DNA of 64,000 nucleotides. It comes from an uncultured Candidatus Saccharibacteria bacterium (GTDB taxonomy: Bacteria; Patescibacteriota; Saccharimonadia; Saccharimonadales; AWTP1-31). Below are positions 1 to 64,000 of this stretch, piece by piece. Location: contig CAZXLT010000002.1 of assembly GCA_964641545.1 (NCBI GenBank), positions 4,934-68,933 on the forward strand. The letters run 5' to 3'. Position 1 is the stretch's first letter, and the number at the start of each line of letters is the position of its first letter. The notes beneath the pieces are model-generated. The model searched no databases. It had not been told where the DNA came from and saw only the letters and a program-made list of their open reading frames with translations. The position numbers and the translations under genes are program-made.

Positions 1-54
1 TAACAAAAATTCCAGACAATACTAGCAACGAGATAGTATTTTTAATGACGGATC

Positions 55-576
55 TCATTTACCAACCCCCGTTGCGCCCACTGCAATTACTTTTACCGCA
101 CCATTCATCCTAACCGTGGTCGCGCTTAACTTTACCTTATTTTTTGTTTTTAGAATCGGGCAGGAAGCTAAAACAATCTGCTGGGATTCTGTTTTGCCAA
201 TGCTGGACTCCTCGTATACACAATTTGAGATGTCTACATTGGCTATCGGTTTAATCATGGTCCGGTCTATGTCTTCTTCTTTTGGCTGATAGGCCGGGGC
301 AAACGCATCGTACACCTGTCTTGTATTAGCCACCTTAGCGTCAGCAAGCAGTTGGCGAACCACTGCAACTCTATCACCTTGGTTAGAGACCAGGGGTGTT
401 TGTTTTTTTGATGGAACAAACACCAATAAAAGCGCGATAATTACACAAAAAACCGAAAGACCCGCTAGAAGAACCAGCTTTTTGTTAGGTTTTTTTTGAA
501 CAGGTTGGGCTGGCTGCTGGTTCAAAAAACTATAGTCCGGTGCCGGATCTTTGTATTGCTCGTCCTGAGGGCTCAT
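55..576 (-). CDS. hypothetical membrane-anchored protein (one N-terminal TM helix, extracytoplasmic C-domain)
   Basis: 173-aa ORF. Pro/Gln-rich N-terminus followed by the hydrophobic segment LVLLAGLSVFCVIIALLLVF. No family recognised. Confidence 0.5.
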   Translation of the reverse strand: MSPQDEQYKDPAPDYSFLNQQPAQPVQKKPNKKLVLLAGLSVFCVIIALLLVFVPSKKQTPLVSNQGDRVAVVRQLLADAKVANTRQVYDAFAPAYQPKEEDIDRTMIKPIANVDISNCVYEESSIGKTESQQIVLASCPILKTKNKVKLSATTVRMNGAVKVIAVGATGVGK

Positions 577-592
577 ATGGTTATAGCTTTTC

Positions 593-3500
593 GTGTCTTT
601 ATTTACGTTCGATAACTATATAATAAAGCACTTTTATCGAACAGGGAAGGTCTACCCCATAAAGTATGTGGCGCTCCCTGTTGTTGTTTATGCTTCGGTG
701 CTCTATACTTTTCTTGTGAACCAAAAACTGAAACGGTTGGGTCTTGTTAGTATTGTTATTGTTTTTACGCTCATACACCTTTTACTACCTGTGTTGAGCG
801 TATCCGCAGAGACAATCACAACCCCAGACGCTACCTTTGAAAAAGAATATAAACGCTGGAAAGCCGCCCTGCTGCTCTCTAACTGTACCGACAATGACTT
901 TGATGAAAGTGATGACGAAATCGGTTCTCTTGGCGGCAAAGACGGTTACACCTGGGGAGCTGGTGACATCGGAGCAAGCAAAGTATTCGGCAAGCTCGCT
1001 AATATTAGCCTGAGCAGTAATGAACTCGACTGTTCAAGCAGCACAGTAAAAAACGCCCTGGGTAAGGCGGCCGGGTTCGATGACATTAGAGGGATTGAAG
1101 ATCTGTGGTTTCCGCCAACACATGCCGACGGGTCTTCACGCCGGGTAGATGACCACACCCCGCTTTCTGTCACGTTACATGATCTGATCGATAAGTACGG
1201 CAATGACCGTGCCGCAGTTCGCCGCGCCCTATTTGAATTCACCTTAAAAGACGACAAGAATCGTGGTCCCGATAAAAAAGTAGAGCTATCCGCAGGTGCG
1301 GTCTACTGGTACTGGAAGAACTCTGTTGCAAAAGATTGTTATGGCGGCTTCAGCGATGATTACGCCCGATTCCAGGCTGTTGACAGCACAAGCTTTCGTC
1401 AACCAAACGATGTCGCAAGCAAAGACTCCCCCGGGGGTGAATACAAGTCTGTGAATGAAAACGCTGGGAAATACACATTTAAGTACGCTGTTTTTGATGG
1501 AAATGGCATCCCCGATGATTTTGACGATACCGAAAATGTAGAAGGACTCGACAGCGATATTGTTGACGATCACTATACTGCCGGAGATACGGATGTTGCC
1601 GGCGGCGGTCAACCACCAGACTGCGTGGACATCGTTAACTTATTTAAGGGCAACCGTATGGATACTGGCATCGAGGAATACCTTCTCGAATATAAACGTC
1701 TCTTGCAGGAGTGCACCGATTCTGGCAAATCCGAAGAAGAATGTAAGACAGGACTTAAGACAAACCCGGATGTCGACACAACAGCCCCCCAAGAGAGCGA
1801 AGGCGATCAAGAGATCGAATTTCAGTGTAGCGTTTCGTTTAACCCAATTAGTTGGTTTGTGTGCCCGCTCGTGGCTGGGTTTGCTGAAGCGATCAACCAA
1901 TTGGACAAGCAAATTAATGAAATGTTGCGGATCGACACCGACACATATTTTGGGGATACCGATGTGGGCAACACATTTAAGTCTGTTTGGGCAAGTGTTC
2001 GCGCTATTTCCGTCAGTCTTCTGGTAGTTATTGGGCTTATCATGGTCATAGGCACCGCTATTGGCACAGGCTTTTTCGATGCGTATACCGTCAAAAAGGT
2101 CTTCCCGCGCCTTGTCATGGCAATAGTACTAATCTCGATATCCTGGCCGCTTATCATCTTTATAATCGACGCATCCAACTTTATGGGCATCGCTGTTCGC
2201 AGCCTTATACAAGGACCCTTTGCATCTAATTTCCAGAATGCTGTGAAGTTGGATGGCGCGCAGCTTTCGCTTGGTTCGTTGGGTATCGTTGGTCTTGGTA
2301 TGGCAATCGGACCAGTAGGGCTACTGACCTTTGTGGCCGGCGCTCTTATGGCAGTAGCGATCGCATTCTTAACGCTTATTCTGCGTGAAATACTGGTGAT
2401 CTTGCTGGCCGTTCTGGCCCCCGCGGCGATCGCAGCATACATATTGCCTAACACTCAAAAAGCGGGCAAGCTTTGGTGGGACTTCTTCTCCAAAGCATTG
2501 CTGGCGTTCCCAATTATTTCCGGGTTTGTTGCCATCGGTCGTGTGTTTGCAATTGTCTCTCAGCAAGACGGTGGGGGGGGAACGGTTCGTGGGTTCATTG
2601 GCTTTATTGCCTATTTTGCTCCGTATTTCGTCCTACCGAAGGCATTTGCCATGGCAGGTGGGGCCCTAGGGAACTTGTCTGGCATAGTAAACGATCGCAG
2701 CAAAGGCGCGTTTGACCGACTACGCAAAGTCCGCCAGAACAAAGCCAAGGATAACTTGGAGCGCGTCAAAGCAGGTAACTACTTGCGAAGCGGCAAAGCT
2801 GATGGCACAAAATGGCAAAGACGATTCCAAAAATTTAATACCGCACTCCAAACTGGGTCGTTAATTCCAAAGGCTGGCTTTAACCCTGGAGATATCCGTG
2901 GAACACGCTGGAGAGAGAATGTAACGGGTGCACGAGCCCTTGCCAATACCGCTCATGCCCTGCATCTCTTAGAGCAAGACCAAAATATTAAGCTACTTAC
3001 AGCAAACGATGATGTTATCGATGCATACGTAGCGGGCCAAGGAAACGAAAGCTCGATTCGCACAACACTGCAAGACAAGGGCTACAGTAATGAATCAATT
3101 TCAGAGATCATGGGTCAGCTCCGCGTTGCACAGAGGACGCACGGCGACCATGCATTGCAGATGATTATGCCTGTAGCCAACGCTGGAACAGGCACCGGCT
3201 ATAAAGATGGTGTGTACGACATGAAGGCCGCCCTTGCCAGGGGTGCTCATGGGAGCATGACGACATATTCGGCAATGCTTGCCGCTGCAAGACAGCGTGC
3301 GATAGCTGGGCGACGAGGCGACCTGGCCCATGGTGGATTTGGCACAAACATGCGGTTTGGCGCGCGAATTGTTGAAGCCGGCGCGGCTGGACAAGAGTAT
3401 ATTGACATGAACGATCCGGAACTAAGCCTATCCACAGAAGAACGAGAAGCGTGGATGAATTCATTCACCGAAGAAGAGCGCACGCAAGGAATAGAGATAC

Positions 3501-4138
3501 GCGATCCGCAAGGAGGCACCAATCCGGATGGCAGCGCCCGAACAGTACGTCTTGCACCCGGAGTTGTACCCATTAAAGAATATATTAACCGCTCAATCAC
3601 CGATAACGCACTGTTCGTAAACGGTGCTGGTGCAGTTATCTCTATGCGCGGAGACTCGTTCAAAAATATGGTTCCGGCTATCAACCGTCGTATTGATAGA
3701 GCAAAAGATGCAGTGGACAAGGCTTTGGCTGCCGATGCAGCAGGGTCCACCCCAGAAACCCAGCAGGCCCGTGCTGCTGCCGAACAACGCTGGGTTCAAG
3801 TACTTGCGGAAACTAAGGCGTTTCATGATGTTGCTTCCCAGGTTGCTCCCGAAAACGCCGAATTGCTGTCTGCAGAGGTCTTGTCTCGTCCGGCCAAAGT
3901 TCCGTATACAGATGGCAGTATACGCGACGGGAAGTTAGTAGATTTGTTTGATGCCTATACAAACGACGAGGCCTGGAATCAGATGCGCATGGACTACCGT
4001 CGTAGCATACAGGGGTCGTACATGACCGCAGAGCAAGCCTCACAGCAAGCTCAATTGCTGCAAGCCCAAGGACTGACAGGAGGACTTCCCCCAGTACCCG
4101 GTGTTGGTATACCCCCTGCGGTACCTCCAGCAGGTTAA
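593..4138 (+). CDS. giant polytopic membrane protein, VirB6/TrbL-like T4SS channel component (putative)
   Basis: 1181-aa ORF with a GTG start. The start is uncertain because only 16 bp separate it from the divergent ORF; an in-frame GTG lies at 668. It has an N-terminal signal/anchor (LLLPVLSVSA|ET), an acidic Cys-containing ectodomain, a central block of multiple hydrophobic helices (roughly aa 480-700) and a long soluble tail ending Pro-rich. It is the first gene of the VirB4 locus. Confidence 0.5.
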   Translation: MSLFTFDNYIIKHFYRTGKVYPIKYVALPVVVYASVLYTFLVNQKLKRLGLVSIVIVFTLIHLLLPVLSVSAETITTPDATFEKEYKRWKAALLLSNCTDNDFDESDDEIGSLGGKDGYTWGAGDIGASKVFGKLANISLSSNELDCSSSTVKNALGKAAGFDDIRGIEDLWFPPTHADGSSRRVDDHTPLSVTLHDLIDKYGNDRAAVRRALFEFTLKDDKNRGPDKKVELSAGAVYWYWKNSVAKDCYGGFSDDYARFQAVDSTSFRQPNDVASKDSPGGEYKSVNENAGKYTFKYAVFDGNGIPDDFDDTENVEGLDSDIVDDHYTAGDTDVAGGGQPPDCVDIVNLFKGNRMDTGIEEYLLEYKRLLQECTDSGKSEEECKTGLKTNPDVDTTAPQESEGDQEIEFQCSVSFNPISWFVCPLVAGFAEAINQLDKQINEMLRIDTDTYFGDTDVGNTFKSVWASVRAISVSLLVVIGLIMVIGTAIGTGFFDAYTVKKVFPRLVMAIVLISISWPLIIFIIDASNFMGIAVRSLIQGPFASNFQNAVKLDGAQLSLGSLGIVGLGMAIGPVGLLTFVAGALMAVAIAFLTLILREILVILLAVLAPAAIAAYILPNTQKAGKLWWDFFSKALLAFPIISGFVAIGRVFAIVSQQDGGGGTVRGFIGFIAYFAPYFVLPKAFAMAGGALGNLSGIVNDRSKGAFDRLRKVRQNKAKDNLERVKAGNYLRSGKADGTKWQRRFQKFNTALQTGSLIPKAGFNPGDIRGTRWRENVTGARALANTAHALHLLEQDQNIKLLTANDDVIDAYVAGQGNESSIRTTLQDKGYSNESISEIMGQLRVAQRTHGDHALQMIMPVANAGTGTGYKDGVYDMKAALARGAHGSMTTYSAMLAAARQRAIAGRRGDLAHGGFGTNMRFGARIVEAGAAGQEYIDMNDPELSLSTEEREAWMNSFTEEERTQGIEIRDPQGGTNPDGSARTVRLAPGVVPIKEYINRSITDNALFVNGAGAVISMRGDSFKNMVPAINRRIDRAKDAVDKALAADAAGSTPETQQARAAAEQRWVQVLAETKAFHDVASQVAPENAELLSAEVLSRPAKVPYTDGSIRDGKLVDLFDAYTNDEAWNQMRMDYRRSIQGSYMTAEQASQQAQLLQAQGLTGGLPPVPGVGIPPAVPPAG

Positions 4139-4215
4139 AAGGGGGTTGAGCGAAGCCATGAAGACCTCATCATCCAAGATTGACAATTTTATATTTTTGT
4201 GTTAATAATAATACT

Positions 4216-5277
4216 ATGACCGATCCGATCCCTCCAACAGGCGGCCCAGGCCCAGAAGGAGCAGAACCTGCCCCAGGCTTTATGGATATGTCGGGATTTG
4301 CGCCTCCTGCCAGTGCCCCAGAAGAAACCCCGCCAGAACCCCAGCCTACTGCACTACGCAATGACGCTACTGGCAGAATTCTCCTAGAACCTGGTCCACT
4401 TGGCAAAGGCGATGGAATCTACCCTATTTCTGAAGCGGCATTCGTACCGATATCACCAAGCACGATTAAGCTTTCCCGTAAAATACGAGAAGAACTTACT
4501 GATTATAGGCACCAGGCAGCCGATCAATTATTCAACGAGACAAACCGCCCTGTGGATAATGTGAGGGCAGTTTTTGGCGGCGTAAGAAAAGCTATTCTGA
4601 CCAGGAGATTAAGGCTGGCAGAGCGGAGAGCTGCAAGCGCAGAAGACCTTGCCGGTAGCTCTGAATACATTGGTCACGCCGTGATCCACCGTGAGCCATA
4701 CCGTAGAATTTTTCGTAGCGAGGAGGAGTTTGCTGGCACTGCGAGACAGTCTACAAACCCATATTCTCATGAGCTACTCGATGGCAACCCCGCCACAATG
4801 AAACGTGTGAGACCACACACTCGCAGGCAGATACTTCTTGCTGAGAGGTTGCAGAAAATCAACAAAGAAAGAGCCCATGCAATAACCATCCCAAACTTTA
4901 TGCACGGTCTAGAAGATCTAAAGGGTAATACTGTAAGCAAAGGTATTGCACGCCAGGTATCGCAGAGCAGGGTGCCGAGCGAGACAGAGTCCTTAAGCAG
5001 ACGAGAGCGAAGGGATTTACGCCAAGAGCGAGAGCTGCTTCACCATGCAGAACACCACTTACATGACGCTGATGGCAAGTTTGTCAGGGCAGTTGTTCGC
5101 CCACACCGACAAGCAACAGCTCGCAGGATCGAAGCGATCCAGCTCCGGCGCAGAATAGCATCGATTGATGCCGCTCAAGATGCTCGTAGAGAGCGCAGGG
5201 AAGAACGGCGACGCCAAAGAGAAGAAGCCCGCGCCAGACGCCGGGGTAGCGACGAAGACGAAACTCTGACCCCTTAA
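4216..5277 (+). CDS. hypothetical protein, Pro-rich N-terminus and Arg/Glu-rich C-terminus
   Basis: The ORF track starts at TTG 4180, but ATG 4216 (MTDPIPPTGGPGPEG...) is the more plausible start. The C-terminal charged tract is RRERREERRRQREEARARRR. No family recognised. Confidence 0.45.
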   Translation: MTDPIPPTGGPGPEGAEPAPGFMDMSGFAPPASAPEETPPEPQPTALRNDATGRILLEPGPLGKGDGIYPISEAAFVPISPSTIKLSRKIREELTDYRHQAADQLFNETNRPVDNVRAVFGGVRKAILTRRLRLAERRAASAEDLAGSSEYIGHAVIHREPYRRIFRSEEEFAGTARQSTNPYSHELLDGNPATMKRVRPHTRRQILLAERLQKINKERAHAITIPNFMHGLEDLKGNTVSKGIARQVSQSRVPSETESLSRRERRDLRQERELLHHAEHHLHDADGKFVRAVVRPHRQATARRIEAIQLRRRIASIDAAQDARRERREERRRQREEARARRRGSDEDETLTP

Positions 5278-5313
5278 TTTACTTATGTCTTAATCGAAGT
5301 TATTATGTAGTTA

Positions 5314-6420
5314 ATGGCTACATATAAAGTGCTCCAGGACATTGAGGCAGAGGATAAGTTTCTTGGCCCTTTGACCTTAAAACAGTGCATTCTTGCTGGG
5401 ATAACAGCAATAGGTCTCTATTTGAGTGGTTTTTTTCTGTCCAGAGGCATTTGGATTATTGCAGTCGCTTTGTTCCCGTTTGAGTTGGTGCTAGGATTTT
5501 TAGCGTTTCCGTGGGGACGCGACCAACCAACCGAGATCTGGCTACTGGCGAAGCTTCGTTACTTGTTTAAGCCGCGACGACGTATCTGGGACCAATCTGG
5601 CATACAGGAACTGGTAAAAATAACCGTTCCTAAAAAAGTTGAGGAGCATTTAACCGATGGTCTAAGCAATACCGAGGTAAAAAGCCGGCTGAAAGCACTT
5701 GCCGACACCATCGATAGCCGCGGATGGGTTATTAAGAATGTCGATGTGAACATGTTCACTCAACCAGCGTACGGCGCTTTAGCTGCAGGCACCGCTTCCG
5801 ATTCCGACCGATTAGTTGACTTGTCTTCGGTGTCTCACCAAGCAGCTCCTTCTGGTGTAACGGCCAACGATGACATATTCAGCAATCCTTTGTCTGCCAA
5901 GCTTGACGCTCAGATTGCGCAGTCAAAGCAGCAGCACCAAACAAAAGCTGTACACCACATGCAGCACGAAAGCAAAAAAGCTTCGCTGCCGCCTGATGAG
6001 CAGGCAAAGAAAGACCCCAGCAAGGACTTTTGGTTTATGGATCAGCCGCAATTAGCGCAGCAGGAAGGTTATACCATGTTTAAAGGCACCCAAGTTAAGC
6101 CAGGTCAAAGTACCGATCCTAATCTGCTAGGAGAGACCCGCAAAGATGACCTGCTAGATAGCGACTCAAGGGCTTTGCTTGATAAAGTCCACAGAGATAA
6201 AAGCCACAGCCATGATACATTCCGCAACCATCGACATATTGATCCATTTGACCCGTCAAAACAGGCTTCACCCACGGTGACAGCCACTCCTGCTCCTGAT
6301 ATACTAAATGCAGCAATCGACAATAATCGATTTGTCGACGGCTTGGCGCGAGAAGCTCGTAAAAATCACCCCGAGCAACCAGATGCGCCTGATGATGAAG
6401 TGGTTGTTTCGCTTCACTAA
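5314..6420 (+). CDS. PrgI-family / VirB3-like T4SS membrane protein with a long low-complexity C-terminal extension
   Basis: The N-terminus YKVLQDIEAEDKFLGPLTLKQCILAGITAIGLYLSGFF plus a second TM helix, then WGRDQPTEIWLLAKLRYLFKPRRRIW, matches the PrgI-family pattern known from Gram-positive conjugation loci. It lies upstream of VirB4. Confidence 0.6.
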   Translation: MATYKVLQDIEAEDKFLGPLTLKQCILAGITAIGLYLSGFFLSRGIWIIAVALFPFELVLGFLAFPWGRDQPTEIWLLAKLRYLFKPRRRIWDQSGIQELVKITVPKKVEEHLTDGLSNTEVKSRLKALADTIDSRGWVIKNVDVNMFTQPAYGALAAGTASDSDRLVDLSSVSHQAAPSGVTANDDIFSNPLSAKLDAQIAQSKQQHQTKAVHHMQHESKKASLPPDEQAKKDPSKDFWFMDQPQLAQQEGYTMFKGTQVKPGQSTDPNLLGETRKDDLLDSDSRALLDKVHRDKSHSHDTFRNHRHIDPFDPSKQASPTVTATPAPDILNAAIDNNRFVDGLAREARKNHPEQPDAPDDEVVVSLH

Positions 6421-6455
6421 GCACTAACTTTGTAGGGTGGGGTAACTAAGTATCT

Positions 6456-7376
6456 ATGGATCCAACGACAAACCAGTCTCCATACAATGTTCCTGTTGGC
6501 GCTAACCCATACGCAAATCCTGTCGCACCACAAGGCTATGCACCCCCCGGGGCACCTCCTCCAGCAACGTTCCCTGGACAACCCATACAAGAATCTCAAC
6601 AAGTACCCCAAACTCAGCCTGGCGTTAAGCCAATGGCACCAAAGTCTAACCCAAATAGCACGCAGAACGCGCTGCAAATTGCGGAAATCCGCGATGGAAT
6701 TGTAATCATGAATGACGGGTCATTTCGCTCTGTCATCATGCTCAAGTCTATTAACTTTGACTTAATGAGCCCCCAGGAACGTGAAGCTGTGGAGTTTAGT
6801 TACCAAGGATTTTTGAACTCTCTATATTTTCCTATACAAATCACTGTTCGATCTCAGAAAGTTGATCTTGGCCCCTACATAGAAAAGCTCGTAAAAATTC
6901 GAAGCGAACACGACAACATGTTGCTCGCCCTGCTCATGGAAGACTACATTGCATACATGGACCAGCTAAGCGGCCAAACAAACATCATGGATAAGAAGTT
7001 CTATCTTGTCATCCCGTATTTCCCGGTTGCCGATGCGCAAAAAGCGCTTCAAGAAAGTAAGAAACTATTTTCTGGTATTAGCGGAATGTTTGGCAACAAA
7101 CCCCAGGAACAGGTGATCATTAACGAAGGCGACCTGATAAAGGCCAAGGACGAGCTTAGAAACATGGTACAGGCAGTGCTTGCTGGTTTAGCACAATGCC
7201 AAGTCCAAGGATTGCCCCTCGATACACAAGAGCTTATAGAGCTATACTACGATTCGTATAATCCAGACACCGCAACCAGACAGGAGTTAAAAAACTTTAA
7301 CGACCTAAGTGCGCCGGTTATAACAAAAGGACAAGGACAGGCCCCTCAGCCTGGTCTAGATAGGAACTCGCAGTAA
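6456..7376 (+). CDS. hypothetical protein; its core resembles the N-terminal (non-ATPase) domain of VirB4-type proteins
   Basis: 306-aa ORF with a Pro-rich N-terminus. The core IAEIRDGIVIMNDGSFRSVIMLKSINFDLMSPQEREAVEFSYQGFLNSLYFPIQI...KKFYLVIPYF parallels the first ~170 aa of the next gene. Its stop overlaps the VirB4 start (TAATG). Confidence 0.4.
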   Translation: MDPTTNQSPYNVPVGANPYANPVAPQGYAPPGAPPPATFPGQPIQESQQVPQTQPGVKPMAPKSNPNSTQNALQIAEIRDGIVIMNDGSFRSVIMLKSINFDLMSPQEREAVEFSYQGFLNSLYFPIQITVRSQKVDLGPYIEKLVKIRSEHDNMLLALLMEDYIAYMDQLSGQTNIMDKKFYLVIPYFPVADAQKALQESKKLFSGISGMFGNKPQEQVIINEGDLIKAKDELRNMVQAVLAGLAQCQVQGLPLDTQELIELYYDSYNPDTATRQELKNFNDLSAPVITKGQGQAPQPGLDRNSQ

Positions 7377-9289
7377 TGGCATTTCGTAAGAAAAAACAAG
7401 AGCTTGACCCAGTAGCCATTGCCCAGGCTCAACGCTTGCGGGAAGAACAAGAGGTCAGTGCCGCGTTCCAGAAAGGCGTAACAGCACTGCGCGATTTTAT
7501 CGCTCCAAGCTCTTTGGTGTATGAAAATGCTATGTTTCATATCGGGACGCGATTCGCACGAACGTATTACGTGTTTGGATATCCTCGACAGTTATTCACA
7601 GGTTGGCTTAGCAGCATGGTTAACCTGGACGAAGTCATGGACTTATCAATTTTTGTGTACCCAGTGGAAAGCCAAGCTGTACTTGAAAATTTACGCAAGA
7701 AGGTGACGCAGCTCGAGGCCGGCATACAAATTGATGCAGAAAAAGGACGCGTTAGAGACCCTGCGAAGCAGGCTGCTATTATGGACGCCGAGGAAATGCG
7801 CGACAAACTCCAGGTGGGTGAGGAGCGTTTTTTCCGGTTTGGCTTGTACTTTACGGTGTATGGAGACAGTAAAGACGAGCTCGAATTTGTTGCGCATAAG
7901 GTCGAGTCTATCCTTGGTCAACAGCTGGTATATTCAAAACCGGCCACATCACAACAAGAGCAAGGCTTCAACAGTACTATTCCCCAGTTTAGTGATCAGC
8001 TGCAGATTCGTCGCAACATGAATACCGGTGCTATTAGCACAACATTTCCGTTTACTTCAGCGGATCTGAGCCAGGAGAGTGGCATTTTGTACGGAATTAA
8101 TATGCACAACTCTGGGCTGGTTATTTTCGACCGCTTTAGTCTGGAAAACAGTAACTCCGTTATTTTCGCCAAATCAGGTGCAGGTAAAAGCTTTACGGTC
8201 AAACTCGAAGCGCTTAGAAGCTTGATGTTTGGGACAGAGATATTTATTATCGACCCTGAGAACGAGTACCAGCGAATGTGCGAAGCAGTTGGCGGCGCCT
8301 ACGTACGACTTAGCCTTAATTCTGCAACCCGGATTAACCCATTTGACCTCCCTAAAGTTACCGACGCCGAAGAAGCCGACAACGCTTTGCGCAGCAACAT
8401 TATTACACTGCACGGCCTACTCCGTTTGATGATGGGTGGGGCACAGTCACAAATGGTGGCAGGTGGTGGTGTTGCGGCCGTTCCAGCTCTTACACCAGTT
8501 GAAGAGTCTGATCTCGACGCAGCACTAATCGAAACATATGCTAAGGTCGGGATTACAAACGACCCCCTTACCCACAACGCTGTACCGCCAACCATTGCAG
8601 ACCTCTACGATGTGCTCTTGCATATGGGAGGAACCGGACCACAGCTCGCACAAAGGCTGCGCAAGTACACAACCGGAACGTTTGCTGGAATATTTAGCCA
8701 GCAATCGAACACTGACGTAAATAATCCTCTTGTTGTATTCAATATTCGTGACCTAGAAGACGAACTCCGCCCAGTTGCTATGTACATTGTGTTGAACTTT
8801 ATCTGGAACAAGACCAAGAGTGATGTAAAAAAACGTATCCTGATTATTGATGAAGCCTGGCAATTAATGAAGTACGAAGACTCTGCAAACTTCATGTTTA
8901 GCCTTGCAAAAAGAGCCCGTAAGTATAACCTCGGTATTACTACCATTAGCCAGGATGTTGAAGACTTCATGGGCAGTCGAATGGGGAGGGCTATTGTTGC
9001 GAATGCCAGTATGCAGATTTTGCTCAAACAATCCAGTAGCGCTGTCGATGTACTGGCAGACGTGTTTAAGCTGACCAGTGAAGAAAAAAAACGTCTGAGC
9101 CAATTTCCCGTAGGGCAAGGCCTTTTCTTTGCTGGGCAAAGTCACGTGCATATTCAAATTTCCGCTAGCCCGACAGAAGCAGGACTAATAACCACAAATC
9201 CTCAACAAGTACAACAGATGCAGCAAGGTGCATTTGATCAGCCGCAAGGTACTATAGACCTTTCTAACAGGCTTACCCCGGGAGTCTAG
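7376..9289 (+). CDS. virB4: VirB4-family type IV secretion ATPase
   Basis: 637 aa. Walker A is VIFAKSGAGKSF and Walker B is KRILIIDEAWQLM. IIDPENEY and ITTISQDVEDF segments are typical of TrsE/TraE/VirB4 (AAA_10/DUF87-type) ATPases. Confidence 0.85.
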   Translation: MAFRKKKQELDPVAIAQAQRLREEQEVSAAFQKGVTALRDFIAPSSLVYENAMFHIGTRFARTYYVFGYPRQLFTGWLSSMVNLDEVMDLSIFVYPVESQAVLENLRKKVTQLEAGIQIDAEKGRVRDPAKQAAIMDAEEMRDKLQVGEERFFRFGLYFTVYGDSKDELEFVAHKVESILGQQLVYSKPATSQQEQGFNSTIPQFSDQLQIRRNMNTGAISTTFPFTSADLSQESGILYGINMHNSGLVIFDRFSLENSNSVIFAKSGAGKSFTVKLEALRSLMFGTEIFIIDPENEYQRMCEAVGGAYVRLSLNSATRINPFDLPKVTDAEEADNALRSNIITLHGLLRLMMGGAQSQMVAGGGVAAVPALTPVEESDLDAALIETYAKVGITNDPLTHNAVPPTIADLYDVLLHMGGTGPQLAQRLRKYTTGTFAGIFSQQSNTDVNNPLVVFNIRDLEDELRPVAMYIVLNFIWNKTKSDVKKRILIIDEAWQLMKYEDSANFMFSLAKRARKYNLGITTISQDVEDFMGSRMGRAIVANASMQILLKQSSSAVDVLADVFKLTSEEKKRLSQFPVGQGLFFAGQSHVHIQISASPTEAGLITTNPQQVQQMQQGAFDQPQGTIDLSNRLTPGV

Positions 9290-9292
9290 CAA

Positions 9293-12200
9293 GTGGGACC
9301 ATCTGGGACATTAAACCAACCAACAAGATACGACAACGATGATGACGAACAGTCAGACTCATATGTAGGAGGCACTTCAGGTGGCGATGGAGGCTTTGCG
9401 CCAAGTTCGGTTAGGCGATCCTCCAATAGACATATCAGAGCAAGGGCTCACAACCGGACGAATCAAAGAGGCCGCCTAAAAAGCAAGGCCCCGATTGAGA
9501 CAACAAGCAATATTAGGGGTGATGGCTACCAGCAAGACGACACCGATGAAGGCGTAAATGGGCTTGAGGGAGGCGTAGCACAAGACTACGCCGGCAATGA
9601 GGGTGAGCAAGAGTACGATACGCAGCAAGATAATGGGAGCTTAAGTAAGCCAGAGCTAGAGGAAGCCGAGGCAGGGGCTGGGCAAGACGATTCACGGGAG
9701 TCAGAAGGGGGTGGTGAGGCTGCTTCAATTGGCAAGCTTTCAGGTAGGACAAGCGACACAGAGGACGAGATACCATATCGAGACGAAGGGGGTGGTAGGT
9801 TTTCAAAACTACGAAAGCGTCTTGGCAACGAAGGAGCTTTGGGTTTTGTAAAAAAGCACAAAACAGGTTCAAGCGCCGGAGGGGTAGTTGCTTTGTTGTT
9901 GCTGCTATTTTTTATGAACTCTCTGAGCTCATTTAAGGTCATTCATTTTGGCGAAATTTTGGCGGTAACAGGCTATTCGCGCGTTAACGGCATTTTTCAG
10001 GAACGCACAACACAAAACATTTTCGATGCCTCAATCGTGGAAGGCGAGGGTAGCGTAAACTTACGAGGCAAAACTCTTGTTGACAGGATTAAAATGCGTA
10101 ACCTTGATGCACAGATCACAGAACTTGGTCGCTCTGAAGCACTTCGTTTTGAATATAACGAAGGCAAGATGGTTGGAGTACGGGTCAAAGGACAATCCGT
10201 AAGTCTCGACAGCATTACGCAAGAGCTTGGTTACGGAGAAAAGTTTACGGACGTTAGCAGCGGGTTTTCAAAACTTAGACCAAAGAATATCCGCGCGGTC
10301 ATGGACGTACGAGCAGAGTTTACAAGACGAGTACAGACCACTGTTGGGGATGCTCTTGCCCTTGAGCCGCGCGCAGTTAGGGGGCGCGTTATGGCAACAA
10401 TTTCAGACAACATTGGCTTTAAGTTCAGTCGTTGGCGACAAGCAGGACGTGAGTTTGCAGGCAAAACACCAAAGGAAGCGGCCATAAAAGATGCAGTGGA
10501 TCAGGTCGAGAAGAATTCCAAAGTAACCGATATAGACAATGTATCGGGAGAAACAAGGGAATTGGTCAAAGAAGCGAAAGCCAAGGCACGATTTCAAAAA
10601 CATCTAGAAAAAACCGGAGGAGTTTTTGATGATGTCGCTTTTTCTGAAAGTTATGCAGCAGACCTTGGGAAAGCTGCGAAGGTGCAAGAGGTTGCCACTA
10701 ATGTTGGCACCTTCGTGCTGGTTGCTAGTATCGCCTGTATGGTTAACGACGCAGCTCGCAATGTTGGTGAGGTGCAAAAGAATAACGAAATCAGTGCCGA
10801 AAAAGAAGCTGCAGATGCATTGGCGGCAAAAGACCAGAATAAGGCAGGCAAAGTTCGCCAGGAAGCCCTGGCTGGGCTAGGTCGACGCTATAACGGCGCA
10901 GAAAACTCAGCATCGTACCAACGCCTTACAGGCCAACCCGTTACCGGGGAGACAGTGGTGCCCAACTTGCGCCCCAACATGAGTCCGACCTTGATTGACT
11001 TAGCGCAAACATTCACCAGTCCTTCGCGTCTTGGGCTGGGACCCCTTGGTCTGGGGCTAGATGCGATTGGCGGCGATGATGCGCTCGACAAAATAGATGC
11101 AACCTTCTGCGGAGCTTTGCTAAGCCCGACAGGTGCGGTCGTAGCCGTAACCGGAGAGGTTATTGTGCAAGCAGTCATCGGCTTCTTTACGGCTGGAGGC
11201 GGTACTTTTGCGAGCGAAGGAGCTGCAAAATTAACCGCTCAAACATTTTTGAAAGAACTTGGTAAGGCGGTTTTCAAGACGGGAGAGGGTCTAGTAAGCA
11301 AGAAGTCACTTGGAACCTTAGCTGGTCTTGGCCTTTTCTCGCTTGGCCTCAATTACGTTGTAGGCATGCTTTCAGGGACTGCATTTTCGCCAGCACAATC
11401 TGGTCCTCGCTTGTTTGAAAATCAGCAGATAGGCACCAACCTATTGCAGTCTAGGCGGGAGCGAGCACAAAATTTTGGACGACCCGTTAAAACTGCGGAC
11501 GCTATTAAGGCTGATCAGCATTATAGTCAGCTTTCAACGCAATATCGTCAAAACCACAGTTTTTTTGCTCGTTACTTTTCGCCCAGTAATCCATTTTCAG
11601 TAGCTAGCCTTGCTGCAGCGCGCATACCTTCTTCGGGCGGACAAATTATAGAAGAAGCGCCCGGTAGACTGAGCAATGTGGCATCGGTATTGAACCCCTT
11701 TTCTAGCAGCTCAATAGTACGTTCACTCTTTGCGGGTTCGGGGGTTGTTTACGCGGCAGATAATGTCGATAAGTACAGCGACATTCAGCAGTGGTCATAT
11801 TCGAGCGATGAACTGGAAAAAATGCGCAACGACCCTAGCTACGGGATCGTTGAAAACTCAACCTATATTACCGATGAGTTCTTAGAGCAAAAGGACAGCG
11901 AGATCGGTAAGTGCTACGACCCCGCCATAACACAAGCTGAAGCTGAAGAGTTGCCAGAATGCAGCGCTGAAAACCTTGCACAAGACGACAACTTCCGTTA
12001 TCGACTATTCCACCTAGACCAGCAGACTGTTGAGGACTCAGAGCAAAGTCTTAAAGCAACAGCCGAAACAACCCCATCGGGTCCTGTCGCAGCTGCAAAT
12101 AACAAGCTCTTTGTGGTTGGTGACTCGCTAACCGTTGGCATGAAGAGCTCTGGCCAGCTGAGTGAAAAACTACAGTTTATCGGCTGGTCTCCTACGAAGA

Positions 12201-13183
12201 TCGAAGCAACTAGTGGCGATAAAGTTGAAGATGCGCTGCCAAAGCTTGATGCAGACGTAGACGCAATCAAGCAAGCAGGCACAGCAGTTGTCATGCTCGG
12301 GACCAACAATGTTGCCCCAGATTTCAAAGTAAGTGTAAAAAGCATGGTAGATAAATTACGGTCTATCAATCCATCTATAAAAATATACTGGATGAATGCG
12401 CTGACTGATAGATTCGACTACGAAATGGTTAACTCGTCAATCCAAGCACAAGCAAGCCCGCTAAATTACACTGTTATTGACTGGGCAGCAGAGTACCGCG
12501 CGAACAAAGCCAAATACCCAATGGCAGACGGAGTTCATCATACTGCAGCAGGTTACCTGGCAAAGTCAGACTTCTTACTTAGCAAGCTTGGTCCCGCACC
12601 GACCGCCGTAAACCTACCGGGCATCGATGGCCAGTCTCAGTGTGCTGCAGGCAGTGAAAGTGTTGGACAGCACCAAGCGTATTTTAACGGAACAGCGAAG
12701 CAAATAACCTTATGTGCAATAAATGACCTCCCGATTCAACAACTTGACGGAGATAGCGCAGAAAGCATCCCCGGCTCCTCCTATTATATACAGGGCGCGA
12801 ACAAGCGTGCGTTGGTAAGCTCCACCATTTCAGACAAAATAGTTGCCATGGTCCAAAAGGCTAAAGCTGACGGCACACCCCTTACAGCAATAAGCAGTTT
12901 CCGAACCAACCAACACCAAACTGCAGCTTGTGGTAGGGTGTCTCAAAATAGGTGCTCAAATGGGGGCTATGCTTTACCGGGATTTTCTGCTCATCAATCT
13001 GGCGAAGCTATCGACTTTCTTGACTCTAACCGAAATAGCACAGCAAACTGCAGAAACAGTATGCAAGGATCTCGTTGTGTAGGCACAGATGCAGTATGGA
13101 AATGGCTTAATGCCAATGCAGTGAATTTTGGATTAAAGCAGCTACCGAGCGAATCTTGGCACTGGTCAACATCAGGAACATAA
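9293..13183 (+). CDS. large membrane-anchored cell-wall hydrolase: SGNH/GDSL esterase domain plus C-terminal VanY/M15 D-Ala-D-Ala carboxypeptidase-like domain
   Basis: 1296 aa with a GTG start. It has an acidic/Gly-rich N-terminal region and TM segments (VVALLLLLFFM; LGTLAGLGLFSLGLNYVVGML). SGNH blocks are LFVVGDSLTVGM, VVMLGTNN and DGVHHT. LAS/VanY motifs are SSFRTNQHQ, GFSAHQSGEAIDF and ESWHW. Confidence 0.7.
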   Translation: MGPSGTLNQPTRYDNDDDEQSDSYVGGTSGGDGGFAPSSVRRSSNRHIRARAHNRTNQRGRLKSKAPIETTSNIRGDGYQQDDTDEGVNGLEGGVAQDYAGNEGEQEYDTQQDNGSLSKPELEEAEAGAGQDDSRESEGGGEAASIGKLSGRTSDTEDEIPYRDEGGGRFSKLRKRLGNEGALGFVKKHKTGSSAGGVVALLLLLFFMNSLSSFKVIHFGEILAVTGYSRVNGIFQERTTQNIFDASIVEGEGSVNLRGKTLVDRIKMRNLDAQITELGRSEALRFEYNEGKMVGVRVKGQSVSLDSITQELGYGEKFTDVSSGFSKLRPKNIRAVMDVRAEFTRRVQTTVGDALALEPRAVRGRVMATISDNIGFKFSRWRQAGREFAGKTPKEAAIKDAVDQVEKNSKVTDIDNVSGETRELVKEAKAKARFQKHLEKTGGVFDDVAFSESYAADLGKAAKVQEVATNVGTFVLVASIACMVNDAARNVGEVQKNNEISAEKEAADALAAKDQNKAGKVRQEALAGLGRRYNGAENSASYQRLTGQPVTGETVVPNLRPNMSPTLIDLAQTFTSPSRLGLGPLGLGLDAIGGDDALDKIDATFCGALLSPTGAVVAVTGEVIVQAVIGFFTAGGGTFASEGAAKLTAQTFLKELGKAVFKTGEGLVSKKSLGTLAGLGLFSLGLNYVVGMLSGTAFSPAQSGPRLFENQQIGTNLLQSRRERAQNFGRPVKTADAIKADQHYSQLSTQYRQNHSFFARYFSPSNPFSVASLAAARIPSSGGQIIEEAPGRLSNVASVLNPFSSSSIVRSLFAGSGVVYAADNVDKYSDIQQWSYSSDELEKMRNDPSYGIVENSTYITDEFLEQKDSEIGKCYDPAITQAEAEELPECSAENLAQDDNFRYRLFHLDQQTVEDSEQSLKATAETTPSGPVAAANNKLFVVGDSLTVGMKSSGQLSEKLQFIGWSPTKIEATSGDKVEDALPKLDADVDAIKQAGTAVVMLGTNNVAPDFKVSVKSMVDKLRSINPSIKIYWMNALTDRFDYEMVNSSIQAQASPLNYTVIDWAAEYRANKAKYPMADGVHHTAAGYLAKSDFLLSKLGPAPTAVNLPGIDGQSQCAAGSESVGQHQAYFNGTAKQITLCAINDLPIQQLDGDSAESIPGSSYYIQGANKRALVSSTISDKIVAMVQKAKADGTPLTAISSFRTNQHQTAACGRVSQNRCSNGGYALPGFSAHQSGEAIDFLDSNRNSTANCRNSMQGSRCVGTDAVWKWLNANAVNFGLKQLPSESWHWSTSGT

Positions 13184-13188
13184 CAATA

Positions 13189-15330
13189 ATGAAAAAAATA
13201 CTTACATTATTCAGAAACAAAAGACCGGTGCGTATTAAACGGGCACCAGACATGCTTCGCGCTGGTTTAACGCTTTTTGTGATCAGTGCTGTTTTAGTTG
13301 GCACTAATGCACCGCTTGCCTCTGCTTTTACTTCGTGCGAGATTGAGGAAATATTGAACGGGACCATTTATTATAATGGGTGCAAGGCAGACTGCCCTGA
13401 GCCTGACATAACAAGCACATCCACAAGCCCTTCTATCGGGGCAGCCGATGATTACCCGCTAAAACTCCCTGCCATTTCGGACGCAAACAAACTGGCAACA
13501 ACAATAGACGAATACATACAGAAGTATAAACCCGACGCACCATTGAACGGCATGGGCAAGTACTTTGTGCAAGGCGGTATGCGCTCTGGTATAAACCCGT
13601 TGCTAGTTGTGGCACATGCGCAGGTAGAGTCGCAGTTCGGAACCGCCAGCACCAGCTTTAACGCGCAAGGAGCGCATAACGCCTTTGGTCGCACGGCAAC
13701 CGATCGCCAACCAGGAGTAGAAACAAATCGCCGATGGTACAAATGGGAAAGCTGGCAAGCAAGTTTATACTCTACTGCCTTTCCGGCGAGCGGGAAAACC
13801 GATCAACCTGACGATCATTTTCAATATATTAGCCGCGTCTATGGTAACAACCTCGCTAATGGAGTTGTTAAATATTTGAGCGGAGACCAGACGAAAGGCC
13901 TCCCTGGCTACGCGCCAGAATCAGACGGTAACAACGTAACCGAGTACGCAAAAAATATTGTAAGTATTGGCACAGAAATTGCAGGAGCCTCTGGTGGGGC
14001 GATTGATCTAGGGCATTTTGGCTCCGTCTCTACGGATTCCTCTACCGCACCAGCCGACCCTAACGCTGCCGCAACTGATGCTGGCCGAACTATCGTTGCT
14101 CTCGACCCTGGACATGGATCGGTTGTAACACAATATACCGATCCTGTTACCGGACTCGGCGACCGCGAAACCGACAACAGCCCAGAGCGAGAAGACGTAC
14201 AGGAGGTAGCGAATCAAGCAAAGGCGACCCTTGAACAAGCAGGCTATAAGGTTGTGATGCTTAAAACTAGCGCAACAGATGCCGTCAGCAAACGAGAGAG
14301 AGTAGACGCAGCTGTAGCAGCAAATGCAACCATAGCGGTGAGTATCCATACTGACTCCGGTTCTGGAACATTCGAGGGGTGGGCAGAAGTTTGGCCACAA
14401 TTCGTCGGAGGTTTTAGGGAGGCGTCAAACGACCCTAGTAAAAAGGTTGTTTTTGACAACCAAGAAGTTGCTGATAAAAGCAATGCTTATGCTGATATTT
14501 TTGCAAAAGAGCGAGACCTAGCCGAACGCAAGGGTTCGGGTGTGACGAAAAAGGTGGTGAGCCAAGACGTGCCATTCGAGAAGCCGCGAGGCCTCCCGTC
14601 ATGGGGGAATCTATCGCTTGTTCAGCTCTGGGCGGAGGATATTCCTTGGGTGTATAACGAAGTAGGAGCTCCCGCAGGAGGTCTTACGACAGACCAGAAG
14701 CATGCCTATGCACAGGGCATTGCTAATGGCGTCATGAAATCACTCCCTGCCTCTTCGACCGCCCCCTCAACAGATACAAGCGGCTGTTCTGGTGGGAGCT
14801 TGAATTATGCCCCCTTGGGCAATGGCGACGCAGCCGCATTAGCATTGTCTTATGCATGGCCAAATTATCGTGGCTCTAAAACAGCACAAGCCCGCGCCAT
14901 GAAGCCCGAGTATGAAGCAGCGGTAAACCGCGCTAAGAACTCCGGCTACTACATAGGAGGCATTAGCTATCCTGGGGTTGACTGTGGTGGTTTTGTAAGC
15001 CGCGTAATGCTAGATAGTGGGTATGAACCGGGCTACAACAATACAGGCTTAGTGAAAGCTGGGGCCGGCTTTACAGGGGTACAATTAGCATGGGTACGGC
15101 AACACTGGCAAAGCATCGGCAAGAGCGTGTCTACTTCGCAGCTTCAGCCAGGCGATGTCGCTTTTAAGGTCACTTCGAGTGGGGGAAATGGTGGGCACAC
15201 TTTTATGTATGTTGGGCAACAGACTGGGTTTGAATCTGTTATTGCATCTGCCTCACTTGACGGTAGGGCGCCCATGGCCGGAAAAGAGAACCCTACAGCA
15301 TCAAATATAGAATGGTTTAGAAAAAAGTAG
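13189..15330 (+). CDS. secreted three-domain peptidoglycan hydrolase (glucosaminidase/lysozyme-like + Amidase_3 + NlpC/P60-like)
   Basis: ATG 13189 (MKKILTLF...) is preferred over the track start 13156. There is a signal anchor. The glucosaminidase-like motif is LVVAHAQVESQFGTAS...AHNAFG. The Amidase_3 pattern is IVALDPGHGS...IAVSIHTDS. The NlpC/P60-like Cys/His motifs are GVDCGGFVSRVM and GHTFMYVG. Confidence 0.75.
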   Translation: MKKILTLFRNKRPVRIKRAPDMLRAGLTLFVISAVLVGTNAPLASAFTSCEIEEILNGTIYYNGCKADCPEPDITSTSTSPSIGAADDYPLKLPAISDANKLATTIDEYIQKYKPDAPLNGMGKYFVQGGMRSGINPLLVVAHAQVESQFGTASTSFNAQGAHNAFGRTATDRQPGVETNRRWYKWESWQASLYSTAFPASGKTDQPDDHFQYISRVYGNNLANGVVKYLSGDQTKGLPGYAPESDGNNVTEYAKNIVSIGTEIAGASGGAIDLGHFGSVSTDSSTAPADPNAAATDAGRTIVALDPGHGSVVTQYTDPVTGLGDRETDNSPEREDVQEVANQAKATLEQAGYKVVMLKTSATDAVSKRERVDAAVAANATIAVSIHTDSGSGTFEGWAEVWPQFVGGFREASNDPSKKVVFDNQEVADKSNAYADIFAKERDLAERKGSGVTKKVVSQDVPFEKPRGLPSWGNLSLVQLWAEDIPWVYNEVGAPAGGLTTDQKHAYAQGIANGVMKSLPASSTAPSTDTSGCSGGSLNYAPLGNGDAAALALSYAWPNYRGSKTAQARAMKPEYEAAVNRAKNSGYYIGGISYPGVDCGGFVSRVMLDSGYEPGYNNTGLVKAGAGFTGVQLAWVRQHWQSIGKSVSTSQLQPGDVAFKVTSSGGNGGHTFMYVGQQTGFESVIASASLDGRAPMAGKENPTASNIEWFRKK

Positions 15331-15334
15331 CAGT

Positions 15335-15976
15335 ATGAGGTATCTTGATACTATGGCACCAGAAGCAAGACGTTCAATACTGGTAGTTGCAGGTTTTATT
15401 GTTGTTCTGGTGTTTTTGTTCGGCTACTCACAGTTTTTTGCAAAAAAAGGAACCCCAGTTCGCTTAGACGTTGTCCCGAGCGATGCAGTTGTCACCCTAG
15501 ACGGGAAACGGCTTTCTACGGGTACTGTACGACTTTCACCCGGTGAGCATACGTTTACAGCTAAGAAGAGTGGTTTTGAAAAAGCCGAAGACAAGGTATC
15601 TATTAAAGAAGGTTCTGAAAATAAATCCGTTCAACTTCTCCTAACTCCTGTCTCTCCAAATGCGATAGCATGGGCCGAAAAAAACCAAAAACTCTATCAG
15701 AGAGCTGAACAAAAAGCCGTGGAAGATGTAGTCAAAGAAGGAGAAGAATTCCAAAAAAAATTCCCTTTGAGCAAGCTTTTACCATTTAATAATCTATTAT
15801 TTAGCATCGATTACAAAACTGATGAGAGTTCAACTAAATTTACTGTTCAGATTGAGGCAAAAACACCTACCGACCGTGCTTATGCCTTGGGGCAAATTAG
15901 AAACTGGGGCTACGACCCGGCAGACTACCTTATTGAATTTGTCGACTTCGCCAACCCATTAAGGACGGGGGACTAG
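15335..15976 (+). CDS. PEGA domain-containing membrane-anchored protein
   Basis: N-terminal TM helix (ILVVAGFIVVLVFLFGY). The PEGA-like segment is VRLDVVPSDAVVTLDGKRLSTGTVRLSPGEHTFTAKKSGF. Confidence 0.55.
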   Translation: MRYLDTMAPEARRSILVVAGFIVVLVFLFGYSQFFAKKGTPVRLDVVPSDAVVTLDGKRLSTGTVRLSPGEHTFTAKKSGFEKAEDKVSIKEGSENKSVQLLLTPVSPNAIAWAEKNQKLYQRAEQKAVEDVVKEGEEFQKKFPLSKLLPFNNLLFSIDYKTDESSTKFTVQIEAKTPTDRAYALGQIRNWGYDPADYLIEFVDFANPLRTGD

Positions 15977-16635
15977 TGAATAGCACGCGTCGCTCTGTTA
16001 TTGTCATTTTAGCTATAGCCTCAGTAGTTATATTGGGTGGTTTACTGTATTTAAATTCATTTCAAAAGCTCACAATTATATATGGCGACCAAATAAATGG
16101 GGTAAAAACAACCATTTATAGACACGAGCATGACGATGACGCACTCCCAACAGATGGAGATATCGTTAAAGAAATCGCAAATACAACAACTTTCAAGTTA
16201 AAGCGGGGGAGCTATCTAATTGTGAGCTCTAATACTGATGACTATGCTGAAAAAGACCAGGTTGTTGTGTTGAGCGATGAACCGATATCGATAGATGTTA
16301 ACCCTGAGTACTCCGAAAAGAAAAAGAAGCAAGTGTTGAATGCAGAATCCAAGAGTCTGCGACAACAATTGGCTCAACAATACCCGGACACAGAACGTTT
16401 TTACACCGTCGGTAATGAAGTGTTAGTTAACAGGGGTACGTGGTACGGTGCAACCCTTTTGCCGAACAGCTTAGTCCCGGAAGAAAACAAAGATGTTCTT
16501 CGCATTGTCGCACAAAAAAAGAACAGTAAATGGGAGTATGTAATGTCTTTCCCGGAGATATTGGTTAGCAAGGCGCAGTACCCAACTATACCTGCCGGGG
16601 TTATAAAAGAAGTAAATAGATTGCCCACTAACTAG
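15976..16635 (+). CDS. hypothetical membrane-anchored protein
   Basis: 219-aa ORF with a GTG start that overlaps the previous stop (TAGTG). N-terminal TM helix VIVILAIASVVILGGLLYL. No family recognised. Confidence 0.45.
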   Translation: MNSTRRSVIVILAIASVVILGGLLYLNSFQKLTIIYGDQINGVKTTIYRHEHDDDALPTDGDIVKEIANTTTFKLKRGSYLIVSSNTDDYAEKDQVVVLSDEPISIDVNPEYSEKKKKQVLNAESKSLRQQLAQQYPDTERFYTVGNEVLVNRGTWYGATLLPNSLVPEENKDVLRIVAQKKNSKWEYVMSFPEILVSKAQYPTIPAGVIKEVNRLPTN

Positions 16636-16643
16636 CTGATTAA

Positions 16644-17705
16644 TTATTTCTCTGTTGGGATAATGGTGCACTCGCCTATGAAGTGGTGTACAACAACATC
16701 AGCATCAGTCGTAGTAATGAACGTTTGGTAACCTTTTAGGTGGCGAGTTAACGCTTTACGGCGAGCCCCGTCCAGCTCACTAAACACGTCATCTAACAGC
16801 AGCACTGGCTTCTTGTGGTCCCGCTCCTCAACGGCGCCAATTTCCAGCAATTTCAACACCAACAGTATCGTACGTGACTCTCCCCTCGAAGCAGTTGTTT
16901 TTGAATCGTGTGCATTGAGTAGGGCAACGAAGTCCTCTCTGTGTGGACCGTGCCCCGTGAAGCCACGCTCTATGTCTTTATATTTAGTCCTTTCGAGTAC
17001 GTGTAATAATTTTGATGTGTAGTTTTCTAATGTGACGTCTGGCACATATTCTAACTGTAGGGCATTATCTGTTGACGATATCTTCTTATAAAGTTCCGGT
17101 GCCCGTTTATTAAACACACTCACTAAATCTGCGCGAGCATTTGCGATCACTCCACCCAGTTCGCTTATCCTCACATTCCACGCGAACAACTCTGCGTCAG
17201 GTGGGTTTGGTGTATTTTTAAGTAGTTTATTGCGCTGGGCTAGTGTCCGTATGTAATCACGTCTAACTTTTCCATAACCGGGTTTTATCCGCTCGAGAAC
17301 ATCATCCAAATATTCTCGTCTTTTGTCTGGGCCTGCCTGGAATAACTGAAGATGTTGCGGCTCAAACACAACCACCGACTTCTTTTTGGGCGGAGAAAGA
17401 CGCAGGTATTTTTGTGTATTAATAACAAATTGTTTTGTTATTTTTTCTTCTGCTTCCTTTTTTACAACCACACTTCTGCGCTCGTCATCAACGAGTCCTT
17501 CGAGCCTTGCCCAATCGGCTGCGTACGTTATGAGCGCGTTGTCTTTTGCGCGAAAAGAAGAACCCGTACACAGAACCATGAGCGACTCTAGTAGGTTGGT
17601 TTTTCCGCTCGCATTTGGTCCCACAACTATTGTTACCCCTGGGGAAAACTCGAAAGATGCATCACGGTAGGTTCTAAAATTTTTAAGCCGCACACTAACT
17701 ATCAT
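16644..17705 (-). CDS. recF: DNA replication and repair protein RecF
   Basis: N-terminus LKNFRTYRDASFEFSPGVTIVVGPNASGKTNLLESL (Walker A) and C-terminal LLLDDVFSELD signature. It sits in the dnaA-dnaN-recF arrangement. Confidence 0.9.
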   Translation of the reverse strand: MIVSVRLKNFRTYRDASFEFSPGVTIVVGPNASGKTNLLESLMVLCTGSSFRAKDNALITYAADWARLEGLVDDERRSVVVKKEAEEKITKQFVINTQKYLRLSPPKKKSVVVFEPQHLQLFQAGPDKRREYLDDVLERIKPGYGKVRRDYIRTLAQRNKLLKNTPNPPDAELFAWNVRISELGGVIANARADLVSVFNKRAPELYKKISSTDNALQLEYVPDVTLENYTSKLLHVLERTKYKDIERGFTGHGPHREDFVALLNAHDSKTTASRGESRTILLVLKLLEIGAVEERDHKKPVLLLDDVFSELDGARRKALTRHLKGYQTFITTTDADVVVHHFIGECTIIPTEK

Positions 17706-17736
17706 GCTTAGATCCTATCATTTAGTGGCGTTATGT

Positions 17737-18828
17737 TCAGCTTTTAAGAGGCATTACGATGTGAATGTAGTCGGTCGACCCAACTTCACGCAAAACACAT
17801 GGTTCAAGCTTGCCATTAAAACAAAGTTCAACAATATCAGCAGACATAACACTTAGTGCCTCTAGAAGATACTTTGAATTTAATGTTATGTCTCCGTCTC
17901 CTTTTATCTGAGCTTCTGCGCTGGCTGTATTCTCACCAAGTTGTGATGCGATTGCATTGATACTTACTTGTTTTCCTTTTGCGTCTAGGTGTATTGTTAC
18001 ACTTCCTGCACTCTCTCTCGCAAACAGACTCGAAACCTTAGTGATGTTAACGAGTTCGCTCTTTTTTAAGGTTGCTATGTTTGAAAAATTCTTAGGAATA
18101 AGTTTTTTATAGTCTGGGTAGTTTCCTTCGATAAGCCGCGCGACAAGTTCTGCATCACCAACCCTAAATAAAACCTGCTGTTCATCGCTTGTAATTTCGA
18201 CGTCGCCATCTTGCTCACCGATTAAACGAAGTAGGTCTCCTAATGCATTAGCGGGGATAAGTAAACGTATTTCTTGGGTGTTTGATCCAAGTTCTTTTTC
18301 GGCTAGTCGATAGCTGTCTGTAGCAACCATGTATAGCTTTTTATCGCTCGTGTGTAAAAACACACCAGTTAGAACTGGTCGCGCTTCGTCGGTGCTTGCG
18401 GACAACAAGGTCTGTTGCAACCCTTTTCTAAAAACTTGCGCTGGTATCTTCCATGTTTCGCCATTTTCGATAGACGGCATAACAGGAAACTCGTCAGCGG
18501 AAACGCCGTTAATAACAGAGTTGTATTTGTCTGTTGTTATATGGAGCTTTTGATCATCTAGATTTAACTCGATAACACCCGACGGCAGGCTTGAGATAAA
18601 ATCTTGCATCAGTCGTGCCGGAACAGTAATACTGCCTTTTGTGGATATCTTCGAGCCAATGAAGTGGGTTATTGCGATATCTAGGTTAGTAGCTGAGATC
18701 GATAGTCGATTATCAACGGTCTTGAGCATTATGTTGGCTAGAATTGGCAGGGTATTTCTTGTATTTGCAACTCGTGAAACACTGCTGACTGCTTTGTTTA
18801 AATTCTCTTGAGTTACTTGTAGTTTCAT
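17737..18828 (-). CDS. dnaN: DNA polymerase III beta sliding clamp
   Basis: 363 aa. MKLQVTQENLNKAVSSVSRVANTRNTLPILANIMLK and three-domain length match DnaN. It lies immediately downstream of dnaA. Confidence 0.92.
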   Translation of the reverse strand: MKLQVTQENLNKAVSSVSRVANTRNTLPILANIMLKTVDNRLSISATNLDIAITHFIGSKISTKGSITVPARLMQDFISSLPSGVIELNLDDQKLHITTDKYNSVINGVSADEFPVMPSIENGETWKIPAQVFRKGLQQTLLSASTDEARPVLTGVFLHTSDKKLYMVATDSYRLAEKELGSNTQEIRLLIPANALGDLLRLIGEQDGDVEITSDEQQVLFRVGDAELVARLIEGNYPDYKKLIPKNFSNIATLKKSELVNITKVSSLFARESAGSVTIHLDAKGKQVSINAIASQLGENTASAEAQIKGDGDITLNSKYLLEALSVMSADIVELCFNGKLEPCVLREVGSTDYIHIVMPLKS

Positions 18829-19093
18829 CCTAGTCCCTTTCTATTAATAATTAAATGTAGTAGTTGTAGTTATAGGCACTGTGGAAAGTGGGTAAAAACG
18901 GGATAGTAACAGATTAGATTTGTTAAACTTTGTTGAGGAAAAAAGTAGGTATAACGTGTTGGAAAACTGGGTACAAAAAATGCTCATAGTGGAAGAATAC
19001 TGAGGACACGGGGAGTTCTGCGGAAAACCCACAAGTTGTCCAACTGTTACCCACAAACACCCCACAAGTTTTACACAAAAATCAGAAACAAAG
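18829..19093. other. dnaA-dnaN intergenic DnaA-box cluster (putative oriC segment with an AT-rich element)
   Basis: 265-bp non-coding gap. Box-like 9-mers are TGTGGAAAG (18880-18888), TGCGGAAAA (19019-19027), TTACCCACA (19047-19055) and TTTTACACA (19069-19077), plus weaker ones. An AT-rich stretch lies at 18841-18876. Confidence 0.55.
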
Positions 19094-20464
19094 CTACGCA
19101 TACAAGCGCTCCTTTATCTCGGCAATTGCCGAGCGAATCTCCACATCTTGGGAAGACTCTTTCTCGATTTTTTCAACAGAGTGTATTGCAGTTGTATGAT
19201 CTTTGCGACCAAGTTCACGCGCAATCTTTGGGAAGCTCAAATGCAACTCGCTTCTGAGCATATACATAGCAACTTGTCGCGGTACAACGATGTCCTTGTC
19301 GCGTTTAGGACCAAGAATATCATCCAAAGAAACCGAGAAATGCTTTGCGGTTCGTTCTATGATTTGTTTAGCGTTGACGTGTCGCGGCCGAGACTTGGCA
19401 GAACCAAGCAACGAACTGGCAAGCTGGAAGTCTGGCGACAAGCCCCGCATCTCTGAAAAGGCCAAAAGCTGATTTAATGCACCCTCGAGCTCACGTATAT
19501 TTGTTTGTGCATGGTTTGCTAATAGCTCGACAACATCCTGTGTCAGCGATACACCATGTTCAGTAGCTTTGGTTTGGATTATGGCGCAACGTGTTTCAAA
19601 GTCAGGCGTTTGCATATCAATGCTCATTCCCCAAGCAAAACGACTTCGTAAGCGATCCTCCAAGGTTGGGATTTCTTTAGGCGGCTTATCACTACTGATA
19701 ATGATTTGTTTGTTGGCCTGATGAAGTGCATTAAATGTGTGAAAAAATTCTTCCTGAGTTTTTTCCTTACCTGCTATAAACTGCATATCGTCAACAATCA
19801 ACACATCAGCACTGCGGTAATAGCCAGCAAAATCCGTATTTTTCTTGTATCGTATTGCGTCAAGAAACTCTTGCACAAATTGCTCAGACGAGATGTAGAC
19901 AACGTGCGAAGAGGGTTTTTTTGCCAGAATTGCGTTTCCCACCGCTTGTATAAGGTGGGTTTTACCAATACCAACCCCTCCATACAAAAACAAAGGATTA
20001 TATTTTTTACCCGGGCGTGCAGCGATTGCCTGGCAAGCGGCATAGGCTAGTTCGTTGCCAGAGCCAACAATAAAGTTTTCGAAGGTATACCGTTCATTAA
20101 GACCTTGGCGGTAGCTGTGGCGTAACCCACTCTTAGTAGCGTTGCTGGTTGGCGAAGGTTTCTCTGTGGCGGAGGTTGGGGCGACAAGAACCGGTTCATC
20201 GGCAATTTTTTTATGAAGACCGGCGGTAAAAATCTTATATTGAATAGCCTTAGGGCGAACTCCATTTTTTTCAAGCGTATCGCTCACGAGCTTGTTGAAC
20301 TTCCGTTCAAGTTGGTTTTTGATAAAGACATTAGGAACGCCCACAACCAACACACCATCTTTGTAACGGATCATTCGGGTGTTTTTGAACCATGTAATAA
20401 AGCTAGCCCTGGAAACGGAAAGCTCTATTTCTCCCAAAACTCCCTGCCACAATGCGTCGCTCAC
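19094..20464 (-). CDS. dnaA: chromosomal replication initiator protein DnaA
   Basis: 456 aa. AAA+ Walker A is LFLYGGVGIGKTHL. The segments LIVDDMQFIAGKEKTQEEFFHTFNAL and the C-terminal DNA-binding region DHTTAIHSVEKIE are also present. Confidence 0.95.
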   Translation of the reverse strand: MSDALWQGVLGEIELSVSRASFITWFKNTRMIRYKDGVLVVGVPNVFIKNQLERKFNKLVSDTLEKNGVRPKAIQYKIFTAGLHKKIADEPVLVAPTSATEKPSPTSNATKSGLRHSYRQGLNERYTFENFIVGSGNELAYAACQAIAARPGKKYNPLFLYGGVGIGKTHLIQAVGNAILAKKPSSHVVYISSEQFVQEFLDAIRYKKNTDFAGYYRSADVLIVDDMQFIAGKEKTQEEFFHTFNALHQANKQIIISSDKPPKEIPTLEDRLRSRFAWGMSIDMQTPDFETRCAIIQTKATEHGVSLTQDVVELLANHAQTNIRELEGALNQLLAFSEMRGLSPDFQLASSLLGSAKSRPRHVNAKQIIERTAKHFSVSLDDILGPKRDKDIVVPRQVAMYMLRSELHLSFPKIARELGRKDHTTAIHSVEKIEKESSQDVEIRSAIAEIKERLYA

Positions 20465-20713
20465 GCCCTCTCCTTACTCGTTGTATATGCAATTCTATAC
20501 AAAACAATGGGACTTTTCCACAATCCAGAACGAGAAAGTCCTGTGATTCAGTAAGAAAGTCTTCAACAGATACGTATTTATACACAGCCAACAAACCCAT
20601 CTGGTAATCTGTGGAAAATAGTTGGAGTATGGTGGAAAACTTGTTAAAATTCGTGGGGTAAACATTGTTAATTTGACTGTTTTGTAATAAACAACGACTA
20701 TAAGGAATCAGTA
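20465..20713. other. dnaA-rpmH divergent intergenic region with DnaA boxes (putative oriC segment and divergent promoters)
   Basis: TTTTCCACA lies at 20514-20522, its complement TGTGGAAAA at 20610-20618, and GGTGGAAAA at 20631-20639. An AT-rich stretch spans 20640-20700. Confidence 0.6.
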
Positions 20714-20851
20714 ATGCCAAAACGAACATACCAACCTAAGAAGCGCCAACGGTCTCGTGAGCACGGCTTTTTAAAGCGAATGGCTACAAAAGCCGGAAAG
20801 CGGGTGCTCAAAAGCCGACGCCTTAAAGGCCGTGTGCGACTTTCGCACTAA
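20714..20851 (+). CDS. rpmH: 50S ribosomal protein L34
   Basis: Found by reading; it is below the ORF-track size cut-off. Translation is [45 protein letters not shown] (45 aa). It sits upstream of rnpA. Confidence 0.9.
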
Positions 20852-20863
20852 AACATAAACCCC

Positions 20864-21256
20864 ATGCTTGGTCGGATGTACCGGTTCCATGGTCATAACG
20901 GGCTTTCTTTTGTGTATAAACGGGGGCTAACTGTCAGGGGTGACCAGTGCAGTATTCGCACCATAGAGAACTCAAAACGACCTGAGTATCGTGTCGCAGT
21001 CGTGGTCAGCAAGAAGGTTGCCAAGGCTGCAGTTACGCGAAATCGGATACGTCGCCGAATCTTTGAGTACGTCCGTAGACGATCGGACGGTATCGCAAAG
21101 CCCCTCGACATCGTTATAACTGTTTTTGCTTCCGAGATGGCCGAGATGCCTGCTGCCGAGTTAGAAAAAACAATCGAGAAATTGCTGGTCAAATCCAAAG
21201 TCATTACTAAGCCAACAACAAAGCCGCGTGCTACTATAGAACAAAAGGAGAGCTAA
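20864..21256 (+). CDS. rnpA: ribonuclease P protein component
   Basis: 130 aa and basic. AVVVSKKVAKAAVTRNRIRRRIFEYVR matches the RnpA signature. It lies in rpmH-rnpA-yidC synteny. Confidence 0.85.
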   Translation: MLGRMYRFHGHNGLSFVYKRGLTVRGDQCSIRTIENSKRPEYRVAVVVSKKVAKAAVTRNRIRRRIFEYVRRRSDGIAKPLDIVITVFASEMAEMPAAELEKTIEKLLVKSKVITKPTTKPRATIEQKES

Positions 21257-22173
21257 TGTTCACGACCCTGATAGTACAACCTATCTTTAACCTACTGGTA
21301 CTTATTTACGCATTAATCCCGGGGCATAATTTTGGTCTGAGTATTATTCTTTTTACAATTCTCGTTCGTGTTCTTATGTGGCCGCTGGTCAAGAAACAAC
21401 TCCACCAAGCTCGTGCTATGCGAGAACTGCAACCAGAGCTCAAAAGAGTTAAAGCGGCAGCAAACGGAGATCGCACAAAAGAGTCTGCCATGATGATGGA
21501 GCTATATAAAGAACGGGGGATTAACCCGTTTGCCAGCATCGGGTCAATGATCGTACAAATACCGATTTTCCTCGGTCTCTACCAAGGTTTAAGCAAAATC
21601 GTTGCCAACCCCCAGGCCATAGTCGACTTTGCGTATTCATGGGTTGGTAGCTTAAGTTGGATAAAAACACTAGCCAGCGATATTGGCAGATTTGATAGCA
21701 CGTTGTTTAACATTGTCGACCTAACAAAACCGGCAGTTGGTAAGACAGGAGGCATTTATTGGCCAGCAATGTTGATTGTCGTAGCAAGCGTGGTTATACA
21801 GTACTACCAAGCAAAGCAACTTATGCCGCAAGATAAAGAACGCAGAAGTTTGCGGAAGATCCTAAAAGAAGCAGGTGAAGGTAAGCAAGCGGATCAAGCA
21901 GAGATACAAGCCTCGATGGGTCGGTTTACGCTCTTTTTGTTGCCAGGTTTCATTTTTATTGTCACCATAAATATCGCCTCAGCGCTTTCACTCTATTGGT
22001 TAGTCAGTGGCGCTGTTGCATACATGCAACAAGCGCGAGTTCTTAGTCAAGATGCGGTCGAGCTCACGACGGCTACAAGCTCAAATAGCAACAAAACAAT
22101 AACAGCCGAAGTGCTGCCACCAAAATCTAAAAAAACTACAAAAAAACAAAAAAGTAAAAAACGGAGGCGCTGA
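21256..22173 (+). CDS. yidC: membrane protein insertase YidC (short, Gram-positive type)
   Basis: 305 aa. LVRVLMWPLVKKQLHQARAMRELQPELKRVK and ELYKERGINPFAS motifs, multiple TM helices and a Lys-rich C-terminal tail. The start overlaps the rnpA stop (TAATG). Confidence 0.9.
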   Translation: MFTTLIVQPIFNLLVLIYALIPGHNFGLSIILFTILVRVLMWPLVKKQLHQARAMRELQPELKRVKAAANGDRTKESAMMMELYKERGINPFASIGSMIVQIPIFLGLYQGLSKIVANPQAIVDFAYSWVGSLSWIKTLASDIGRFDSTLFNIVDLTKPAVGKTGGIYWPAMLIVVASVVIQYYQAKQLMPQDKERRSLRKILKEAGEGKQADQAEIQASMGRFTLFLLPGFIFIVTINIASALSLYWLVSGAVAYMQQARVLSQDAVELTTATSSNSNKTITAEVLPPKSKKTTKKQKSKKRRR

Positions 22174-22179
22174 TAATCA

Positions 22180-22638
22180 ATGGAAAAATCAATAGTATAC
22201 GCAAAGAAATATCTTGAGGATCTACTTTCTTTCTTTGGGCTGAATACGGAGGTATATGCGACCAATAGTGATGACGAAGTAATTGAGCTTCATGTTCCTA
22301 GCACACACTTAAACGGATTTTTGATCGGGCATAACGGCGAAACAATGCGAGCCATGCAGTACATGGTAAGCACAGCTTTAAAAAACAGTGACCACGAAAT
22401 TTCTCGAGTAAACGTCGATATAGCGGATTATAAAAAGGCTCGGGCTGATCGTTTGAGCGACAAGGCAAAAGAATGGCTAGAGGAAGTAAAGAAAACCAAA
22501 CAAGACAAAGCATTAGAACCGATGAATGCGGCTGATCGTCGAACTATTCACAAATTAGCAGGTGATTTTGGGCTAGAAACAGAGTCGGTTGGTGAAGGGC
22601 GTGATCGACACATTGTTGTAAAAGCAGTTACTGACTAG
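22180..22638 (+). CDS. jag: KH/R3H-domain RNA-binding protein Jag/KhpB-like (no Jag_N domain)
   Basis: 152 aa. KH-like segment FLIGHNGETMRAMQY and R3H-like segment LEPMNAADRRTIHKLAGDFGLETESVGEGRDRHIVV. It follows yidC. Confidence 0.8.
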   Translation: MEKSIVYAKKYLEDLLSFFGLNTEVYATNSDDEVIELHVPSTHLNGFLIGHNGETMRAMQYMVSTALKNSDHEISRVNVDIADYKKARADRLSDKAKEWLEEVKKTKQDKALEPMNAADRRTIHKLAGDFGLETESVGEGRDRHIVVKAVTD

Positions 22639-23747
22639 TTGCTAGCGTTCTCGTAAACTTCGAGTGTTTGCTTGGCCATGCGCTCCCAGGAAAAGTGTGC
22701 TACGTGTTTTTTACCTCTCTTAGAAAGTGACTTGGCTAATCCTTTGTCTGCCAGTACCCTAGATATGGTTTGTGCCATTTCAGGCACATCCAAGGGGTCG
22801 AAGTACTCCGCTGCCTCGCCGCATACTTCGGGTAGGCAGGTAGCGTTGCTAGAAACAACAGGCGCTCCATGCACCATGGCTTCAAGTGGCGGGAGGCCAA
22901 ATCCTTCGCTGAGGCTAGGGAACACATATGCTGCCGTGTGTTCGTACAGCCAACGAACCTGCGCATCGGGCAAGAAACCCGTAAACATAACATCTTGGAT
23001 CCCAAGCTTGGTTACGTATTTTTCGAGCAGGCGATAGTTGGCATCGGTTTTTCCAACTAATACTAGTTTTAGGTTTGGCTGTGATCTTTTTACGATCGAA
23101 AAGGCGGCGATTAAGCGATTGAGATTCTTGTGTGGGTTTGGCCGGCCGACATACATAATGAATTCGCAGTCGGTAAGTTCGGGGACCACTGCAGCCTTTT
23201 CTGCCAAAGCTTCAGCCGCCTCGTGTGTCACCGCTATCTTACGGCTGTTGATACGGGCAAATTTTGCAAGATCTTCTTTTACCCAGTTGCTTGGTGTTAT
23301 CAGGGCAGCAGACTTGCGAGCAACAATTCGAATGACTATGCGATAGACGAACCTTTTAAAACGGAATAAAAACCAATTCTTCGAGGGATTATCGAAGCGT
23401 GCTGTTGTGAGATCGTGAACTGTTGTCACGGATTTGCCGCGATACAGAATTGGCTGCTGTGTAAAGCCAAAATGTACAAGATCAGGCCTTAAGTCCTTTA
23501 GTTGCTGTAAAAAGCTGGTTTGTTCTGCAAGGCTAAATTCTTTATAAGGGCAGGGCACAACTGAAAAACGTTTGTTGGTGGGCTTCCACCCATCGACGTC
23601 CTTTGGTTTTAGCAGGACCGAGTAAGTATTCTTACTGTCAACCCTTTGGAGGTAAAAAAGCAAGCGCTCGATGTATCGTCCGCTGCTCGTACGGAGCTCG
23701 CGGGCATCAATTATAATCTTCATACCTATACTTATACCATTTAACAA
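22635..23747 (-). CDS. glycosyltransferase, GT4 (group 1) family
   Basis: C-terminal EGFGLPPLEAMVHGAPVVSSN motif. ATG 23723 (MKIIIDAREL) is the likelier true start. Confidence 0.75.
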   Translation of the reverse strand: MLNGISIGMKIIIDARELRTSSGRYIERLLFYLQRVDSKNTYSVLLKPKDVDGWKPTNKRFSVVPCPYKEFSLAEQTSFLQQLKDLRPDLVHFGFTQQPILYRGKSVTTVHDLTTARFDNPSKNWFLFRFKRFVYRIVIRIVARKSAALITPSNWVKEDLAKFARINSRKIAVTHEAAEALAEKAAVVPELTDCEFIMYVGRPNPHKNLNRLIAAFSIVKRSQPNLKLVLVGKTDANYRLLEKYVTKLGIQDVMFTGFLPDAQVRWLYEHTAAYVFPSLSEGFGLPPLEAMVHGAPVVSSNATCLPEVCGEAAEYFDPLDVPEMAQTISRVLADKGLAKSLSKRGKKHVAHFSWERMAKQTLEVYENASN

Positions 23748-23802
23748 ACAACAACCACGAGCGGTTTCAGGCGAACACAGTGGTTTGTTATAATGCTAAC
23801 AG

Positions 23803-24255
23803 ATGCAAGAAGGTGTTGGGAAATTAGTAAAAACAGTGCGAAGGCACAAAGTTGACCTTATGTTATTTGGCGGTTCTGGCCTTTTGGCGTTTTTGGCTGA
23901 CTTCACTACACTACAGCTCGTCGATAAGCTAAGTCACCGGTTGCTTCTCGCTACGGCTGCAGGTATTTTTGTGGGGTTTATAGTCTCGTATAGCCTTAAT
24001 CAGCTGCGTTTTTCAATCCGCCATGAAAGGGCGCGAAAGCCCGCCAATGCCTTCCCGCTATTCTTCGGATTGTTTTTGTTTAACACCGGTTTTACATTTG
24101 TTTGCTTAAACTACAACGACAATCACCAGTTTTTGCCAAGAATTATTGTTAAGATGGGAACAGTTGGATTTATAATGGTCTGGAACTATATTTTGTTCCA
24201 TGCGTTTGTGTTTCGCGAGAGTAATAGTCAAAGGAAGACGGAGGAGTCAACATGA
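23803..24255 (+). CDS. GtrA-family small polytopic membrane protein
   Basis: 150 aa with four predicted helices. FGGSGLLAFLADFTTLQL and the C-terminal VWNYILFHAFVFR are typical of GtrA-like proteins. Its stop overlaps the gmd start (ATGA). Confidence 0.65.
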   Translation: MQEGVGKLVKTVRRHKVDLMLFGGSGLLAFLADFTTLQLVDKLSHRLLLATAAGIFVGFIVSYSLNQLRFSIRHERARKPANAFPLFFGLFLFNTGFTFVCLNYNDNHQFLPRIIVKMGTVGFIMVWNYILFHAFVFRESNSQRKTEEST

Positions 24256-25283
24256 AGCGTGCGTTGATTACCGGCGTAGCCGGCCAAGACGGGGGGCATT
24301 TAGCAAAGTTACTCCACAAAAAGGGGTACGAAGTTTATGGCATCATTAGGGGTCAGCTAGAGGCAAGCCACCCGAGATATCAGGCGGTTCAAGCAGAGCT
24401 CCCGCACGTAAAGCTGATTATGGCAGATCTGCTAGATCTCGCGGCGCTTACACGGGCAATGCAAGAAATTAAGCCAAACGAGGTATACAACCTCGCCGCT
24501 ATTAGCCATGTTGGCTATTCATTCCGTGACCCATTGCTTACTGTAGATGTGACAGGCAAAGGTGTGCTTAATGTCCTGGAGGCAATACGATTGGCTGGGC
24601 TGCAACAACGCACACGTTTTTATCAAGCATCGACAAGCGAAATGTTCGGCGGGCTTGACTACAACCGTCCAAAAAAAGGATACACAGAAGAGGCAACGTT
24701 TCACCCGAGGAGTCCTTACGGTGTAGCAAAACTATACGGGCACTGGATTACGCGAAACTATCGGGAGAGTTACGACATGTATGCCGTAAGTGGTATTTTA
24801 TTCAATCATGAAGGCGAACGACGAGGACCTGAGTTTGTAACTCGTAAAATTAGCCAAGCTGTAGCCCGGATTAAACACGGTAAGCAAGAGCAAATTGAAC
24901 TGGGTAACCTGGATGCGAAGCGAGACTGGGGGTACGCAGGTGATTATGTTGAAGGTATGTGGCGGATGCTACAGCAAGACAAGCCAGACGACTTTGTGCT
25001 TGCCACCGGTGAAGCGCATTCTATACGGGAATTTTGTGAGCACGCATTTAATGAAGTTGGGATACAGCTTGCTTGGCAAGGCAAGGGCGAAGATGAGATT
25101 GGTGTTGATCAAAACGGAGATGTTCGCGTCAGGATTAATCCAGACTACTTTCGCCCAGCAGAAGTTGATTTATTGCTTGGCGACCCATCCAAGGCTGAAA
25201 AAAAGCTGAAGTGGAAGCGAAAAGTTGGCTTCCCAGAGCTTGTAAAGAAAATGGTTGAGCACGACCTTAAACAAGAAGCCTGA
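24252..25283 (+). CDS. gmd: GDP-mannose 4,6-dehydratase
   Basis: 343 aa. Motifs are MKRALITGVAGQDGGHLAKLL, FYQASTSEMFG, SPYGVAKLYGHWITRNYRESY and GILFNHEGERRG. Confidence 0.92.
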   Translation: MKRALITGVAGQDGGHLAKLLHKKGYEVYGIIRGQLEASHPRYQAVQAELPHVKLIMADLLDLAALTRAMQEIKPNEVYNLAAISHVGYSFRDPLLTVDVTGKGVLNVLEAIRLAGLQQRTRFYQASTSEMFGGLDYNRPKKGYTEEATFHPRSPYGVAKLYGHWITRNYRESYDMYAVSGILFNHEGERRGPEFVTRKISQAVARIKHGKQEQIELGNLDAKRDWGYAGDYVEGMWRMLQQDKPDDFVLATGEAHSIREFCEHAFNEVGIQLAWQGKGEDEIGVDQNGDVRVRINPDYFRPAEVDLLLGDPSKAEKKLKWKRKVGFPELVKKMVEHDLKQEA

Positions 25284-25286
25284 CTA

Positions 25287-26204
25287 CTACAACGAGGCAA
25301 GATAGTCTTCAACAGTTTGACGAAGCGATATAGTAGGCTGCCACCCGCAGGCAACATTTAATGCGGAAAAGGACCCAAAAATTTCCTGCGGGTCATTAGG
25401 ACGTAACAATTCGTTATTAATTTCAATAGGTTTCTCTTTTGTCTCCGAAACCTCAAAGATAAGATCAAGTAACTCCTGCCCGCTCACGCTTTTACCAGAG
25501 CAGACATTGAATATTTTATCGCTCAACATTTCTCGCGTGGCTAATTCTACGTAGGCGCGAACGACATCTCGGACATCAGTGTAATCTCTGCGAGTCGAAA
25601 GGTCGCCTGCCACGATACTTTTCTTATGCAATACCTGGCTCACCAGGTCTGGCAGTAAAAACCCTGCTAACTGGCCTGGTCCAATGTGGTTAAACGGCCG
25701 TGCAACAATGACGTCTAGCCCCTTGGCGCGGTAGCTCTCTAGCTCTTTCTCCATCGCAATCTTACTGAGAGCATACGGAGACCCGTTGCTTATGAGGCTG
25801 CTACTCTCCAGAAGGGGCATAGGTTGGTTTGTGGAGTAGACCGCACCGGTGCTGATTGCCACCACGCGAATCTTCCCAAGATCCTTTTTTTGTAGCTCAT
25901 CCAATAAAACAGTGTGTACGGCTACATTAATATCCAAATATTTTTTGCTATCTTTGAACGAAGCACCGACTTTTGCCAGCCCTGCAAGATTAACGACTGC
26001 ATCGACTTGGTGCAGAGGAATTTTTGCAACAGAGGCAGGGTCGGTAAGGTCGCAAGAGGTGTAGTTGGCGAGCAGCCCAGCAATAGCCTTGTCTGGTTCT
26101 GCCTCAATGCCACACCCAAAAACTTGGTGGTGTTGTTGATGTAAAGCTGCCACAAGATGCTTGCCGACAAAGCCGCTTACGCCAGCAACCAAAACCGTTT
26201 TCAT
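25287..26204 (-). CDS. NAD-dependent epimerase/reductase, GDP-4-dehydro-6-deoxy-D-mannose reductase (Rmd)-like
   Basis: 305 aa. VAGVSGFVGKHL, SPYALSK, ARPFNHIGPGQ and FNVCSG resemble Rmd as I recall it. It is convergent with gmd. Confidence 0.6.
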   Translation of the reverse strand: MKTVLVAGVSGFVGKHLVAALHQQHHQVFGCGIEAEPDKAIAGLLANYTSCDLTDPASVAKIPLHQVDAVVNLAGLAKVGASFKDSKKYLDINVAVHTVLLDELQKKDLGKIRVVAISTGAVYSTNQPMPLLESSSLISNGSPYALSKIAMEKELESYRAKGLDVIVARPFNHIGPGQLAGFLLPDLVSQVLHKKSIVAGDLSTRRDYTDVRDVVRAYVELATREMLSDKIFNVCSGKSVSGQELLDLIFEVSETKEKPIEINNELLRPNDPQEIFGSFSALNVACGWQPTISLRQTVEDYLASL

Positions 26205-26301
26205 ACCATATACTATAACCTAATCGTGACGTTGTTGCGTCAAGAAAAGCACAGATAACAACGCTTTGCTGCAAGATCCTAAACACCGTATAATAGTGTG
26301 G

Positions 26302-27117
26302 ATGTTAGATCGATTTAAAAAACGGTTTCACTACTCTGTTATTTTACTTAAACAATTGGTTAAGACTGACTTTAAGCTTCGATATCAAAATTCTGTCCTA
26401 GGTTATTTGTGGACTCTTCTGCGACCTCTTTTCCTTTTTGCGATACTGTACCTGGTTTTCGTTAAAGTGCTCAATGCAGGAGCAAATATATCGCACTTCG
26501 GCGTCTACCTGCTGCTAGGCATAGTGTTGTGGAACTATTTTGTTGAAGTTACAACTGGCAGCGTTGCTGTAATTGTGGCAAAAGGCGACCTCATGCGGAA
26601 AGTTAGTTTCCCAAGGTACGTTATTGTACTGGCTGGTTCGCTGTCTGCCCTGATCAATTTGCTGTTTAATCTTGGTGTTGTAGCTATTTTTATGATTATC
26701 GATAAAACCCAGATAAGCGCGTATGCAGTGCTGTTGCCGCTATTAATACTCGAGCTATTTATTTTTGGTCTCTCCGTGGCCTTCCTGCTTAGTGCTCTAT
26801 ACGTGAATTTTCGTGATATTGGGTTCGTCTGGGAAGTCATAATTCAGGGAGCGTTCTTCGCCACCCCGATAATGTACGATTTTTCATTCGTTACGTCTAA
26901 GAGTGAATTTGCTGGTAAAATCTTGGCCAGCAGCCCAATCACACAAATAATGCAGGACGCACGACACATATTAATCACGCCGGAGACCATCACTGTGGGG
27001 AATATATTCGGCGGGAAAATAGGATACTTTATACCCTTGACGTTTGTTCTTATTGTGGCTATCTCTGCAGTTTTCTATTTTAGAAAACGTTCCCCATATT
27101 TTGCGGAGGATGTATAG
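26302..27117 (+). CDS. ABC-2 type polysaccharide/teichoic-acid export permease (Wzm/TagG-like)
   Basis: FKLRYQNSVLGYLWTLLRPL motif and six TM helices. ATG 26302 is preferred over the TTG 26266 in the track. Confidence 0.8.
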   Translation: MLDRFKKRFHYSVILLKQLVKTDFKLRYQNSVLGYLWTLLRPLFLFAILYLVFVKVLNAGANISHFGVYLLLGIVLWNYFVEVTTGSVAVIVAKGDLMRKVSFPRYVIVLAGSLSALINLLFNLGVVAIFMIIDKTQISAYAVLLPLLILELFIFGLSVAFLLSALYVNFRDIGFVWEVIIQGAFFATPIMYDFSFVTSKSEFAGKILASSPITQIMQDARHILITPETITVGNIFGGKIGYFIPLTFVLIVAISAVFYFRKRSPYFAEDV

Positions 27118-27119
27118 CT

Positions 27120-28316
27120 GTGAGTGAAGTAGCGCTACGCGTAAACAATGTCTCCAAGAACTTTCTGCTCCCACAGGAAAAAAACGACACGTTTAAGAAC
27201 CTGTTTACAGGACTCATAAAGGGCAAAAATAGTAAGGCAAAAACAACACAACACGCACTACAAGATATCAGTTTCGAAGTTAATAAGGGTGAATTTTTTG
27301 GTATCGTTGGGCGTAACGGCAGCGGTAAAAGTACTCTGTTAAAAATATTAGCCGGTATATACCAGCCCACCAAAGGTGCAGTCGAAAAACAGGGTAGATT
27401 GGTACCGTTTATTGAGCTTGGGGTTGGCTTCAACCCAGAATTAACAGGACGAGAAAACGTCTTTCTTAATGGTGCGCTACTTGGTTTTAGTGAAAGTGAA
27501 GTCGCCGCTATGTATGACGATGTGGTAGCTTTTGCAGAGCTTGAAGAGTTCATGGATCAGAAGCTCAAGAATTACTCATCCGGCATGCAAGTTCGTTTGG
27601 CTTTCAGTATGGCAACGCGGGCCGAAGCAGACATCTTGCTGATAGACGAAGTCTTAGCGGTAGGAGACGCTGACTTTCAGCGAAAATGCTTCGACTACTT
27701 CTTGAAGCTTAAAGCTCAAAAAAAGACCGTAGTTTTTGTTAGCCACGATATGAACGCGGTGCGGCTTTATTGCGACAGGGCTATATTGATTAATGATGCT
27801 AGTTTGGTGCAATCTGGGAGTGCGCAGAAAGTCTCTGATGCATACACAAAACTTTTTGATAAACCAAACAAAGTTGGCACACAGAAGAACAAAAGAAAAT
27901 ACGAAAGCACTGGGCGAGATGGAAGCGTAGCAAATATTAATGCTGTGAGTATCAACAAGATGGTAACTTTCCCAAACGACGTAAGGTTTTCGATTGATAT
28001 TGAAGCCAGACAAAACACGGAGGAACTGATTGTTGGATTTGCTCTTAAGAACGAAGCAAAGGAAAAGCTTGTTGGCACAAACTCAGTTATTCTACAAAAG
28101 AAAATCGAACCTCTTCTGAAAGGGCAAAAAACAACCGTCAGAATTTCTCTGCCCAATATTTTTTCGTCCGGCACGTACTATTTAGACGTTGCTTTGCAGA
28201 CTAAAGCCTATAGGTTTATTGATGACTGGGAAGATGCGGCATGCTTCGAAATTGTTAACCGGTTCACGACACCGTACAAGATTAGTCCTGAGTTTGATTT
28301 AACAGAAGAACGATAG
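27120..28316 (+). CDS. ABC polysaccharide export ATP-binding protein (Wzt/TagH-like) with a C-terminal glycan-binding-type extension
   Basis: GTG start. Walker A is GRNGSGKST, the signature is YSSGMQVRLAF and Walker B is ILLIDEVLAVGD. About 140 extra C-terminal residues follow, as in Wzt proteins. Confidence 0.85.
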   Translation: MSEVALRVNNVSKNFLLPQEKNDTFKNLFTGLIKGKNSKAKTTQHALQDISFEVNKGEFFGIVGRNGSGKSTLLKILAGIYQPTKGAVEKQGRLVPFIELGVGFNPELTGRENVFLNGALLGFSESEVAAMYDDVVAFAELEEFMDQKLKNYSSGMQVRLAFSMATRAEADILLIDEVLAVGDADFQRKCFDYFLKLKAQKKTVVFVSHDMNAVRLYCDRAILINDASLVQSGSAQKVSDAYTKLFDKPNKVGTQKNKRKYESTGRDGSVANINAVSINKMVTFPNDVRFSIDIEARQNTEELIVGFALKNEAKEKLVGTNSVILQKKIEPLLKGQKTTVRISLPNIFSSGTYYLDVALQTKAYRFIDDWEDAACFEIVNRFTTPYKISPEFDLTEER

Positions 28317-28318
28317 AA

Positions 28319-29596
28319 CTAAGAACACACAGCAGTTAGTATTCTAGATATACTTTTTCCCCATGGGAACTTTGCCGCTTGTCGTATGCCCTTTTGGCGC
28401 ATATTGTTACGTAATTCTTTGTTAGAAAGCTTTTCGTAGTTATCAATAATATCATGGAAATCCCGTATATAAATCGCAGCATCTTCTGCTATCTCAGCTA
28501 TTGAGGAATTTTTATACGTTAATACGGGTGTTCCATATCTCATGGCTTCAAGAATGGGCAGACCAAAACCCTCATAAAGGCTTGGGTATACTAATGCATG
28601 AGCATTTTTATATAGCCACTCTCGAACATTATCTGGAGCAAACCCAAGAAAATGAATTTGATCCAAGTAAGAGTCATGAAGTAAATACTTATGAAGTCTA
28701 GGTACTGGGATTGCTTTAGGGCCTTTCATTGTGTCTCCCGCTAGCACAAGGGTAACGTCCTCGCCCCTGGCCCTGAGATTATTATATGCTGCAACAAGCT
28801 CGATGATTTCTCTTCTTGGATCTGCACCGCCGACAAATAGTAAGAATTTCTTGTCTTTTAACTCAACTGGCTTCTGTATGTATTCCCAGCTTGTTGGTTG
28901 CCACTCATAAAAATCGGGAGTTTTTTCGTTTGTTTTGGCAGGACTAGAGTCTACGCCAAGGCGACAGACCACAATTTTTGACGAAGGAACACCTACGTGT
29001 TTTATGAAATCTTCTTTTGTATGTTCTGAAATTGCCAGAAGTTTATGAAATCTTCTTGCGATCAATTTTTGTTTCCTGACGTAATATTTGCGCGCATACG
29101 CGCAGCGAAGTGCGCTAATAATCCCCCTGCCGTTTGCGCGTGCCGTACCATAGTCCCACAGGTAATCTGTTTCCAGGATGTATGGTATGAGATCATATGT
29201 TATTTGGTAGGACAACACGCCACGTGGGGCGGGGCGGTTTTGATCAAATTGGATAAATCGGTCAATGCCACTTGTGTCAAACAGTTGTTTTTCACCAAAA
29301 TACAAAGACTTCTGTTCTATAAACTGATTAGCGATTGAGTTGAGCAGCTTTGCTTTACCGGGTAGTGACCATGATATCTTTTCTGCGCGTCGGAACTTAC
29401 GAATTTCGTACTCTAAATCTGAAAGGTTAAGAAGCTCCAGCGGATCGTAACTATCATTTTGTTCGATATAGAAAACAAATGAATGGGCTGCTCGGTCAGC
29501 TTTAGACATGTTGTTAATGAAATGTATAGCAGTGTGCCCAATGCCTCTTTCGCGGTGTGGTGTTTGTAGGACGCTTAGATCTACACCTATTTTCAT
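28319..29596 (-). CDS. glycosyltransferase, GT4 family
   Basis: EGFGLPILEAMRYGTPVLT motif. ATG 29596 (MKIGVDLS) forms an ATGA overlap with the upstream gene's stop, so it is preferred over the track start 29647. Confidence 0.75.
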   Translation of the reverse strand: MKIGVDLSVLQTPHRERGIGHTAIHFINNMSKADRAAHSFVFYIEQNDSYDPLELLNLSDLEYEIRKFRRAEKISWSLPGKAKLLNSIANQFIEQKSLYFGEKQLFDTSGIDRFIQFDQNRPAPRGVLSYQITYDLIPYILETDYLWDYGTARANGRGIISALRCAYARKYYVRKQKLIARRFHKLLAISEHTKEDFIKHVGVPSSKIVVCRLGVDSSPAKTNEKTPDFYEWQPTSWEYIQKPVELKDKKFLLFVGGADPRREIIELVAAYNNLRARGEDVTLVLAGDTMKGPKAIPVPRLHKYLLHDSYLDQIHFLGFAPDNVREWLYKNAHALVYPSLYEGFGLPILEAMRYGTPVLTYKNSSIAEIAEDAAIYIRDFHDIIDNYEKLSNKELRNNMRQKGIRQAAKFPWGKSISRILTAVCS

Positions 29597-30759
29597 AGTG
29601 CTTCCTTTTTCAGACGCTCCCAATAGACGGCCGCACTTTTCTCCCATGAGAATAACGATGCCCGTGAAGGACCTTTGACCAGGGCTGACTGCTTTACCGA
29701 TGAATATTGCTCCAGGTATTCTTCCATTTTTTTTGAGAATCCTTTTGTGTCAGTATGATCTAGCATTAGACCAGCGTCTCCTACTACTTCAGGCAACGAC
29801 GAGTTATCGGCGGTTATTACTGGTACCCCACAGGCCAATGCCTCCAGGGGCGGCATGCCAAAGCCTTCATAGTGACTTGGGTACACTAGCATCTTTGCGC
29901 CAGAAATGAGTGCCGGCTTGTCTCGATCGTGGACGTATTCTGATGGACGGACTATACTGTACCCGTCTTTTACTAGGTTGATAATCTTGCCAAAAAGTTT
30001 ATCCGTCTTCCATCCACTCACCCCTACCAACAAAAGAGAAATATTGTGTCGATATTTCTCTGGAAGAGCACAATATGCATCAACCAATGTTTCCAGGTTT
30101 TTTCGTGGCTCCAAATTAGACAACGCAAGAATATACTCTTTCGGTAATTCATACTTATCTTTTACCTTTTGAATTTCGCTTTCTGGACGCCTGAAAAAGA
30201 ATCGCTGGTCTGCAGCAGGGGTCGCTACCAATACTTTCTCGGAAGGAAGTTTATAGAATTCGCATATTTCTTGCTTTGCACTTTGCGAAATAGTAAAAAC
30301 CGTCTTTACTTGTTCGATAGAATGACGGGTTCCTTTCGATAAAAACGCAGCATTTTTATCATCTGAATACTCCTTGTGCAGCTCGAAGGATAAATCGTAG
30401 AGAATAACAGCCGATTTGCTAAAAAGTAGTGGCATAGTGACAAAACGTGTAAAAACGTAGAAGCCCGGACCACACAAAAGATCCAACGGAGGCATTTTTT
30501 GCCTGTGCCATAAAGCCGCAGCGTAACGAAACGGAATAGGAATTTTTTTTGCCCGAATGTGTTTAAAGCCAAACTTGTTAAAACGCTTTTCCTCGTCGAA
30601 GGGTATAACTACGCGTACGTCAGGAGTTGCCAAACCTGCTAACTTGTCTTTCTCTATCAGGTGGTCTAGCCCTCTGAGTATCCCTAAAATGTACTGCCCG
30701 ATACCGCTGAAATGCCCGTCAACTAACCCAAGTCCTTCAATAAATATAGTTTTTGACAT
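29593..30759 (-). CDS. glycosyltransferase, GT4 family
   Basis: 388 aa. EGFGMPPLEALACGVPVITADNSSLPEV motif. Confidence 0.75.
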   Translation of the reverse strand: MSKTIFIEGLGLVDGHFSGIGQYILGILRGLDHLIEKDKLAGLATPDVRVVIPFDEEKRFNKFGFKHIRAKKIPIPFRYAAALWHRQKMPPLDLLCGPGFYVFTRFVTMPLLFSKSAVILYDLSFELHKEYSDDKNAAFLSKGTRHSIEQVKTVFTISQSAKQEICEFYKLPSEKVLVATPAADQRFFFRRPESEIQKVKDKYELPKEYILALSNLEPRKNLETLVDAYCALPEKYRHNISLLLVGVSGWKTDKLFGKIINLVKDGYSIVRPSEYVHDRDKPALISGAKMLVYPSHYEGFGMPPLEALACGVPVITADNSSLPEVVGDAGLMLDHTDTKGFSKKMEEYLEQYSSVKQSALVKGPSRASLFSWEKSAAVYWERLKKEAL

Positions 30760-30868
30760 TTACCTACTATAATAGCAAAATCCCACTACCTATAGCTACG
30801 ACTAATATTTTTTGAGTTGATCTTTAAACAAGTTAAAATAGGACAATGACTAGTAAGAAAGAAGTTGT

Positions 30869-31975
30869 GTGATTTTATTCGTTTATGGTACCACTGGCGA
30901 GCTCATTAAGTTGCTGCCGCTAATTAAAGAGATCGAAAAAAAAGAATACATATCGGTTTGTACGTATCAGCAACCAAGACAACTACAGCAACTTTTTAAA
31001 GCAAGTAAACTTAGTCTCCCAGAAATAGCAATTGGGCAAAAAACGACTGCGAAAGACTTGGAGAGTTTGTGGCGGGTACCCTGGTGGCTGGTGTGCGTAG
31101 GGGTCGGTTTTTTAAAAAACCGTAAAAATATCAAAAAAACCCTGAACCAATCAAAAACTAAGCCGCTGATCATTGTGCATGGAGATACAATGACAACCCT
31201 ACTAGGAGCTGTAATGGGCAAAATACTGCGCGTTCATGTTGCGCACATCGAAGCTGGGCTGAGAAGCTATAATTGGCGGCATCCTTTTCCTGAAGAGATA
31301 AACAGAATAATGACATCAAAAATGGCAAGAACACACTTTGCACCCGGTAAGACTCCAATAGCAAATCTTAAAAAAGCCGGGACAAAAGGAACCATTATTA
31401 ACACGACGTACAATACTGTTTTGGACAGCCTCCGACTTGCACAAAAAGCTAAGATCACTACTAAGCACCAACTGCCAAAAAAGTACTGCCTTATCTCTAT
31501 CCATCGCAATGAGTTACTCGCGCAGCCAAAAGAATTAGAAAAAATTCTAAAGAAAATATCAAAATTTTCGGAAACAATGCCAGTAGTTTTTTTGGACCAC
31601 CCAATTACCGAAGAGCGCATACAATCACTCAGTATCGGTGGTTTGCTAGAAAAAAAGAACATTACTAGATTGCACAAACTGGGCTATTTTGACTTTATTT
31701 CACTGCTCGCAAAAGCAGAATGTGTCATTACGGATAGTGGAGGTCTTCAGGAAGAGACGGCCTATCTGGGGATTCCTTGTCTTGTGCATAGAAAAGCAAC
31801 AGAAAGACAAGAAGGTCTTGGGGAAAATGTTGTTCTCTCGTATTACAACGAGACAGCAGTTGATGACTTTATGCGTAACTTCAAAAAGTACAAACGAGCT
31901 GGAGTCGATGCATCACATAGCCCAGTAAAGGTAATAACGAAAGAGTTAAAAAAGTCTGGATTTATTAAAGATTAG
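30869..31975 (+). CDS. UDP-N-acetylglucosamine 2-epimerase family protein (WecB-like)
   Basis: GTG start. Motifs are FVYGTTGELIKLLP, VHGDTMTTLLGA, HIEAGLRSYNWRHPFPEEINR and TDSGGLQEE. Confidence 0.8.
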   Translation: MILFVYGTTGELIKLLPLIKEIEKKEYISVCTYQQPRQLQQLFKASKLSLPEIAIGQKTTAKDLESLWRVPWWLVCVGVGFLKNRKNIKKTLNQSKTKPLIIVHGDTMTTLLGAVMGKILRVHVAHIEAGLRSYNWRHPFPEEINRIMTSKMARTHFAPGKTPIANLKKAGTKGTIINTTYNTVLDSLRLAQKAKITTKHQLPKKYCLISIHRNELLAQPKELEKILKKISKFSETMPVVFLDHPITEERIQSLSIGGLLEKKNITRLHKLGYFDFISLLAKAECVITDSGGLQEETAYLGIPCLVHRKATERQEGLGENVVLSYYNETAVDDFMRNFKKYKRAGVDASHSPVKVITKELKKSGFIKD

Positions 31976-34065
31976 GTCTGTGAATCGAGATTGCAAATTT
32001 GGGCATAACCAAGCTTTTCAGAATTGATACTGTACTGTTTTAATGGACTGTCTGTCCGAATGTTTTCAAGATTGACACGGACGACCTCTTCCTTTTGTGT
32101 AAAAGTGATATCTGCAAGAATAGAACTGTCTTGACTAATTAATGTGCGTTGACCTGGTTGGCCTTTAACGTCAAGACCTCCAGAAAAACTATGCACCACG
32201 GAGGATTTATTAAGTTGCCTAAATCCAATTATACCAATTTGGGTGGCAGGCATTCTACAGCTCACCTGGGTTGATTTACTAATAACTGGCATTTGGTAAC
32301 TTGCGTCTGGCACTAATATGGTTGTTCTCGCTTTCACAGATGGCTTAACCTGTGAAACTCGAGCCCCATAAGTGCCATGGAGGGGGATTAAATCATTGCT
32401 AACCGATGTTGGCATTTGGTAGGTCAGCACATGATTTATGCCAAGTGTCTTTAGCGCTCCAAGTGTTTGTGGGTCTTTAATCCCTGACATCGCATAATGA
32501 AGCAAGGCGTTACTGTCGACCGACTTGTAGCTGTTAAATAAAGGCTTCTTATGAACAAGCTGATCTGCAAAGTAAGAACTATTCAAATGCGTAGGATCGA
32601 CCAACGGATATGCAGCAACCGATTGTATCTCGGGCTGTTTCCCAAGCCAGGAGTAGGTATCACTAAAGTCGGTAAGCGACCACTCATCGTCTCTTGAAAT
32701 GGGGTTGATTGGAAGCATCTCGAAAATAAGAATTGCCAAAATCAATACACTAACGGTCAGCCGCCTATGCCTACTTTTAATAAGCAAAAGTAGATGGTGA
32801 AAACCAATTGCCGCAATTGTCACAAGAGCTAGGTTAACAACAAGGTACAGACGAGCGTAAACCCTCCAGAAGCTAGTGACCATACCAATAACTCTAGAAG
32901 GCATTACGAAGTCGATACCAAAAAGTTCAACATAGGGTACGAGACTCACAAAAAATGCAAAACCTAGGACAACAATGCTAAGACCGACCACCCAGGAACT
33001 ATCAAGATATTTCTTTGGGATTTTCTTTGTTTTCCAGAATCTCCATACGCCAAGACCAGCCAAGAAAAGTACCGAGTAACCAAGGTACAGGTGGTACTCA
33101 CCTTTATTGGAATATATATGTGAATCCCTATAGTCTCTAGCAAGATCTCGGATGAGGCCAACCGGATGTTCTTGTGAAGGGACAAAGTAGTCAGGCAACT
33201 GTGCCCCATATGTTTTTAGTTCTAGCAGCAAGTTGCCTCGAACGGTGCCAAGATTTGTACCAATTTGTGATCCGTAACGTAGCTTTACAAAAACAATCGG
33301 TAGCAACAGAACACATGCAACAACAGAACTAACCAAGAGGTGCATTAGGCGTATCTTTGATTCAGCAGTGAGCTTTCGCCTTTTTTTGTACTCTAAACCG
33401 AGAGAACCTAGCACGTAGCTGCCAATCCCAGCAAGCATAATGCCACCGATCATAGGGAAGTAGCCATCGGTATAAAACAAGAGGGCAACACAAGTAGCAA
33501 AAACGAGACTCAAAATGCGGCTTGGCTTTCTCCACAAAGCGATAAATGACCAAAGAATTGCGACAAACAGTTCGGAATGTACGTACGAAAGATGCCCGTG
33601 GGTTTTAAAGTAATGATATGGGGTAAACGCGACTGCTGTGGCCGCAAAAAGAGCTACGCTACGCCTCTTTGTTAGCCAATAAATAAAGCAGTACATTGCT
33701 GCAAAACTTAGTAAGTACCCAGATAAAACCATAAGATTCCAGCTACAAATTGGGCCGACCAGCTTGCTCGCTATCCAACCAGGAACCATCAGAGTTGCGT
33801 TCGTAACAAGTTGTGGCTGGGTTATATTTTCGGAATAAGGATAGTTGCTAAGATGACTGATTCCGCCATAGGGTTTACTACCAATGTTAAAAACGGAAAT
33901 AATCCCTGAAAGATGATCGCCCCCGACCGAACCAATAACTGTTGTCTTGCAGCTCGTCAGAGACTGCCCCATAAATGCCCAGCTTAGGATAAACGGCAGT
34001 ACTAGTGCTATAAAATGAACCCGGATGACAGCGAGGGCTTTATTTAAACGACCACTTTTTTTCAT
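31972..34065 (-). CDS. large polytopic membrane protein with a C-terminal extracytoplasmic domain (GT-C-like glycosyltransferase candidate)
   Basis: 697 aa. About 12 hydrophobic helices in the first ~450 aa, then a ~240-aa soluble domain. It is divergent from a polyprenol-phosphate GT2 gene. The family call is by architecture only. Confidence 0.4.
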   Translation of the reverse strand: MKKSGRLNKALAVIRVHFIALVLPFILSWAFMGQSLTSCKTTVIGSVGGDHLSGIISVFNIGSKPYGGISHLSNYPYSENITQPQLVTNATLMVPGWIASKLVGPICSWNLMVLSGYLLSFAAMYCFIYWLTKRRSVALFAATAVAFTPYHYFKTHGHLSYVHSELFVAILWSFIALWRKPSRILSLVFATCVALLFYTDGYFPMIGGIMLAGIGSYVLGSLGLEYKKRRKLTAESKIRLMHLLVSSVVACVLLLPIVFVKLRYGSQIGTNLGTVRGNLLLELKTYGAQLPDYFVPSQEHPVGLIRDLARDYRDSHIYSNKGEYHLYLGYSVLFLAGLGVWRFWKTKKIPKKYLDSSWVVGLSIVVLGFAFFVSLVPYVELFGIDFVMPSRVIGMVTSFWRVYARLYLVVNLALVTIAAIGFHHLLLLIKSRHRRLTVSVLILAILIFEMLPINPISRDDEWSLTDFSDTYSWLGKQPEIQSVAAYPLVDPTHLNSSYFADQLVHKKPLFNSYKSVDSNALLHYAMSGIKDPQTLGALKTLGINHVLTYQMPTSVSNDLIPLHGTYGARVSQVKPSVKARTTILVPDASYQMPVISKSTQVSCRMPATQIGIIGFRQLNKSSVVHSFSGGLDVKGQPGQRTLISQDSSILADITFTQKEEVVRVNLENIRTDSPLKQYSINSEKLGYAQICNLDSQT

Positions 34066-34086
34066 CTCTTCTATAATACCAAGTTC

Positions 34087-35106
34087 TTGAGTACTGCTAT
34101 ACTTAATCTATATAAGCAAGAGGCGGATATATTGAGTGCAAATTTGCTAACTAAGAAAACAGTTAATAAGCTTAGTGTTGTCGTGCCGCTGTACAACGAA
34201 GAGTCAGTGCTTAATGATTTTTTTCATCTACTTTCAGCAGAGTTAGACAGACTCAAAGTTTCTCAGTACGAAGTGCTACTCGTTAATGATGGAAGCAAAG
34301 ACAAAACTAGAGAAATCGCGGCATCAATTACAAAAAATAACAACAAGAGTCGGTTGATAAACTTCACTAGAAACTTTGGCAAAGAGGCGGCCCTTACGGC
34401 AGGGTTAAGAGAGGCGAAAGGGGATGCTGTGCTTTTGATTGACGCAGATGGGCAACACCCACCGTCAAAAATAAGCTCACTGCTCGACGAGTACGCAAAG
34501 GGCTTCGACATGGTTATTGGTGTCCGCACAGACAACATGGACGAAAGCGGAATCAAGAAAATTGGCAACAAATTCTATTACAGGCTTCTAAAACTGTCTG
34601 GCATCCATTATCTACAACCGAGAGTAACAGACTTTAGAATTCTTAGCAGGGAAGTAGTTGATGTTTTTTCACAATTTCAAGAACGACGAAGAATAACACG
34701 AGGGCTTCTAGACTGGCTAGGTTTTAACACAAGTTATGTAGAATTTAAATCTCCCACACGAATTGCTGGGCAAGCGTCCTATAGCACCAAAAAACTAGCC
34801 TACTTAGCAGTGGATAGCATACTCTCTAATAGTCGTAAGCCTCTTGTACTATCTTTACTCGTCGGGTTACTGATGTGTGGGCTTTCATCATTATCAGCGG
34901 TCTTCATTACTATCGAGAGTTTTGTTCTGGACGATCCACTAGGCTTGGGGTTCTCGGGCGCATCTGTGCTCCTTCTGCTCGCCATATTTCTTATTGGTAT
35001 GGTAATGATTTCACAGGGAATAGCGTCACTATACCTGGCGCGTATTTATGAAGAAGCACAAGATAGACCGTTATATGTTATAGACAGATCGCAAAGTTCT
35101 AGTTAG
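34087..35106 (+). CDS. GT2 polyprenol-phosphate glycosyltransferase (GtrB/ArnC-like) with C-terminal TM helices
   Basis: Motifs are LSVVVPLYNEESVL, LLVNDGSKDKT and LIDADGQHPP. Two C-terminal TM helices are present. The track start is a non-ATG codon. Confidence 0.75.
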   Translation: MSTAILNLYKQEADILSANLLTKKTVNKLSVVVPLYNEESVLNDFFHLLSAELDRLKVSQYEVLLVNDGSKDKTREIAASITKNNNKSRLINFTRNFGKEAALTAGLREAKGDAVLLIDADGQHPPSKISSLLDEYAKGFDMVIGVRTDNMDESGIKKIGNKFYYRLLKLSGIHYLQPRVTDFRILSREVVDVFSQFQERRRITRGLLDWLGFNTSYVEFKSPTRIAGQASYSTKKLAYLAVDSILSNSRKPLVLSLLVGLLMCGLSSLSAVFITIESFVLDDPLGLGFSGASVLLLLAIFLIGMVMISQGIASLYLARIYEEAQDRPLYVIDRSQSSS

Positions 35107-37181
35107 TCTCCGCCACCCGCTATTCTGAGGTTGCTCCATAACCATCCCTGGCTAGGGAACTGCCAAGCAACCCAGCTCTGATCAGATTGCTGCAGCCCGC
35201 TTGAAGAACCTTTAAGAACGTGTCTTACGGCTTCGTTGCCAGGTCCTTGGTGAAAAGCTACAAGATCAAGGTACGAGTCGCCATTAACATTTGTTGGCAC
35301 AGGCTTTGTTTGTTTGAATGTCCAGCCACCATAAGCCGGACCAAGCGTTTGCTGAAACAGGGGTTCTCCAAGTCCTGAGTTAGACCCAGGATAAAGCCAA
35401 ACATTGAATGTCTTTCCGTCTGGGAAGATCGAGAACACCACCAGGTCATCTTTTCCGTCACCGTTGTAGTCTCCGCCTCCACCGGCGATTTTTAGGTTGC
35501 TCCACAACCATCCCTGGCTAGGGAACTGCCAGCCTACCATACTAGCATCAGAGGCCTGTATACCGGTTGACGAGCCTTTGAGTACGCTCCTAACGACTTC
35601 ATTGTCGGGTCCCTGGTGCAATACCACAAGATCCATGTAGGTGTCACCGTTAACATTAGTCACGGTTGTTTTTGCTTTCTTGAAATTCCACCCACCGTTA
35701 TTTGGGCCTAGGGACTGTTGTAGGGTGGGATTTTGTAGCCCAGATGAAGAGCCGTTATAAAGCCAAACATTAAAGGACTGTCCATTAGGGTCGACAGAGA
35801 TCACTGAGACGTCTCCATACCCATCGCCATTGAAGTCTCCGCCACCCGCTATTCTGAGGTTGCTCCATAACCATCCCTGGCTAGGGAACTGCCAAGCAAC
35901 CCAGCTCTGATCAGATTGCTGCAGCCCGCTTGAAGAACCTTTAAGAACGTGCCGTGTTACTTCATTATTAGGTCCCTGGTGGAGTGCCACTAAGTCCATA
36001 TAGGCGTCGCCATTAACGTTCGCAACACCGAACTTTGCTCTTGAAAAATCCCAACCACCAAAAGATGGACCAAGCGTATACTGAAACTGTGGGTTACTAA
36101 GCCCCGTCGAAGAACCCTTGTATAGCCAAACATTAAAGGTGCGTCCATCTGGAAACTCTGAGAACGAAACTATATCTCCAAACCCATCACCATTAAAGTC
36201 CCCTGAATAGGTTATTGCTTCGTTCATACTATTGGGGGGGCACCCCCACCGAATTGGACGTCCGGCATCGATTACGCATAGGTCATACTTATTTACGATA
36301 CCGTCATTATCATTGTCAAAGGCAGGGTCATAAAATGTGGGACCAAACCAATCAATAAACAATCGCCAAAAGTTACGGTTACCGTACGCACTGCACCCAT
36401 CGCCACTTCCATACAAGTTGTTTAGTGCTGCTGCGTTTGGCTGGTACGGGGTGTAGTTATATAACCCTGCTGTTGCGGAATTTTCAATGAAGACATTTGT
36501 TCCTCCACAACCGGCGTTAGGATTGTATTGAACGTATGCGTTTCGATTTGCACGATAGTTAAATAAATAGGAGTCCTTGGCATATCTTTTGAATTGTCGC
36601 GCTCCAGCATATACCTGATTGAAAAAGCCATAGTATTCAGCATCGCATGGCGCAGTGTCTGGGCAGCCATAACCCATGGCACTTCGATACTGAGTAGACC
36701 AAGGCCAATCATCAGTAATCAAAGACTGCTCTTTTTGGAGCATAACAATAAGTGCTTGCGGGTTGATGCCACAGCTTTGTGCGACATCGTAGATAATACG
36801 TGCAGCAGTTCGGTTGCCGGCAGAAAGTCCACTGCAAAGACCTTCCTCGGGGTTTTTAGTAGGAGTAGATTCTGAGTAATCTTTCAGACAAGTATAGGGT
36901 GGGGGGTGGCCAACGCTAGCTCCGTATGCGGCACGCGTGGTGTTACCGCGAGGCTGTGCCCCATTAGTGTCACACACAGGGACTTTGCTGTTTAGAAATG
37001 CTTGTATGCCTTCAAGACTCATGGAGTATCGGTTGTAGAAAACGGCATCATCAATGATATTGCCTGGGCGAAACTCTGAGCCAGAAAGCGCACTTGCTTT
37101 GTTTGGTAGAATGCCAAGACCAAGCAAACAGAAAGAAGAGACTGCTGCTACCAGTAGCATTTTTTGAATTAGGTGTTTCAT
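35103..37181 (-). CDS. secreted protein: conserved N-terminal Cys-rich domain (LQKEQSL motif) plus six FG-GAP/VCBS-like calcium-binding repeats
   Basis: Signal peptide MKHLIQKMLLVAAVSSFCLLGLGILPNKASA. The repeats carry GDFNGDGFGDIV, NVNGDAYMDLV, GDFNGDGYGDVS, NVNGDTYMDLV, GDYNGDGKDDLV and NVNGDSYLDLV, arranged as three ~121-aa units. A DNDNDGIVNKYD motif is also present. Confidence 0.65.
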   Translation of the reverse strand: MKHLIQKMLLVAAVSSFCLLGLGILPNKASALSGSEFRPGNIIDDAVFYNRYSMSLEGIQAFLNSKVPVCDTNGAQPRGNTTRAAYGASVGHPPPYTCLKDYSESTPTKNPEEGLCSGLSAGNRTAARIIYDVAQSCGINPQALIVMLQKEQSLITDDWPWSTQYRSAMGYGCPDTAPCDAEYYGFFNQVYAGARQFKRYAKDSYLFNYRANRNAYVQYNPNAGCGGTNVFIENSATAGLYNYTPYQPNAAALNNLYGSGDGCSAYGNRNFWRLFIDWFGPTFYDPAFDNDNDGIVNKYDLCVIDAGRPIRWGCPPNSMNEAITYSGDFNGDGFGDIVSFSEFPDGRTFNVWLYKGSSTGLSNPQFQYTLGPSFGGWDFSRAKFGVANVNGDAYMDLVALHQGPNNEVTRHVLKGSSSGLQQSDQSWVAWQFPSQGWLWSNLRIAGGGDFNGDGYGDVSVISVDPNGQSFNVWLYNGSSSGLQNPTLQQSLGPNNGGWNFKKAKTTVTNVNGDTYMDLVVLHQGPDNEVVRSVLKGSSTGIQASDASMVGWQFPSQGWLWSNLKIAGGGGDYNGDGKDDLVVFSIFPDGKTFNVWLYPGSNSGLGEPLFQQTLGPAYGGWTFKQTKPVPTNVNGDSYLDLVAFHQGPGNEAVRHVLKGSSSGLQQSDQSWVAWQFPSQGWLWSNLRIAGGGD
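35106..35222. repeat. 117-bp perfect direct repeat, copy 1 (inside the FG-GAP gene)
   Basis: gtctccgccacccgctattctgaggttgctccataaccatccctggctagggaactgccaag...aagaacgtg is identical to 35835-35951. The offset is 729 bp, which equals two repeat units. Confidence 0.85.
35835..35951. repeat. 117-bp perfect direct repeat, copy 2 (inside the FG-GAP gene)
   Basis: Identical by eye to 35106-35222. The intervening unit (~35465-35590) shares only a ~40-bp core (aggttgctccaNaaccatccctggctagggaactgcca). Confidence 0.85.
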
Positions 37182-37735
37182 TTTATAATTACTTCCTTCG
37201 ATTCTGATGCCCCTTCCGCGGTTGTTGATGTGTATTTAACCTGTGCCAGCCAAGTTCCAGCATTAGGGATTTCTGATCGTTCCACCAAGAATAATGGACA
37301 GCTTGTAGTCGTAGCATCTTTTACCCCAGTTGTTTTCTTGGTGAGCATCTGCGAGCCGCGACTTAGCGTAAGTGTGCAGTCGCCCCCATCTTCGAATACT
37401 CCGCTTACAAAAGAACGTACCTCAAGGCGTTGTTCATATTGATTCGCATCTGTGATAATTGGCTTAACCTGCTTAAGTGACGCGCTGCTGTTGGTGGCCG
37501 AAGAGTCTTGCTTATCTTTGTCAACAATAACATCCTTAGTATCTTCTGCCGCTTGCTTTTCCTCTTTTGTAGGAGGATCATAATTTACGTTCTCTGCAGG
37601 GTTTTGTGAAACATTTTGAGAGCTATTGCTCCGAATAATAGCGAACGCCCCACCGCCCAGTGCAACCAGCGTAACAGCACAAAACACGACCATTTTTTTA
37701 CTAAGCTTTTTGTTTTTAAGGGTAAACATAGCCAA
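37178..37735 (-). CDS. hypothetical membrane-anchored secreted protein
   Basis: 185 aa. TM helix MVVFCAVTLVALGGGAFAII, a low-complexity linker and a small Cys-containing C-domain. The stop overlaps the FG-GAP gene's start by 4 nt. Confidence 0.45.
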   Translation of the reverse strand: MAMFTLKNKKLSKKMVVFCAVTLVALGGGAFAIIRSNSSQNVSQNPAENVNYDPPTKEEKQAAEDTKDVIVDKDKQDSSATNSSASLKQVKPIITDANQYEQRLEVRSFVSGVFEDGGDCTLTLSRGSQMLTKKTTGVKDATTTSCPLFLVERSEIPNAGTWLAQVKYTSTTAEGASESKEVIIK

Positions 37736-37772
37736 TTTATAATACCATGCTTATGCTTGCTGAGCAATGAGC

Positions 37773-39125
37773 TTACAGAGAGAGCAATGGTTTTCTGGAA
37801 ACTTTCGAGGCAACAAGAAAAGCAAGCATGCCTCCAAGAACTGAGCACAATAGAAGCTGAATCATGTTTAATGGGTTCGAAGCGTTAAATAGCGGGACTA
37901 TTATGGTGGGCACTCCTATAAAACTTGCGAGTACAATCGATTGATATTTGCGTTGTACAAGCAAGAAAAAGCCAAGTAGAGTACTGGCTACCAAGGAAAG
38001 TTGATATGCCGCAGCAAAAAGCAACAGTAGCCCATCGCCTGCAAATTTTTCGCCAAGCAGTAAACCGGTGACGCTTTCTCTAAAGATATATACAAAAAGT
38101 AGGCTCATTGTAGCAAGCAGCAAAATTAGTCGATAACCGGTCTTTAGAACTCGCTTATTGACCGTATTGTCTTTCAAGGAAATTTCAGGAAGTATTATCC
38201 AAATAATTAAAAGCGAAACATAATACAACCCATTGCTCAGTATACTAACCCCGCTATAGCGACCGGCTGCTTCTGGGCTAAAAAGATATTTAGCGAGTGT
38301 GATGTCGTAGTTTTGCAGAAAGCTAAATACACTCACTACTAGTACGCACTGGATTAAATAGAGCTTGATCTCTCCTATTGCAGTAAGGTTATCGCGTGCC
38401 TTGCGTAGTAAAGGGGCGAAAATGCTAGGAAGTGATATGCCTGGCAATAGTTTAAGTAGTACTAAGCCGAAAAAACCAGACAAGACGATCCCAGTGATCG
38501 CCCCATTAACCCCAAAGCGCAGGGCCAAGATAACACTTAAAACGATCTTCATTAGAGCGGCTCCGACGTTAAAGAATCCAACACGCACCAATTCTTTGTG
38601 CCCCTGCAAATACCCCGTCCAAATAGTTGCAGGTATTGAGCCAAGAAGTACTAAGGATAGTAGTATAAACGGTTCGATTGACTGAACCTGAAGGGCGCTC
38701 CTAATCATTGGAGAGAATAAAAGCATCAGTGCTGTAGCACCGAAAAGAGCGTACAGCAATACGGTTTGAATTGCCTCGACTCTCTTCCGCGCCGTGTTTT
38801 CTGATTGAGATTTTACCAGGTAAAGAGAAGTTATATTGATGCCAAGAAGAATACCGAGAAGCTGATTCGATATTGCTGTAATAGCAGCGAAGTCACCAAA
38901 GTTTTGTGCATCAAGTATCCTCGCGAGTAGTGGGTATAAGGCATAGTTTAAGATTGCTCCAAGAATAGACAGGAAGCCAAAGAGGCCAGACTGCACATAA
39001 AATTTCGGGAGATTAGGGATTTTCACTATAATAAATGATAATTGAAACAAATACGTAAGCCAACTGCACTTAGCCTTCAGGCTAGCATAAATAGGAGATT
39101 GAATTGAAGAAAGTATCAGAGTCAA
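37773..39125 (-). CDS. polysaccharide flippase, MOP/Wzx family
   Basis: 450 aa with ~12-14 TM helices. The N-terminal region GLFGFLSILGAILNYALYPLLARIL...FGDFAA is typical of polysaccharide biosynthesis (Wzx-type) proteins. The true start is probably internal, because the track ORF overlaps the divergent gene. Confidence 0.65.
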   Translation of the reverse strand: MTLILSSIQSPIYASLKAKCSWLTYLFQLSFIIVKIPNLPKFYVQSGLFGFLSILGAILNYALYPLLARILDAQNFGDFAAITAISNQLLGILLGINITSLYLVKSQSENTARKRVEAIQTVLLYALFGATALMLLFSPMIRSALQVQSIEPFILLSLVLLGSIPATIWTGYLQGHKELVRVGFFNVGAALMKIVLSVILALRFGVNGAITGIVLSGFFGLVLLKLLPGISLPSIFAPLLRKARDNLTAIGEIKLYLIQCVLVVSVFSFLQNYDITLAKYLFSPEAAGRYSGVSILSNGLYYVSLLIIWIILPEISLKDNTVNKRVLKTGYRLILLLATMSLLFVYIFRESVTGLLLGEKFAGDGLLLLFAAAYQLSLVASTLLGFFLLVQRKYQSIVLASFIGVPTIIVPLFNASNPLNMIQLLLCSVLGGMLAFLVASKVSRKPLLSL

Positions 39126-40249
39126 CGTTTATTATCAGCGCTAATGGATTTGCCGATGGGCCATCTCAGGCCCTAAGAGACTATCTGATTAAACACAAAG
39201 CTAAAAGGGTTGTAACATTGGCGCACCCATTGGTGGCTGAAACAAAAGGCGAGCATATTATATCTGACTACAAGGATGGTAAAACTACTACTAGAACAAT
39301 CAAACTTTTGAACAAGCCTCCCTATACATACGGTTTTGATTTGGTTACTCCTCTGAATCTTCCTAAGGCCACAATCTGGTTCGGTTTTAATAACCTGGCC
39401 TGCCTCAGGGGGCTCGTCAGAAAGAAAACAGGGCGGGTCGACGCAGTAGTATACTGGGCGGTTGATTTTGTAGCAGATCGTTTTGGCAAAAACCCATTAA
39501 CACATGTGTACAAAAGCTTAGATAAAATGGTATGCCGACAGGTAGATAGTCGCGTAGAACTATCGCCGGTAGGAGTCGTTAGTCGCAACAAGTACCTAGG
39601 CCTTAAAAAAGCCGATATTGCTCCAACACAGGTTGTGCCCATGGGGGCCTGGCTGGATAGGACACCCAAGACATCCTTGAAAGCATGGGACAAGCATACC
39701 GCAGTATTTCTTGGGCATCTAATCCCCAGACAGGGAGTAGACACGTTCATCAAGGCAATTGCTATTCTCAAGAAGAGAGGGGTCGAAGTAAAAGCAGAGA
39801 TAATTGGCGGTGGCCCATTGAAAAATAAACTAGAATCTCTCGCTAGCGAACTAAACGTATCGTCTGAAATTAATTTTCATGGGTTTGTGGCCGATCACAA
39901 GGACGTCGAAGCTATACTTGCCTCGGCAACCTTTGCAGTAGCTCCATATGTTAAAGACGATAAGAACTTTGTTCAATTTAGTGACGCTGGCAAACTAAAA
40001 GCATATCTAGGCGCCTATCTTCCTGTTGTCCTTACAGACGTACCCAATAACGCAAAAGAACTACAAAAAGAAGGTGCGGCCATAGTTTCTGGGGGTAACC
40101 CAGAAGAGTTTGCCGAATCGATGAGCGTTTGGTTACAAGATAAAAAGATGTGGGAGAAAGCACATCGCTCAGCCAAGACTATTGCTCAAGATTTTGATTG
40201 GAATAATCTTTTAAAGAAAGCGCTAGCAAATTTTGGGCTAAAGGACTAG
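39104..40249 (+). CDS. glycosyltransferase, GT4 family
   Basis: 381 aa with a TTG start in the track. The C-terminal half (FLGHLIPRQGVDTFIKA...HGFV...APY) has a GT-B group-1 pattern. Confidence 0.65.
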   Translation: MKKVSESTFIISANGFADGPSQALRDYLIKHKAKRVVTLAHPLVAETKGEHIISDYKDGKTTTRTIKLLNKPPYTYGFDLVTPLNLPKATIWFGFNNLACLRGLVRKKTGRVDAVVYWAVDFVADRFGKNPLTHVYKSLDKMVCRQVDSRVELSPVGVVSRNKYLGLKKADIAPTQVVPMGAWLDRTPKTSLKAWDKHTAVFLGHLIPRQGVDTFIKAIAILKKRGVEVKAEIIGGGPLKNKLESLASELNVSSEINFHGFVADHKDVEAILASATFAVAPYVKDDKNFVQFSDAGKLKAYLGAYLPVVLTDVPNNAKELQKEGAAIVSGGNPEEFAESMSVWLQDKKMWEKAHRSAKTIAQDFDWNNLLKKALANFGLKD

Positions 40250-41184
40250 CCGTTAACGCCGGGCTGTTCGACGAACCACGAATACATTCGAGTTAGACCG
40301 TCCTCTAGTTCGATGCCAGAGCGCCACCCAAGCTTGCTAAGGCGACTAACATCGAGTAATTTCTTGGGCATACCGTCTGGTTTGGTCTTGTCGAAAACTA
40401 GTTTGCCCTTATACCCAACAATATTTTTTAGTATCTCAGCTAGTTCTTTGATCGAAACATCAGACCCTGTACCAACATTTAAGAACTCGCGGTCGTTATA
40501 GTTTTTCATTAACCAGAGAATAGCAGCGGCTAAGTCGTCGCAATGTAGAAATTCTCGTCGGCTAACACCAGAACCCCAAATTACAACTTCGACATCATTA
40601 TTCGTTTTTGCCTCATGCATGCGGCGCATAAGAGCTGGGATAACGTGGGAAGATTCAGGGTCCAGATTGTCTCCTTCGCCATAAATATTTGTTGGCATAC
40701 ATGAAATAAAATTGGCGTCATACTCACTATTGATATATTCACAAAGCTTCATTCCGGCTATCTTAGCTATAGCATAAGCTTCGTTAGTAGGTTCGGGTTT
40801 ACCATTAAGAAAGTTATCTTCCGACATTGGTTGGGGGCTACCTAAAGGGTAGATACATGAACTGCCCAGAAAAAGTAACTTTTTTGCTTTGTTCTTGTAT
40901 GCTGCCCATATAACGTTGTTCTGAATTTGAAGATTTTCATATAAAAACTCGGCGGGATATGTCATGTTGGCTTTTATGCCACCTACGCGTGCCGCAGCAA
41001 GGATTACGTAATCAGGCCTTTCTTGTTTGAAAAATCTTTGCACGGAATGATTATCCGTTAAATCTAGCTCCTGGCGTGTTCGCGTTAAAACGTTTTTGTA
41101 TCCTTGAGCTTGAAGTTTCCTCACGACAGCAGAACCTACCAGTCCTCTATGACCAGCCACGTAAATCTTTGCATTTTTTTGCAT
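40246..41184 (-). CDS. GDP-L-fucose synthase family epimerase/reductase (Fcl, or ColC GDP-L-colitose synthase)
   Basis: 312 aa. Motifs are IYVAGHRGLVGSA, ILAAARVGGIKANMTYPAEFLYENL, FLGSSCIYP, EPTNEAYAIAKIAG, SHVIPALMRR and KPDGMPKKLLDVSRL. It is near-collinear with E. coli Fcl as I recall it. Confidence 0.85.
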   Translation of the reverse strand: MQKNAKIYVAGHRGLVGSAVVRKLQAQGYKNVLTRTRQELDLTDNHSVQRFFKQERPDYVILAAARVGGIKANMTYPAEFLYENLQIQNNVIWAAYKNKAKKLLFLGSSCIYPLGSPQPMSEDNFLNGKPEPTNEAYAIAKIAGMKLCEYINSEYDANFISCMPTNIYGEGDNLDPESSHVIPALMRRMHEAKTNNDVEVVIWGSGVSRREFLHCDDLAAAILWLMKNYNDREFLNVGTGSDVSIKELAEILKNIVGYKGKLVFDKTKPDGMPKKLLDVSRLSKLGWRSGIELEDGLTRMYSWFVEQPGVNG

Positions 41185-41187
41185 CAG

Positions 41188-42405
41188 TTATTTCTCCAGA
41201 AGCTTACACAGTTTTGCTATTTCTTTTTTAGTCATCTCAGGGTTGTTCCCAAAATAGAAGCCATTGTCATGTATGCTCTCAGAGTTTGGGTTTGGTTCCT
41301 CGTCGTGGGCATACTTTTTGTAAAAAGGCTGCTTAGTTATGCTCCCGGCAATAATCGGCCGAATTTCTACACCCGCTTTTTCAAAGCGTTTTTTATATTT
41401 GGCACTCAACTCGTTAGTCTGGCAGATTATTGGCATGGCAAAGTTTGACACCACACTCATATGAGAAAGATCATACTGAACAAAATCGTTGTTATTGCTC
41501 ATAGCTTTATAAAAGGCAGAAAAATTTGCTGCTCTTTTTTCTATGATTTCATCTAAGTAAGCAAGCTGTTGGTTGCCGAGAAAGCCGTTTATCTCAGTTG
41601 GACGGGCATTGTATGCAAGGTCATAGAATGTATAGCGAGAGTAAAACGCACTAATTTTATGCTTATCTCGTAATTTTTTCTGTTCAGCTGGTTGTAAATT
41701 GCGGTCCCAGCCATGAGCTCTTGCCATGACTAAGGCCTGGTTTAGCTCTTTGTCATCCGTGCAGATCATACCGCCTTCCAGTGTTGACATGTGGTGCCCT
41801 ACAAAGAACGAAAAAGTAGAAGCGATCCCAAAATTTCCCAATAATTTGCCGCCGACCCTAGAGCCTAATGATTCGCAGTTATCTTCTATGAATACTACTT
41901 TATTCTTCTTGCAGATATTACTGATCTTGGCGATGTCATCGCTAAAACCAAGCACGTTCGTAATAAACAACCCGTCTAACTCATCGATCCTCTCAAGCAA
42001 TATATCGGGGGAAACATTTAGAGTATTCGGATTGCAATCTAGAGCAATCGGCTCAAGACCCAGCTGTATTATTGGCATAACATTTGTTGGCCAAGTTAGG
42101 GCGGAGAATCCAATCTTGTCACCCTTCTTTAATTTTCCTATGTTCATTAGGGCTTGGAGGAGCAATAAATTGGCTGAACTTCCACTCGACACAAAAGCTG
42201 CGTATTCTCGCTCTTGTGCTCTGGCGAAGCCATTCTCAAACTGCAAACATTGTTCGCCCATGCTGAGCCGATCAGTTTTTGTAATAAAATTGACCAGCGC
42301 TTTTTTAGTTTTTCTCTCATTAAAAAAGCTTGATTTAATAAGCTTGATCATATGTTGACCAGAACTTAACTTTTCAACTTTTCCTAAGTAATAATTTTTT
42401 GCCAT
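41188..42405 (-). CDS. PLP/PMP-dependent sugar 3-dehydratase of the DegT/DnrJ/EryC1 fold (ColD/E1-like; His in place of the Schiff-base Lys)
   Basis: Motifs are SSGSSANLL, IEDNCESLG, STFSFFVGHHMSTLEGG (His-His at nt 41788-41799) and ARAHGWDRN. It lies 3 nt upstream of the fcl/colC-like gene. The true start may be ATG 42351. Confidence 0.6.
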   Translation of the reverse strand: MAKNYYLGKVEKLSSGQHMIKLIKSSFFNERKTKKALVNFITKTDRLSMGEQCLQFENGFARAQEREYAAFVSSGSSANLLLLQALMNIGKLKKGDKIGFSALTWPTNVMPIIQLGLEPIALDCNPNTLNVSPDILLERIDELDGLFITNVLGFSDDIAKISNICKKNKVVFIEDNCESLGSRVGGKLLGNFGIASTFSFFVGHHMSTLEGGMICTDDKELNQALVMARAHGWDRNLQPAEQKKLRDKHKISAFYSRYTFYDLAYNARPTEINGFLGNQQLAYLDEIIEKRAANFSAFYKAMSNNNDFVQYDLSHMSVVSNFAMPIICQTNELSAKYKKRFEKAGVEIRPIIAGSITKQPFYKKYAHDEEPNPNSESIHDNGFYFGNNPEMTKKEIAKLCKLLEK

Positions 42406-42484
42406 AAAATACTGTAAAACTTTGCTCCGCTTATTTCACAATTCAATTAATCCCGGCCAACCTAGATATAATGAATCAATATAG

Positions 42485-42533
42485 GCAAAATAGCAAAGCG
42501 GTAAGTAAAGTCGCCAGGCTATTTTGCTTTTTT
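42485..42533 (+). terminator. 10-bp perfect-stem hairpin plus T6 run (terminator/attenuator-like) in the leader of the GT2 gene
   Basis: gcaaaatagc (42485-42494) pairs with gctattttgc (42518-42527), followed by tttttt (42528-42533). A consensus TATAAT lies at 42467-42472 just upstream. Confidence 0.35.
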
Positions 42534-42583
42534 GTTCGCCACGTTAGAATAGAATAAGTGATTATGCACAATGGGTATGTTAA

Positions 42584-43591
42584 GTGAAGTATAGTGTGGT
42601 TCTGCCAACCTATAACGAAGGATCGTGGCTGATTGGGACAGTCGATCATCTAAATGCGGCCTATAAAGAATTAGGTAATAGCCAAGCTGAGTTGATTATT
42701 GTTGACGATGGATCGTCAGATGACACCTCCCAAATTGTCAAAAAGCTAGCCTCGGATATACCAATTGTTTATATAAAACAAGAAAACAAAGGGCGTTTTT
42801 TAGCTCGAAAAACTGGGGTTGAGAAAGCCAAGTACGAACAGATCTTATTAATAGACTCCAGAGTACATATTCATAAAAAAGCACTCCAATTTATAGACAA
42901 CAGGATTCGCAAGCACCCCGAGCAAGCCATATGGAATGCGCATGTGTATGTCGACAAGCACAATAATCCATTTGCTCGGTTTTGGGATGTAATAACAAAT
43001 ATTGCGTGGCGACGCTATTTTGCACACCCCCGTGAAGTTAGTTATGGTATCGAGGAGTTTGACTACTACCCAAAAGGGACGACCTGTTTTTTTTCGAAGA
43101 AAAGCATACTCCTTCCAGCCATTAAGAACTTTGAATCAGCGTCAAAGGACATGAGGCGTGCCAACGACGATACTGTGCTGATCAAGAACATTGCGCGAGA
43201 GCACAATATAAATATGTCTCCACAATTTTGCTGCACATATCATGCGCGAAGCTCTTTTGGTAAATTCCTAAAACACGCATACCACCGGGGGCAAGTTTTT
43301 GTTGATGGATTCTTAAAGCCCGGCAACCGGTACTTTGTGCCACTGCTGATGTTCATATCACTTGTTTGTGCCGGTGTCTTGTTGCTAGTTCTGTTCCCGG
43401 AATTGGTGGTAGGTGTTCCAATAGCCATAGCGTCATTTATGCTGGCCTGTTTTGTCATCTCTAGGGTCGCTAACGTGCCAGCAATAACGATTACAGATTC
43501 GCTGTGGTTCTCGATACTTGCAGTACCGTTTGCAGGATTCTATGGTGCGGGAATTTTGAGAGCAACGTTTGCCAAGTTAATTAAACGCTAA
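42584..43591 (+). CDS. glycosyltransferase, GT2 family, with C-terminal TM helices
   Basis: GTG start. Motifs are KYSVVLPTYNEGSWL, IIVDDGSSDDT and LIDSRV. Confidence 0.7.
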   Translation: MKYSVVLPTYNEGSWLIGTVDHLNAAYKELGNSQAELIIVDDGSSDDTSQIVKKLASDIPIVYIKQENKGRFLARKTGVEKAKYEQILLIDSRVHIHKKALQFIDNRIRKHPEQAIWNAHVYVDKHNNPFARFWDVITNIAWRRYFAHPREVSYGIEEFDYYPKGTTCFFSKKSILLPAIKNFESASKDMRRANDDTVLIKNIAREHNINMSPQFCCTYHARSSFGKFLKHAYHRGQVFVDGFLKPGNRYFVPLLMFISLVCAGVLLLVLFPELVVGVPIAIASFMLACFVISRVANVPAITITDSLWFSILAVPFAGFYGAGILRATFAKLIKR

Positions 43592-45399
43592 ATCTTATAC
43601 AAAGAGTACTTGCTATCTTTGAAGATAGGCTTTCCAAATACTTCATTTGCTTTGTTGACAAGCCCAGAATTTTGCGACAATTCTTCATGGATCAAGTAGT
43701 ACTGCAAACCTAGCTGATGCATTTTGTCTTTGTCATCATGATCAAGGTCTGTAAAATCTTGCAGTTGCTCCTTGTAGTCTGCTGGTTCATAGCCGCTGTA
43801 ACCATTAAATATATTTCGATTATGATACCCAGCCCATAAAGTATCTTCGGTCTGAGCAACTGGGATGCCTGCGTATGGGTAATCTTTTTGGGTTCTAACT
43901 ATAACTATGTTATTAACATCCCGGTTGGCATTAATAAACTTGTAAACTTGTGGAATAGTATACTGAACCTGGTTTGTATCGATTTGCTTAAATGGTCTGG
44001 TTAATAGTGTTTGTATTGGCAAAAGGTCAAATGAAACAATCAGAACTATAAGCGAACCAAAAAACATTTTTTGTTTTGATTTCAACTTTGATTCATTCAT
44101 AAGATAACCAGCAAAAATGGCCAGTAGACAGCACAAAGCAAATAGGGGTATTACTGCCGCTCTACCAATTGCCCGGATGAATGAAAGTTGCGGTATGAAT
44201 AGATCAACTAGTATGTAGGGAGCTGGGATTGCAAGACGCACGCCATTGATAGCAAAGCTTGAATGACTTCCATACTTAACAATAGGACCGAGCGACAAAA
44301 CAATCCCCGTGACGGCTACAATTCCCAGCAGAACACATAACTGTTTGTTCTTTACGAAAAAACTTTTACTGCTGAACAGTGCTGCGCCAACACAAAATAC
44401 CAAAATGCTGTACAGTGTTATTCCTGCGTAGGAAAAGCTATCAGGGTTATAGCTGTTACGTTTGGAATTTTGATGTATTTGGTAGTACAAAGATCCAAAC
44501 GGAGATTCTTGATAAGGTAAAACGTAATCATTAACGCTAGCAGAAAACTCAACTTGGCTAGCTATAGAAAAATTAGCGTTTTTAGATTTAGAGAAGCGTG
44601 AATATTCTAGCGCAAGAGGCAACGTGCAAGCCAACGCAAAAAGGGTAGTAGCCAAAAGGAGCAAACCTCTTCGGCGATGTTCTGAGTTGAGCATTGTGTA
44701 GCCAATGAAAAGGACTACTATCACTAAGCCAAATACCATTTGATACCACGACGCAAAAAACAACAGAAGCGAGGCAATCCCAAACCCTGCAAGGTATTTT
44801 TTTTCTCCTGTTGCTTTAAATTTTAGAAGCATAAGAATAATCAGCGGCACATAAAAGATACTAAGATTCTGTAGGTGGCTCATGGAAGATATTTTATTGG
44901 GTGCAAATTCAAATACGAGACCGGCAAGTATGCTAAAGATTTTCCTGCCCCCACTTAAATAGTGAGCCAGCAAATACATGAAAAACCCTGAGAAAAATGC
45001 ACTAAGGACATACCAGACATTTACTGAAAACAGTGGATTATCGTTAACAAAATGCAAGGGTAAAGTTAGAAGACCCGCAGATAGCTGTGTTTCGGAGTAC
45101 AACATAGAGTCTTTATTAGGAAAGAAGATATTGCCGTCACTGTAGCTAGAGCAGTCTTGGAGTAAAAGGCAATGGTGATTCCGAGCGAGAGTCCATGCGT
45201 TAAACATATGGTCGCCTCCTTCGGAATATGTGCTAAGGTTCGTAGCCATTGGCCACAGAAAGCTCACGGTCACTACAAAAAAGAGCAGTGCAGCGATTAA
45301 TACATGCCTATAATGCACAAGCCTTTGGTGTAACCAATGCAAGGAAATATTTTTGATTCTAACTGATTCTTTTTTATTTGGGGATGATTTTTTTGGCAT
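43588..45399 (-). CDS. large polytopic membrane protein (GT-C-like glycosyltransferase candidate)
   Basis: 603 aa. About 11-12 TM helices, then a ~150-aa soluble C-domain. Its start overlaps the stop of the upstream Dpm1-like GT2 gene by 1 nt. Confidence 0.4.
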   Translation of the reverse strand: MPKKSSPNKKESVRIKNISLHWLHQRLVHYRHVLIAALLFFVVTVSFLWPMATNLSTYSEGGDHMFNAWTLARNHHCLLLQDCSSYSDGNIFFPNKDSMLYSETQLSAGLLTLPLHFVNDNPLFSVNVWYVLSAFFSGFFMYLLAHYLSGGRKIFSILAGLVFEFAPNKISSMSHLQNLSIFYVPLIILMLLKFKATGEKKYLAGFGIASLLLFFASWYQMVFGLVIVVLFIGYTMLNSEHRRRGLLLLATTLFALACTLPLALEYSRFSKSKNANFSIASQVEFSASVNDYVLPYQESPFGSLYYQIHQNSKRNSYNPDSFSYAGITLYSILVFCVGAALFSSKSFFVKNKQLCVLLGIVAVTGIVLSLGPIVKYGSHSSFAINGVRLAIPAPYILVDLFIPQLSFIRAIGRAAVIPLFALCCLLAIFAGYLMNESKLKSKQKMFFGSLIVLIVSFDLLPIQTLLTRPFKQIDTNQVQYTIPQVYKFINANRDVNNIVIVRTQKDYPYAGIPVAQTEDTLWAGYHNRNIFNGYSGYEPADYKEQLQDFTDLDHDDKDKMHQLGLQYYLIHEELSQNSGLVNKANEVFGKPIFKDSKYSLYKI

Positions 45400-46145
45400 T
45401 ATTTTCGCACAAACACATTAAAGTATATGATTTCCCAAATAGCTTTCAATCCATCTCGAAAACCTATTTTTTTCCCTTCCTCCTTGCTGCGCCCATAGTA
45501 GCTAATACCAATTTCATACACTGCTGCTTTGCTTTTAGCGATGCGTGCGGTAATTTCTGGCTCAAAACCAAAGCGCTTTGCTTTTAGATCTTTCGCTAAA
45601 CCCCGCGCGAGATCGCCGCGTATCATTTTGTAGCAAGTTTCCATATCGGTTAGGTTTAGACCGGTAAAAATATTTGAAAGCGTTGTAAGAAATTTGTTAG
45701 CAACCTGGTTTCGGTAATAGATAATTCGGTGAGGCTCGCCACCGATAAAGCGTGAACCATAGACAACATCAGCTTGCCCGCGTTCGATTGGGTAGAGTAA
45801 TCTAATATACTCCTGCGGATCGTATTCAAGATCTGCATCTTGCACAACCATAACGTCGCCAGTAGTTTCCAATATCCCACGCTTTAGCGCGGCACCTTTA
45901 CCGTGGTTGTGATCTTGGAAAAGTAGCTTCAGAGAAGAGTCGTTCTTTGCCAAGCGCTTTAGGATTTCTCGAGTTTTATCTTTCGAGCAGTCGTCAATAA
46001 CAACAAGCTCTTTTTTTGTTGTACCTAAATTAACTCGTTGTACCTCACCAATTATTTTTTCAATAGTATTTTCTTCGTTGTAGCAAGGTATGACAATCGA
46101 TAGTTTTTTTGCTTTTGGCATAGAGTCTCCAATAGATCGCTTCAA
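45399..46145 (-). CDS. GT2 polyprenol-phosphate mannosyl/glucosyl-transferase-like (Dpm1/Ppm1-type, soluble)
   Basis: Motifs are LSIVIPCYNEENTI, VVIDDCSKDKT and VVQDADLEYDPQEY. The likely true start is ATG 46121 (MPKAKKLS). Confidence 0.75.
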   Translation of the reverse strand: MKRSIGDSMPKAKKLSIVIPCYNEENTIEKIIGEVQRVNLGTTKKELVVIDDCSKDKTREILKRLAKNDSSLKLLFQDHNHGKGAALKRGILETTGDVMVVQDADLEYDPQEYIRLLYPIERGQADVVYGSRFIGGEPHRIIYYRNQVANKFLTTLSNIFTGLNLTDMETCYKMIRGDLARGLAKDLKAKRFGFEPEITARIAKSKAAVYEIGISYYGRSKEEGKKIGFRDGLKAIWEIIYFNVFVRK

Positions 46146-46317
46146 CTATTATGCTAGCACATACATTATTAAGTTCGGTAGCAATGCCAGACTGGCACAA
46201 CGATTACGATCGCGCTACACTAAACAACATACCGAAATTCATCAAAGGTTCGATAATCTCGGGCGCATAGAGTTACTAACAATTATTAATAACATGGTTG
46301 GATTGGTATAGAATACG

Positions 46318-47637
46318 ATGAAAATTACTATAGTCGGGACTGGATATGTCGGTTTGGTTACGGGAACGTGTCTTGCGGAGATGGGCAACGACGTAACCTG
46401 CGTTGATATCGATGAGGCAAAAGTAAAAACAATGCTGGCGGGTAAAGTTCCTATTTACGAGCCAGACCTTGAAACATTGTTCCAGCGGAATATTAAGTCA
46501 AAACGATTAAACTTTACGACAGACCTAGAAATTGGGGTCAACGGTGCGCGTGCGATCTTTTTGGCACTACCAACACCGCCTGGTGAGGACGGTTCAGCAG
46601 ATCTTTCATATATTTTAGGTGTAGCCGAAAAGATCGGTCCCCTACTAAAAGATTATGCTGTTGTAATCGATAAAAGCACCGTACCGGTTGGGACTGCGGA
46701 TCGTGTACGTGAGCAAATTTCAAAAGGGGCACATGTGCCATTTGATGTTGCATCTAACCCTGAATTTTTAAGAGAAGGTTTTGCAGTCAGCGACTTTCTA
46801 AAGCCAGATCGGATTGTCGTAGGAACAGGCAGCGATAATGCAAAGAAAGTCCTGCAAGAGTTGTACGCCCCTTTTGTTCGGCAGGGGAGTCAGCTTATTG
46901 TTATGGACGAACGGTCAGCAGAAGTAACAAAATATGCCGCCAACGCCTTCTTGGCTACGAAAATTAGTTTTATGAACGAAATTGCCAACTTATGTGAGCT
47001 TGTCGACGCTGATGTGGATGCGGTTCGCGAAGGGATTGGAACGGACGAGCGTATCGGCAAGCGTTTTCTATATCCGGGCATAGGCTATGGAGGAAGTTGC
47101 TTCCCTAAAGATGTTCTGGCGCTACAAAAAACATCAAACGAGTATGGTTATGACTTTAGAATCCTCGAAGCTGTTAGCGATGTCAATAAAAGGCAGAAAC
47201 AAAGTTTAGTGCACAAAGTACTGAAGTTCTACAAAAATAATGTTTCGGGAAAAAACTTCGCCTTGTGGGGGTTAGCATTCAAACCAGACACAGACGACAT
47301 TCGTGAAGCGCCAAGCCTAGAGATTATCAAGAGTCTTACTGATGAGGGTGCAAATATTATTGCCTTTGACCCAGAGGCAACGGAGAACGTGAAAAAGCTT
47401 TTCGGCAATAACAAGCAGTTGTGTTTTGTTGAAGACGAATACGCTGCGCTAAAGAATGCTGATGCTTTACTTATTGCAACAGAATGGGGAACGTTCCGCG
47501 AACCAGACTTTGAGAAAATGAAACAACTAATGAATCGACCAGTTATTTTTGACGGGCGTAATTTATATGAGGTGTCAGAAATTCAAAAGGCAGGTTTTTA
47601 CTATGAGAGTATTGGGCGGCGGGTTATAAAACCGTGA
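46318..47637 (+). CDS. ugd: UDP-glucose 6-dehydrogenase
   Basis: 439 aa. Motifs are MKITIVGTGYVGLVTG, NPEFLREG and GYGGSCFPKDV (catalytic Cys). Confidence 0.9.
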   Translation: MKITIVGTGYVGLVTGTCLAEMGNDVTCVDIDEAKVKTMLAGKVPIYEPDLETLFQRNIKSKRLNFTTDLEIGVNGARAIFLALPTPPGEDGSADLSYILGVAEKIGPLLKDYAVVIDKSTVPVGTADRVREQISKGAHVPFDVASNPEFLREGFAVSDFLKPDRIVVGTGSDNAKKVLQELYAPFVRQGSQLIVMDERSAEVTKYAANAFLATKISFMNEIANLCELVDADVDAVREGIGTDERIGKRFLYPGIGYGGSCFPKDVLALQKTSNEYGYDFRILEAVSDVNKRQKQSLVHKVLKFYKNNVSGKNFALWGLAFKPDTDDIREAPSLEIIKSLTDEGANIIAFDPEATENVKKLFGNNKQLCFVEDEYAALKNADALLIATEWGTFREPDFEKMKQLMNRPVIFDGRNLYEVSEIQKAGFYYESIGRRVIKP

Positions 47638-48587
47638 AAAAAAGAGTCTTGATTAGTGGGGGAGCGGGTTTTTTAGGTTCACATCTTGCAGACCACTATT
47701 TGGGGGCTGGTTATGAAGTGGTTGCTGTAGATAATTTATCTACTGGTAGCAAGAAAAACATTGCGCACCTGAAAGGTAATAAAAGTTTTTCGTTTATAAA
47801 GGCGGATATTGTTGATGACCTACCAAAAACCGTGATCAGCAAGTCTTACGATATTATTCTTAACATGGCTTCACCTGCCAGCCCTCCACATTATCAGAGA
47901 CTGAGTGTAGAGACCTTAAGGGTTGGTTCGGAGGGGACACTTCATTTGCTCGAGCTGGCCCGGAGTAACAAGGCAAAGTTCTTCCATGCCAGCACCAGTG
48001 AGGTATATGGTGATCCTGAAGTTCATCCGCAACCAGAAAGCTATCGAGGCAATGTAAATTGCTATGGTCCAAGAGCGATGTACGATGAGGCTAAACGGTA
48101 TGCAGAAGCGCTCATTTACTCATACCGCGAGAGATACCCAGAAGTGCAAACATATGTTGCGCGATTCTTTAATACATATGGTCCACGTATGGATGCACAT
48201 GATGGGCGCGTTGTATCGAATTTTATCGTACAGGCATTAGCGGGTGAGCCGTTGACAATGTATGGTGATGGAAGTCAGACAAGAAGCTTTTGTTACGTTT
48301 CGGATCTTATCAGCGCGATCACGTTACTCATTGATTCGGACGAGCATGACCCGATCAATCTTGGCAACCCAGGGGAGTTTACTATTAGGGAGCTTGCAGA
48401 TATTGTTATCGAGCTGACCAAAAGCAGTTCTATAATCACAAAATTACCTTTGCCTGCCGATGACCCCACTCAGCGTAAGCCAGTTATTGATAAAGCAAGA
48501 GACTCTCTTGGCTGGGAGCCGAAGATTTCCCTAAGAGAAGGCTTGCAGTACACAATAAAACATTTTATAATTATCGATAATGACTAG
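47634..48587 (+). CDS. uxs: UDP-glucuronate decarboxylase (UDP-xylose synthase)
   Basis: 317 aa. Motifs are VLISGGAGFLGSHL, ASTSEVYGDP, YDEAKRYAEAL, RFFNTYGPRM and GDGSQTRSFCYVSD. It overlaps the ugd stop by 4 nt. Confidence 0.88.
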   Translation: MKKRVLISGGAGFLGSHLADHYLGAGYEVVAVDNLSTGSKKNIAHLKGNKSFSFIKADIVDDLPKTVISKSYDIILNMASPASPPHYQRLSVETLRVGSEGTLHLLELARSNKAKFFHASTSEVYGDPEVHPQPESYRGNVNCYGPRAMYDEAKRYAEALIYSYRERYPEVQTYVARFFNTYGPRMDAHDGRVVSNFIVQALAGEPLTMYGDGSQTRSFCYVSDLISAITLLIDSDEHDPINLGNPGEFTIRELADIVIELTKSSSIITKLPLPADDPTQRKPVIDKARDSLGWEPKISLREGLQYTIKHFIIIDND

Positions 48588-49548
48588 CTACATACCTGAA
48601 GGGGGAGACAGAGGTTTTGTTCGTCAAGATGGTTTCGTTCCTCAGGCAGAACGGTTGCTCAATCCTGAAATGCACAGGATTGTTGAGCAAGTCGGCATAG
48701 CAACCGCAACATTATATCCTGGTTGGTACACTGGCGAGACGGAAGACGGGGTGGTATCCGCAGATAAGCTGCGTGGCGATTTGGCATTACAAACCATTGC
48801 TGCTGCTACATCACAAGGATTTAGGATTGTGACCATTGATGGAGGAAGTTCAGACGAATTTTTATCTGCACTTGCTAGTACCGATGCAATCGTAGAGAAG
48901 CAGGATCAAGAAGGTATGAGCGTTGGCCGCCAGCAAGCGTTTGATACTGTATCTGATCTGGAAGGCGTGGAAGTGGTCTGCTGGGTTGAACCAGAAAAAG
49001 TTTCGCTTGTGACCGAGGGTATTATTGACCCAGCTCTATCTATTTTGAATGACGAGGCAGATATTGTTGTTCCAAAGCGGGACGACAACGCATTTGCAAC
49101 CTACCCAGCCTTCCAAAGAGATTATGAGCAGGAAAGCAACAGACTCTTTAACGGCATCTTACGTAGGCATGGTGTGTATCCCGAAGATGCACCAGACATT
49201 GATGCATGGTTTGGCCCTCGTTTCTTTAAAAACACGCCTGAAGTGAAAGCGTTGTTTATGGCTAACTATGAATACAAGAGCGAAGTTCAGTCGGGTATGG
49301 CTCAAGATTCTATGGGGCTTTGGCCGAATGCTTTATTCTTGCCGCTCGCCGCAGCCTTAAAGCGGGGTTTGCGTATCAAGAGTGTACCCGTTAATTACGT
49401 TCATCCAGCCGAGCAAACAGAACTAGAGCAGCAGAATGCACAATATGTAGATAAACGCAGTTTCCAACAGAAAAACATCCTCACAGCTGTTATCCATTTT
49501 TTGCGCTATCTTGAGCAAGATAGATCGGCGCGGATTCAAAAAGTCTAA
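48580..49548 (+). CDS. hypothetical protein co-transcribed with ugd-uxs (possible GT-A-like fold, unverified)
   Basis: 322-aa ORF that overlaps the uxs stop by 8 nt. FRIVTIDGGSSDEF and DIVVPKRDD are faintly reminiscent of nucleotide-sugar transferases. No family recognised with confidence. Confidence 0.35.
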   Translation: MTSYIPEGGDRGFVRQDGFVPQAERLLNPEMHRIVEQVGIATATLYPGWYTGETEDGVVSADKLRGDLALQTIAAATSQGFRIVTIDGGSSDEFLSALASTDAIVEKQDQEGMSVGRQQAFDTVSDLEGVEVVCWVEPEKVSLVTEGIIDPALSILNDEADIVVPKRDDNAFATYPAFQRDYEQESNRLFNGILRRHGVYPEDAPDIDAWFGPRFFKNTPEVKALFMANYEYKSEVQSGMAQDSMGLWPNALFLPLAAALKRGLRIKSVPVNYVHPAEQTELEQQNAQYVDKRSFQQKNILTAVIHFLRYLEQDRSARIQKV

Positions 49549-49769
49549 CCATTTAGTATTGCTAAAACTTTGTGCGGTGTATTAATCACGGTCAACAAAC
49601 AGCCAGGAAGATCGGGGTTGGGAGTCTCTCCTATAAAAGCACGGGGCTAACTTGGCGAGGAAACGACCATACACACCATAGAGTAGAAAAAAGAGCCACG
49701 GTAAAGCAAGCCTACCTTGGTAGGTTTCTACAACATATTTATTAGCATAATTTGCTATCCTAGATAGGT

Positions 49770-50813
49770 ATGATTACTGTCATTATCGCTGGTGGGTCTG
49801 GCACTCGCCTCTGGCCGCTTTCAACCCCAGACTACCCAAAGCATCTTCTTAAAATTAATGGTCATCAAAGATCACTTCTGCAAAATACCTACGATCGGGT
49901 AAAGGACATCAGCAGTGGGGTGTATGTTATTACCGAAAATAGCCACGATCAACATATTAGGGAGCAGCTTCCAGATCTTGATGAGGAAAACTTTGTGATA
50001 GAACCTGCACGTCGAGGTACGGCAAGCTGCATCTTAGCTGGTCTACTCAAGATTGCTGAAAAGCATGACACTTCGGAGCCAATAGCTTTCCTTGCTGCCG
50101 ACCATTACATACGTGATGTTCAGGGTTTTGGGAACACGTTTACTCGAGCGGCAGAGGTTTCATCGAAAGATCAGAGAATCGTTTTGGTTGGTATAGAACC
50201 TGATTACCCTGCAACGGGTTTTGGATACATACAAAAAGGTGAACAGTATGACCAAGACGGGCTTGTTTTTAATGTCCATTCTTTTAAAGAAAAGCCAAAG
50301 TTTGACCTTGCAAAGGAATACTTTAAGAGCGGACACTACCTATGGAATTCTGGTGCATTTGTAGGGTCCGTTGATGTGTTCAAAAAGAAAATGAAAGCTT
50401 TCGCGCCAGAGTTGCTGGATAACCTGGAGTCTTTAGCTTCAGCTAAAGATGATGATGAGTTTCTTGAAAGATATCTAAAGCTAGAAAATATTGCGATAGA
50501 CTACGCCTTAATTGAAAGAGTAGAGGACTTATTAGTGGTACCTGCTACCTTCGACTGGATGGATTTAGGGTCTTATACTGATCTTCATAAGGCGGTCGAC
50601 TCGGATGAACAAGGCAATCATACACATGGGTCAAATGTTGAACTGGATAACGTAACAAATTCATTCGTACAGAACCACGAAGAAAAGCCAGTTGCTGTAA
50701 TAGGTCTAGATGGGGTTGCTGTTGTGAATACGCCCCACGGAGTACTGGTAACAAGAAAAGATCTAGCACAGAATGTCGGCGATGTAAGTAAGCGCTTTAA
50801 AAAGGAGAAATAA
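49770..50813 (+). CDS. manC: mannose-1-phosphate guanylyltransferase
   Basis: 347 aa. Motifs are IIAGGSGTRLWPLS, EPARRGTA and GFGYIQ. It has the nucleotidyltransferase domain without a C-terminal isomerase/cupin domain. Confidence 0.8.
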   Translation: MITVIIAGGSGTRLWPLSTPDYPKHLLKINGHQRSLLQNTYDRVKDISSGVYVITENSHDQHIREQLPDLDEENFVIEPARRGTASCILAGLLKIAEKHDTSEPIAFLAADHYIRDVQGFGNTFTRAAEVSSKDQRIVLVGIEPDYPATGFGYIQKGEQYDQDGLVFNVHSFKEKPKFDLAKEYFKSGHYLWNSGAFVGSVDVFKKKMKAFAPELLDNLESLASAKDDDEFLERYLKLENIAIDYALIERVEDLLVVPATFDWMDLGSYTDLHKAVDSDEQGNHTHGSNVELDNVTNSFVQNHEEKPVAVIGLDGVAVVNTPHGVLVTRKDLAQNVGDVSKRFKKEK

Positions 50814-51568
50814 TGAGACGAAAAATAATCGCCTTTGATTTAGATGGAACCTTGGCGCCAAGTAAATCTCCGCTACCAGACGAAATGTCTGAAGTTCTGA
50901 ATGAGTTACTTACAAAATTTCAAGTTTGTGTTATTTCTGGTGGTAAGTTCGAACAATTCGAAAAGCAGCTACTTGGGAACTTAAAAGCCGATCCTACAAA
51001 ACTTGAGGCGCTGCATATTATGCCAACGTGTGGAACGCGTTACTACCGCTACGATGTTGTACAGAAGGCCTGGGAAAAAGTCTATGCAGAAGATTTTAGC
51101 GAAGAACAGAAGAAAAAAATAATCAGCGCCCTTAACAAGGGTCTTGATGACTTAAAGATGCGAGAAACGAAGTTGTGGGGTGATATTATTGAGGACCGTG
51201 GTAGTCAGGTGACTCTATCTGCTCTTGGTCAAGAAGCGCCAGTTGATGCCAAAGAGGAGTGGGACCCGGATCAAACAAAAAAAGCAAAGTTGCGGACCTA
51301 TATTGCAGAACTAATACCAGAGTTTGAAGTTCGTGCTGGTGGCACTACTTCGATTGACGTAACCAAACTTGGTATTGATAAAGCCTACGGCATGCAAAAA
51401 TTAATGGATATGCTGGAAGTCAGTAAAGAAGAAATAGTATTCTTTGGTGATCGACTCAATGAAGGTGGTAACGATTATCCAGTTAAGGCAATGGGCATAG
51501 ACTCACTAGAAGTTTCTAACTGGCAAGATACTGTGCTCGCGCTGCGAGCGCTCCTCTCGGTGGTTTAA
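50813..51568 (+). CDS. HAD-IIB phosphatase-fold protein, eukaryotic-type phosphomannomutase-like
   Basis: Motifs are IIAFDLDGTLAP, VISGGKFEQFEKQL, GGTTSIDVTKLGIDKAYG and FFGDRLNEGGNDYP. It is collinear with PMM as I recall it. The start overlaps the manC stop (TAATG). Confidence 0.6.
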   Translation: MRRKIIAFDLDGTLAPSKSPLPDEMSEVLNELLTKFQVCVISGGKFEQFEKQLLGNLKADPTKLEALHIMPTCGTRYYRYDVVQKAWEKVYAEDFSEEQKKKIISALNKGLDDLKMRETKLWGDIIEDRGSQVTLSALGQEAPVDAKEEWDPDQTKKAKLRTYIAELIPEFEVRAGGTTSIDVTKLGIDKAYGMQKLMDMLEVSKEEIVFFGDRLNEGGNDYPVKAMGIDSLEVSNWQDTVLALRALLSVV

Positions 51569-52662
51569 AGAGCTGTTTTTGATTTCACAAACTCTGTGAT
51601 TGACGTATGGAACTGCTCAATCGAAAATTGTTCGGCGTGCTTTGCAACCTTCTTATTATCAAAATCAAGACGCTCGAATTTTTGTATTGCATCGCATAAG
51701 CTCTCTACGTCTTGTGAGTCAAAAAATATACCGGTTTCGCCCTCAACCACATAGTCCAGTGCGCCACCTGCCTTGAAGGCAATAACGGGGGTGCCTGCTG
51801 CAAGAGCCTCAACAGAAGAAATGCCAAAGTCATCAAGACCGGGGAAGATAAATGCCTTAGCTGATTTTACCCGATTAACTACTTCTTGCTCTTCTGTCTC
51901 TCCTAAAAATGTAATGGTCGGTCCAGCCATTTTTTTAAGTTTTTGTCGTTCTGGGCCATCACCAATAACAGCCAGTTCCACACCAAGCTTTGTGCAAGCA
52001 GCAACTGCCAGGTCGATTTTTTTGTATGGAGTTTGTCGACCCGTAATGACGTAGCCGCTTCGCTTTGTATTTGAATTAGCAAATCTTTTTGTATCGACAG
52101 GCGGGTGGATAACAATTGAATCACGATTATAGTACTTTTTTATCTCTTCTTTGGTGTGCGTTGAATTTGCGATTAAAAAGTCAGGACCTTGAGCAGCCTT
52201 ATAATCGGCACGACGCAGAGGGCCCACTAAAACTCGTAAGCTAATTCGCGCTAGCGGATCAAATATTCCAAAGCCCGGATTTTTAAGGTATGAGTCGTAC
52301 CTACTCCAATAGTAATGTGTAGGTGCATGGATATACGAAATATGAATTGTTCCCGGCGATTTTTTAACCGCCTTTGCTTCTGCCCCCGCAGAAGAAATTA
52401 TCAGGGAATAATCGCTTAAGGGAATCCCCTTAAAGGCGAGTATTCTGAAAACAGGCAGAAATTTCTTGAGTCCAGCAGGAAACTTTTGGAGCCAGGTTGT
52501 CTGCACTAGAGCGTCTGCAAACCAAGAGATCTTTTTTTTATCGTACTGCGACGTGTAAATTGGAGCTTCGGGGTAGAGCTTATGTAATTCCAGGACTACT
52601 CGTTCGGCACCACCAATGCCCGTTAGCCAATCGCAAACAATCGCAACTTTTCTATCACTCAC
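51565..52662 (-). CDS. glycosyltransferase, GT4 family
   Basis: 365 aa. DDFGISSVEALAAGTPVIAFKAGG motif. Confidence 0.75.
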   Translation of the reverse strand: MSDRKVAIVCDWLTGIGGAERVVLELHKLYPEAPIYTSQYDKKKISWFADALVQTTWLQKFPAGLKKFLPVFRILAFKGIPLSDYSLIISSAGAEAKAVKKSPGTIHISYIHAPTHYYWSRYDSYLKNPGFGIFDPLARISLRVLVGPLRRADYKAAQGPDFLIANSTHTKEEIKKYYNRDSIVIHPPVDTKRFANSNTKRSGYVITGRQTPYKKIDLAVAACTKLGVELAVIGDGPERQKLKKMAGPTITFLGETEEQEVVNRVKSAKAFIFPGLDDFGISSVEALAAGTPVIAFKAGGALDYVVEGETGIFFDSQDVESLCDAIQKFERLDFDNKKVAKHAEQFSIEQFHTSITEFVKSKTAL

Positions 52663-54101
52663 TACAGTGCCCCGTTACCACTAAGAACGGCGCGTGCAGT
52701 CTTGATAAGAATGACAATGTCGCTCCAGAACGTCCAATTTTGCACATAGTACATGTCTAGCTGGCGCCGCTCATCGAAGCTAATGTTGCTTCGCCCAGAA
52801 ACTTGCGCTAAACCAGTAAGGCCTGACTTAACGCTAAGAATGGCGTGCTTTTTATCGTACGTGTTAATTTCTTCGGGTATCAGTGGACGCGGTCCGACTA
52901 GGCTAATATCTCCGGTTAGTACATTGAATAATTGTGGCAATTCATCCAGGGATGTTTTCCGTAAAAACCTACCGAGTTTGCTCAAGCGAGGATCATTGTC
53001 GAGCACATAACCATTGTCACGATATTTTTCGTACAACTCAGGCTTACCGAGTTTAGCAAATGCTTGTTTGTCGGTTAATCCACTCAGCCCATTACGATGA
53101 GTTCGAAATTTATACACACGGAACTCTCGATTAAAACGAGTAATTCTGGTTTGTCGGAAAAAAATAGGGAGACCGCCGCCAACAATAATTTCTAAAATCG
53201 CGATCAGTAGAATGATCGGAGAAAATACTAAGAGTGCGGTCAACGAAACTACAAAATCAAATAGACGCTTTGCCACCTTCCCCCAACCGATAAGTGCCGT
53301 TTGGTGGACTGCTACCATTGGGACAGACTGAAAAAGCTCAACAACAATATTGCCTGCAAACAGGTCGCTATTGCCGGGAATAAACCGAAAAGCTATATGA
53401 TTAGTCTGGGCATAGTCTAAAATAGCGCTGTTTTTAGACGGGCTCGAAAACAACTCGGTTTGCACAATGCTGTAAATGCTGCCCGGTTTAAGATGCTCCC
53501 GCGCATCGGCAAATGTTGGAAATATTTGAACGCCTTTAAACTCTAGTAAGCTTGCATGGTCCCCCACCATAGCAACAACACGGTACCCCGTGTGGTGTGT
53601 GTCTTTTAGTGCACGGGCAAGCTCTACGGCAATTCGATTATCACCGATAATCATAATATTGGTGATGCCCACGTTGTAGCGGTAGAGCGTAATACGCAAA
53701 TAACGTAAAAAGTTGCGGCTTACAACAAGGAACCCAAAGCCGAGCCCGAGGGCATATATTGGAACTAAGCGAGCAGGGAACAGAACGGCCGGCGAAACAA
53801 AGTCGTACCCAATGACCACGAGAATTCCCAGAAAAGCACCTACCAATAACCGCCCAAGTTCAGAAAATCTTCTTTCGAAAACACTTTGGTTGTACAGGCC
53901 AATAAATGCGTGAACAAGTATCCAAAACGGCAAAACTGTTAGCAGCGCTCCGAAATATGTACGGGCAGGGATTGCCGCAATTAATGGTCGTTCATCAATT
54001 TTTACACGTAGTATGTACGCCAAGGAAAAAGCTGCTAGCAGCGCCACGAAATCGCCAACTACAAGTAACAAGGTATAAGCCAGGTTTGAGTTATTTTTCA
54101 T
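52662..54101 (-). CDS. polyprenyl-phosphate hexose-1-phosphate transferase (WbaP/WcaJ-type initiating sugar transferase)
   Basis: 479 aa. N-terminal TM bundle, a central Rossmann-like segment (IMIIGDN) and a C-terminal bacterial sugar transferase domain (KRLFD...SLDELPQLFNVLTGDISLVGPRP). Confidence 0.85.
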   Translation of the reverse strand: MKNNSNLAYTLLLVVGDFVALLAAFSLAYILRVKIDERPLIAAIPARTYFGALLTVLPFWILVHAFIGLYNQSVFERRFSELGRLLVGAFLGILVVIGYDFVSPAVLFPARLVPIYALGLGFGFLVVSRNFLRYLRITLYRYNVGITNIMIIGDNRIAVELARALKDTHHTGYRVVAMVGDHASLLEFKGVQIFPTFADAREHLKPGSIYSIVQTELFSSPSKNSAILDYAQTNHIAFRFIPGNSDLFAGNIVVELFQSVPMVAVHQTALIGWGKVAKRLFDFVVSLTALLVFSPIILLIAILEIIVGGGLPIFFRQTRITRFNREFRVYKFRTHRNGLSGLTDKQAFAKLGKPELYEKYRDNGYVLDNDPRLSKLGRFLRKTSLDELPQLFNVLTGDISLVGPRPLIPEEINTYDKKHAILSVKSGLTGLAQVSGRSNISFDERRQLDMYYVQNWTFWSDIVILIKTARAVLSGNGAL

Positions 54102-54148
54102 AGGCTTTAACTAGCCCTATTGTACCATCTCTTATAGGTGTTAGAGTT

Positions 54149-55435
54149 CTAGTTTCGTGTTTTTTTACCAAGACTTAGTCCGACCAGAAGCCCGGTAAAT
54201 AATGTAACAGTTAGGTTGCTCCAAACCGGGATTACCATCCCTGCGACTGCTATGCCTATAAAACCTGCCAAAACGGGCCAGGCCGCTGCTTGGTATAGCA
54301 GCAATCCAACGATAATCAGCAAGCCGATCATAAGAATAAGCCCAAGCCAACCATATGCCACACCGATATCAAGGTATGAACTTTCGGACTCTAAGTAAGT
54401 GGTTGGGTTTATCGTTAGCCCTACAACACCCGTAGTTGCTGGTCCTCTTCCTAGGGGGTTGTCGATAATCTCGTCTACTCCCTCCTCCTTGGCGTCGATA
54501 TGCTGTTGCGTAGAATTGCTTTGGGTCCCTTTGTGCAGGAACAGGCTGTTGATCAAAGTGTTAGAGCGACCAATCACAAAACTTGCTATTGATAAACTCG
54601 CCAAGACAAACCCAATTAATAATGCGCGCCGAAATACGTTCAAACGGAACGAAGCGTCAACTATAAATAACGCAACAATCGCAATCGCCAGCCCAAGCCA
54701 GGAACTTCTTGAAAAAGTTAGCAGTAATAACGACAGTGCGCCTGTAAGCGGAACTAGTAAACGACCTGATCTTTTGCGTGGGTCGGTTACCCATGCGTGC
54801 AGCAAAACGACAATGGGCACTATAAGCAGTGCTCCCAATTCATTTGGGTTTCTAACAAACCCTCGAGTTCTAAGCCACCCAGAATCACCGCCAATTTTTA
54901 ACACTTCGTTCGTGCCGCATAGTCCGTAACCTAACCACTTATCGAGGTTGTCGTGTAGTCCTGCAAAGTACAAAATGACTGCCAGTATTGAAACAGAACC
55001 AATAATTGCACTGGTAACGATAAGTGCGTTGTTTTTCTTGGATGACCCCATGTTTGAAAGACCAAGTAAAACTGCAAAGAAAAGCGAGAAGTCGGTAAGG
55101 ATAACAATGACCAAGCTCATAACTGATAGGTTTGTTTGTGCTGCACGAATAACACACCAGGCTACAAATAGAAGAAGTACCCAGACGAACCATGACATGG
55201 GTTTATCGGCAAGCAGTTTTCTAAGATGTATCGCTAAATTCTTACTAGCTGAGCGGGAAATTATAAAGGCAATTATCGACATAATTACCAGCAGATCGAA
55301 TACTCGGAACGTAGTTGAACAGCCATAGTGCTTCAGAAGTAGCGACGAAAACACGCCATGAAAAAAGAAACTAACTAGAAGCGCCACAAGTAGGGCTTGT
55401 TTGTATTTACCAGGTTGCGTCGGTTTTTTGGACAT
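54149..55435 (-). CDS. O-antigen ligase/polymerase family membrane protein (Wzy_C-type)
   Basis: 428 aa with ~10-12 TM helices. LTFSRSSWLGLAIAIVALF motif. The track start overlaps the LCP gene's 3' end by 29 nt, so the true start may be internal. Confidence 0.65.
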   Translation of the reverse strand: MSKKPTQPGKYKQALLVALLVSFFFHGVFSSLLLKHYGCSTTFRVFDLLVIMSIIAFIISRSASKNLAIHLRKLLADKPMSWFVWVLLLFVAWCVIRAAQTNLSVMSLVIVILTDFSLFFAVLLGLSNMGSSKKNNALIVTSAIIGSVSILAVILYFAGLHDNLDKWLGYGLCGTNEVLKIGGDSGWLRTRGFVRNPNELGALLIVPIVVLLHAWVTDPRKRSGRLLVPLTGALSLLLLTFSRSSWLGLAIAIVALFIVDASFRLNVFRRALLIGFVLASLSIASFVIGRSNTLINSLFLHKGTQSNSTQQHIDAKEEGVDEIIDNPLGRGPATTGVVGLTINPTTYLESESSYLDIGVAYGWLGLILMIGLLIIVGLLLYQAAAWPVLAGFIGIAVAGMVIPVWSNLTVTLFTGLLVGLSLGKKTRN

Positions 55436-57122
55436 AGTCTGTCCCTAGTATAATCACAAAGTCAGGTTTTTTGGCCTCGCTAGAAGTTGTTGATGCTGAC
55501 CCGCTGGTATTTGTTTTTGGTGCAGGCGCTCCCCCGCTTGGTATGCTGCTAATAGGAATTGTTCCAAAGCGTTGCGTAAGATAGCGGTAGGTAAACGGTT
55601 TGTCCGTCTTTGTTTGCTTCACAACCACTGTTTTAGTTTGGATGCTTTGGCTGCTTTCGACTTCGAGGACTTTGTAGCCATATCCTTTCAAAACGTCGCC
55701 AACGTACGCTGCTGAACCTGCCTTCCCAGAACCGTTGTACACAGCTACGGTTGGTGCCTCGCGTTTTAGGAATGGATCCATCATGTTGGTACGAGCATAG
55801 GCGCGGATCTTGGTGTAGTCGTTTACGCCAGCAACAGGGCGAACAACTGATTGTCCACTCACCATGCCTGTCGCGACAAGAGGCTCAGATGGTTTTGCTA
55901 AATCAAGAGACTTGATCTTGTTGTCAGGGAGATCCTTTGTTCTTCCAAACAGTGTTTTAGCTTCATCAACCGAGAAGTCGGTCCGGATGTTCTTTTGTAC
56001 GGCGTTGGCTATGCTGTTTAAGCGAACTGGATTAGCAACAATCCCTGTTGATGTTGCCTTTGAGCGCATGGCAACAAGCAGCTGACGTTGTCGTTCGCTT
56101 CTATCAAAGTCGCCCCGAGCACTGCCATGTCGGCTTCGGGCGTACTGTAATGCCCGTGCACCGTCCATGTGTTGTTGACCGGCTTTGAAGTAGTAATTTG
56201 TATAATAATCGTTAATTGCCTCAGGAACATTGATATCGACACCGCCGAGTGCATTTACAACATCACGAAAAGCTTTGAAATCGAGTAGCACATACTTGTG
56301 GATTGGTACCCCAGAAACAGTTCGAACCGAGTTTATGCTGGCTTTGATTCCTTCTTTTTCTGCGTCTTCTTGGGATTTACCGTTGTAGCGAGCTTTTTCA
56401 AGCGCCGTATTATAAACCGAGTTGATCTTACTGCTATATCCCGCATTTTGAACCCACATATCACGGGGAAGACTAAGCATAGATGCCTCTTTTGTTTCAA
56501 GATCAATACTTGCAACAATCAGGGTGTCGGTTAAGTTTGGTGCATCATTTTCAGTTCCGCCTCTCCCAAGGATTAACACGTTTAAACGACCATCACCTTC
56601 GGTATTCACCGCATCGGTAGACACTTTTTTCGACAAAGCTGCAGAGCTACTGTTACCAACGCTTTTTGAGAAAACCGAGTTGAAGAACGCATATAAACGA
56701 GCACCTGCAAGTCCGCCACCTATAAGCAATAACAGAAAAAGAATAAATAATACTTTGAATTTACGCGACCGATTTCGCCACCAGCGCCGCACACGACCAG
56801 GTTCTTTCTTCTTTTTTTCCTTTTTTGTCGATTCGAGTGGTCGCCGTGGTTCTGTTCCGATTGGGGTATTTCTAAAGTTTGTTCCCGTGTTGTCTTGCTT
56901 GAAGTCGCCAAGTTGCGGTGCCTTGTCCTCTTCCTCTACTACCGGCTTTCCGAGCGTTTGGTGGGGGCGACGACGGCTGGCTTGGGCAGCTTTTTGTTGA
57001 GGTGCTGGGGTCTTGTTACCACGGTAATATGTGGGGCTATCGAGTCGACGTTTTGGACCGGCCAGCATACCGTCTACCGAAGCACGTGGTGTTCGTTTTT
57101 TGGGAACGTTAAAGTTCGGCAT
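55407..57122 (-). CDS. LytR-CpsA-Psr (LCP) family glycopolymer-peptidoglycan ligase with a LytR_C domain
   Basis: Basic disordered N-terminus and one TM helix. The LCP core is LNVLILGRGG...NLTDTLIVASIDLETKEASMLSLPRDMWV...ALQYARSRHG..GDFDRSERQ. The C-terminal segment is VAVYNGSGKAGSA. Confidence 0.85.
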   Translation of the reverse strand: MPNFNVPKKRTPRASVDGMLAGPKRRLDSPTYYRGNKTPAPQQKAAQASRRRPHQTLGKPVVEEEDKAPQLGDFKQDNTGTNFRNTPIGTEPRRPLESTKKEKKKKEPGRVRRWWRNRSRKFKVLFILFLLLLIGGGLAGARLYAFFNSVFSKSVGNSSSAALSKKVSTDAVNTEGDGRLNVLILGRGGTENDAPNLTDTLIVASIDLETKEASMLSLPRDMWVQNAGYSSKINSVYNTALEKARYNGKSQEDAEKEGIKASINSVRTVSGVPIHKYVLLDFKAFRDVVNALGGVDINVPEAINDYYTNYYFKAGQQHMDGARALQYARSRHGSARGDFDRSERQRQLLVAMRSKATSTGIVANPVRLNSIANAVQKNIRTDFSVDEAKTLFGRTKDLPDNKIKSLDLAKPSEPLVATGMVSGQSVVRPVAGVNDYTKIRAYARTNMMDPFLKREAPTVAVYNGSGKAGSAAYVGDVLKGYGYKVLEVESSQSIQTKTVVVKQTKTDKPFTYRYLTQRFGTIPISSIPSGGAPAPKTNTSGSASTTSSEAKKPDFVIILGTDYVQKTDATW

Positions 57123-57210
57123 ATTAGGTCAAATTATAGCATAAGAACGGTCCTAAAAAGTGGATAAAACCAAGGACTGCTATACTAAAAACGAACAAAA
57201 CGTTAACAGT

Positions 57211-57639
57211 ATGAGCAAGACTAAAAATAAACCCAATAAACAGTCTATTACCCAGTTCGTTCAGTACCTCGTAAGCGGAGGTGCTTACTTTTGGAGTGGC
57301 TACCTCATGTTTTTTGTGGCAGACCAATGGCTAGATCTTGACCTGTGGTGGGCAAAACTAATTGCAAATTTGACAGGCTGGACCGTTAACTACGTTCTGC
57401 AACGCTACTGGGTGTTTAATAATCCAAAGCTGCGAAATAAAAACACTCAGGTCACCGGGCGATATATAGCGATAACTGCTTTTAATTTCGTGCTTGATTA
57501 TGTGATTGTGCGTGTCCTCAAAGATGTAGGGATCAGCCCATATATCGGGCAGTTTGTTTCAGCCGGTTTCTTTACGGGCTGGAACTATCTTTGGTATAAA
57601 TTCTGGGTATTTAAACAACCAGCGAAGCGAAAAAAGTAA
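57211..57639 (+). CDS. GtrA-family membrane protein
   Basis: FVQYLVSGGAYFWSGYLMFF, QRYWVF and a C-terminal NYLWYKFWVF. ATG 57211 is preferred over the track start 57160. Confidence 0.65.
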   Translation: MSKTKNKPNKQSITQFVQYLVSGGAYFWSGYLMFFVADQWLDLDLWWAKLIANLTGWTVNYVLQRYWVFNNPKLRNKNTQVTGRYIAITAFNFVLDYVIVRVLKDVGISPYIGQFVSAGFFTGWNYLWYKFWVFKQPAKRKK

Positions 57640-58112
57640 TGCCCAAGACTGAAAATGCTAGTAATGCGATTCGTCCCACAAAAAAACAGCGGGAGCTTCT
57701 TAGTTATATCGAGACATTTATCGGCGAGCATGGATACAGCCCAAGCTACCGAGAAATAATGGCAGGACTTAAGTATACTTCTGTTGCGACAGTGGCCCTT
57801 CATGTGAATAACTTAATAAAGCGGGGTCATCTAATTAAACGAGACCATTCAGCGCGCTCAATAGAAGTAGTAAAGCCTGGTGATGAGTTGGTCTTTTCCA
57901 CCAACCAAGTTAAAGCTTCCGAAGAAAAATGGCTAGTAAAAAAGGTGAATCATTATTTTTCTGAGGCAGAAAACGGCAATCTAACAGAAGATGCGCTGGA
58001 CAGCTTGTTTGTACTGGTAGGTGCGCTCAAAGTCCTTGGTTTAGAGGGTGCAGCGCAGTCGTTTATCCCAAGACTCAGCGAACTTAAAAAGAAACTATCG
58101 GCAGGAAAGTAG
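57639..58112 (+). CDS. LexA-type winged-helix DNA-binding domain protein lacking the S24 peptidase domain
   Basis: PTKKQRELLSYIETFIGEHGYSPSYREIMAGLKYTSVATVALHVNNLIKRGHLIKRDHSARSIEVV matches the LexA N-terminal domain. The remaining ~80 aa are helical, with no Ala-Gly cleavage site or Ser/Lys dyad module. The start overlaps the GtrA stop (TAATG). Confidence 0.6.
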   Translation: MPKTENASNAIRPTKKQRELLSYIETFIGEHGYSPSYREIMAGLKYTSVATVALHVNNLIKRGHLIKRDHSARSIEVVKPGDELVFSTNQVKASEEKWLVKKVNHYFSEAENGNLTEDALDSLFVLVGALKVLGLEGAAQSFIPRLSELKKKLSAGK

Positions 58113-58114
58113 AC

Positions 58115-58921
58115 GTGGAAGTTTTTCAAGCAATACTACTTGGAATCGTTGAAGGGCTAACCGAATTTATCCCCGTTTCTAGCACGGGGCATTTGCTCAT
58201 CGCCCAGAGGTTGATTGGCTATAAAGACCTAGCCGAAGTCTTTACGGTCGTTGTCCAGTCGGGCGCAATTGCGGCAGTCGTCTGGCAATATCGAGTTGAT
58301 TTGCTTGGCAAAGTAACTGGGCTCTTCCAAAACAAAAAGAAAGTTACAAATTTTTGGGTTTGCTGGGTTGCAGCAACTCTGCCGGCGGGTTTGGCAGGAC
58401 TAATAGTAGAAAAAAAATTCGATACATTCGCAACCTTACCAGTTATCGCGGCTGCATTGATTATCGGTGGCTTTGTAATTTTATTGATCGAAAGTCGGCA
58501 TAGCAGCTCGCCCGCTAGTAAAAATTTGTCGCTTGAAGATATTTCACTAAAACAGGCAATTCAGATTGGGCTGTATCAAATTATGGCGCTCATTCCAGGG
58601 GTTTCGCGGTCGGGCGCAACGATAATGGGCGGGTTACTCAGTGGGGTGAATCGCGTAACTGCCACTGCGTTTTCGTTTTATCTTAGTATCCCAATTCTTG
58701 TGATGGCTGGCGCCTATAAGCTTATAAAAGATGGTGACAAATTGAGTTATATCAGTGGCGGGAGTACCGCGCTGATCGCAGGGCTTATATCTTCGTTTAT
58801 TACGGCTTTTATCGTGGTGAAATGGCTGCTTAGATATGTGAGTAGCCACGATTTTAAGGTGTTTGCATACTACCGGATTGCCGTGGGATCGCTCATATTC
58901 GTTGTGCTTGTTCTTCGCTGA
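58115..58921 (+). CDS. uppP: undecaprenyl-diphosphate phosphatase
   Basis: GTG start. GIVEGLTEFIPVSSTGHL and PGVSRSGATI motifs of BacA/UppP. 268 aa with 8 TM helices. Confidence 0.9.
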   Translation: MEVFQAILLGIVEGLTEFIPVSSTGHLLIAQRLIGYKDLAEVFTVVVQSGAIAAVVWQYRVDLLGKVTGLFQNKKKVTNFWVCWVAATLPAGLAGLIVEKKFDTFATLPVIAAALIIGGFVILLIESRHSSSPASKNLSLEDISLKQAIQIGLYQIMALIPGVSRSGATIMGGLLSGVNRVTATAFSFYLSIPILVMAGAYKLIKDGDKLSYISGGSTALIAGLISSFITAFIVVKWLLRYVSSHDFKVFAYYRIAVGSLIFVVLVLR

Positions 58922-59096
58922 CTATGGAGCAAAAACTACTACATATAGCGTAAGCAGAACATGCTACACTACTAGCACTTAACAACAAAAACGCTGGAAG
59001 TAGGTGAGAATCCTACACTGTGCCGCAACGGTGTGTCATATGACGAGTCCGATCTAGCAACAAAGTCTTCCGAGCAGAAGCCAAATTTTTTTGACA

Positions 59097-59120
59097 CCCT
59101 CTGCTCGCCAAGCACGAGGG
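59097..59120 (+). promoter_or_regulatory. stem-loop pairing CCCTC with the GAGGG Shine-Dalgarno of the downstream ORF, followed by a U-rich tract
   Basis: CCCTC (59097-59101) pairs with GAGGG (59116-59120), and TGC (59102-59104) pairs with GCA (59112-59114). tattttt then leads to ATG 59128. It lies at the 3' end of a 206-bp non-coding leader. Confidence 0.35.
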
Positions 59121-59127
59121 TATTTTT

Positions 59128-60771
59128 ATGGGCGAACAACTGGCCGAGGTGATCGAACTGCACACTGCTGCGTCAACTCACGCAGGGGCGTCGTTTGAGT
59201 TTGATGGCACTGCCGCTCTAGCACGGTTCGCTGCAGATAACGTGTTTTCCACGCAAACTACAAGGCACCTGTCACTTGTTCCTTCGCTGTTCGATCGGCC
59301 CGATGTGGTGCTTCCTATAGTTCCGCCACCTGAGGCGGAAACATATGGTCGGTCTCTCAGTACCATTCGGCGGCTTGGTTACTTTATGATTGGTAAAAGG
59401 TTGCAAGAAATTATTGCAAGTCCAGAAGCTGATCAAGCCAGAGTTGAGTTTTATACTTCTGTAGAGGAGGGCTTTGGCACAGACATGGAGCTTGGCGGCG
59501 GACTTGAGGTCCGTGACTTCGATCGCCGCGTAGTGATTGGCGGTAAAATCATGGCCAAAGATCTTAAAACTGCCGTTTCAAGCATGACAGAAGGCGGTAT
59601 AACGTGTGCAGAGGAAACAGCAAAGAAGGATAGGCGCTTCTTGCCACAGCTAGCTCGCTCAGTATGGGACCATGATAACGCCCTACAAGTAGATGCAATG
59701 GCTCGAGGTGAAACAGGGTACAACACGCGCATTGTTGTTAGCCCATTCCCCGAAGAGGCAGCCGCCCAAAGCGGGAGTGAGTATTGGCGAAAGATTGGGT
59801 ATGTGCCTCATCTCAAACGAGGTTTTGTGCAACTGTACTTTGCAGGCACCAGTGAAGTTGTCACCGGTTCGTTATCGTTTGACGGAAGCAACAAACAACG
59901 CCTGCGCGAAGTGTTTGCCGATCACGACATAGAGATACCTGAAGACGAAATTACCGATAACTGGCTCAGCTACGCTATTACGGATAATCTGACCGAGGAG
60001 GATGCCAGAGCGCTCGCGACGGCGATTGCCGATGCATTGGCCGACCCTTCGCTGGAAAAGAAAACCAATACTGTTGATGTGACCGCCGAATATAAAACAA
60101 TCATGGATCAGGTATTCGACGAATCGTATGTACATATCTGCGAATCGTTGGTAAGAGGAAGGCAGACAGAAGAAACTTCGGATTTAGTACGACAGCTTGC
60201 TCGCAATACCCGCCATTTTAACGATCGCTACAAAAAGGCGCTTGCCAGAATGACTGACAGCAAAAATTCATTTATTGCAGATGACGCAGCAGTGCTCCAC
60301 GAATTGCTTGTGTACTCAACCATCGAAATGATGCGGGCTTTTCATCTTCAAAAAACAAAACCTCATGCTATCCAAAGGTCTACCACCCACCTAGTTGCTC
60401 CTATGAATGCTTCTGCCATGCAAACTATTGATCCGTCGGCTTTCCGAGTTATGCTTAGTGACTTTGGCGCTGATGGAGCCAAAAATAATCGTAGTTACTC
60501 AGCCTGCGGGTTGGCAATATCACTCGGTGACGAGCTTGGTGAGTTGCCAGACCTAGCCAACATGTTCAACAACAACCCGCAGACAGTGTTCGGCGGTGTT
60601 ACGACAGATGAGGAAAAGGCGAAAAACAAGATGGAGGGAGAGACAGACGAATTTGGACCACTCGAGTTTGAATGTACTGAAGGATGTAAGAACACGCGAG
60701 AGCGGGGTAAACTTATAAGCGAATGTAAAAACAAGAAGTATGGCTGTAAAGGATCGGTAGGCTGTAAATGA
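59128..60771 (+). CDS. hypothetical protein with a Cys-rich C-terminal tail, no recognisable family
   Basis: 547-aa ORF with a plausible SD (GAGGG, 7-nt spacing). The tail is FECTEGCKNTRERGKLISECKNKKYGCKGSVGCK. I saw no nucleotide-binding or catalytic motif. Confidence 0.5.
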   Translation: MGEQLAEVIELHTAASTHAGASFEFDGTAALARFAADNVFSTQTTRHLSLVPSLFDRPDVVLPIVPPPEAETYGRSLSTIRRLGYFMIGKRLQEIIASPEADQARVEFYTSVEEGFGTDMELGGGLEVRDFDRRVVIGGKIMAKDLKTAVSSMTEGGITCAEETAKKDRRFLPQLARSVWDHDNALQVDAMARGETGYNTRIVVSPFPEEAAAQSGSEYWRKIGYVPHLKRGFVQLYFAGTSEVVTGSLSFDGSNKQRLREVFADHDIEIPEDEITDNWLSYAITDNLTEEDARALATAIADALADPSLEKKTNTVDVTAEYKTIMDQVFDESYVHICESLVRGRQTEETSDLVRQLARNTRHFNDRYKKALARMTDSKNSFIADDAAVLHELLVYSTIEMMRAFHLQKTKPHAIQRSTTHLVAPMNASAMQTIDPSAFRVMLSDFGADGAKNNRSYSACGLAISLGDELGELPDLANMFNNNPQTVFGGVTTDEEKAKNKMEGETDEFGPLEFECTEGCKNTRERGKLISECKNKKYGCKGSVGCK

Positions 60772-60971
60772 GTGACCTAACTAAAGAACAGTACCAACAT
60801 CAAAAAGCTGCGTGTAATGGTTTGTGCGACATAGATCATGACCGTATTGCGTCTGATGATCCAACCAGAATGCCGTGTGTAACGTGTCCTTTCTGCAAAG
60901 AGTTAGTTGATGCCATTCTTACGTCCACAACCATTAGCTGCCCCAAATGTGAAGTAACGGTAGATAGGTAA
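60768..60971 (+). CDS. small zinc-ribbon protein (hypothetical)
   Basis: 67 aa. ATGA overlap with the upstream stop. Cys pattern is CNGLC ... CVTCPFC ... CPKC. Confidence 0.45.
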   Translation: MSDLTKEQYQHQKAACNGLCDIDHDRIASDDPTRMPCVTCPFCKELVDAILTSTTISCPKCEVTVDR

Positions 60972-60972
60972 G

Positions 60973-61146
60973 ATGACCATGGATGCCAAAGACGAGATTT
61001 ATAAAGAACTTGTAGATAATCGATCACCAGAATTTTTTTGTGATAATTGTGGACACTACCCAATAGAGCCGGTGCACGGACATTTCATGTGCCCCAATTG
61101 CCATATGCCCACAAAGTGCTGTGAGGGGATGGCGCTTGAGACTTAG
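60973..61146 (+). CDS. small zinc-ribbon protein (hypothetical)
   Basis: Found by reading; its 57 aa put it below the track cut-off. Translation is MTMDAKDEIYKELVDNRSPEFFCDNCGHYPIEPVHGHFMCPNCHMPTKCCEGMALET. It starts 1 nt after the previous stop. Confidence 0.4.
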   Translation: MTMDAKDEIYKELVDNRSPEFFCDNCGHYPIEPVHGHFMCPNCHMPTKCCEGMALET

Positions 61147-61184
61147 CTTATGGTAAACGAAACACCCACTGATACACTGTTGAT

Positions 61185-62477
61185 ATGGCTGCGATAGGAG
61201 AAAAATTACGACCTACATACTTACCGGATGAAGCTGAGTTCGTGGCTTCGACCACCATTCATGAATTAACTGGTGCTAGTTTTGAAGAGCCCGATGGTAT
61301 TCGTTACCTTAACGCGCCACTTCATGTTTATATCACTCAAGAAAATGAGGGGGTTCGCACGGATGTAGTGGTTGATCACTCGCCAATTGACGGGACCGGA
61401 CTATTAGAATTTCTTGGCGTCGTGTCACCGATAGGTAAAGACGCTACACTAATTGGTGTTAAAAATGACTGGGATGTTGTTGATCGTGCGGTGGATGGCG
61501 ATAGGTATGCGACTAAACTCGTTAGCGATCATAGTAGTGGTGCACTGTTGCATCAAGCATGGGCTGATTTTATGCGTTCAAGACCAGCCTTTCTAGGCGC
61601 CGTCGAAACCGCGTTTGGTCCCGATTACATCAACTTCCGACAGGCGATTACGGGCTATCCAATAGTTGTCACAGATGAGAAACTGCCACAGTTTACAGCT
61701 CAAGCAGCGATTGAGTATTTGGGCTCGGAGCCATTAGCACTGTGTACACAAGCCCTAGAAAGACTAGGTATAAATTCCCCCTATAAATTCTTGCTTGGCA
61801 AGGTTGCAGATCTGGTAAATAGGCGAAGACACCCCGATAGACAAATAAAAAATGCGGACAGGCTTATTGGCGAGTTTAATAAGTGGAGCCCAGAAAACCA
61901 GAAGCGTTGGCTGCGTTCGGTTATTGATGGGCTTGGTCCCGAGCTAGCAGGGATAGTGTACAAGGAGTTTGGTGGTCCACTTTTCGACTCTTTTCAATAT
62001 GAGGACGAAACATACCACTATCGTGTTGTAGATGAAGCTGAGGCGGGACAAAGCGGCAAGAGAAGGAGAATTTCAGCAGGACCGTGGTCTGTGGAAGTGG
62101 TCGAAACAGGATCAGGATTTTCGTCTAAGCGCCGAGCAATTCCGGGTACGCTGCGCCGTCTAAGCTATCCGACTGAACTCATGCCGCTCATTGCGTGGGT
62201 TAACGATGCAGAACAAAAAAGTTTTATACAAGCTCAATACGAAAGCTCAAAGGAAGAACACTTCAGAACAGCAGATAGTACCCTAGGTGTTTTGGCAGTA
62301 GCATACTTTTCTCCTGAAATACGAGCAGGATGGCCGAAACAATTAAGGCTGGCAAAAGGCGGACCCTACCAAAGAATGGGCGTGGTCCAAATGCCAGTCT
62401 ATGCGTTAATGCGCAGAGAACGATTACTGAGGTCCGATTTTGTAAAAAGCGTAGATGAGTTGGTGCGAACAGGGTGA
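61185..62477 (+). CDS. hypothetical protein, no recognisable family
   Basis: 430-aa ORF. Its stop overlaps the GTG start of the NadD-like gene (GTGA). Confidence 0.5.
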   Translation: MAAIGEKLRPTYLPDEAEFVASTTIHELTGASFEEPDGIRYLNAPLHVYITQENEGVRTDVVVDHSPIDGTGLLEFLGVVSPIGKDATLIGVKNDWDVVDRAVDGDRYATKLVSDHSSGALLHQAWADFMRSRPAFLGAVETAFGPDYINFRQAITGYPIVVTDEKLPQFTAQAAIEYLGSEPLALCTQALERLGINSPYKFLLGKVADLVNRRRHPDRQIKNADRLIGEFNKWSPENQKRWLRSVIDGLGPELAGIVYKEFGGPLFDSFQYEDETYHYRVVDEAEAGQSGKRRRISAGPWSVEVVETGSGFSSKRRAIPGTLRRLSYPTELMPLIAWVNDAEQKSFIQAQYESSKEEHFRTADSTLGVLAVAYFSPEIRAGWPKQLRLAKGGPYQRMGVVQMPVYALMRRERLLRSDFVKSVDELVRTG

Positions 62478-63070
62478 AGAAGATAGGAATATTCAGCGGC
62501 GCATTTGACCCGGTTCATAAAGGTCACGTAGCATTTGCGTTAGCTGCTGTCGAAGCCGCCGGTTTGAGTAAGGTTTACTTTGCTCCAGAGGCAAAGCCAC
62601 GGCGCAAGCCTGGGGTTACACACATTAGCCATCGCCTCGCCATGCTAAAGCTAGCTACTCGGGCTCATCCGAAACTTGATGTTATAGAATTACCGGATAA
62701 ATACTTTTTATCAACAACTACGCTCCCAAGAATCACTAAGCTATTTCCTGAGTCAGATTTGCACATCTTAATTGGCTCTGACCATTTGGTACACATGCCG
62801 TATTGGCCTCGTGTTGATTACTTGCTAAAGAATACCGGGTTGGTTATTGGAGTGCGTGGTCACGATGATGTAGCAGATACATTAGAACGGATAATGAACT
62901 TGCCAACCCAACCCAAATCAATTCACGTTGTTGATAGCCCAGAGCCCGACCTTGCTTCCGGAAAAGTTCGGGAACAGCTTCGTAACCATAGCCCAAGTAA
63001 AGAGATTTTGCCAAGTGTCCAGGCCTATGCAAAAAAGCACTGGCTTTACGTAGACGTTGGCAGAAACTAG
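62474..63070 (+). CDS. nadD: nicotinate/nicotinamide-nucleotide adenylyltransferase-like (cytidylyltransferase superfamily)
   Basis: 198 aa. IGIFSGAFDPVHKGHV (HxGH motif) and length/layout fit NadD. The C-terminal SxxxxR-type motif is divergent (LASGKVRE). Confidence 0.7.
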   Translation: MKKIGIFSGAFDPVHKGHVAFALAAVEAAGLSKVYFAPEAKPRRKPGVTHISHRLAMLKLATRAHPKLDVIELPDKYFLSTTTLPRITKLFPESDLHILIGSDHLVHMPYWPRVDYLLKNTGLVIGVRGHDDVADTLERIMNLPTQPKSIHVVDSPEPDLASGKVREQLRNHSPSKEILPSVQAYAKKHWLYVDVGRN

Positions 63071-63074
63071 TTGC

Positions 63075-64000
63075 TTAGGCCAGCTGGGTTTCTTCTTCTT
63101 CAAAAATTTGCTGCAGTTGCTGCAGATGCTTTTCGCGAAACTTGTTGTACTCGCTTTTCTTAAAGCCGTTTTTTCGTATAAACGAACTGATTTTTTCGCT
63201 ACCAATGTAGTGAGGCAATGTCACATAGCTTGCACCCAAGCCATACAGCTCGGTTGCTTCGTGCGCATTATCTGCGTGACAAATAACCACTGTGCTTGGA
63301 CTGACTTGCTGGGCGTACTCAACAACAAGGCGGTTCGTGTTGAAGTCACTAACATGCGAAACAATTAGCTTGGTTTTTGTAAGATCCAACTCATCAAGTA
63401 GCTCCGGATCGGTCATATCACCGTATAGGTACGGAATATTTTTATGTTCTAGTTCCTCAATCGCCTCTGGGTCATAGTCGACAACAACGTATCGCTTTGA
63501 CAGCCTTTCAAACGTTTTCACAAATTCGGAGCCTCCGCGACGATAGCCAAAAAGCATTGCTTCGTAGCCACCACGACTATCATGTTCGATGTTTACTTTT
63601 TTACGTTCAAAAGGCTGCAAGTAACGTTCAAAGAAATGGTACAACTCGTCTGCATAAGTGATCATGTAGGATGACAGCGCAATAGTAGTTATCCCTACTA
63701 TTGTTACCAGCGAAACGACCTGCTCACTTATTTGGCCATTCTTAAAACCAAGTAGTATAAAGATAAGTGAAAATTCACTTATTTGGGCGACGGCGAGCCC
63801 GGCCTTAAACCCGGTTTTCTTAGTAAATCCAAGCGCGCCCATAATCGCCATCACTATTAACGGGTTACCAACGAGAACCAAAGTAGAAAATCCAATAGTC
63901 TGGCCGATAATGCCCCCTAAATCACTGAGGTTGAGTTTTGCTCCAAGTGAAATAAAGAACACCACAATAAAGAAGTCTCGCAACGGCCGAAGGCGAGAAG
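63075..64000 (-). CDS. cation:proton antiporter (Kef/CPA2-like) C-terminal portion with a TrkA-N/RCK domain; 5' end lies beyond the window
   Basis: The reading frame is open to nt 64000. TM segments are FFIVVFFISLGAKL and LAVAQISEFSLIFILLG. An RCK-like segment follows (AMLFGYRRGGSEFVKTFE...YVVVDYDPE...YGDMTDPELL). Confidence 0.7.
   Translation of the reverse strand, partial: SRLRPLRDFFIVVFFISLGAKLNLSDLGGIIGQTIGFSTLVLVGNPLIVMAIMGALGFTKKTGFKAGLAVAQISEFSLIFILLGFKNGQISEQVVSLVTIVGITTIALSSYMITYADELYHFFERYLQPFERKKVNIEHDSRGGYEAMLFGYRRGGSEFVKTFERLSKRYVVVDYDPEAIEELEHKNIPYLYGDMTDPELLDELDLTKTKLIVSHVSDFNTNRLVVEYAQQVSPSTVVICHADNAHEATELYGLGASYVTLPHYIGSEKISSFIRKNGFKKSEYNKFREKHLQQLQQIFEEEETQLA

Follow-up and report, generated by a model that had tools for sequence, protein, structure and literature searches.

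Predicted multi-module wall hydrolases encoded in the origin-proximal T4SS operon of a Candidatus Saccharibacteria chromosome

Two adjacent genes in a T4SS operon of a Candidatus Saccharibacteria chromosome, ORF A and ORF B, carry five different hydrolase modules between them. We propose that they encode the dedicated wall hydrolases of this origin-proximal chromosomal T4SS, acting on the wall of the ultrasmall epibiotic bacterium itself and probably also on that of its host, and we give this reading a probability of roughly 0.55. The window (the whole stretch of DNA analysed, 64 000 nucleotides) and its features are summarized in Table 1. The gene pair is already known: it has been annotated and discussed as an essential part of the T4SS in Candidatus Southlakia epibionticum ML1, as SEML1_0007 and SEML1_0006 (Wang et al. 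2023, PMC10633639; also Quiñonero-Coronel et al. 2025, PMC12102498).

Table 1. Genes and protein modules in and around the T4SS operon, with Pfam scores and cut-offs
Feature	Position (nt)	Strand	Residues	Family match
Two upstream operon genes, 1181 aa and 365 aa	593–5277	+		
PrgI/VirB3-like protein	5314–6420	+		Pfam PrgI, 37 bits
TrsD/TraC-like protein	6456–7376	+		Weak NCBIfam TrsD and VirB4 N-terminal matches
VirB4-type ATPase	7376–9289	+		Pfam P-loop_TraG, 96.4 bits; AAA_10; DUF87
ORF A, polytopic membrane protein (predicted): orphan core and two C-terminal hydrolase modules	9293–13183	+	1296 aa	
ORF A G/S/D/E/R-rich low-complexity N-terminal region	9293–9877	+	1–195	
ORF A conserved core, ~700 aa	9878–12007	+	196–905	
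ORF A SGNH/GDSL hydrolase module	12113–12556	+	941–1088	Pfam Lipase_GDSL_2, 43.6 bits (cut-off 32.9)
ORF A VanY/M15B (LAS) zinc peptidase module	12815–13180	+	1175–1296	Pfam VanY, aa 1175–1282, 45.4 bits (cut-off 25)
ORF B, exported three-module peptidoglycan hydrolase (predicted)	13189–15330	+	713 aa	
ORF B basic N-terminus and hydrophobic helix ending ...APLASA/F	13189–13329	+	1–47	
ORF B GH73 glucosaminidase (lysozyme-like) module	13411–14037	+	75–283	Pfam Glucosaminidase, aa 125–205, 34.9 bits (cut-off 30.2)
ORF B Amidase_3 (N-acetylmuramoyl-L-alanine amidase) module	14077–14763	+	297–525	Pfam Amidase_3, aa 303–441, 45.8 bits (cut-off 27)
ORF B NlpC/P60-type cysteine peptidase module	14821–15327	+	545–713	Pfam NLPC_P60, aa 587–683, 30.3 bits (cut-off 23)
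PEGA-domain protein (213 aa) and 219-aa protein, operon end	15335–16635	+		
recF, dnaN, dnaA	16644–20464	−		

The pair lies in an origin-proximal T4SS operon

The preliminary description had placed two ORFs inside a T4SS-like operon, and both are present there, in a tightly packed run of genes with intergenic gaps of only 0–42 nt between 593 and 16635. The order is PrgI/VirB3-like protein, TrsD/TraC-like protein, VirB4, ORF A, ORF B and PEGA protein; family searches with the two genes upstream gave no match. Because recF, dnaN and dnaA adjoin it, the operon is origin-proximal chromosomal DNA and not a mobile element.

ORF A starts at a GTG 4 nt past the virB4 stop, and its N-terminus, PTRYDNDDDE, agrees with the homologue consensus PxxxYDDE. 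The biological start of ORF B is the ATG at 13189 (MKKIL...), 6 nt past the stop codon of ORF A, and the TTG upstream at 13156 was rejected as a merely mechanical ORF start.

ORF A combines an orphan membrane core with two enzyme modules

The N-terminal region of ORF A is weakly conserved (15–28% identity to homologues) and would be cytoplasmic; a basic stretch, RFSKLRKRL...KKHK, directly precedes the first membrane helix. Hydropathy gives hydrophobic segments at about 199–217, 466–484, 603–641 (one or two helices) and 675–697, from which about five membrane helices are predicted, and these segments back the membrane anchoring noted earlier. A K-rich loop lies at 642–674. The core ends in a small Cys-containing domain in which C874 and C890 are invariant, and eight of the ten cysteines, these two included, lie C-terminal to the last helix. 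The five hydrophobic segments, the basic residues, the K-rich loop and the placement of the cysteines together point to an N-in, C-out topology.

The core belongs to a family with 498 representatives at E ≤ 1e-30, but it had no Pfam match and no PDB sequence match, hhalign found no relation to VirB6/TrbL_3-like proteins, and it fits no described family. AlphaFold confidence is low across the core. As no similarity of the core to known T4SS subunits was detected and the model is unreliable there, its proposed association with the translocon is read from gene position.

The SGNH module retains the catalytic motifs GDS (S945), GTNN (G1003/N1005) and DGVH (D1079/H1082). Its best Foldseek match was the C-terminal domain of S. 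aureus OatA (6wn9/6vjp, E 1.3e-4, TM 0.79), with a weaker match to the Ape1 O-acetylesterase; no match to either was found at the sequence level. Since OatA ranks ahead of Ape1 in structure, the family name fixes neither the substrate nor the direction of the reaction. The Ser, Asn and Asp-x-x-His motifs of OatA-C and Ape1 are all present, whilst OatA-C, a transferase, relies for its supply on an AT3 membrane domain, which ORF A does not have. The module might catalyse transfer, or its substrate might be something other than peptidoglycan.

The M15 module carries R1204, H1234-x6-D1241 and E1287-x2-H1290. LdcB/YodJ (4ox3, E 2.8e-4) is its best PDB sequence match, Foldseek matches it to VanYB and LdcB, and both C-terminal modules are modelled at pLDDT 70–88. 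Most VanY/LdcB-type M15 enzymes act as carboxypeptidases, shortening stem peptides, and would not open a wall alone.

ORF B is a predicted exported three-module hydrolase

The N-terminus of ORF B, with a hydrophobic segment at 24–47 by hydropathy and a helix at 19–39 in the AlphaFold model, is predicted to act as a Sec signal peptide or to stay in the membrane as a signal anchor. The model (pLDDT 87.5) resolves three domains joined by low-confidence linkers (284–296 and 526–544), and the catalytic residues overall are retained in 54–63 of 65 homologues. In the GH73 module the catalytic Glu, E147 within AHAQVESQFG, is kept in 54 of the 65, and Foldseek matches are LytB (7pj3) and AtlE (4pi9). 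The amidase module is interrupted by an insertion of ~90 aa; its zinc ligands H309, E333 (or E327) and H387 and its catalytic E491 are each retained by 59 or more of the 65 homologues, and it matches AmiP (TM 0.80, the highest), CwlV, AmiA/B and Rv3717. For the NlpC/P60 module, C599 is retained in 61/65 and H670 in 63/65 homologues, and Spr/MepS is matched among PDB sequences (E about 1e-3). The third catalytic residue was not located, as the Pfam match stops short and the aligned column is variable, and no NlpC/P60 structure was among the 50 matches listed for the ORF B model.

Judged against curated Pfam gathering scores, all five modules lie above the cut-offs, and four were found independently by fold search. 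Five independent matches, each to its own family and with E values from 1e-7 to 1e-12, are no chance pattern. Every motif quoted in the preliminary description was found, the catalytic motifs are not degenerate, and all five modules look catalytically intact. Its suggestion that they cover nearly every bond class in peptidoglycan over-reads the family names, given that VanY/LdcB-type M15 enzymes mostly trim and the SGNH module is nearest in structure to the transferase-type OatA.

Synteny is fixed whilst the modules are shuffled

We compared the window with nine related loci (L001–L009). L001, L002 and L003 lie next to recF-dnaN-dnaA and encode VirB4, a large core protein, a multi-hydrolase protein, a PEGA protein and a ~220-aa protein, with upstream genes called as PrgI and TraC-like; in L004–L009, where Pfam was applied to genes A and B only, the plus-strand order of gene sizes is unchanged. 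The first operon position in the related loci is held by a TrbL_3/VirB6-like gene, and the PEGA and ~220-aa proteins are kept in all loci compared. Synteny with virB4 is invariant among loci that share just 37–45% identity. No variable immunity gene follows the pair in L001–L003, the PEGA protein always being next.

The enzyme content varies. Counting a C-terminal Cys-peptidase tail where homology alone points to one, the pair carries three modules in L001, four in L003, L006, L008, L009 and S. epibionticum, and five in L002. Four or five modules per locus are normal for the lineage, and the lytic richness that had seemed unusual places the window at the top of a range of about three to five, not as an outlier. 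In the gene A family a constant ~700-aa core is followed by M15, GDSL, M23, a nuclease/phosphatase-family domain with GDPD or alginate lyase, or nothing; P0090 and P0091 bear payloads of non-peptidoglycan type. Homologues of gene B are mosaics that draw on lysozyme-like domains, amidases, esterases and peptidases, and the PF18013 'phage tail lysozyme' is their most frequent glycosidase (31 of 65). A GH3 N-acetylhexosaminidase is seen in P0038, P0045, P0054 and P0058. The core stands without a payload in 32 of 89 full-length gene A family members (36%), so the core has a function independent of the enzymes, which are its passengers. In the proteins that have them, the modules match or exceed the core in conservation, which indicates selection for activity.

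Comparison with known systems

Conserved gene order, protein size and domain annotation match ORF A to SEML1_0007 and ORF B to SEML1_0006. Both pairs lie between virB4 and a PEGA gene beside recF-dnaN-dnaA and are similar in size (1113 and 643 aa in S. epibionticum, 1296 and 713 aa in the window); gene A ends in a DD-peptidase/M15 domain and gene B combines lysozyme-like (PF01832 included) and cysteine-peptidase domains. The window differs in the extra SGNH module of ORF A, and has Amidase_3 in ORF B where S. epibionticum has a second lysozyme-like domain (PF18013). SEML1_0007 is annotated as Hedgehog/DD-peptidase and SEML1_0006 as lysozyme-like twice plus cysteine proteinase (PMC10633639). 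By Tn-seq in co-culture, SEML1_0004 to 0008 are essential or growth-defective; SEML1_0007 and SEML1_0006 score as essential, and so do SEML1_0005/0004, the counterparts of the PEGA and 219-aa genes (Wang 2023, PMC10633639). It has been suggested that the peptidase and lysozyme homologues directly 3' of virB4 may play the VirB1 role (PMC12102498).

The closest functional parallels are in monoderm conjugation. CwlT of ICEBs1 has a two-domain architecture of glycosidase and NlpC/P60, and PrgK is membrane-anchored with several domains. PrgK, TraG and CwlT resemble the window's pair in lying beside virB4 in a PrgI-VirB4-type operon, in being membrane-anchored or exported, and in coupling a glycan-cutting domain to a Cys peptidase (CHAP or NlpC/P60); ORF B is like CwlT with an amidase inserted. 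They differ in using SLT or muramidase domains instead of GH73, in having two or three modules on one protein instead of five over two, in having no SGNH, M15 or Amidase_3 domain or counterpart of the 700-aa polytopic core, and in serving DNA conjugation from mobile elements rather than an essential chromosomal system. TraG (pIP501) and PrgK (pCF10) are VirB1-like hydrolases of monoderm conjugative T4SSs, monoderm virB1 genes exceed diderm ones in size and carry SLT and CHAP domains, and PrgK is cited as a peptidoglycan hydrolase with multiple domains (PMC12102498); the same paper contradicts, for monoderms, the earlier picture of one modest VirB1/PrgK-type enzyme per T4SS locus. In Patescibacteria, matches to the VirB1 profile lie mostly away from virB4 (PMC12102498). 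VirB1 of Agrobacterium-type diderm systems shares the proposed local opening of peptidoglycan for machine assembly but is, by description, one small soluble lytic transglycosylase.

Modular phage endolysins and tail lysins and Gram-positive autolysins (such as Atl-type amidase plus GH73) use the same enzyme families, flexible linkers and recombination of modules among relatives. The window's pair has no phage context but a fixed place in an operon for a secretion system at the chromosomal origin, and cell-wall-binding repeats were not detected in either protein. Polymorphic toxins and effectors likewise join a constant N-terminal part for delivery to a variable C-terminal enzyme. However, the gene A payloads are envelope hydrolases and not cytotoxic domains, one third of the members have none, and no variable immunity gene is adjacent.

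Whose wall, and to what end?

The pair may instead act on the epibiont's own wall only, opening its peptidoglycan for T4SS and pilus assembly as VirB1, PrgK and CwlT do in donors, with the variety of modules reflecting redundancy or differing epibiont wall chemistry. We regard this as possible, though tentative. It is the role proposed for monoderm T4SS-linked hydrolases (PMC12102498), and it would suit a protein anchored in the epibiont membrane, as predicted for ORF A, a partner that may remain anchored by its N-terminal helix, an organism group that synthesizes its own peptidoglycan (TM7x transcriptome paper) and a gene A family 36% of which has no enzyme. It sits less easily with modules being swapped among related genomes while core and synteny stay constant, or with GDPD, alginate lyase, nuclease/phosphatase-family and GH3 N-acetylhexosaminidase payloads, which are not obviously wall-piercing; diverse external targets explain both more easily than a single self wall. 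The Tn-seq essentiality is compatible with own-wall and host-wall action alike.

External targets could also mean food: host GlcNAc, MurNAc, stem-peptide amino acids and phosphodiester-linked polymers harvested by a non-producer, with the T4SS operon providing co-expression and placement at the interface. TM7x has no pathway to UDP-GlcNAc, which is presumed to be host-derived (TM7x transcriptome paper), the LdcB-like M15 module and the GH3 N-acetylhexosaminidase of relatives are enzymes of the trimming/recycling type, P0090 and P0091 carry non-peptidoglycan payloads, and the window's modules could in principle break peptidoglycan down into small pieces. Nevertheless we consider this unlikely: secreted digestive enzymes need no strict fusion or coupling with T4SS core genes, an uptake system linked to the locus was not found in the data examined, and one third of the loci have no gene A payload. 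More improbable still is that these are housekeeping autolysins serving growth and cell separation, with an incidental place in the operon, or bacteriolytic toxins translocated by the T4SS like the Xanthomonas X-Tfe. Division autolysins usually come from the families Amidase_3, NlpC/P60 and GH73, the essentiality in S. epibionticum would suit a division role too, and Xanthomonas does deliver wall-degrading toxins by T4SS (cited in PMC7427843). But translational coupling and the invariant virB4 synteny across loci only 37–45% identical speak against both; with ORF A an integral membrane protein and ORF B bearing a Sec-type signal, neither resembles a cytoplasmic T4SS substrate, and the gene after the pair (L001–L003) is the conserved PEGA gene and not a variable immunity gene.

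We favour dedicated hydrolases of the T4SS itself: most likely the pair work on the wall in association with the machine and are analogous in function to PrgK, TraG and CwlT. ORF A would be inserted into the epibiont membrane via about five helices, with its N-terminus inside and its C-terminal 600 aa outside. Its orphan core, probably part of or docked on the VirB4/VirB3/VirB6 translocon, would hold the SGNH esterase-type module and the M15 peptidase beside the machine, and Sec-exported ORF B would supply the glucosaminidase, the MurNAc-L-Ala amidase and the NlpC/P60 endopeptidase. By taking peptidoglycan apart locally, the modules together would clear a path through the epibiont's own wall for the T4SS channel and its VirB2-like pilus. 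As the enzymes would point towards a closely attached host cell, that cell's wall is probably thinned or opened at the point of contact as well; such a breach is plausible, would be reasonable for an epibiont and agrees with the shuffling of the modules.

Two adjacent genes of the T4SS operon encode five predicted cell-wall hydrolase modules

The preliminary description had proposed that two adjacent genes, here ORF A and ORF B, carry five different cell-wall-cleaving modules. Their coordinates proved exact, all five modules scored above the curated Pfam cut-offs, and every motif quoted in their support was present, with catalytic residues conserved among homologues. ORF A (1296 aa) begins at a GTG codon 4 nt past the stop of the upstream gene, and the true start of ORF B is the ATG at 13189, 6 nt past the ORF A stop.

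The esterase module of ORF A carries the SGNH/GDSL residues (block I S945; block III G1003/N1005; block V D1079/H1082) and matches SGNH folds, the best being the C-terminal peptidoglycan O-acetyltransferase domain of OatA, followed by esterases including Ape1. A sequence search of this module alone against the PDB gave chance-level matches only, so the likeness to OatA and Ape1 is structural. The second module has the M15B/VanY residues (R1204 of the SxxR...Q motif, H1234-x6-D1241 and E1287-x2-H1290), aligns in sequence to LdcB/YodJ and matches VanYB and LdcB in fold.

In ORF B, the GH73 module has the catalytic general acid E147 in an (A/S)xxESxxG helix of a lysozyme-like fold, with fold matches to LytB and AtlE. 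The Amidase_3 module contains the zinc triad (H309, E333 or E327, H387) and the catalytic glutamate E491 in PWVYNE, all of them conserved in 59 or more of 65 gene B homologues (gene B and gene A being the genes at the ORF B and ORF A positions in relatives), and reaches TM values up to 0.80 against solved amidases; an insertion of ~90 aa splits its Pfam match and makes it end early. In the NlpC/P60 module, C599 and H670 are conserved (61 and 63 of the 65 homologues, respectively) and align with the Cys and His of Spr/MepS; the column expected for the third catalytic residue is variable or hydrophobic among homologues. The Pfam match spans only profile positions 4-80 of 105, and because no NlpC/P60 structure is among the 50 fold matches listed for the ORF B model, this module rests on Pfam and the Spr/MepS alignment.

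AlphaFold models ORF B (pLDDT 87.5) as three compact domains separated by disordered linkers, with matches to Amidase_3 and GH73 enzymes of known structure; for ORF A, reasonable confidence is limited to the C-terminal modules. Judged by sequence, all five modules are apparently intact. Hydrophobic segments lie at residues ~199-217, 466-484, 603-641 and 675-697 of ORF A and 24-47 of ORF B. Five helices and a positive-inside pattern suggest that ORF A has its N-terminus in the cytoplasm and its enzymes outside.

Features of the window (nucleotide positions unless marked aa; strand where reported)
Feature	Position	Strand	Assignment
Divergent 173-aa ORF	55-576	-	no family match in window
First operon genes (1181 and 365 aa)	593-5277	+	no family match in window
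Next genes, in order		+	PrgI/VirB3-like, TrsD/TraC-like, VirB4
ORF A	9293-13183	+	core + GDSL + M15
ORF A core	aa 196-905 (9878-12007)	+	~700 aa
ORF A GDSL module	aa 935-1095 (12095-12577)	+	Lipase_GDSL_2, aa 941-1088
ORF A M15 module	aa 1175-1282	+	VanY
ORF B	13189-15330	+	GH73 + Amidase_3 + NlpC/P60
ORF B GH73 module	aa 125-205	+	Glucosaminidase
ORF B amidase module	aa 303-441	+	Amidase_3
ORF B Cys-peptidase module	aa 587-683	+	NLPC_P60
Last operon genes, in order		+	PEGA protein, 219-aa protein
recF	16644-17705	-	
dnaN	17737-18828	-	
dnaA	19094-20464	-	
rnpA	20864-21256		
yidC	21256-22173		
jag-like gene	22180-22638		KH/R3H
Surface-glycan gene cluster	22635-26204		four genes below
Glycosyltransferase	22635-23747	-	GT4
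Membrane protein	23803-24255		GtrA-like
Dehydratase	24252-25283		GDP-mannose 4,6-dehydratase
Epimerase/dehydratase	25287-26204	-	NAD-dependent

The pair occupies the position of two essential genes in Southlakia epibionticum

The homologues of the window genes assign the organism to Candidatus Saccharibacteria. All window genes from 593 to 16635 share the + strand and are separated by 0-42 nt. The operon adjoins recF-dnaN-dnaA, with rnpA, yidC and the jag-like gene beyond, and is therefore chromosomal and origin-proximal, as are the T4SSs of many Patescibacteria (PMC12102498). These origin-region neighbours are shared with L001 and L003, two of the related loci. A mobile-element or prophage origin was rejected, since the locus adjoins dnaA-dnaN-recF in every relative and neither an integrase, a relaxase nor any phage gene turned up. 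The surface-glycan cluster lies just past the origin region. In related loci the first operon position holds a TrbL_3/VirB6-like gene, and upstream of the S. epibionticum operon lies a divergent pilin array. The first operon genes of the window and its divergent 173-aa ORF are probably very diverged counterparts of the relatives' genes.

The S. epibionticum T4SS was defined as SEML1_0006-0019 and shown to be essential (Wang et al. 2023, PMC10633639). SEML1_0008 is VirB4; SEML1_0007 (1113 aa) has a Hedgehog/DD-peptidase domain at 951-1105; SEML1_0006 (643 aa) has PF01832 and PF18013, with two lysozyme-like domains and a cysteine proteinase in ECOD; SEML1_0005 is a PEGA protein, and SEML1_0004 comes next, followed by recF-dnaN-dnaA (PMC10633639). 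By Tn-seq, SEML1_0004 to 0008 are all growth-defective or essential (PMC10633639 tables). The window pair has the setting of SEML1_0007 and SEML1_0006, after virB4, before the PEGA gene and in an operon adjoining recF-dnaN-dnaA, and the order is the same in Tables S1/S2 for S. epibionticum and in L001-L003. The homologous protein P0082, from a 6-kb JGI contig, is 1113 aa, equal in length to SEML1_0007.

The window thus adds a new example of a gene pair that had been recognised before and whose essentiality for epibiotic growth is known for S. epibionticum only (Tn-seq, PMC10633639). The module set of the window pair differs from that of S. epibionticum, yet lies inside the normal variation of the family. 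According to Quiñonero-Coronel et al. 2025 (PMC12102498), the peptidase and lysozyme homologues directly after virB4 may take the part of VirB1. A review from 2025 includes VirB1-like components in its list for the S. epibionticum T4SS locus; in the published accounts of the Saccharibacterial T4SS that were consulted, we found no module composition beyond the SEML1 domain annotations.

Gene A couples a constant core to variable C-terminal enzymes

The conserved polytopic core of ORF A is also present in six loci in Saccharibacteria/Saccharimonadales MAGs, and is 37-46% identical over its full span to the homologues P0067-P0077. An exhaustive representative search gave a gene A family of 498 cluster representatives at E ≤ 1e-30, including P0066-P0220. 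For the core itself there was nothing credible in Pfam at E ≤ 1 and no credible match in a PDB profile search. An 'extended VirB6' identity was rejected at the sensitivity of hhalign, with probabilities <1% against both the L001 TrbL_3 protein and window 593-4138. For ORF A aa 190-1296, AlphaFold had only 12 sequences to draw on and gave a poor model (pLDDT 56.5) with an unusable core, so that interpretation of fold matches was limited to the C-terminal modules.

Wherever a gene A protein carries an enzyme payload, this is C-terminal to the core. Among 89 full-length members, the core is followed by M15 in 39, by GDSL in six, by both in three (the window among them) and by other tails in nine, and it stands alone in 32. 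The other tails include M23, Exo_endo_phos + GDPD and Exo_endo_phos + alginate lyase. Individual cases are P0132, with Peptidase_M23 (922-1026), P0091, with Exo_endo_phos (905-1132) and GDPD (1179-1309), and P0090, with Exo_endo_phos (826-1054) and Alginate_lyase2 (1357-1580); such non-peptidoglycan payloads suggest that phosphodiester-linked polymers and exopolysaccharide may be among the targets. Because a third of lineages retain the core with no enzyme attached, it probably has a structural role of its own, and gene position would place it in or beside the translocon.

At L004 (5563-8653; MAG JAPLYT010000003.1) gene A is represented by two proteins, the core in P0070 (858 aa) and, apart from it, P0221 (180 aa), annotated as 'M15 family metallopeptidase'; an intact 1039-aa version, P0222, occurs in a Logan assembly belonging to the same 90% cluster. 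The split reflects either a frameshift/assembly error or a recent gene fission. The sole non-Saccharibacterial match of the locus scan, L010 (Alphaproteobacteria MAG VAZV01000265.1), was rejected as an unrelated SGNH protein outside the core family; it matches query residues 713-912 only (27% identity), corresponding to ORF A aa ~902-1101 and covering the SGNH module.

Module content varies by exchange

We compared module content across the related loci. L001-L003 were reached via gene B homologues and have their called genes in the same order. L004-L009 came from genome representatives with the same + strand gene-size order, and their Pfam annotation was limited to genes A and B.

Module content of gene A and gene B in related loci
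Locus	Gene A	Gene B
Window	core + GDSL + M15	GH73 + Amidase_3 + NlpC/P60
S. epibionticum	core + M15	GH73 + PF18013 + Cys peptidase
L001	core only	PF18013 + Amidase_3
L002	core + GDSL	GDSL + PF18013 + Amidase_3
L003	core only	GH3 + PF18013 + Amidase_3
L006	core + M15	GDSL + PF18013 + C39-like peptidase
L008	M15 motif at end (motif, not Pfam)	PF18013 + alpha/beta esterase
L009	core + M15	GDSL + PF18013 + M23

A homologous Cys-peptidase tail with no Pfam call is also indicated in L001-L003, by 58-61% query coverage with Amidase_3 present and by the conservation of C599 and H670 among the 65 homologues, and in L008, by C-terminal sequence. In gene B of L008 (3221-5887) the SGNH esterase is replaced by an alpha/beta-hydrolase esterase at aa 469-590 (Pfam BD-FAE; weaker Chlorophyllase and PETase-like). 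Across the 65 gene B homologues, Pfam found Amidase_3 in 60, PF18013 in 31, NlpC/P60 in 21 and GH73 in 19, with GH3, SLT, Transglycosylas (PF06737), M23, CHAP, C39-like and GDSL as further modules. These counts and the locus-by-locus comparison indicate that ~3-5 modules per locus are normal, the window being at the upper end. The esterase module recurs in either gene, and esterase activity of some fold seems to have been recruited repeatedly at the locus.

Where present, the modules are conserved equally to the core or more. The GDSL module of ORF A is 61% identical to that of P0067, versus 37-46% for the cores, a difference that could reflect either a recent transfer of the module or much stronger constraint on it; against P0002, identity is 79% in Amidase_3 and 75% in P60, versus 70% overall. 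Faster evolution of the modules than of the core can thus be rejected, and their diversity arises via exchange rather than decay or rapid divergence. To our knowledge, judging from the papers searched, this pattern of constant core, swapped payload and an esterase module recurring in either gene has no published description, and it is a more interesting result than the single locus. Module content may track host envelope type.

Proposed function of the hydrolase pair

As with PrgK, TraG and CwlT, the window pair lies inside a T4SS operon beside virB4 and is predicted to be membrane-anchored or exported, and ORF B joins a glycan-strand cleaver to a Cys peptidase (GH73 + NlpC/P60). Unlike in those proteins, the glycosidase is a GH73 rather than an SLT or muramidase domain; Pfam SLT and CHAP had no match in window proteins at E ≤ 0.1. 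The preliminary description had taken 'one modest enzyme' per T4SS locus as its baseline, which is too low, since monoderm VirB1-type proteins are large and multidomain (PMC12102498). The gene A family resembles polymorphic toxin/effector systems in that its N-terminal part is constant and its C-terminal enzyme varies, but differs from them, at the loci examined, in having no adjacent immunity gene that varies with the payload. The suggested search for cognate immunity genes beside the hydrolases found no candidate; in every locus examined (window, L001-L003) the genes that follow are the conserved PEGA and ~220-aa ones.

We favour, with a probability of roughly 0.55 for the whole statement, a reading in which ORF A and ORF B would be peptidoglycan hydrolases associated with the machine and would work in the manner of PrgK, TraG or CwlT. 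The pair would open the epibiont wall for the channel and pilus, and would probably attack the host wall as well, because the enzymes are displayed toward a tightly apposed host. Our confidence is much higher that these are T4SS-linked wall hydrolases than that they act on the host. The original observation of a multi-enzyme pair stands in full, and the interpretation that came with it is partly supported. That the pair acts on the epibiont wall alone, as has been proposed for T4SS-linked hydrolases of monoderms, is somewhat unlikely. We consider feeding on host envelope polymers quite improbable; it would fit the occurrence of LdcB-like, GH3, GDPD and lyase modules, and the inability of the epibionts to make UDP-GlcNAc (TM7x transcriptome paper). 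That the proteins are housekeeping autolysins or translocated toxins is contradicted by synteny, by the membrane and Sec signals and by the absence of immunity genes at the examined loci, and we regard it as highly implausible.

Beyond the T4SS-linked hydrolases that we favour, a broader and rather doubtful reading would make the core a T4SS subunit that acts as platform for interchangeable host-directed envelope-degrading payloads, with gene B as a second interchangeable cassette. Together they might form a polymorphic 'can-opener and feeding' device, its module set (esterase, glycosidase, amidase, endo-/carboxypeptidase, joined in some lineages by phosphodiesterase or polysaccharide lyase) fitted to the envelope of the host on which each epibiont lives. 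The host range of uncultured Saccharibacteria could then be predicted from the module repertoire of their genomes, and the essentiality of the T4SS would be explained.

The Saccharibacterial T4SS is essential, yet one recent review describes its role as entirely unknown (PMC11665869). Of all its components, only the two hydrolase genes offer biochemistry that can readily be assayed. As all five modules appear intact, the window pair would be a convenient source of enzymes for comparing epibiont with host sacculi, a comparison that bears directly on host-wall opening by the T4SS. The locus survey is possibly more useful than the single window locus, and its pattern of constant core and swapped payload makes the host-wall question experimentally approachable.

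Follow-up and report, generated by a model that had tools for sequence, protein, structure and literature searches.

We identified two adjacent genes on the minus strand of a 64,000-nucleotide stretch of DNA (hereafter, the window) from an uncultured bacterium, likely a member of the Saccharibacteria (CPR), that together appear to form the committed operon branch of a pathway to GDP-L-colitose (3,6-dideoxy-L-xylo-hexose), a reading to which we assign a probability of about 0.65. On the basis of Pfam, PDB, and fold matches, the upstream gene (41188-42405, minus strand; 405 aa, ATG start) is predicted to encode a ColD-like, PMP-dependent GDP-4-keto-6-deoxy-D-mannose 3-dehydratase. The downstream gene (40246-41184, minus strand; 312 aa, ATG start) encodes an Fcl-type GDP-4-keto-(3,)6-dideoxymannose epimerase/reductase, the predicted GDP-L-colitose synthase. 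The junction between them reads TAA-CTG-ATG, leaving a gap of 3 nt. Both ORFs and this short spacing to a gene of the GDP-fucose-synthase family had been described in an earlier note on this DNA, and our analysis bears out that description, including placement of the downstream product in the Fcl/ColC family. Colitose is a rare cell-surface sugar whose pathway is already known, and the genes described here would represent a further member. We predict GDP-L-colitose as the most likely product. What we show directly is the protein family, the fold, the catalytic residues, the missing Fe-S motif, and a conserved context of GDP-sugar genes; the substrate, the product stereochemistry, how the cofactor is cycled, and where the sugar ends up are inferred.

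The 405-aa protein matches the Pfam DegT_DnrJ_EryC1 family (PF01041) at 5e-60. The string STFSFFVGHHMSTLEGG is present in it, and nucleotides 41788-41799 (minus strand) translate to GHHM, in agreement with the His-His pair noticed previously at this site; the codons of His204 and His205 lie at 41794-41796 and 41791-41793, respectively. HMMER alignments to ColD crystal chains place His204 in the column where aminotransferases carry their Schiff-base Lys, as had been proposed. The catalytic column reads SHH in wild-type ColD, SNH in the H188N mutant, and SKH in the H188K mutant, and since the two mutant chains mark the column, the first His of the query GHH is the equivalent of ColD His188 and the predicted catalytic acid/base. 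A His occupied this column in all 167 family sequences examined, and a Lys in none of them. The earlier note had also raised the case of a conserved Lys elsewhere that occupies the active site. At the sequence level, no alignment column holds Lys in every member of the dehydratase clade (the highest share, in the N-terminal region, is 87%), and none attains 80% Lys across the whole family, in a comparison of sequences rather than of 3D distances; thus, no alternative invariant Lys was found in the clade.

Nearly all ColD active-site positions are retained. Identical in the 405-aa protein are ColD S55, G56, S57, W88, E158, D159, N160, E162, S163, S183, H188, H189, T192, E194, R213, H215, W217, R219, N248, R250, P251, E329, and R331, and the sole mismatch among the positions checked is Ser187, which is replaced by Gly203. 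The residue preceding the catalytic His is Gly or Ala in the dehydratase clade, and Ala in E1. The double mutation of Ser187 and His188 (PDB 3gr9) reportedly turns ColD into an aminotransferase. Four segments that had been proposed as collinear with ColD indeed align with it (query/ColD: SSGSSANLL/SSGSTANLL, EDNCESLG/EDNCESMG, RAHGWDRN/RAHGWTRN, and GVEIRPI/GIECRPI). In addition, there is no Cys in the query segment HGWDRNLQPAEQK, which aligns to E1 RDCYCAPGCDNTC, and the four-Cys [2Fe-2S] motif of E1 and SpnQ is absent; an Asn stands where E1 has Cys192. The combination of a Lys-to-His substitution and an absent [2Fe-2S] motif defines the ColD-type mechanism (review PMC8987622).

ColD is also the nearest solved relative by both sequence and fold. 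The best PDB match by sequence is E. coli ColD (2gms, 6.5e-58), followed by E1 (8e-41), with aminotransferases at 4.5e-19 or weaker and GDP-perosamine synthase chains at only about 7e-18. The comparison suggested earlier, with ColD, E1, and GDP-perosamine synthase, therefore came out in favor of ColD. An AlphaFold model (pLDDT 83, pTM 0.85) has the same DegT fold as ColD/WbdK (E. coli O55, PDB 2gms, 3b8x, 2r0t, and 3gr9; Yersinia pseudotuberculosis), and its best 12 Foldseek PDB matches are all ColD chains (TM 0.82-0.87); the catalytic loop 202-208 belongs to the low-confidence part of this model. Unlike ColD, the protein has the clade signature FV[G/A]HH..ST rather than F[F/Y]SHH, and identity between the two is only 34% (33% in the trimmed alignment). 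Characterized GDP-sugar 3-dehydratases share 62-67% identity among themselves (PMC10440746). In a neighbor-joining tree of 167 sequences, the query falls in a clade separate from the characterized ColDs, and by these sequence measures it is not an orthologue of them. This low identity and the separate clade go beyond what the earlier note had recognized.

The pathway probably proceeds as follows. The PMM-like protein, ManC, and Gmd encoded elsewhere in the same glycan island would supply GDP-4-keto-6-deoxy-D-mannose. The 405-aa enzyme would hold PMP non-covalently, because it lacks the Schiff-base Lys, and, by analogy with ColD, a ketimine would form between PMP and C4 of the sugar. His204 would then remove the C4' proton, the 3-OH would be expelled, and the released enamine would hydrolyze to GDP-4-keto-3,6-dideoxy-D-mannose and ammonia. 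L-glutamate would convert PLP back to PMP, with neither an iron-sulfur cluster nor an E3 reductase. Finally, the Fcl-type enzyme would carry out C5 epimerization followed by C4 reduction with NAD(P)H, the chemistry that it is predicted to share with ColC, to yield GDP-L-colitose (i.e., 3-deoxy-L-fucose). The colitose is presumed to enter a wall-linked heteropolysaccharide through the surrounding glycosyltransferases, a flippase, and an LCP ligase.

The partner enzyme resembles ColC of E. coli O55 (WP_000698393.1, encoded next to colD) in belonging to the Fcl/GMER family, in its similar length, and in adjoining a dehydratase gene, and the tight pairing of the two genes in a locus for GDP-mannose-derived sugars likewise recalls colC-colD. 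It is, however, of the Fcl type rather than the ColC type: it is 55% identical to E. coli Fcl and only 42% to E. coli O55 ColC, and it matches E. coli Fcl/WcaG/GMER (PDB 1bsv, 1e6u) at 3.3e-109 (1bsv). On the NCBIfam Fcl model (NF047922), it scores 478 bits, just below the equivalog cutoff of 500, as compared with 542 for a true Fcl and 304 for E. coli ColC. In the alignment, partner residues S108, Y137, K141, C110, and H180 correspond to S107, Y136, K140, C109, and H179 of E. coli Fcl; we take the first three to be the SDR Ser-Tyr-Lys triad, and C110 and H180 to be the Cys/His epimerization pair. E. coli ColC carries the same triad and pair, so these residues do not separate Fcl from ColC. 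By its identities and bit scores, the partner is not an orthologue of characterized ColC, and an Fcl-type enzyme was thus recruited independently. That the partner stands nearer to true Fcl than to E. coli ColC had not been noticed previously.

Among 119 close orthologues of the partner, 47 come from contigs equal in length to one with a dehydratase match, and among the remainder a His-type DegT gene lay directly upstream in all five cases sampled. Unlike ordinary fcl genes, which occur in gmd-fcl pairs without a dehydratase (e.g., L002), these close orthologues are thus almost always preceded by a 3-dehydratase gene, and the partner appears to be dedicated to the dehydratase. All partners of the dehydratase clade score higher to Fcl than to ColC, and a ColC-type partner was found only in one locus (L044), whose dehydratase belongs to the canonical clade.

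Analysis of genome loci with a dehydratase relative of at least 50% identity revealed a conserved GDP-sugar context. Of the 40 loci, 26 have an Fcl-type gene as the same-strand neighbor of the dehydratase gene and 12 have gmd next to it, and gmd and/or an Fcl-type gene lie within 10 kb in 37. Complete gmd-dehydratase-fcl triads occur in nine loci (L006, L008-L010, L013, and L053-L056) as well as on one plasmid of a cultured Streptomyces; Streptomyces sp. HUAS 15-9 is among the organisms with the operon. In five further loci (L007, L011, L023, and also L012 and L015), a divergent SDR replaces the Fcl-type gene, which shows that one reductase module can be exchanged for another, as with the C4-reductases of Campylobacter jejuni (PMC10440746). 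The dehydratase clade is abundant and extends over Patescibacteria, Actinomycetota, Bacteroidota, DPANN-type archaea, and one 642-kb phage, a breadth not foreseen in the earlier note; the colitose-type module is not peculiar to CPR. In the literature library that was searched, no paper makes a meaningful connection between colitose or dideoxyhexoses and either Saccharibacteria or CPR, consistent with the earlier statement that none was known.

The precursor genes named previously (PMM-like, ManC, and Gmd) and the Rmd-like reductase were recovered at their expected places in the window, and all named-gene assignments rest on matches at the protein level whose E-values lie well outside what chance would give. 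Gmd, the GDP-mannose 4,6-dehydratase that would supply the 4-keto-6-deoxy substrate (24252-25283, plus strand), scores 442 bits on TIGR01472, above the cutoff of 415, and matches Pfam GDP_Man_Dehyd at 7e-134; its gene lies 15 kb from the dehydratase gene, outside the operon. This distance speaks against the GDP-L-colitose reading, as do the low identity to ColD, the Gly in place of ColD Ser187, and the low-confidence model of the catalytic loop. ManC, a mannose-1-phosphate guanylyltransferase without a PMI domain (49770-50813, plus strand; Pfam NTP_transferase and ManC_GMP_beta-helix), scores 262 bits on TIGR01479 over the transferase part, and it is followed by the HAD-IIB phosphomannomutase-like protein (50813-51568, plus strand; Pfam PMM 54 bits against a cutoff of 22.4, HAD-IIB 93 bits). 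The best solved-structure matches of the Rmd-like GDP-4-keto-6-deoxymannose reductase (25287-26204, minus strand), a candidate for a GDP-D-rhamnose branch, are both Rmd (2pk3, 1.5e-35; 6x3b, 1e-34), and it passes the cutoff of no curated family model.

The genes flanking the operon may use or export its product. A GT1/GT4-type glycosyltransferase gene convergent on fcl (39104-40249, plus strand; Pfam Glycos_transf_1) occupies the same position in four other loci (L003-L006, 55-57% identity), and GT1 proteins of 380-382 aa are encoded at the equivalent place in two more (L052 and L056); this gene is a conserved neighbor in Saccharibacteria and its enzyme a candidate user of the product. A GT2 glycosyltransferase with C-terminal membrane helices (42584-43591, plus strand; Pfam Glycos_transf_2), whose gene is divergent from that of the dehydratase, is likewise a conserved neighbor (38-47% identity in L003-L006). 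The polytopic membrane protein encoded at 37773-39125 (minus strand) gave no match in a Pfam search, and the product of its syntenic counterpart in L052 matches Polysacc_synt weakly; it is probably a flippase of the Wzx type that would move the sugar-bearing heteropolysaccharide. Unlike that of ColD, the setting is a host with a Gram-positive-like envelope and an LCP ligase, and so the sugar would not be part of an LPS O-antigen.

Several other readings of the operon were weighed. Because the partner is closer to true Fcl than to ColC, it could simply make GDP-fucose. The dehydratase would then still form GDP-4-keto-3,6-dideoxy-D-mannose, another reductase would finish the synthesis, and the Fcl-type enzyme would make only GDP-L-fucose from the undehydrated pool. 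The Rmd-like reductase within the island could also reduce the 3-deoxy intermediate, giving a D-series 3,6-dideoxyhexose such as GDP-3,6-dideoxy-D-arabino-hexose, and the divergent SDRs that stand in for the Fcl-type gene in some relatives would fit this scheme as well. We nevertheless regard it as unlikely, given the 3-nt gap and co-inheritance of the two genes in most relatives, the nearly constant position of close Fcl orthologues behind a dehydratase, and the fact that the Rmd-like gene goes instead with gmd and a Wzm/Wzt transporter. A GDP-heptose substrate in place of the hexose is suggested by the C3-dehydratases of C. jejuni HS:5/HS:11, which are GDP-linked members of the ColD family, accept GDP-6-deoxy-4-keto-heptose, and yield different 3,6-dideoxy stereoisomers with exchangeable epimerase/reductase partners (PMC10440746). 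Unlike the query, those heptose-acting enzymes fall in the canonical clade, being 62-67% identical to ColD; the window showed no genes of a heptose pathway, it does encode ManC, the PMM-like protein, and a Gmd above its equivalog cutoff, and in relatives the dehydratase shares its operon with gmd, all of which makes a heptose substrate highly improbable.

A CDP-linked 3-dehydrase of the E1/DdhC/RfbH type (CDP-6-deoxy-L-threo-D-glycero-4-hexulose 3-dehydrase, PDB 3bcx), which would supply a pathway of the abequose, paratose, or tyvelose type, is also PMP-dependent with a catalytic His (AHH in E1). JGI automatic names for close homologues ('CDP-6-deoxy-D-xylo-4-hexulose-3-dehydrase', 'E1'), a CDP/E1 labeling that the earlier note had not touched on, point in this direction, as do the best NCBIfam match (RfbH, NF011936) and an identity to E1 of 31% in the trimmed alignment, near that to ColD. 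The RfbH match, however, has a score of only 202 bits where the cutoff is 423, and a genuine ColD likewise matches that model, at 263 bits. In E1, a Cys-rich insert holds the [2Fe-2S] cluster, and the enzyme depends on the E3 reductase, whereas insert and cysteines are missing from the query, which agrees with ColD at every ColD/E1-discriminating position. Among window ORFs of at least 150 aa, we found no E3-type reductase, CDP-glucose 4,6-dehydratase, or glucose-1-phosphate cytidylyltransferase, and the neighbors in relatives are gmd and fcl; this reading is hardly tenable. A sugar aminotransferase, making for example GDP-4-amino-4,6-dideoxyhexose, would accord with the DegT fold and with the RefSeq label 'DegT/DnrJ/EryC1/StrS family aminotransferase', and ColD itself transaminates slowly in vitro as a side reaction. 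SpnQ, too, is able to transaminate (PMC8987622). The label is uninformative, since RefSeq gives it to crystallized E. coli O55 ColD as well, and the lack of Lys from the catalytic column and of an invariant Lys elsewhere, together with the far weaker aminotransferase matches, renders such an activity very unlikely.

Returning to the GDP-L-colitose reading, a broader and distinctly speculative extension is that the clade and its dedicated Fcl-type partner constitute a 3,6-dideoxyhexose module that was put together a second time, independently, has spread horizontally, and places a colitose-type sugar on the Saccharibacteria wall glycan. If so, its spread would have taken in episymbiotic CPR bacteria and DPANN-type archaea as well as huge phages and free-living bacteria, and a wall-anchored glycan with colitose might take part in host or phage recognition. 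Variants with a swapped reductase would then produce a different 3,6-dideoxy sugar, one that is not yet known in GDP-linked form.

Residues 1-16 of the dehydratase model have a pLDDT below 50. Most relatives are 387 aa long, and the functional start may therefore be Met19 rather than the annotated ATG.

The dehydratase ORF (41188-42405, minus strand, 405 aa) and its Fcl-type partner (40246-41184, minus strand, 312 aa) match exactly the coordinates proposed in an earlier note on this DNA, which had also placed the two genes 3 nt apart; the junction in the window sequence indeed reads TAA-CTG-ATG. The 405-aa protein belongs to the DegT/DnrJ/EryC1 family (Pfam, 5e-60). Its top match among all PDB sequences was E. 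coli ColD, a GDP-4-keto-6-deoxymannose 3-dehydratase (2gms, 6.5e-58), followed by the CDP-sugar dehydrase E1 (3bcx, 8e-41) and a putative NDP-hexose 3-dehydratase (9wvy, 5e-32), and the sugar aminotransferases, including GDP-perosamine synthase, matched no more strongly than 4.5e-19.

The earlier note held that His replaces the catalytic Lys and that several segments are collinear with ColD. The ColD crystal entries include the mutants H188N, H188K, and S187N/H188K, and the catalytic column is unambiguous because the strings SHH, SNH, SKH, and NKH of wild-type and mutant ColD chains align there. His204 of the query, within the GHHM encoded by window 41788-41799 (minus strand), falls in this column, and the collinear segments are all present in the PDB ColD alignment. 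A conserved Lys elsewhere would have told against the dehydratase assignment, and no invariant Lys was found elsewhere across the window's clade. In addition, an AlphaFold model of the protein (pLDDT 83, pTM 0.85) matched twelve ColD chains (TM 0.82-0.87), then E1, and then aminotransferases. Confidence was low in the catalytic loop (residues 202-208) and in residues 1-16 (pLDDT <50). Since the latter are poorly modeled and most relatives, at 387 aa, start at the query's Met19 (window 42352-42405 codes residues 1-18), this Met may be the true start of the ORF; the long N-terminal form is also present in the closest Saccharibacteria homologues. Rfam and tRNA scans found no RNA feature in the window, and such a feature is therefore not involved.

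His in place of Lys is common to all sugar 3-dehydratases; E1 and SpnQ have an additional four-cysteine [2Fe-2S] motif and require a reductase, and ColD works without a cluster, its product being freed by hydrolysis and its PMP regenerated with glutamate (PMC8987622). Unlike E1, the query lacks the four-cysteine motif: opposite the Cys-rich insert of E1, RDCYCAPGCDNTC, it reads HGWDRNLQPAEQK and ColD reads HGWTRNLPKKNK, and in an alignment of 167 sequences the query has no Cys in the E1 [2Fe-2S] region. The window protein shares with ColD the residues S55, G56, S57, W88, E158, D159, N160, E162, S163, S183, H188, and H189, as well as T192, E194, R213, H215, W217, R219, N248, R250, P251, E329, and R331. 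At every position at which ColD and E1 differ (N160/C, E162/D, H215-G216/absent, R250/K, P251/I, E329/G, and P332/L, respectively), it has the ColD residue. The only departure from ColD is Gly203 in place of Ser187, a position that is Gly or Ala in the window's clade and Ala in E1. R219, N248, R250, and R331 may contact GDP, and our comparison addresses their conservation. A CDP-linked, E1-type enzyme was rejected on the basis of the missing Fe-S cysteines, the ColD residues at all of the differing positions, and the finding that no window ORF of at least 150 aa encodes an E3-type reductase or a CDP-glucose pathway enzyme.

The 405-aa protein is 34% identical to authentic E. coli O55:H7 ColD. 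Characterized GDP-sugar C3-dehydratases are mutually 62-67% identical (PMC10440746). By this measure, the window dehydratase is not an orthologue of ColD. When 1.84 billion representatives were searched exhaustively with HMMER, 689 clusters (50% identity) had an E value of 1e-30 or better. All 167 sequences in our set, composed of full-length proteins from the best 150 matches and the proteins of genome loci, have His in the catalytic column and lack the E1 cysteines. A neighbor-joining tree of this set (BLOSUM62 distances, partial E1 outgroup, no bootstrap), which supports a separate clade without fixing the exact order of branching, revealed two clades: canonical ColD, with the motif F[F/Y]SHH, and that of the window, with FV[G/A]HH..ST. 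The phylogeny suggested in the earlier note places the window protein outside the canonical ColD clade. In the trimmed alignment, the identity of this protein is about 33% with ColD and 31% with E1.

More than 120 clusters (90% identity) are at least 63% identical to the query, and their named members belong to Saccharimonadia or Patescibacteria. Across GTDB species genomes, relatives with 50-71% identity occur in Saccharibacteria, Moran-, Peregrini-, and Parcubacteria, Microgenomates, Actinomycetota, Cytophagales and other Bacteroidota, Planctomycetota, Lentisphaerae, Chthoniobacter, Leptospiraceae, and two archaeal MAGs. A relative with 59.5% identity is found in a cultured actinomycete, Streptomyces sp. 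HUAS 15-9, on a 249-kb linear plasmid (NZ_CP106799.1; locus L051). An uncultured 642-kb phage (LR756502.1; locus L057, 6071-8170) carries an fcl-type gene (52%) and a dehydratase gene (51%) on the same strand with a gap of 3 nt; downstream of this pair, at a distance of 6 kb, is a second DegT gene with a weaker match.

Gene context is more telling than residues with regard to the nucleotide sugar. We called ORFs in 40 genome loci that hold a dehydratase relative of at least 50% identity and compared them with the window proteins. An Fcl-type gene (at least 40% identical to that of the window) was the immediate same-strand neighbor in 26 of the 40 loci, gmd was immediately beside the dehydratase gene in 12, and one or the other lay within 10 kb of it in 37. 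Triads of gmd, dehydratase, and fcl were present in L006, a Saccharibacteria locus, and in loci L008, L009, L010, and L013. The Streptomyces plasmid triad (L051, 7905-11176), labeled gmd, 'DegT... aminotransferase', and 'GDP-L-fucose synthase' by PGAP, neighbors wecB, wecC, and glycosyltransferase genes. In the window, gmd (24252-25283, plus strand) lies 15 kb from the dehydratase gene and its product scores 442 bits, above the equivalog cutoff of 415; ManC (49770-50813, plus strand) and a PMM-like HAD protein (50813-51568, plus strand) are encoded 7-9 kb off, on the opposite side of the dehydratase from gmd. Given the gmd/fcl linkage in relatives and the Gmd, ManC, and PMM-like proteins of the window, the substrate is very probably GDP-4-keto-6-deoxy-D-mannose. 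No heptose genes were seen in the window and its Gmd is bona fide, and a heptose pathway was rejected for these reasons. In one Saccharibacteria relative (L052), the dehydratase-fcl pair is closely preceded by a NUDIX gene (4287-4709), which is reminiscent of the GDP-mannose mannosyl hydrolase of gmd-fcl clusters (e.g., locus L002, 12581-13036).

To our knowledge, no structure of ColC, the GDP-L-colitose synthase, exists. Searching E. coli DNA with the fcl of the window returned only four fcl genes, all distant and lying in a capsule-type cluster without a dehydratase, and did not reach colC. A distant blastn probe, made by back-translating residues 19-378 of ColD (taken from the PDB alignment) with AT-rich codons, found colC-colD in 86 E. 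coli genomes. In O55:H7 CB9615 (locus L050), colC (8033-8956) overlaps colD (8953-10119) by 4 nt, so that, as in the window, an Fcl-family gene lies beside the dehydratase gene. The window partner is 42% identical to E. coli ColC and 55% identical to an E. coli Fcl (3.3e-109 against the K-12-type Fcl 1bsv), and ColC and Fcl are 41% identical. On the NCBIfam Fcl model (cutoff 500), a true Fcl scores 542 bits, the window partner 478 bits, and E. coli ColC 304 bits. By score, all partners of window-clade dehydratases are closer to Fcl than to ColC, and a ColC-type partner occurs in L044, the sole canonical-clade locus that has a partner; these comparisons indicate that the two dehydratase lineages travel with two different Fcl-family lineages.

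The Fcl-like character of the partner bears on the main rival explanation, namely that the 3-deoxy sugar is completed by a different reductase and the Fcl-type enzyme supplies fucose only. In loci L007, L011, L023, L012, and L015, a gene for a divergent SDR, 24-33% identical to the window Fcl, takes the place of the Fcl-type gene beside the dehydratase gene, as this rival would allow. The reductase module can therefore be exchanged, and other 3,6-dideoxyhexose stereoisomers are probably made elsewhere in the clade. On the other side, 47 of the 119 closest partner cluster representatives (67-79% identity) lie on a contig equal in size to one with a dehydratase match, and in the sampled remainder a His-type DegT gene was directly upstream in five of five cases, with the order gmd-DegT-fcl in four. 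On these grounds, we think that the window partner is more than a fucose synthase that is a neighbor by chance, and we consider the rival unlikely. Colitose is 3-deoxy-L-fucose, and C5 epimerization and C4 reduction of the Fcl type reportedly suffice to convert the 3-deoxy-4-keto substrate to GDP-colitose (Alam, Beyer, and Liu 2004, as cited in PMC8987622).

From the family, fold, residues, and context observed, we infer the substrate, product, and cofactor cycle of the dehydratase within a route to GDP-L-colitose. The PMM-like protein would make Man-1-P, from which ManC would form GDP-mannose and Gmd, in turn, GDP-4-keto-6-deoxymannose. The His204 dehydratase would convert the latter to GDP-4-keto-3,6-dideoxymannose in a PMP-dependent reaction that uses no Fe-S cluster and recycles the cofactor with glutamate, and the Fcl-type enzyme would then yield GDP-L-colitose. 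The gene set that the earlier note had assembled for this route is all in the window, and its product is predicted. In a parallel branch, an Rmd-like reductase (25287-26204, minus strand) would convert GDP-4-keto-6-deoxymannose to GDP-D-rhamnose; the best solved matches of this enzyme (2pk3 and 6x3b) agree with its previous assignment, and its gene is convergent with gmd and adjoins Wzm/Wzt and GT4 genes.

RefSeq labels the crystallized ColD a 'DegT/DnrJ/EryC1/StrS family aminotransferase' and ColC a 'GDP-L-fucose synthase family protein', and NCBIfam contains neither a ColD nor a ColC model. Since the authentic enzymes receive generic names, a generic label on the window homologues is uninformative. 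The JGI label for the window's clade (3-dehydrase, CDP-linked E1) names the wrong nucleotide. Our analysis corrects the annotation of a large family (the 689 clusters), whose members are at present named 'aminotransferase' or 'CDP E1 dehydrase'. Neither the reaction type nor the His signature is novel, and pairing with an Fcl-family enzyme is likewise known. What is new is a distinct, very widespread clade, uncharacterized as far as could be established, with its own Fcl-type partner, and the prediction that Saccharibacteria and other ultra-small organisms display a 3,6-dideoxyhexose on their surface. As the chemistry would be a known reaction, the gain lies in distribution and annotation rather than mechanism; the improved annotation has ecological relevance without mechanistic surprise.

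3,6-Dideoxyhexoses have so far been known as immunodominant O-antigen sugars of enteric pathogens. In the literature searched, we found no chemically characterized surface glycan of any Patescibacterium and, in line with a remark in the earlier note, no report of a 3,6-dideoxyhexose in Saccharibacteria or other ultra-small organisms. If our prediction is true, such a sugar is a common decoration of these cells. What the envelope of Patescibacteria displays matters because they live attached to host cells. Because a cultured, tractable Streptomyces carries the same triad on a plasmid, testing the prediction would be inexpensive.

The gene order at the pair (GT1, fcl, dehydratase, GT2, ..., Ugd, SDR, ManC, PMM) recurs in Saccharibacteria MAG contigs (L003-L006 and L052) with 53-73% protein identity, and the window also encodes an LCP ligase. 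The synteny and the 63-73% identities with contigs L003-L006 are the basis for assigning the window to Saccharibacteria, and its LCP ligase, replication, type IV secretion, and wall hydrolase genes fit this assignment. Window 42584-46145 encodes a GT2 whose C-terminus has membrane helices, a polytopic membrane protein of 603 aa (43588-45399) with no Pfam match, and another GT2, and two GtrA-family proteins are encoded elsewhere in the island (23803-24255 and 57160-57639). Together, these proteins look like a polyprenyl-phosphate-sugar/GT-C-type extracytoplasmic decoration system. A second glycan route in the same island spans window 22635-30759 (GT4, GtrA-like, gmd, convergent Rmd-like, Wzm, Wzt, and two more GT4 genes); its Wzt has a C-terminal carbohydrate-binding Wzt_C domain, and the arrangement is similar to that of the D-rhamnan (common polysaccharide antigen) cluster of Pseudomonas aeruginosa, which depends on an ABC transporter. 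The replication-origin neighborhood (window 593-20464), with dnaA (19094-20464), dnaN (17737-18828), and a recF-like gene (16644-17705), all on the minus strand, adjoins type IV secretion genes, namely a PrgI-like gene (5314-6420) and one for a VirB4/TraG-type ATPase (7376-9289), and genes for two very large peptidoglycan/wall hydrolases, one with GDSL lipase and VanY domains (9293-13183) and the other with glucosaminidase, amidase_3, and NlpC/P60 domains (13156-15330).
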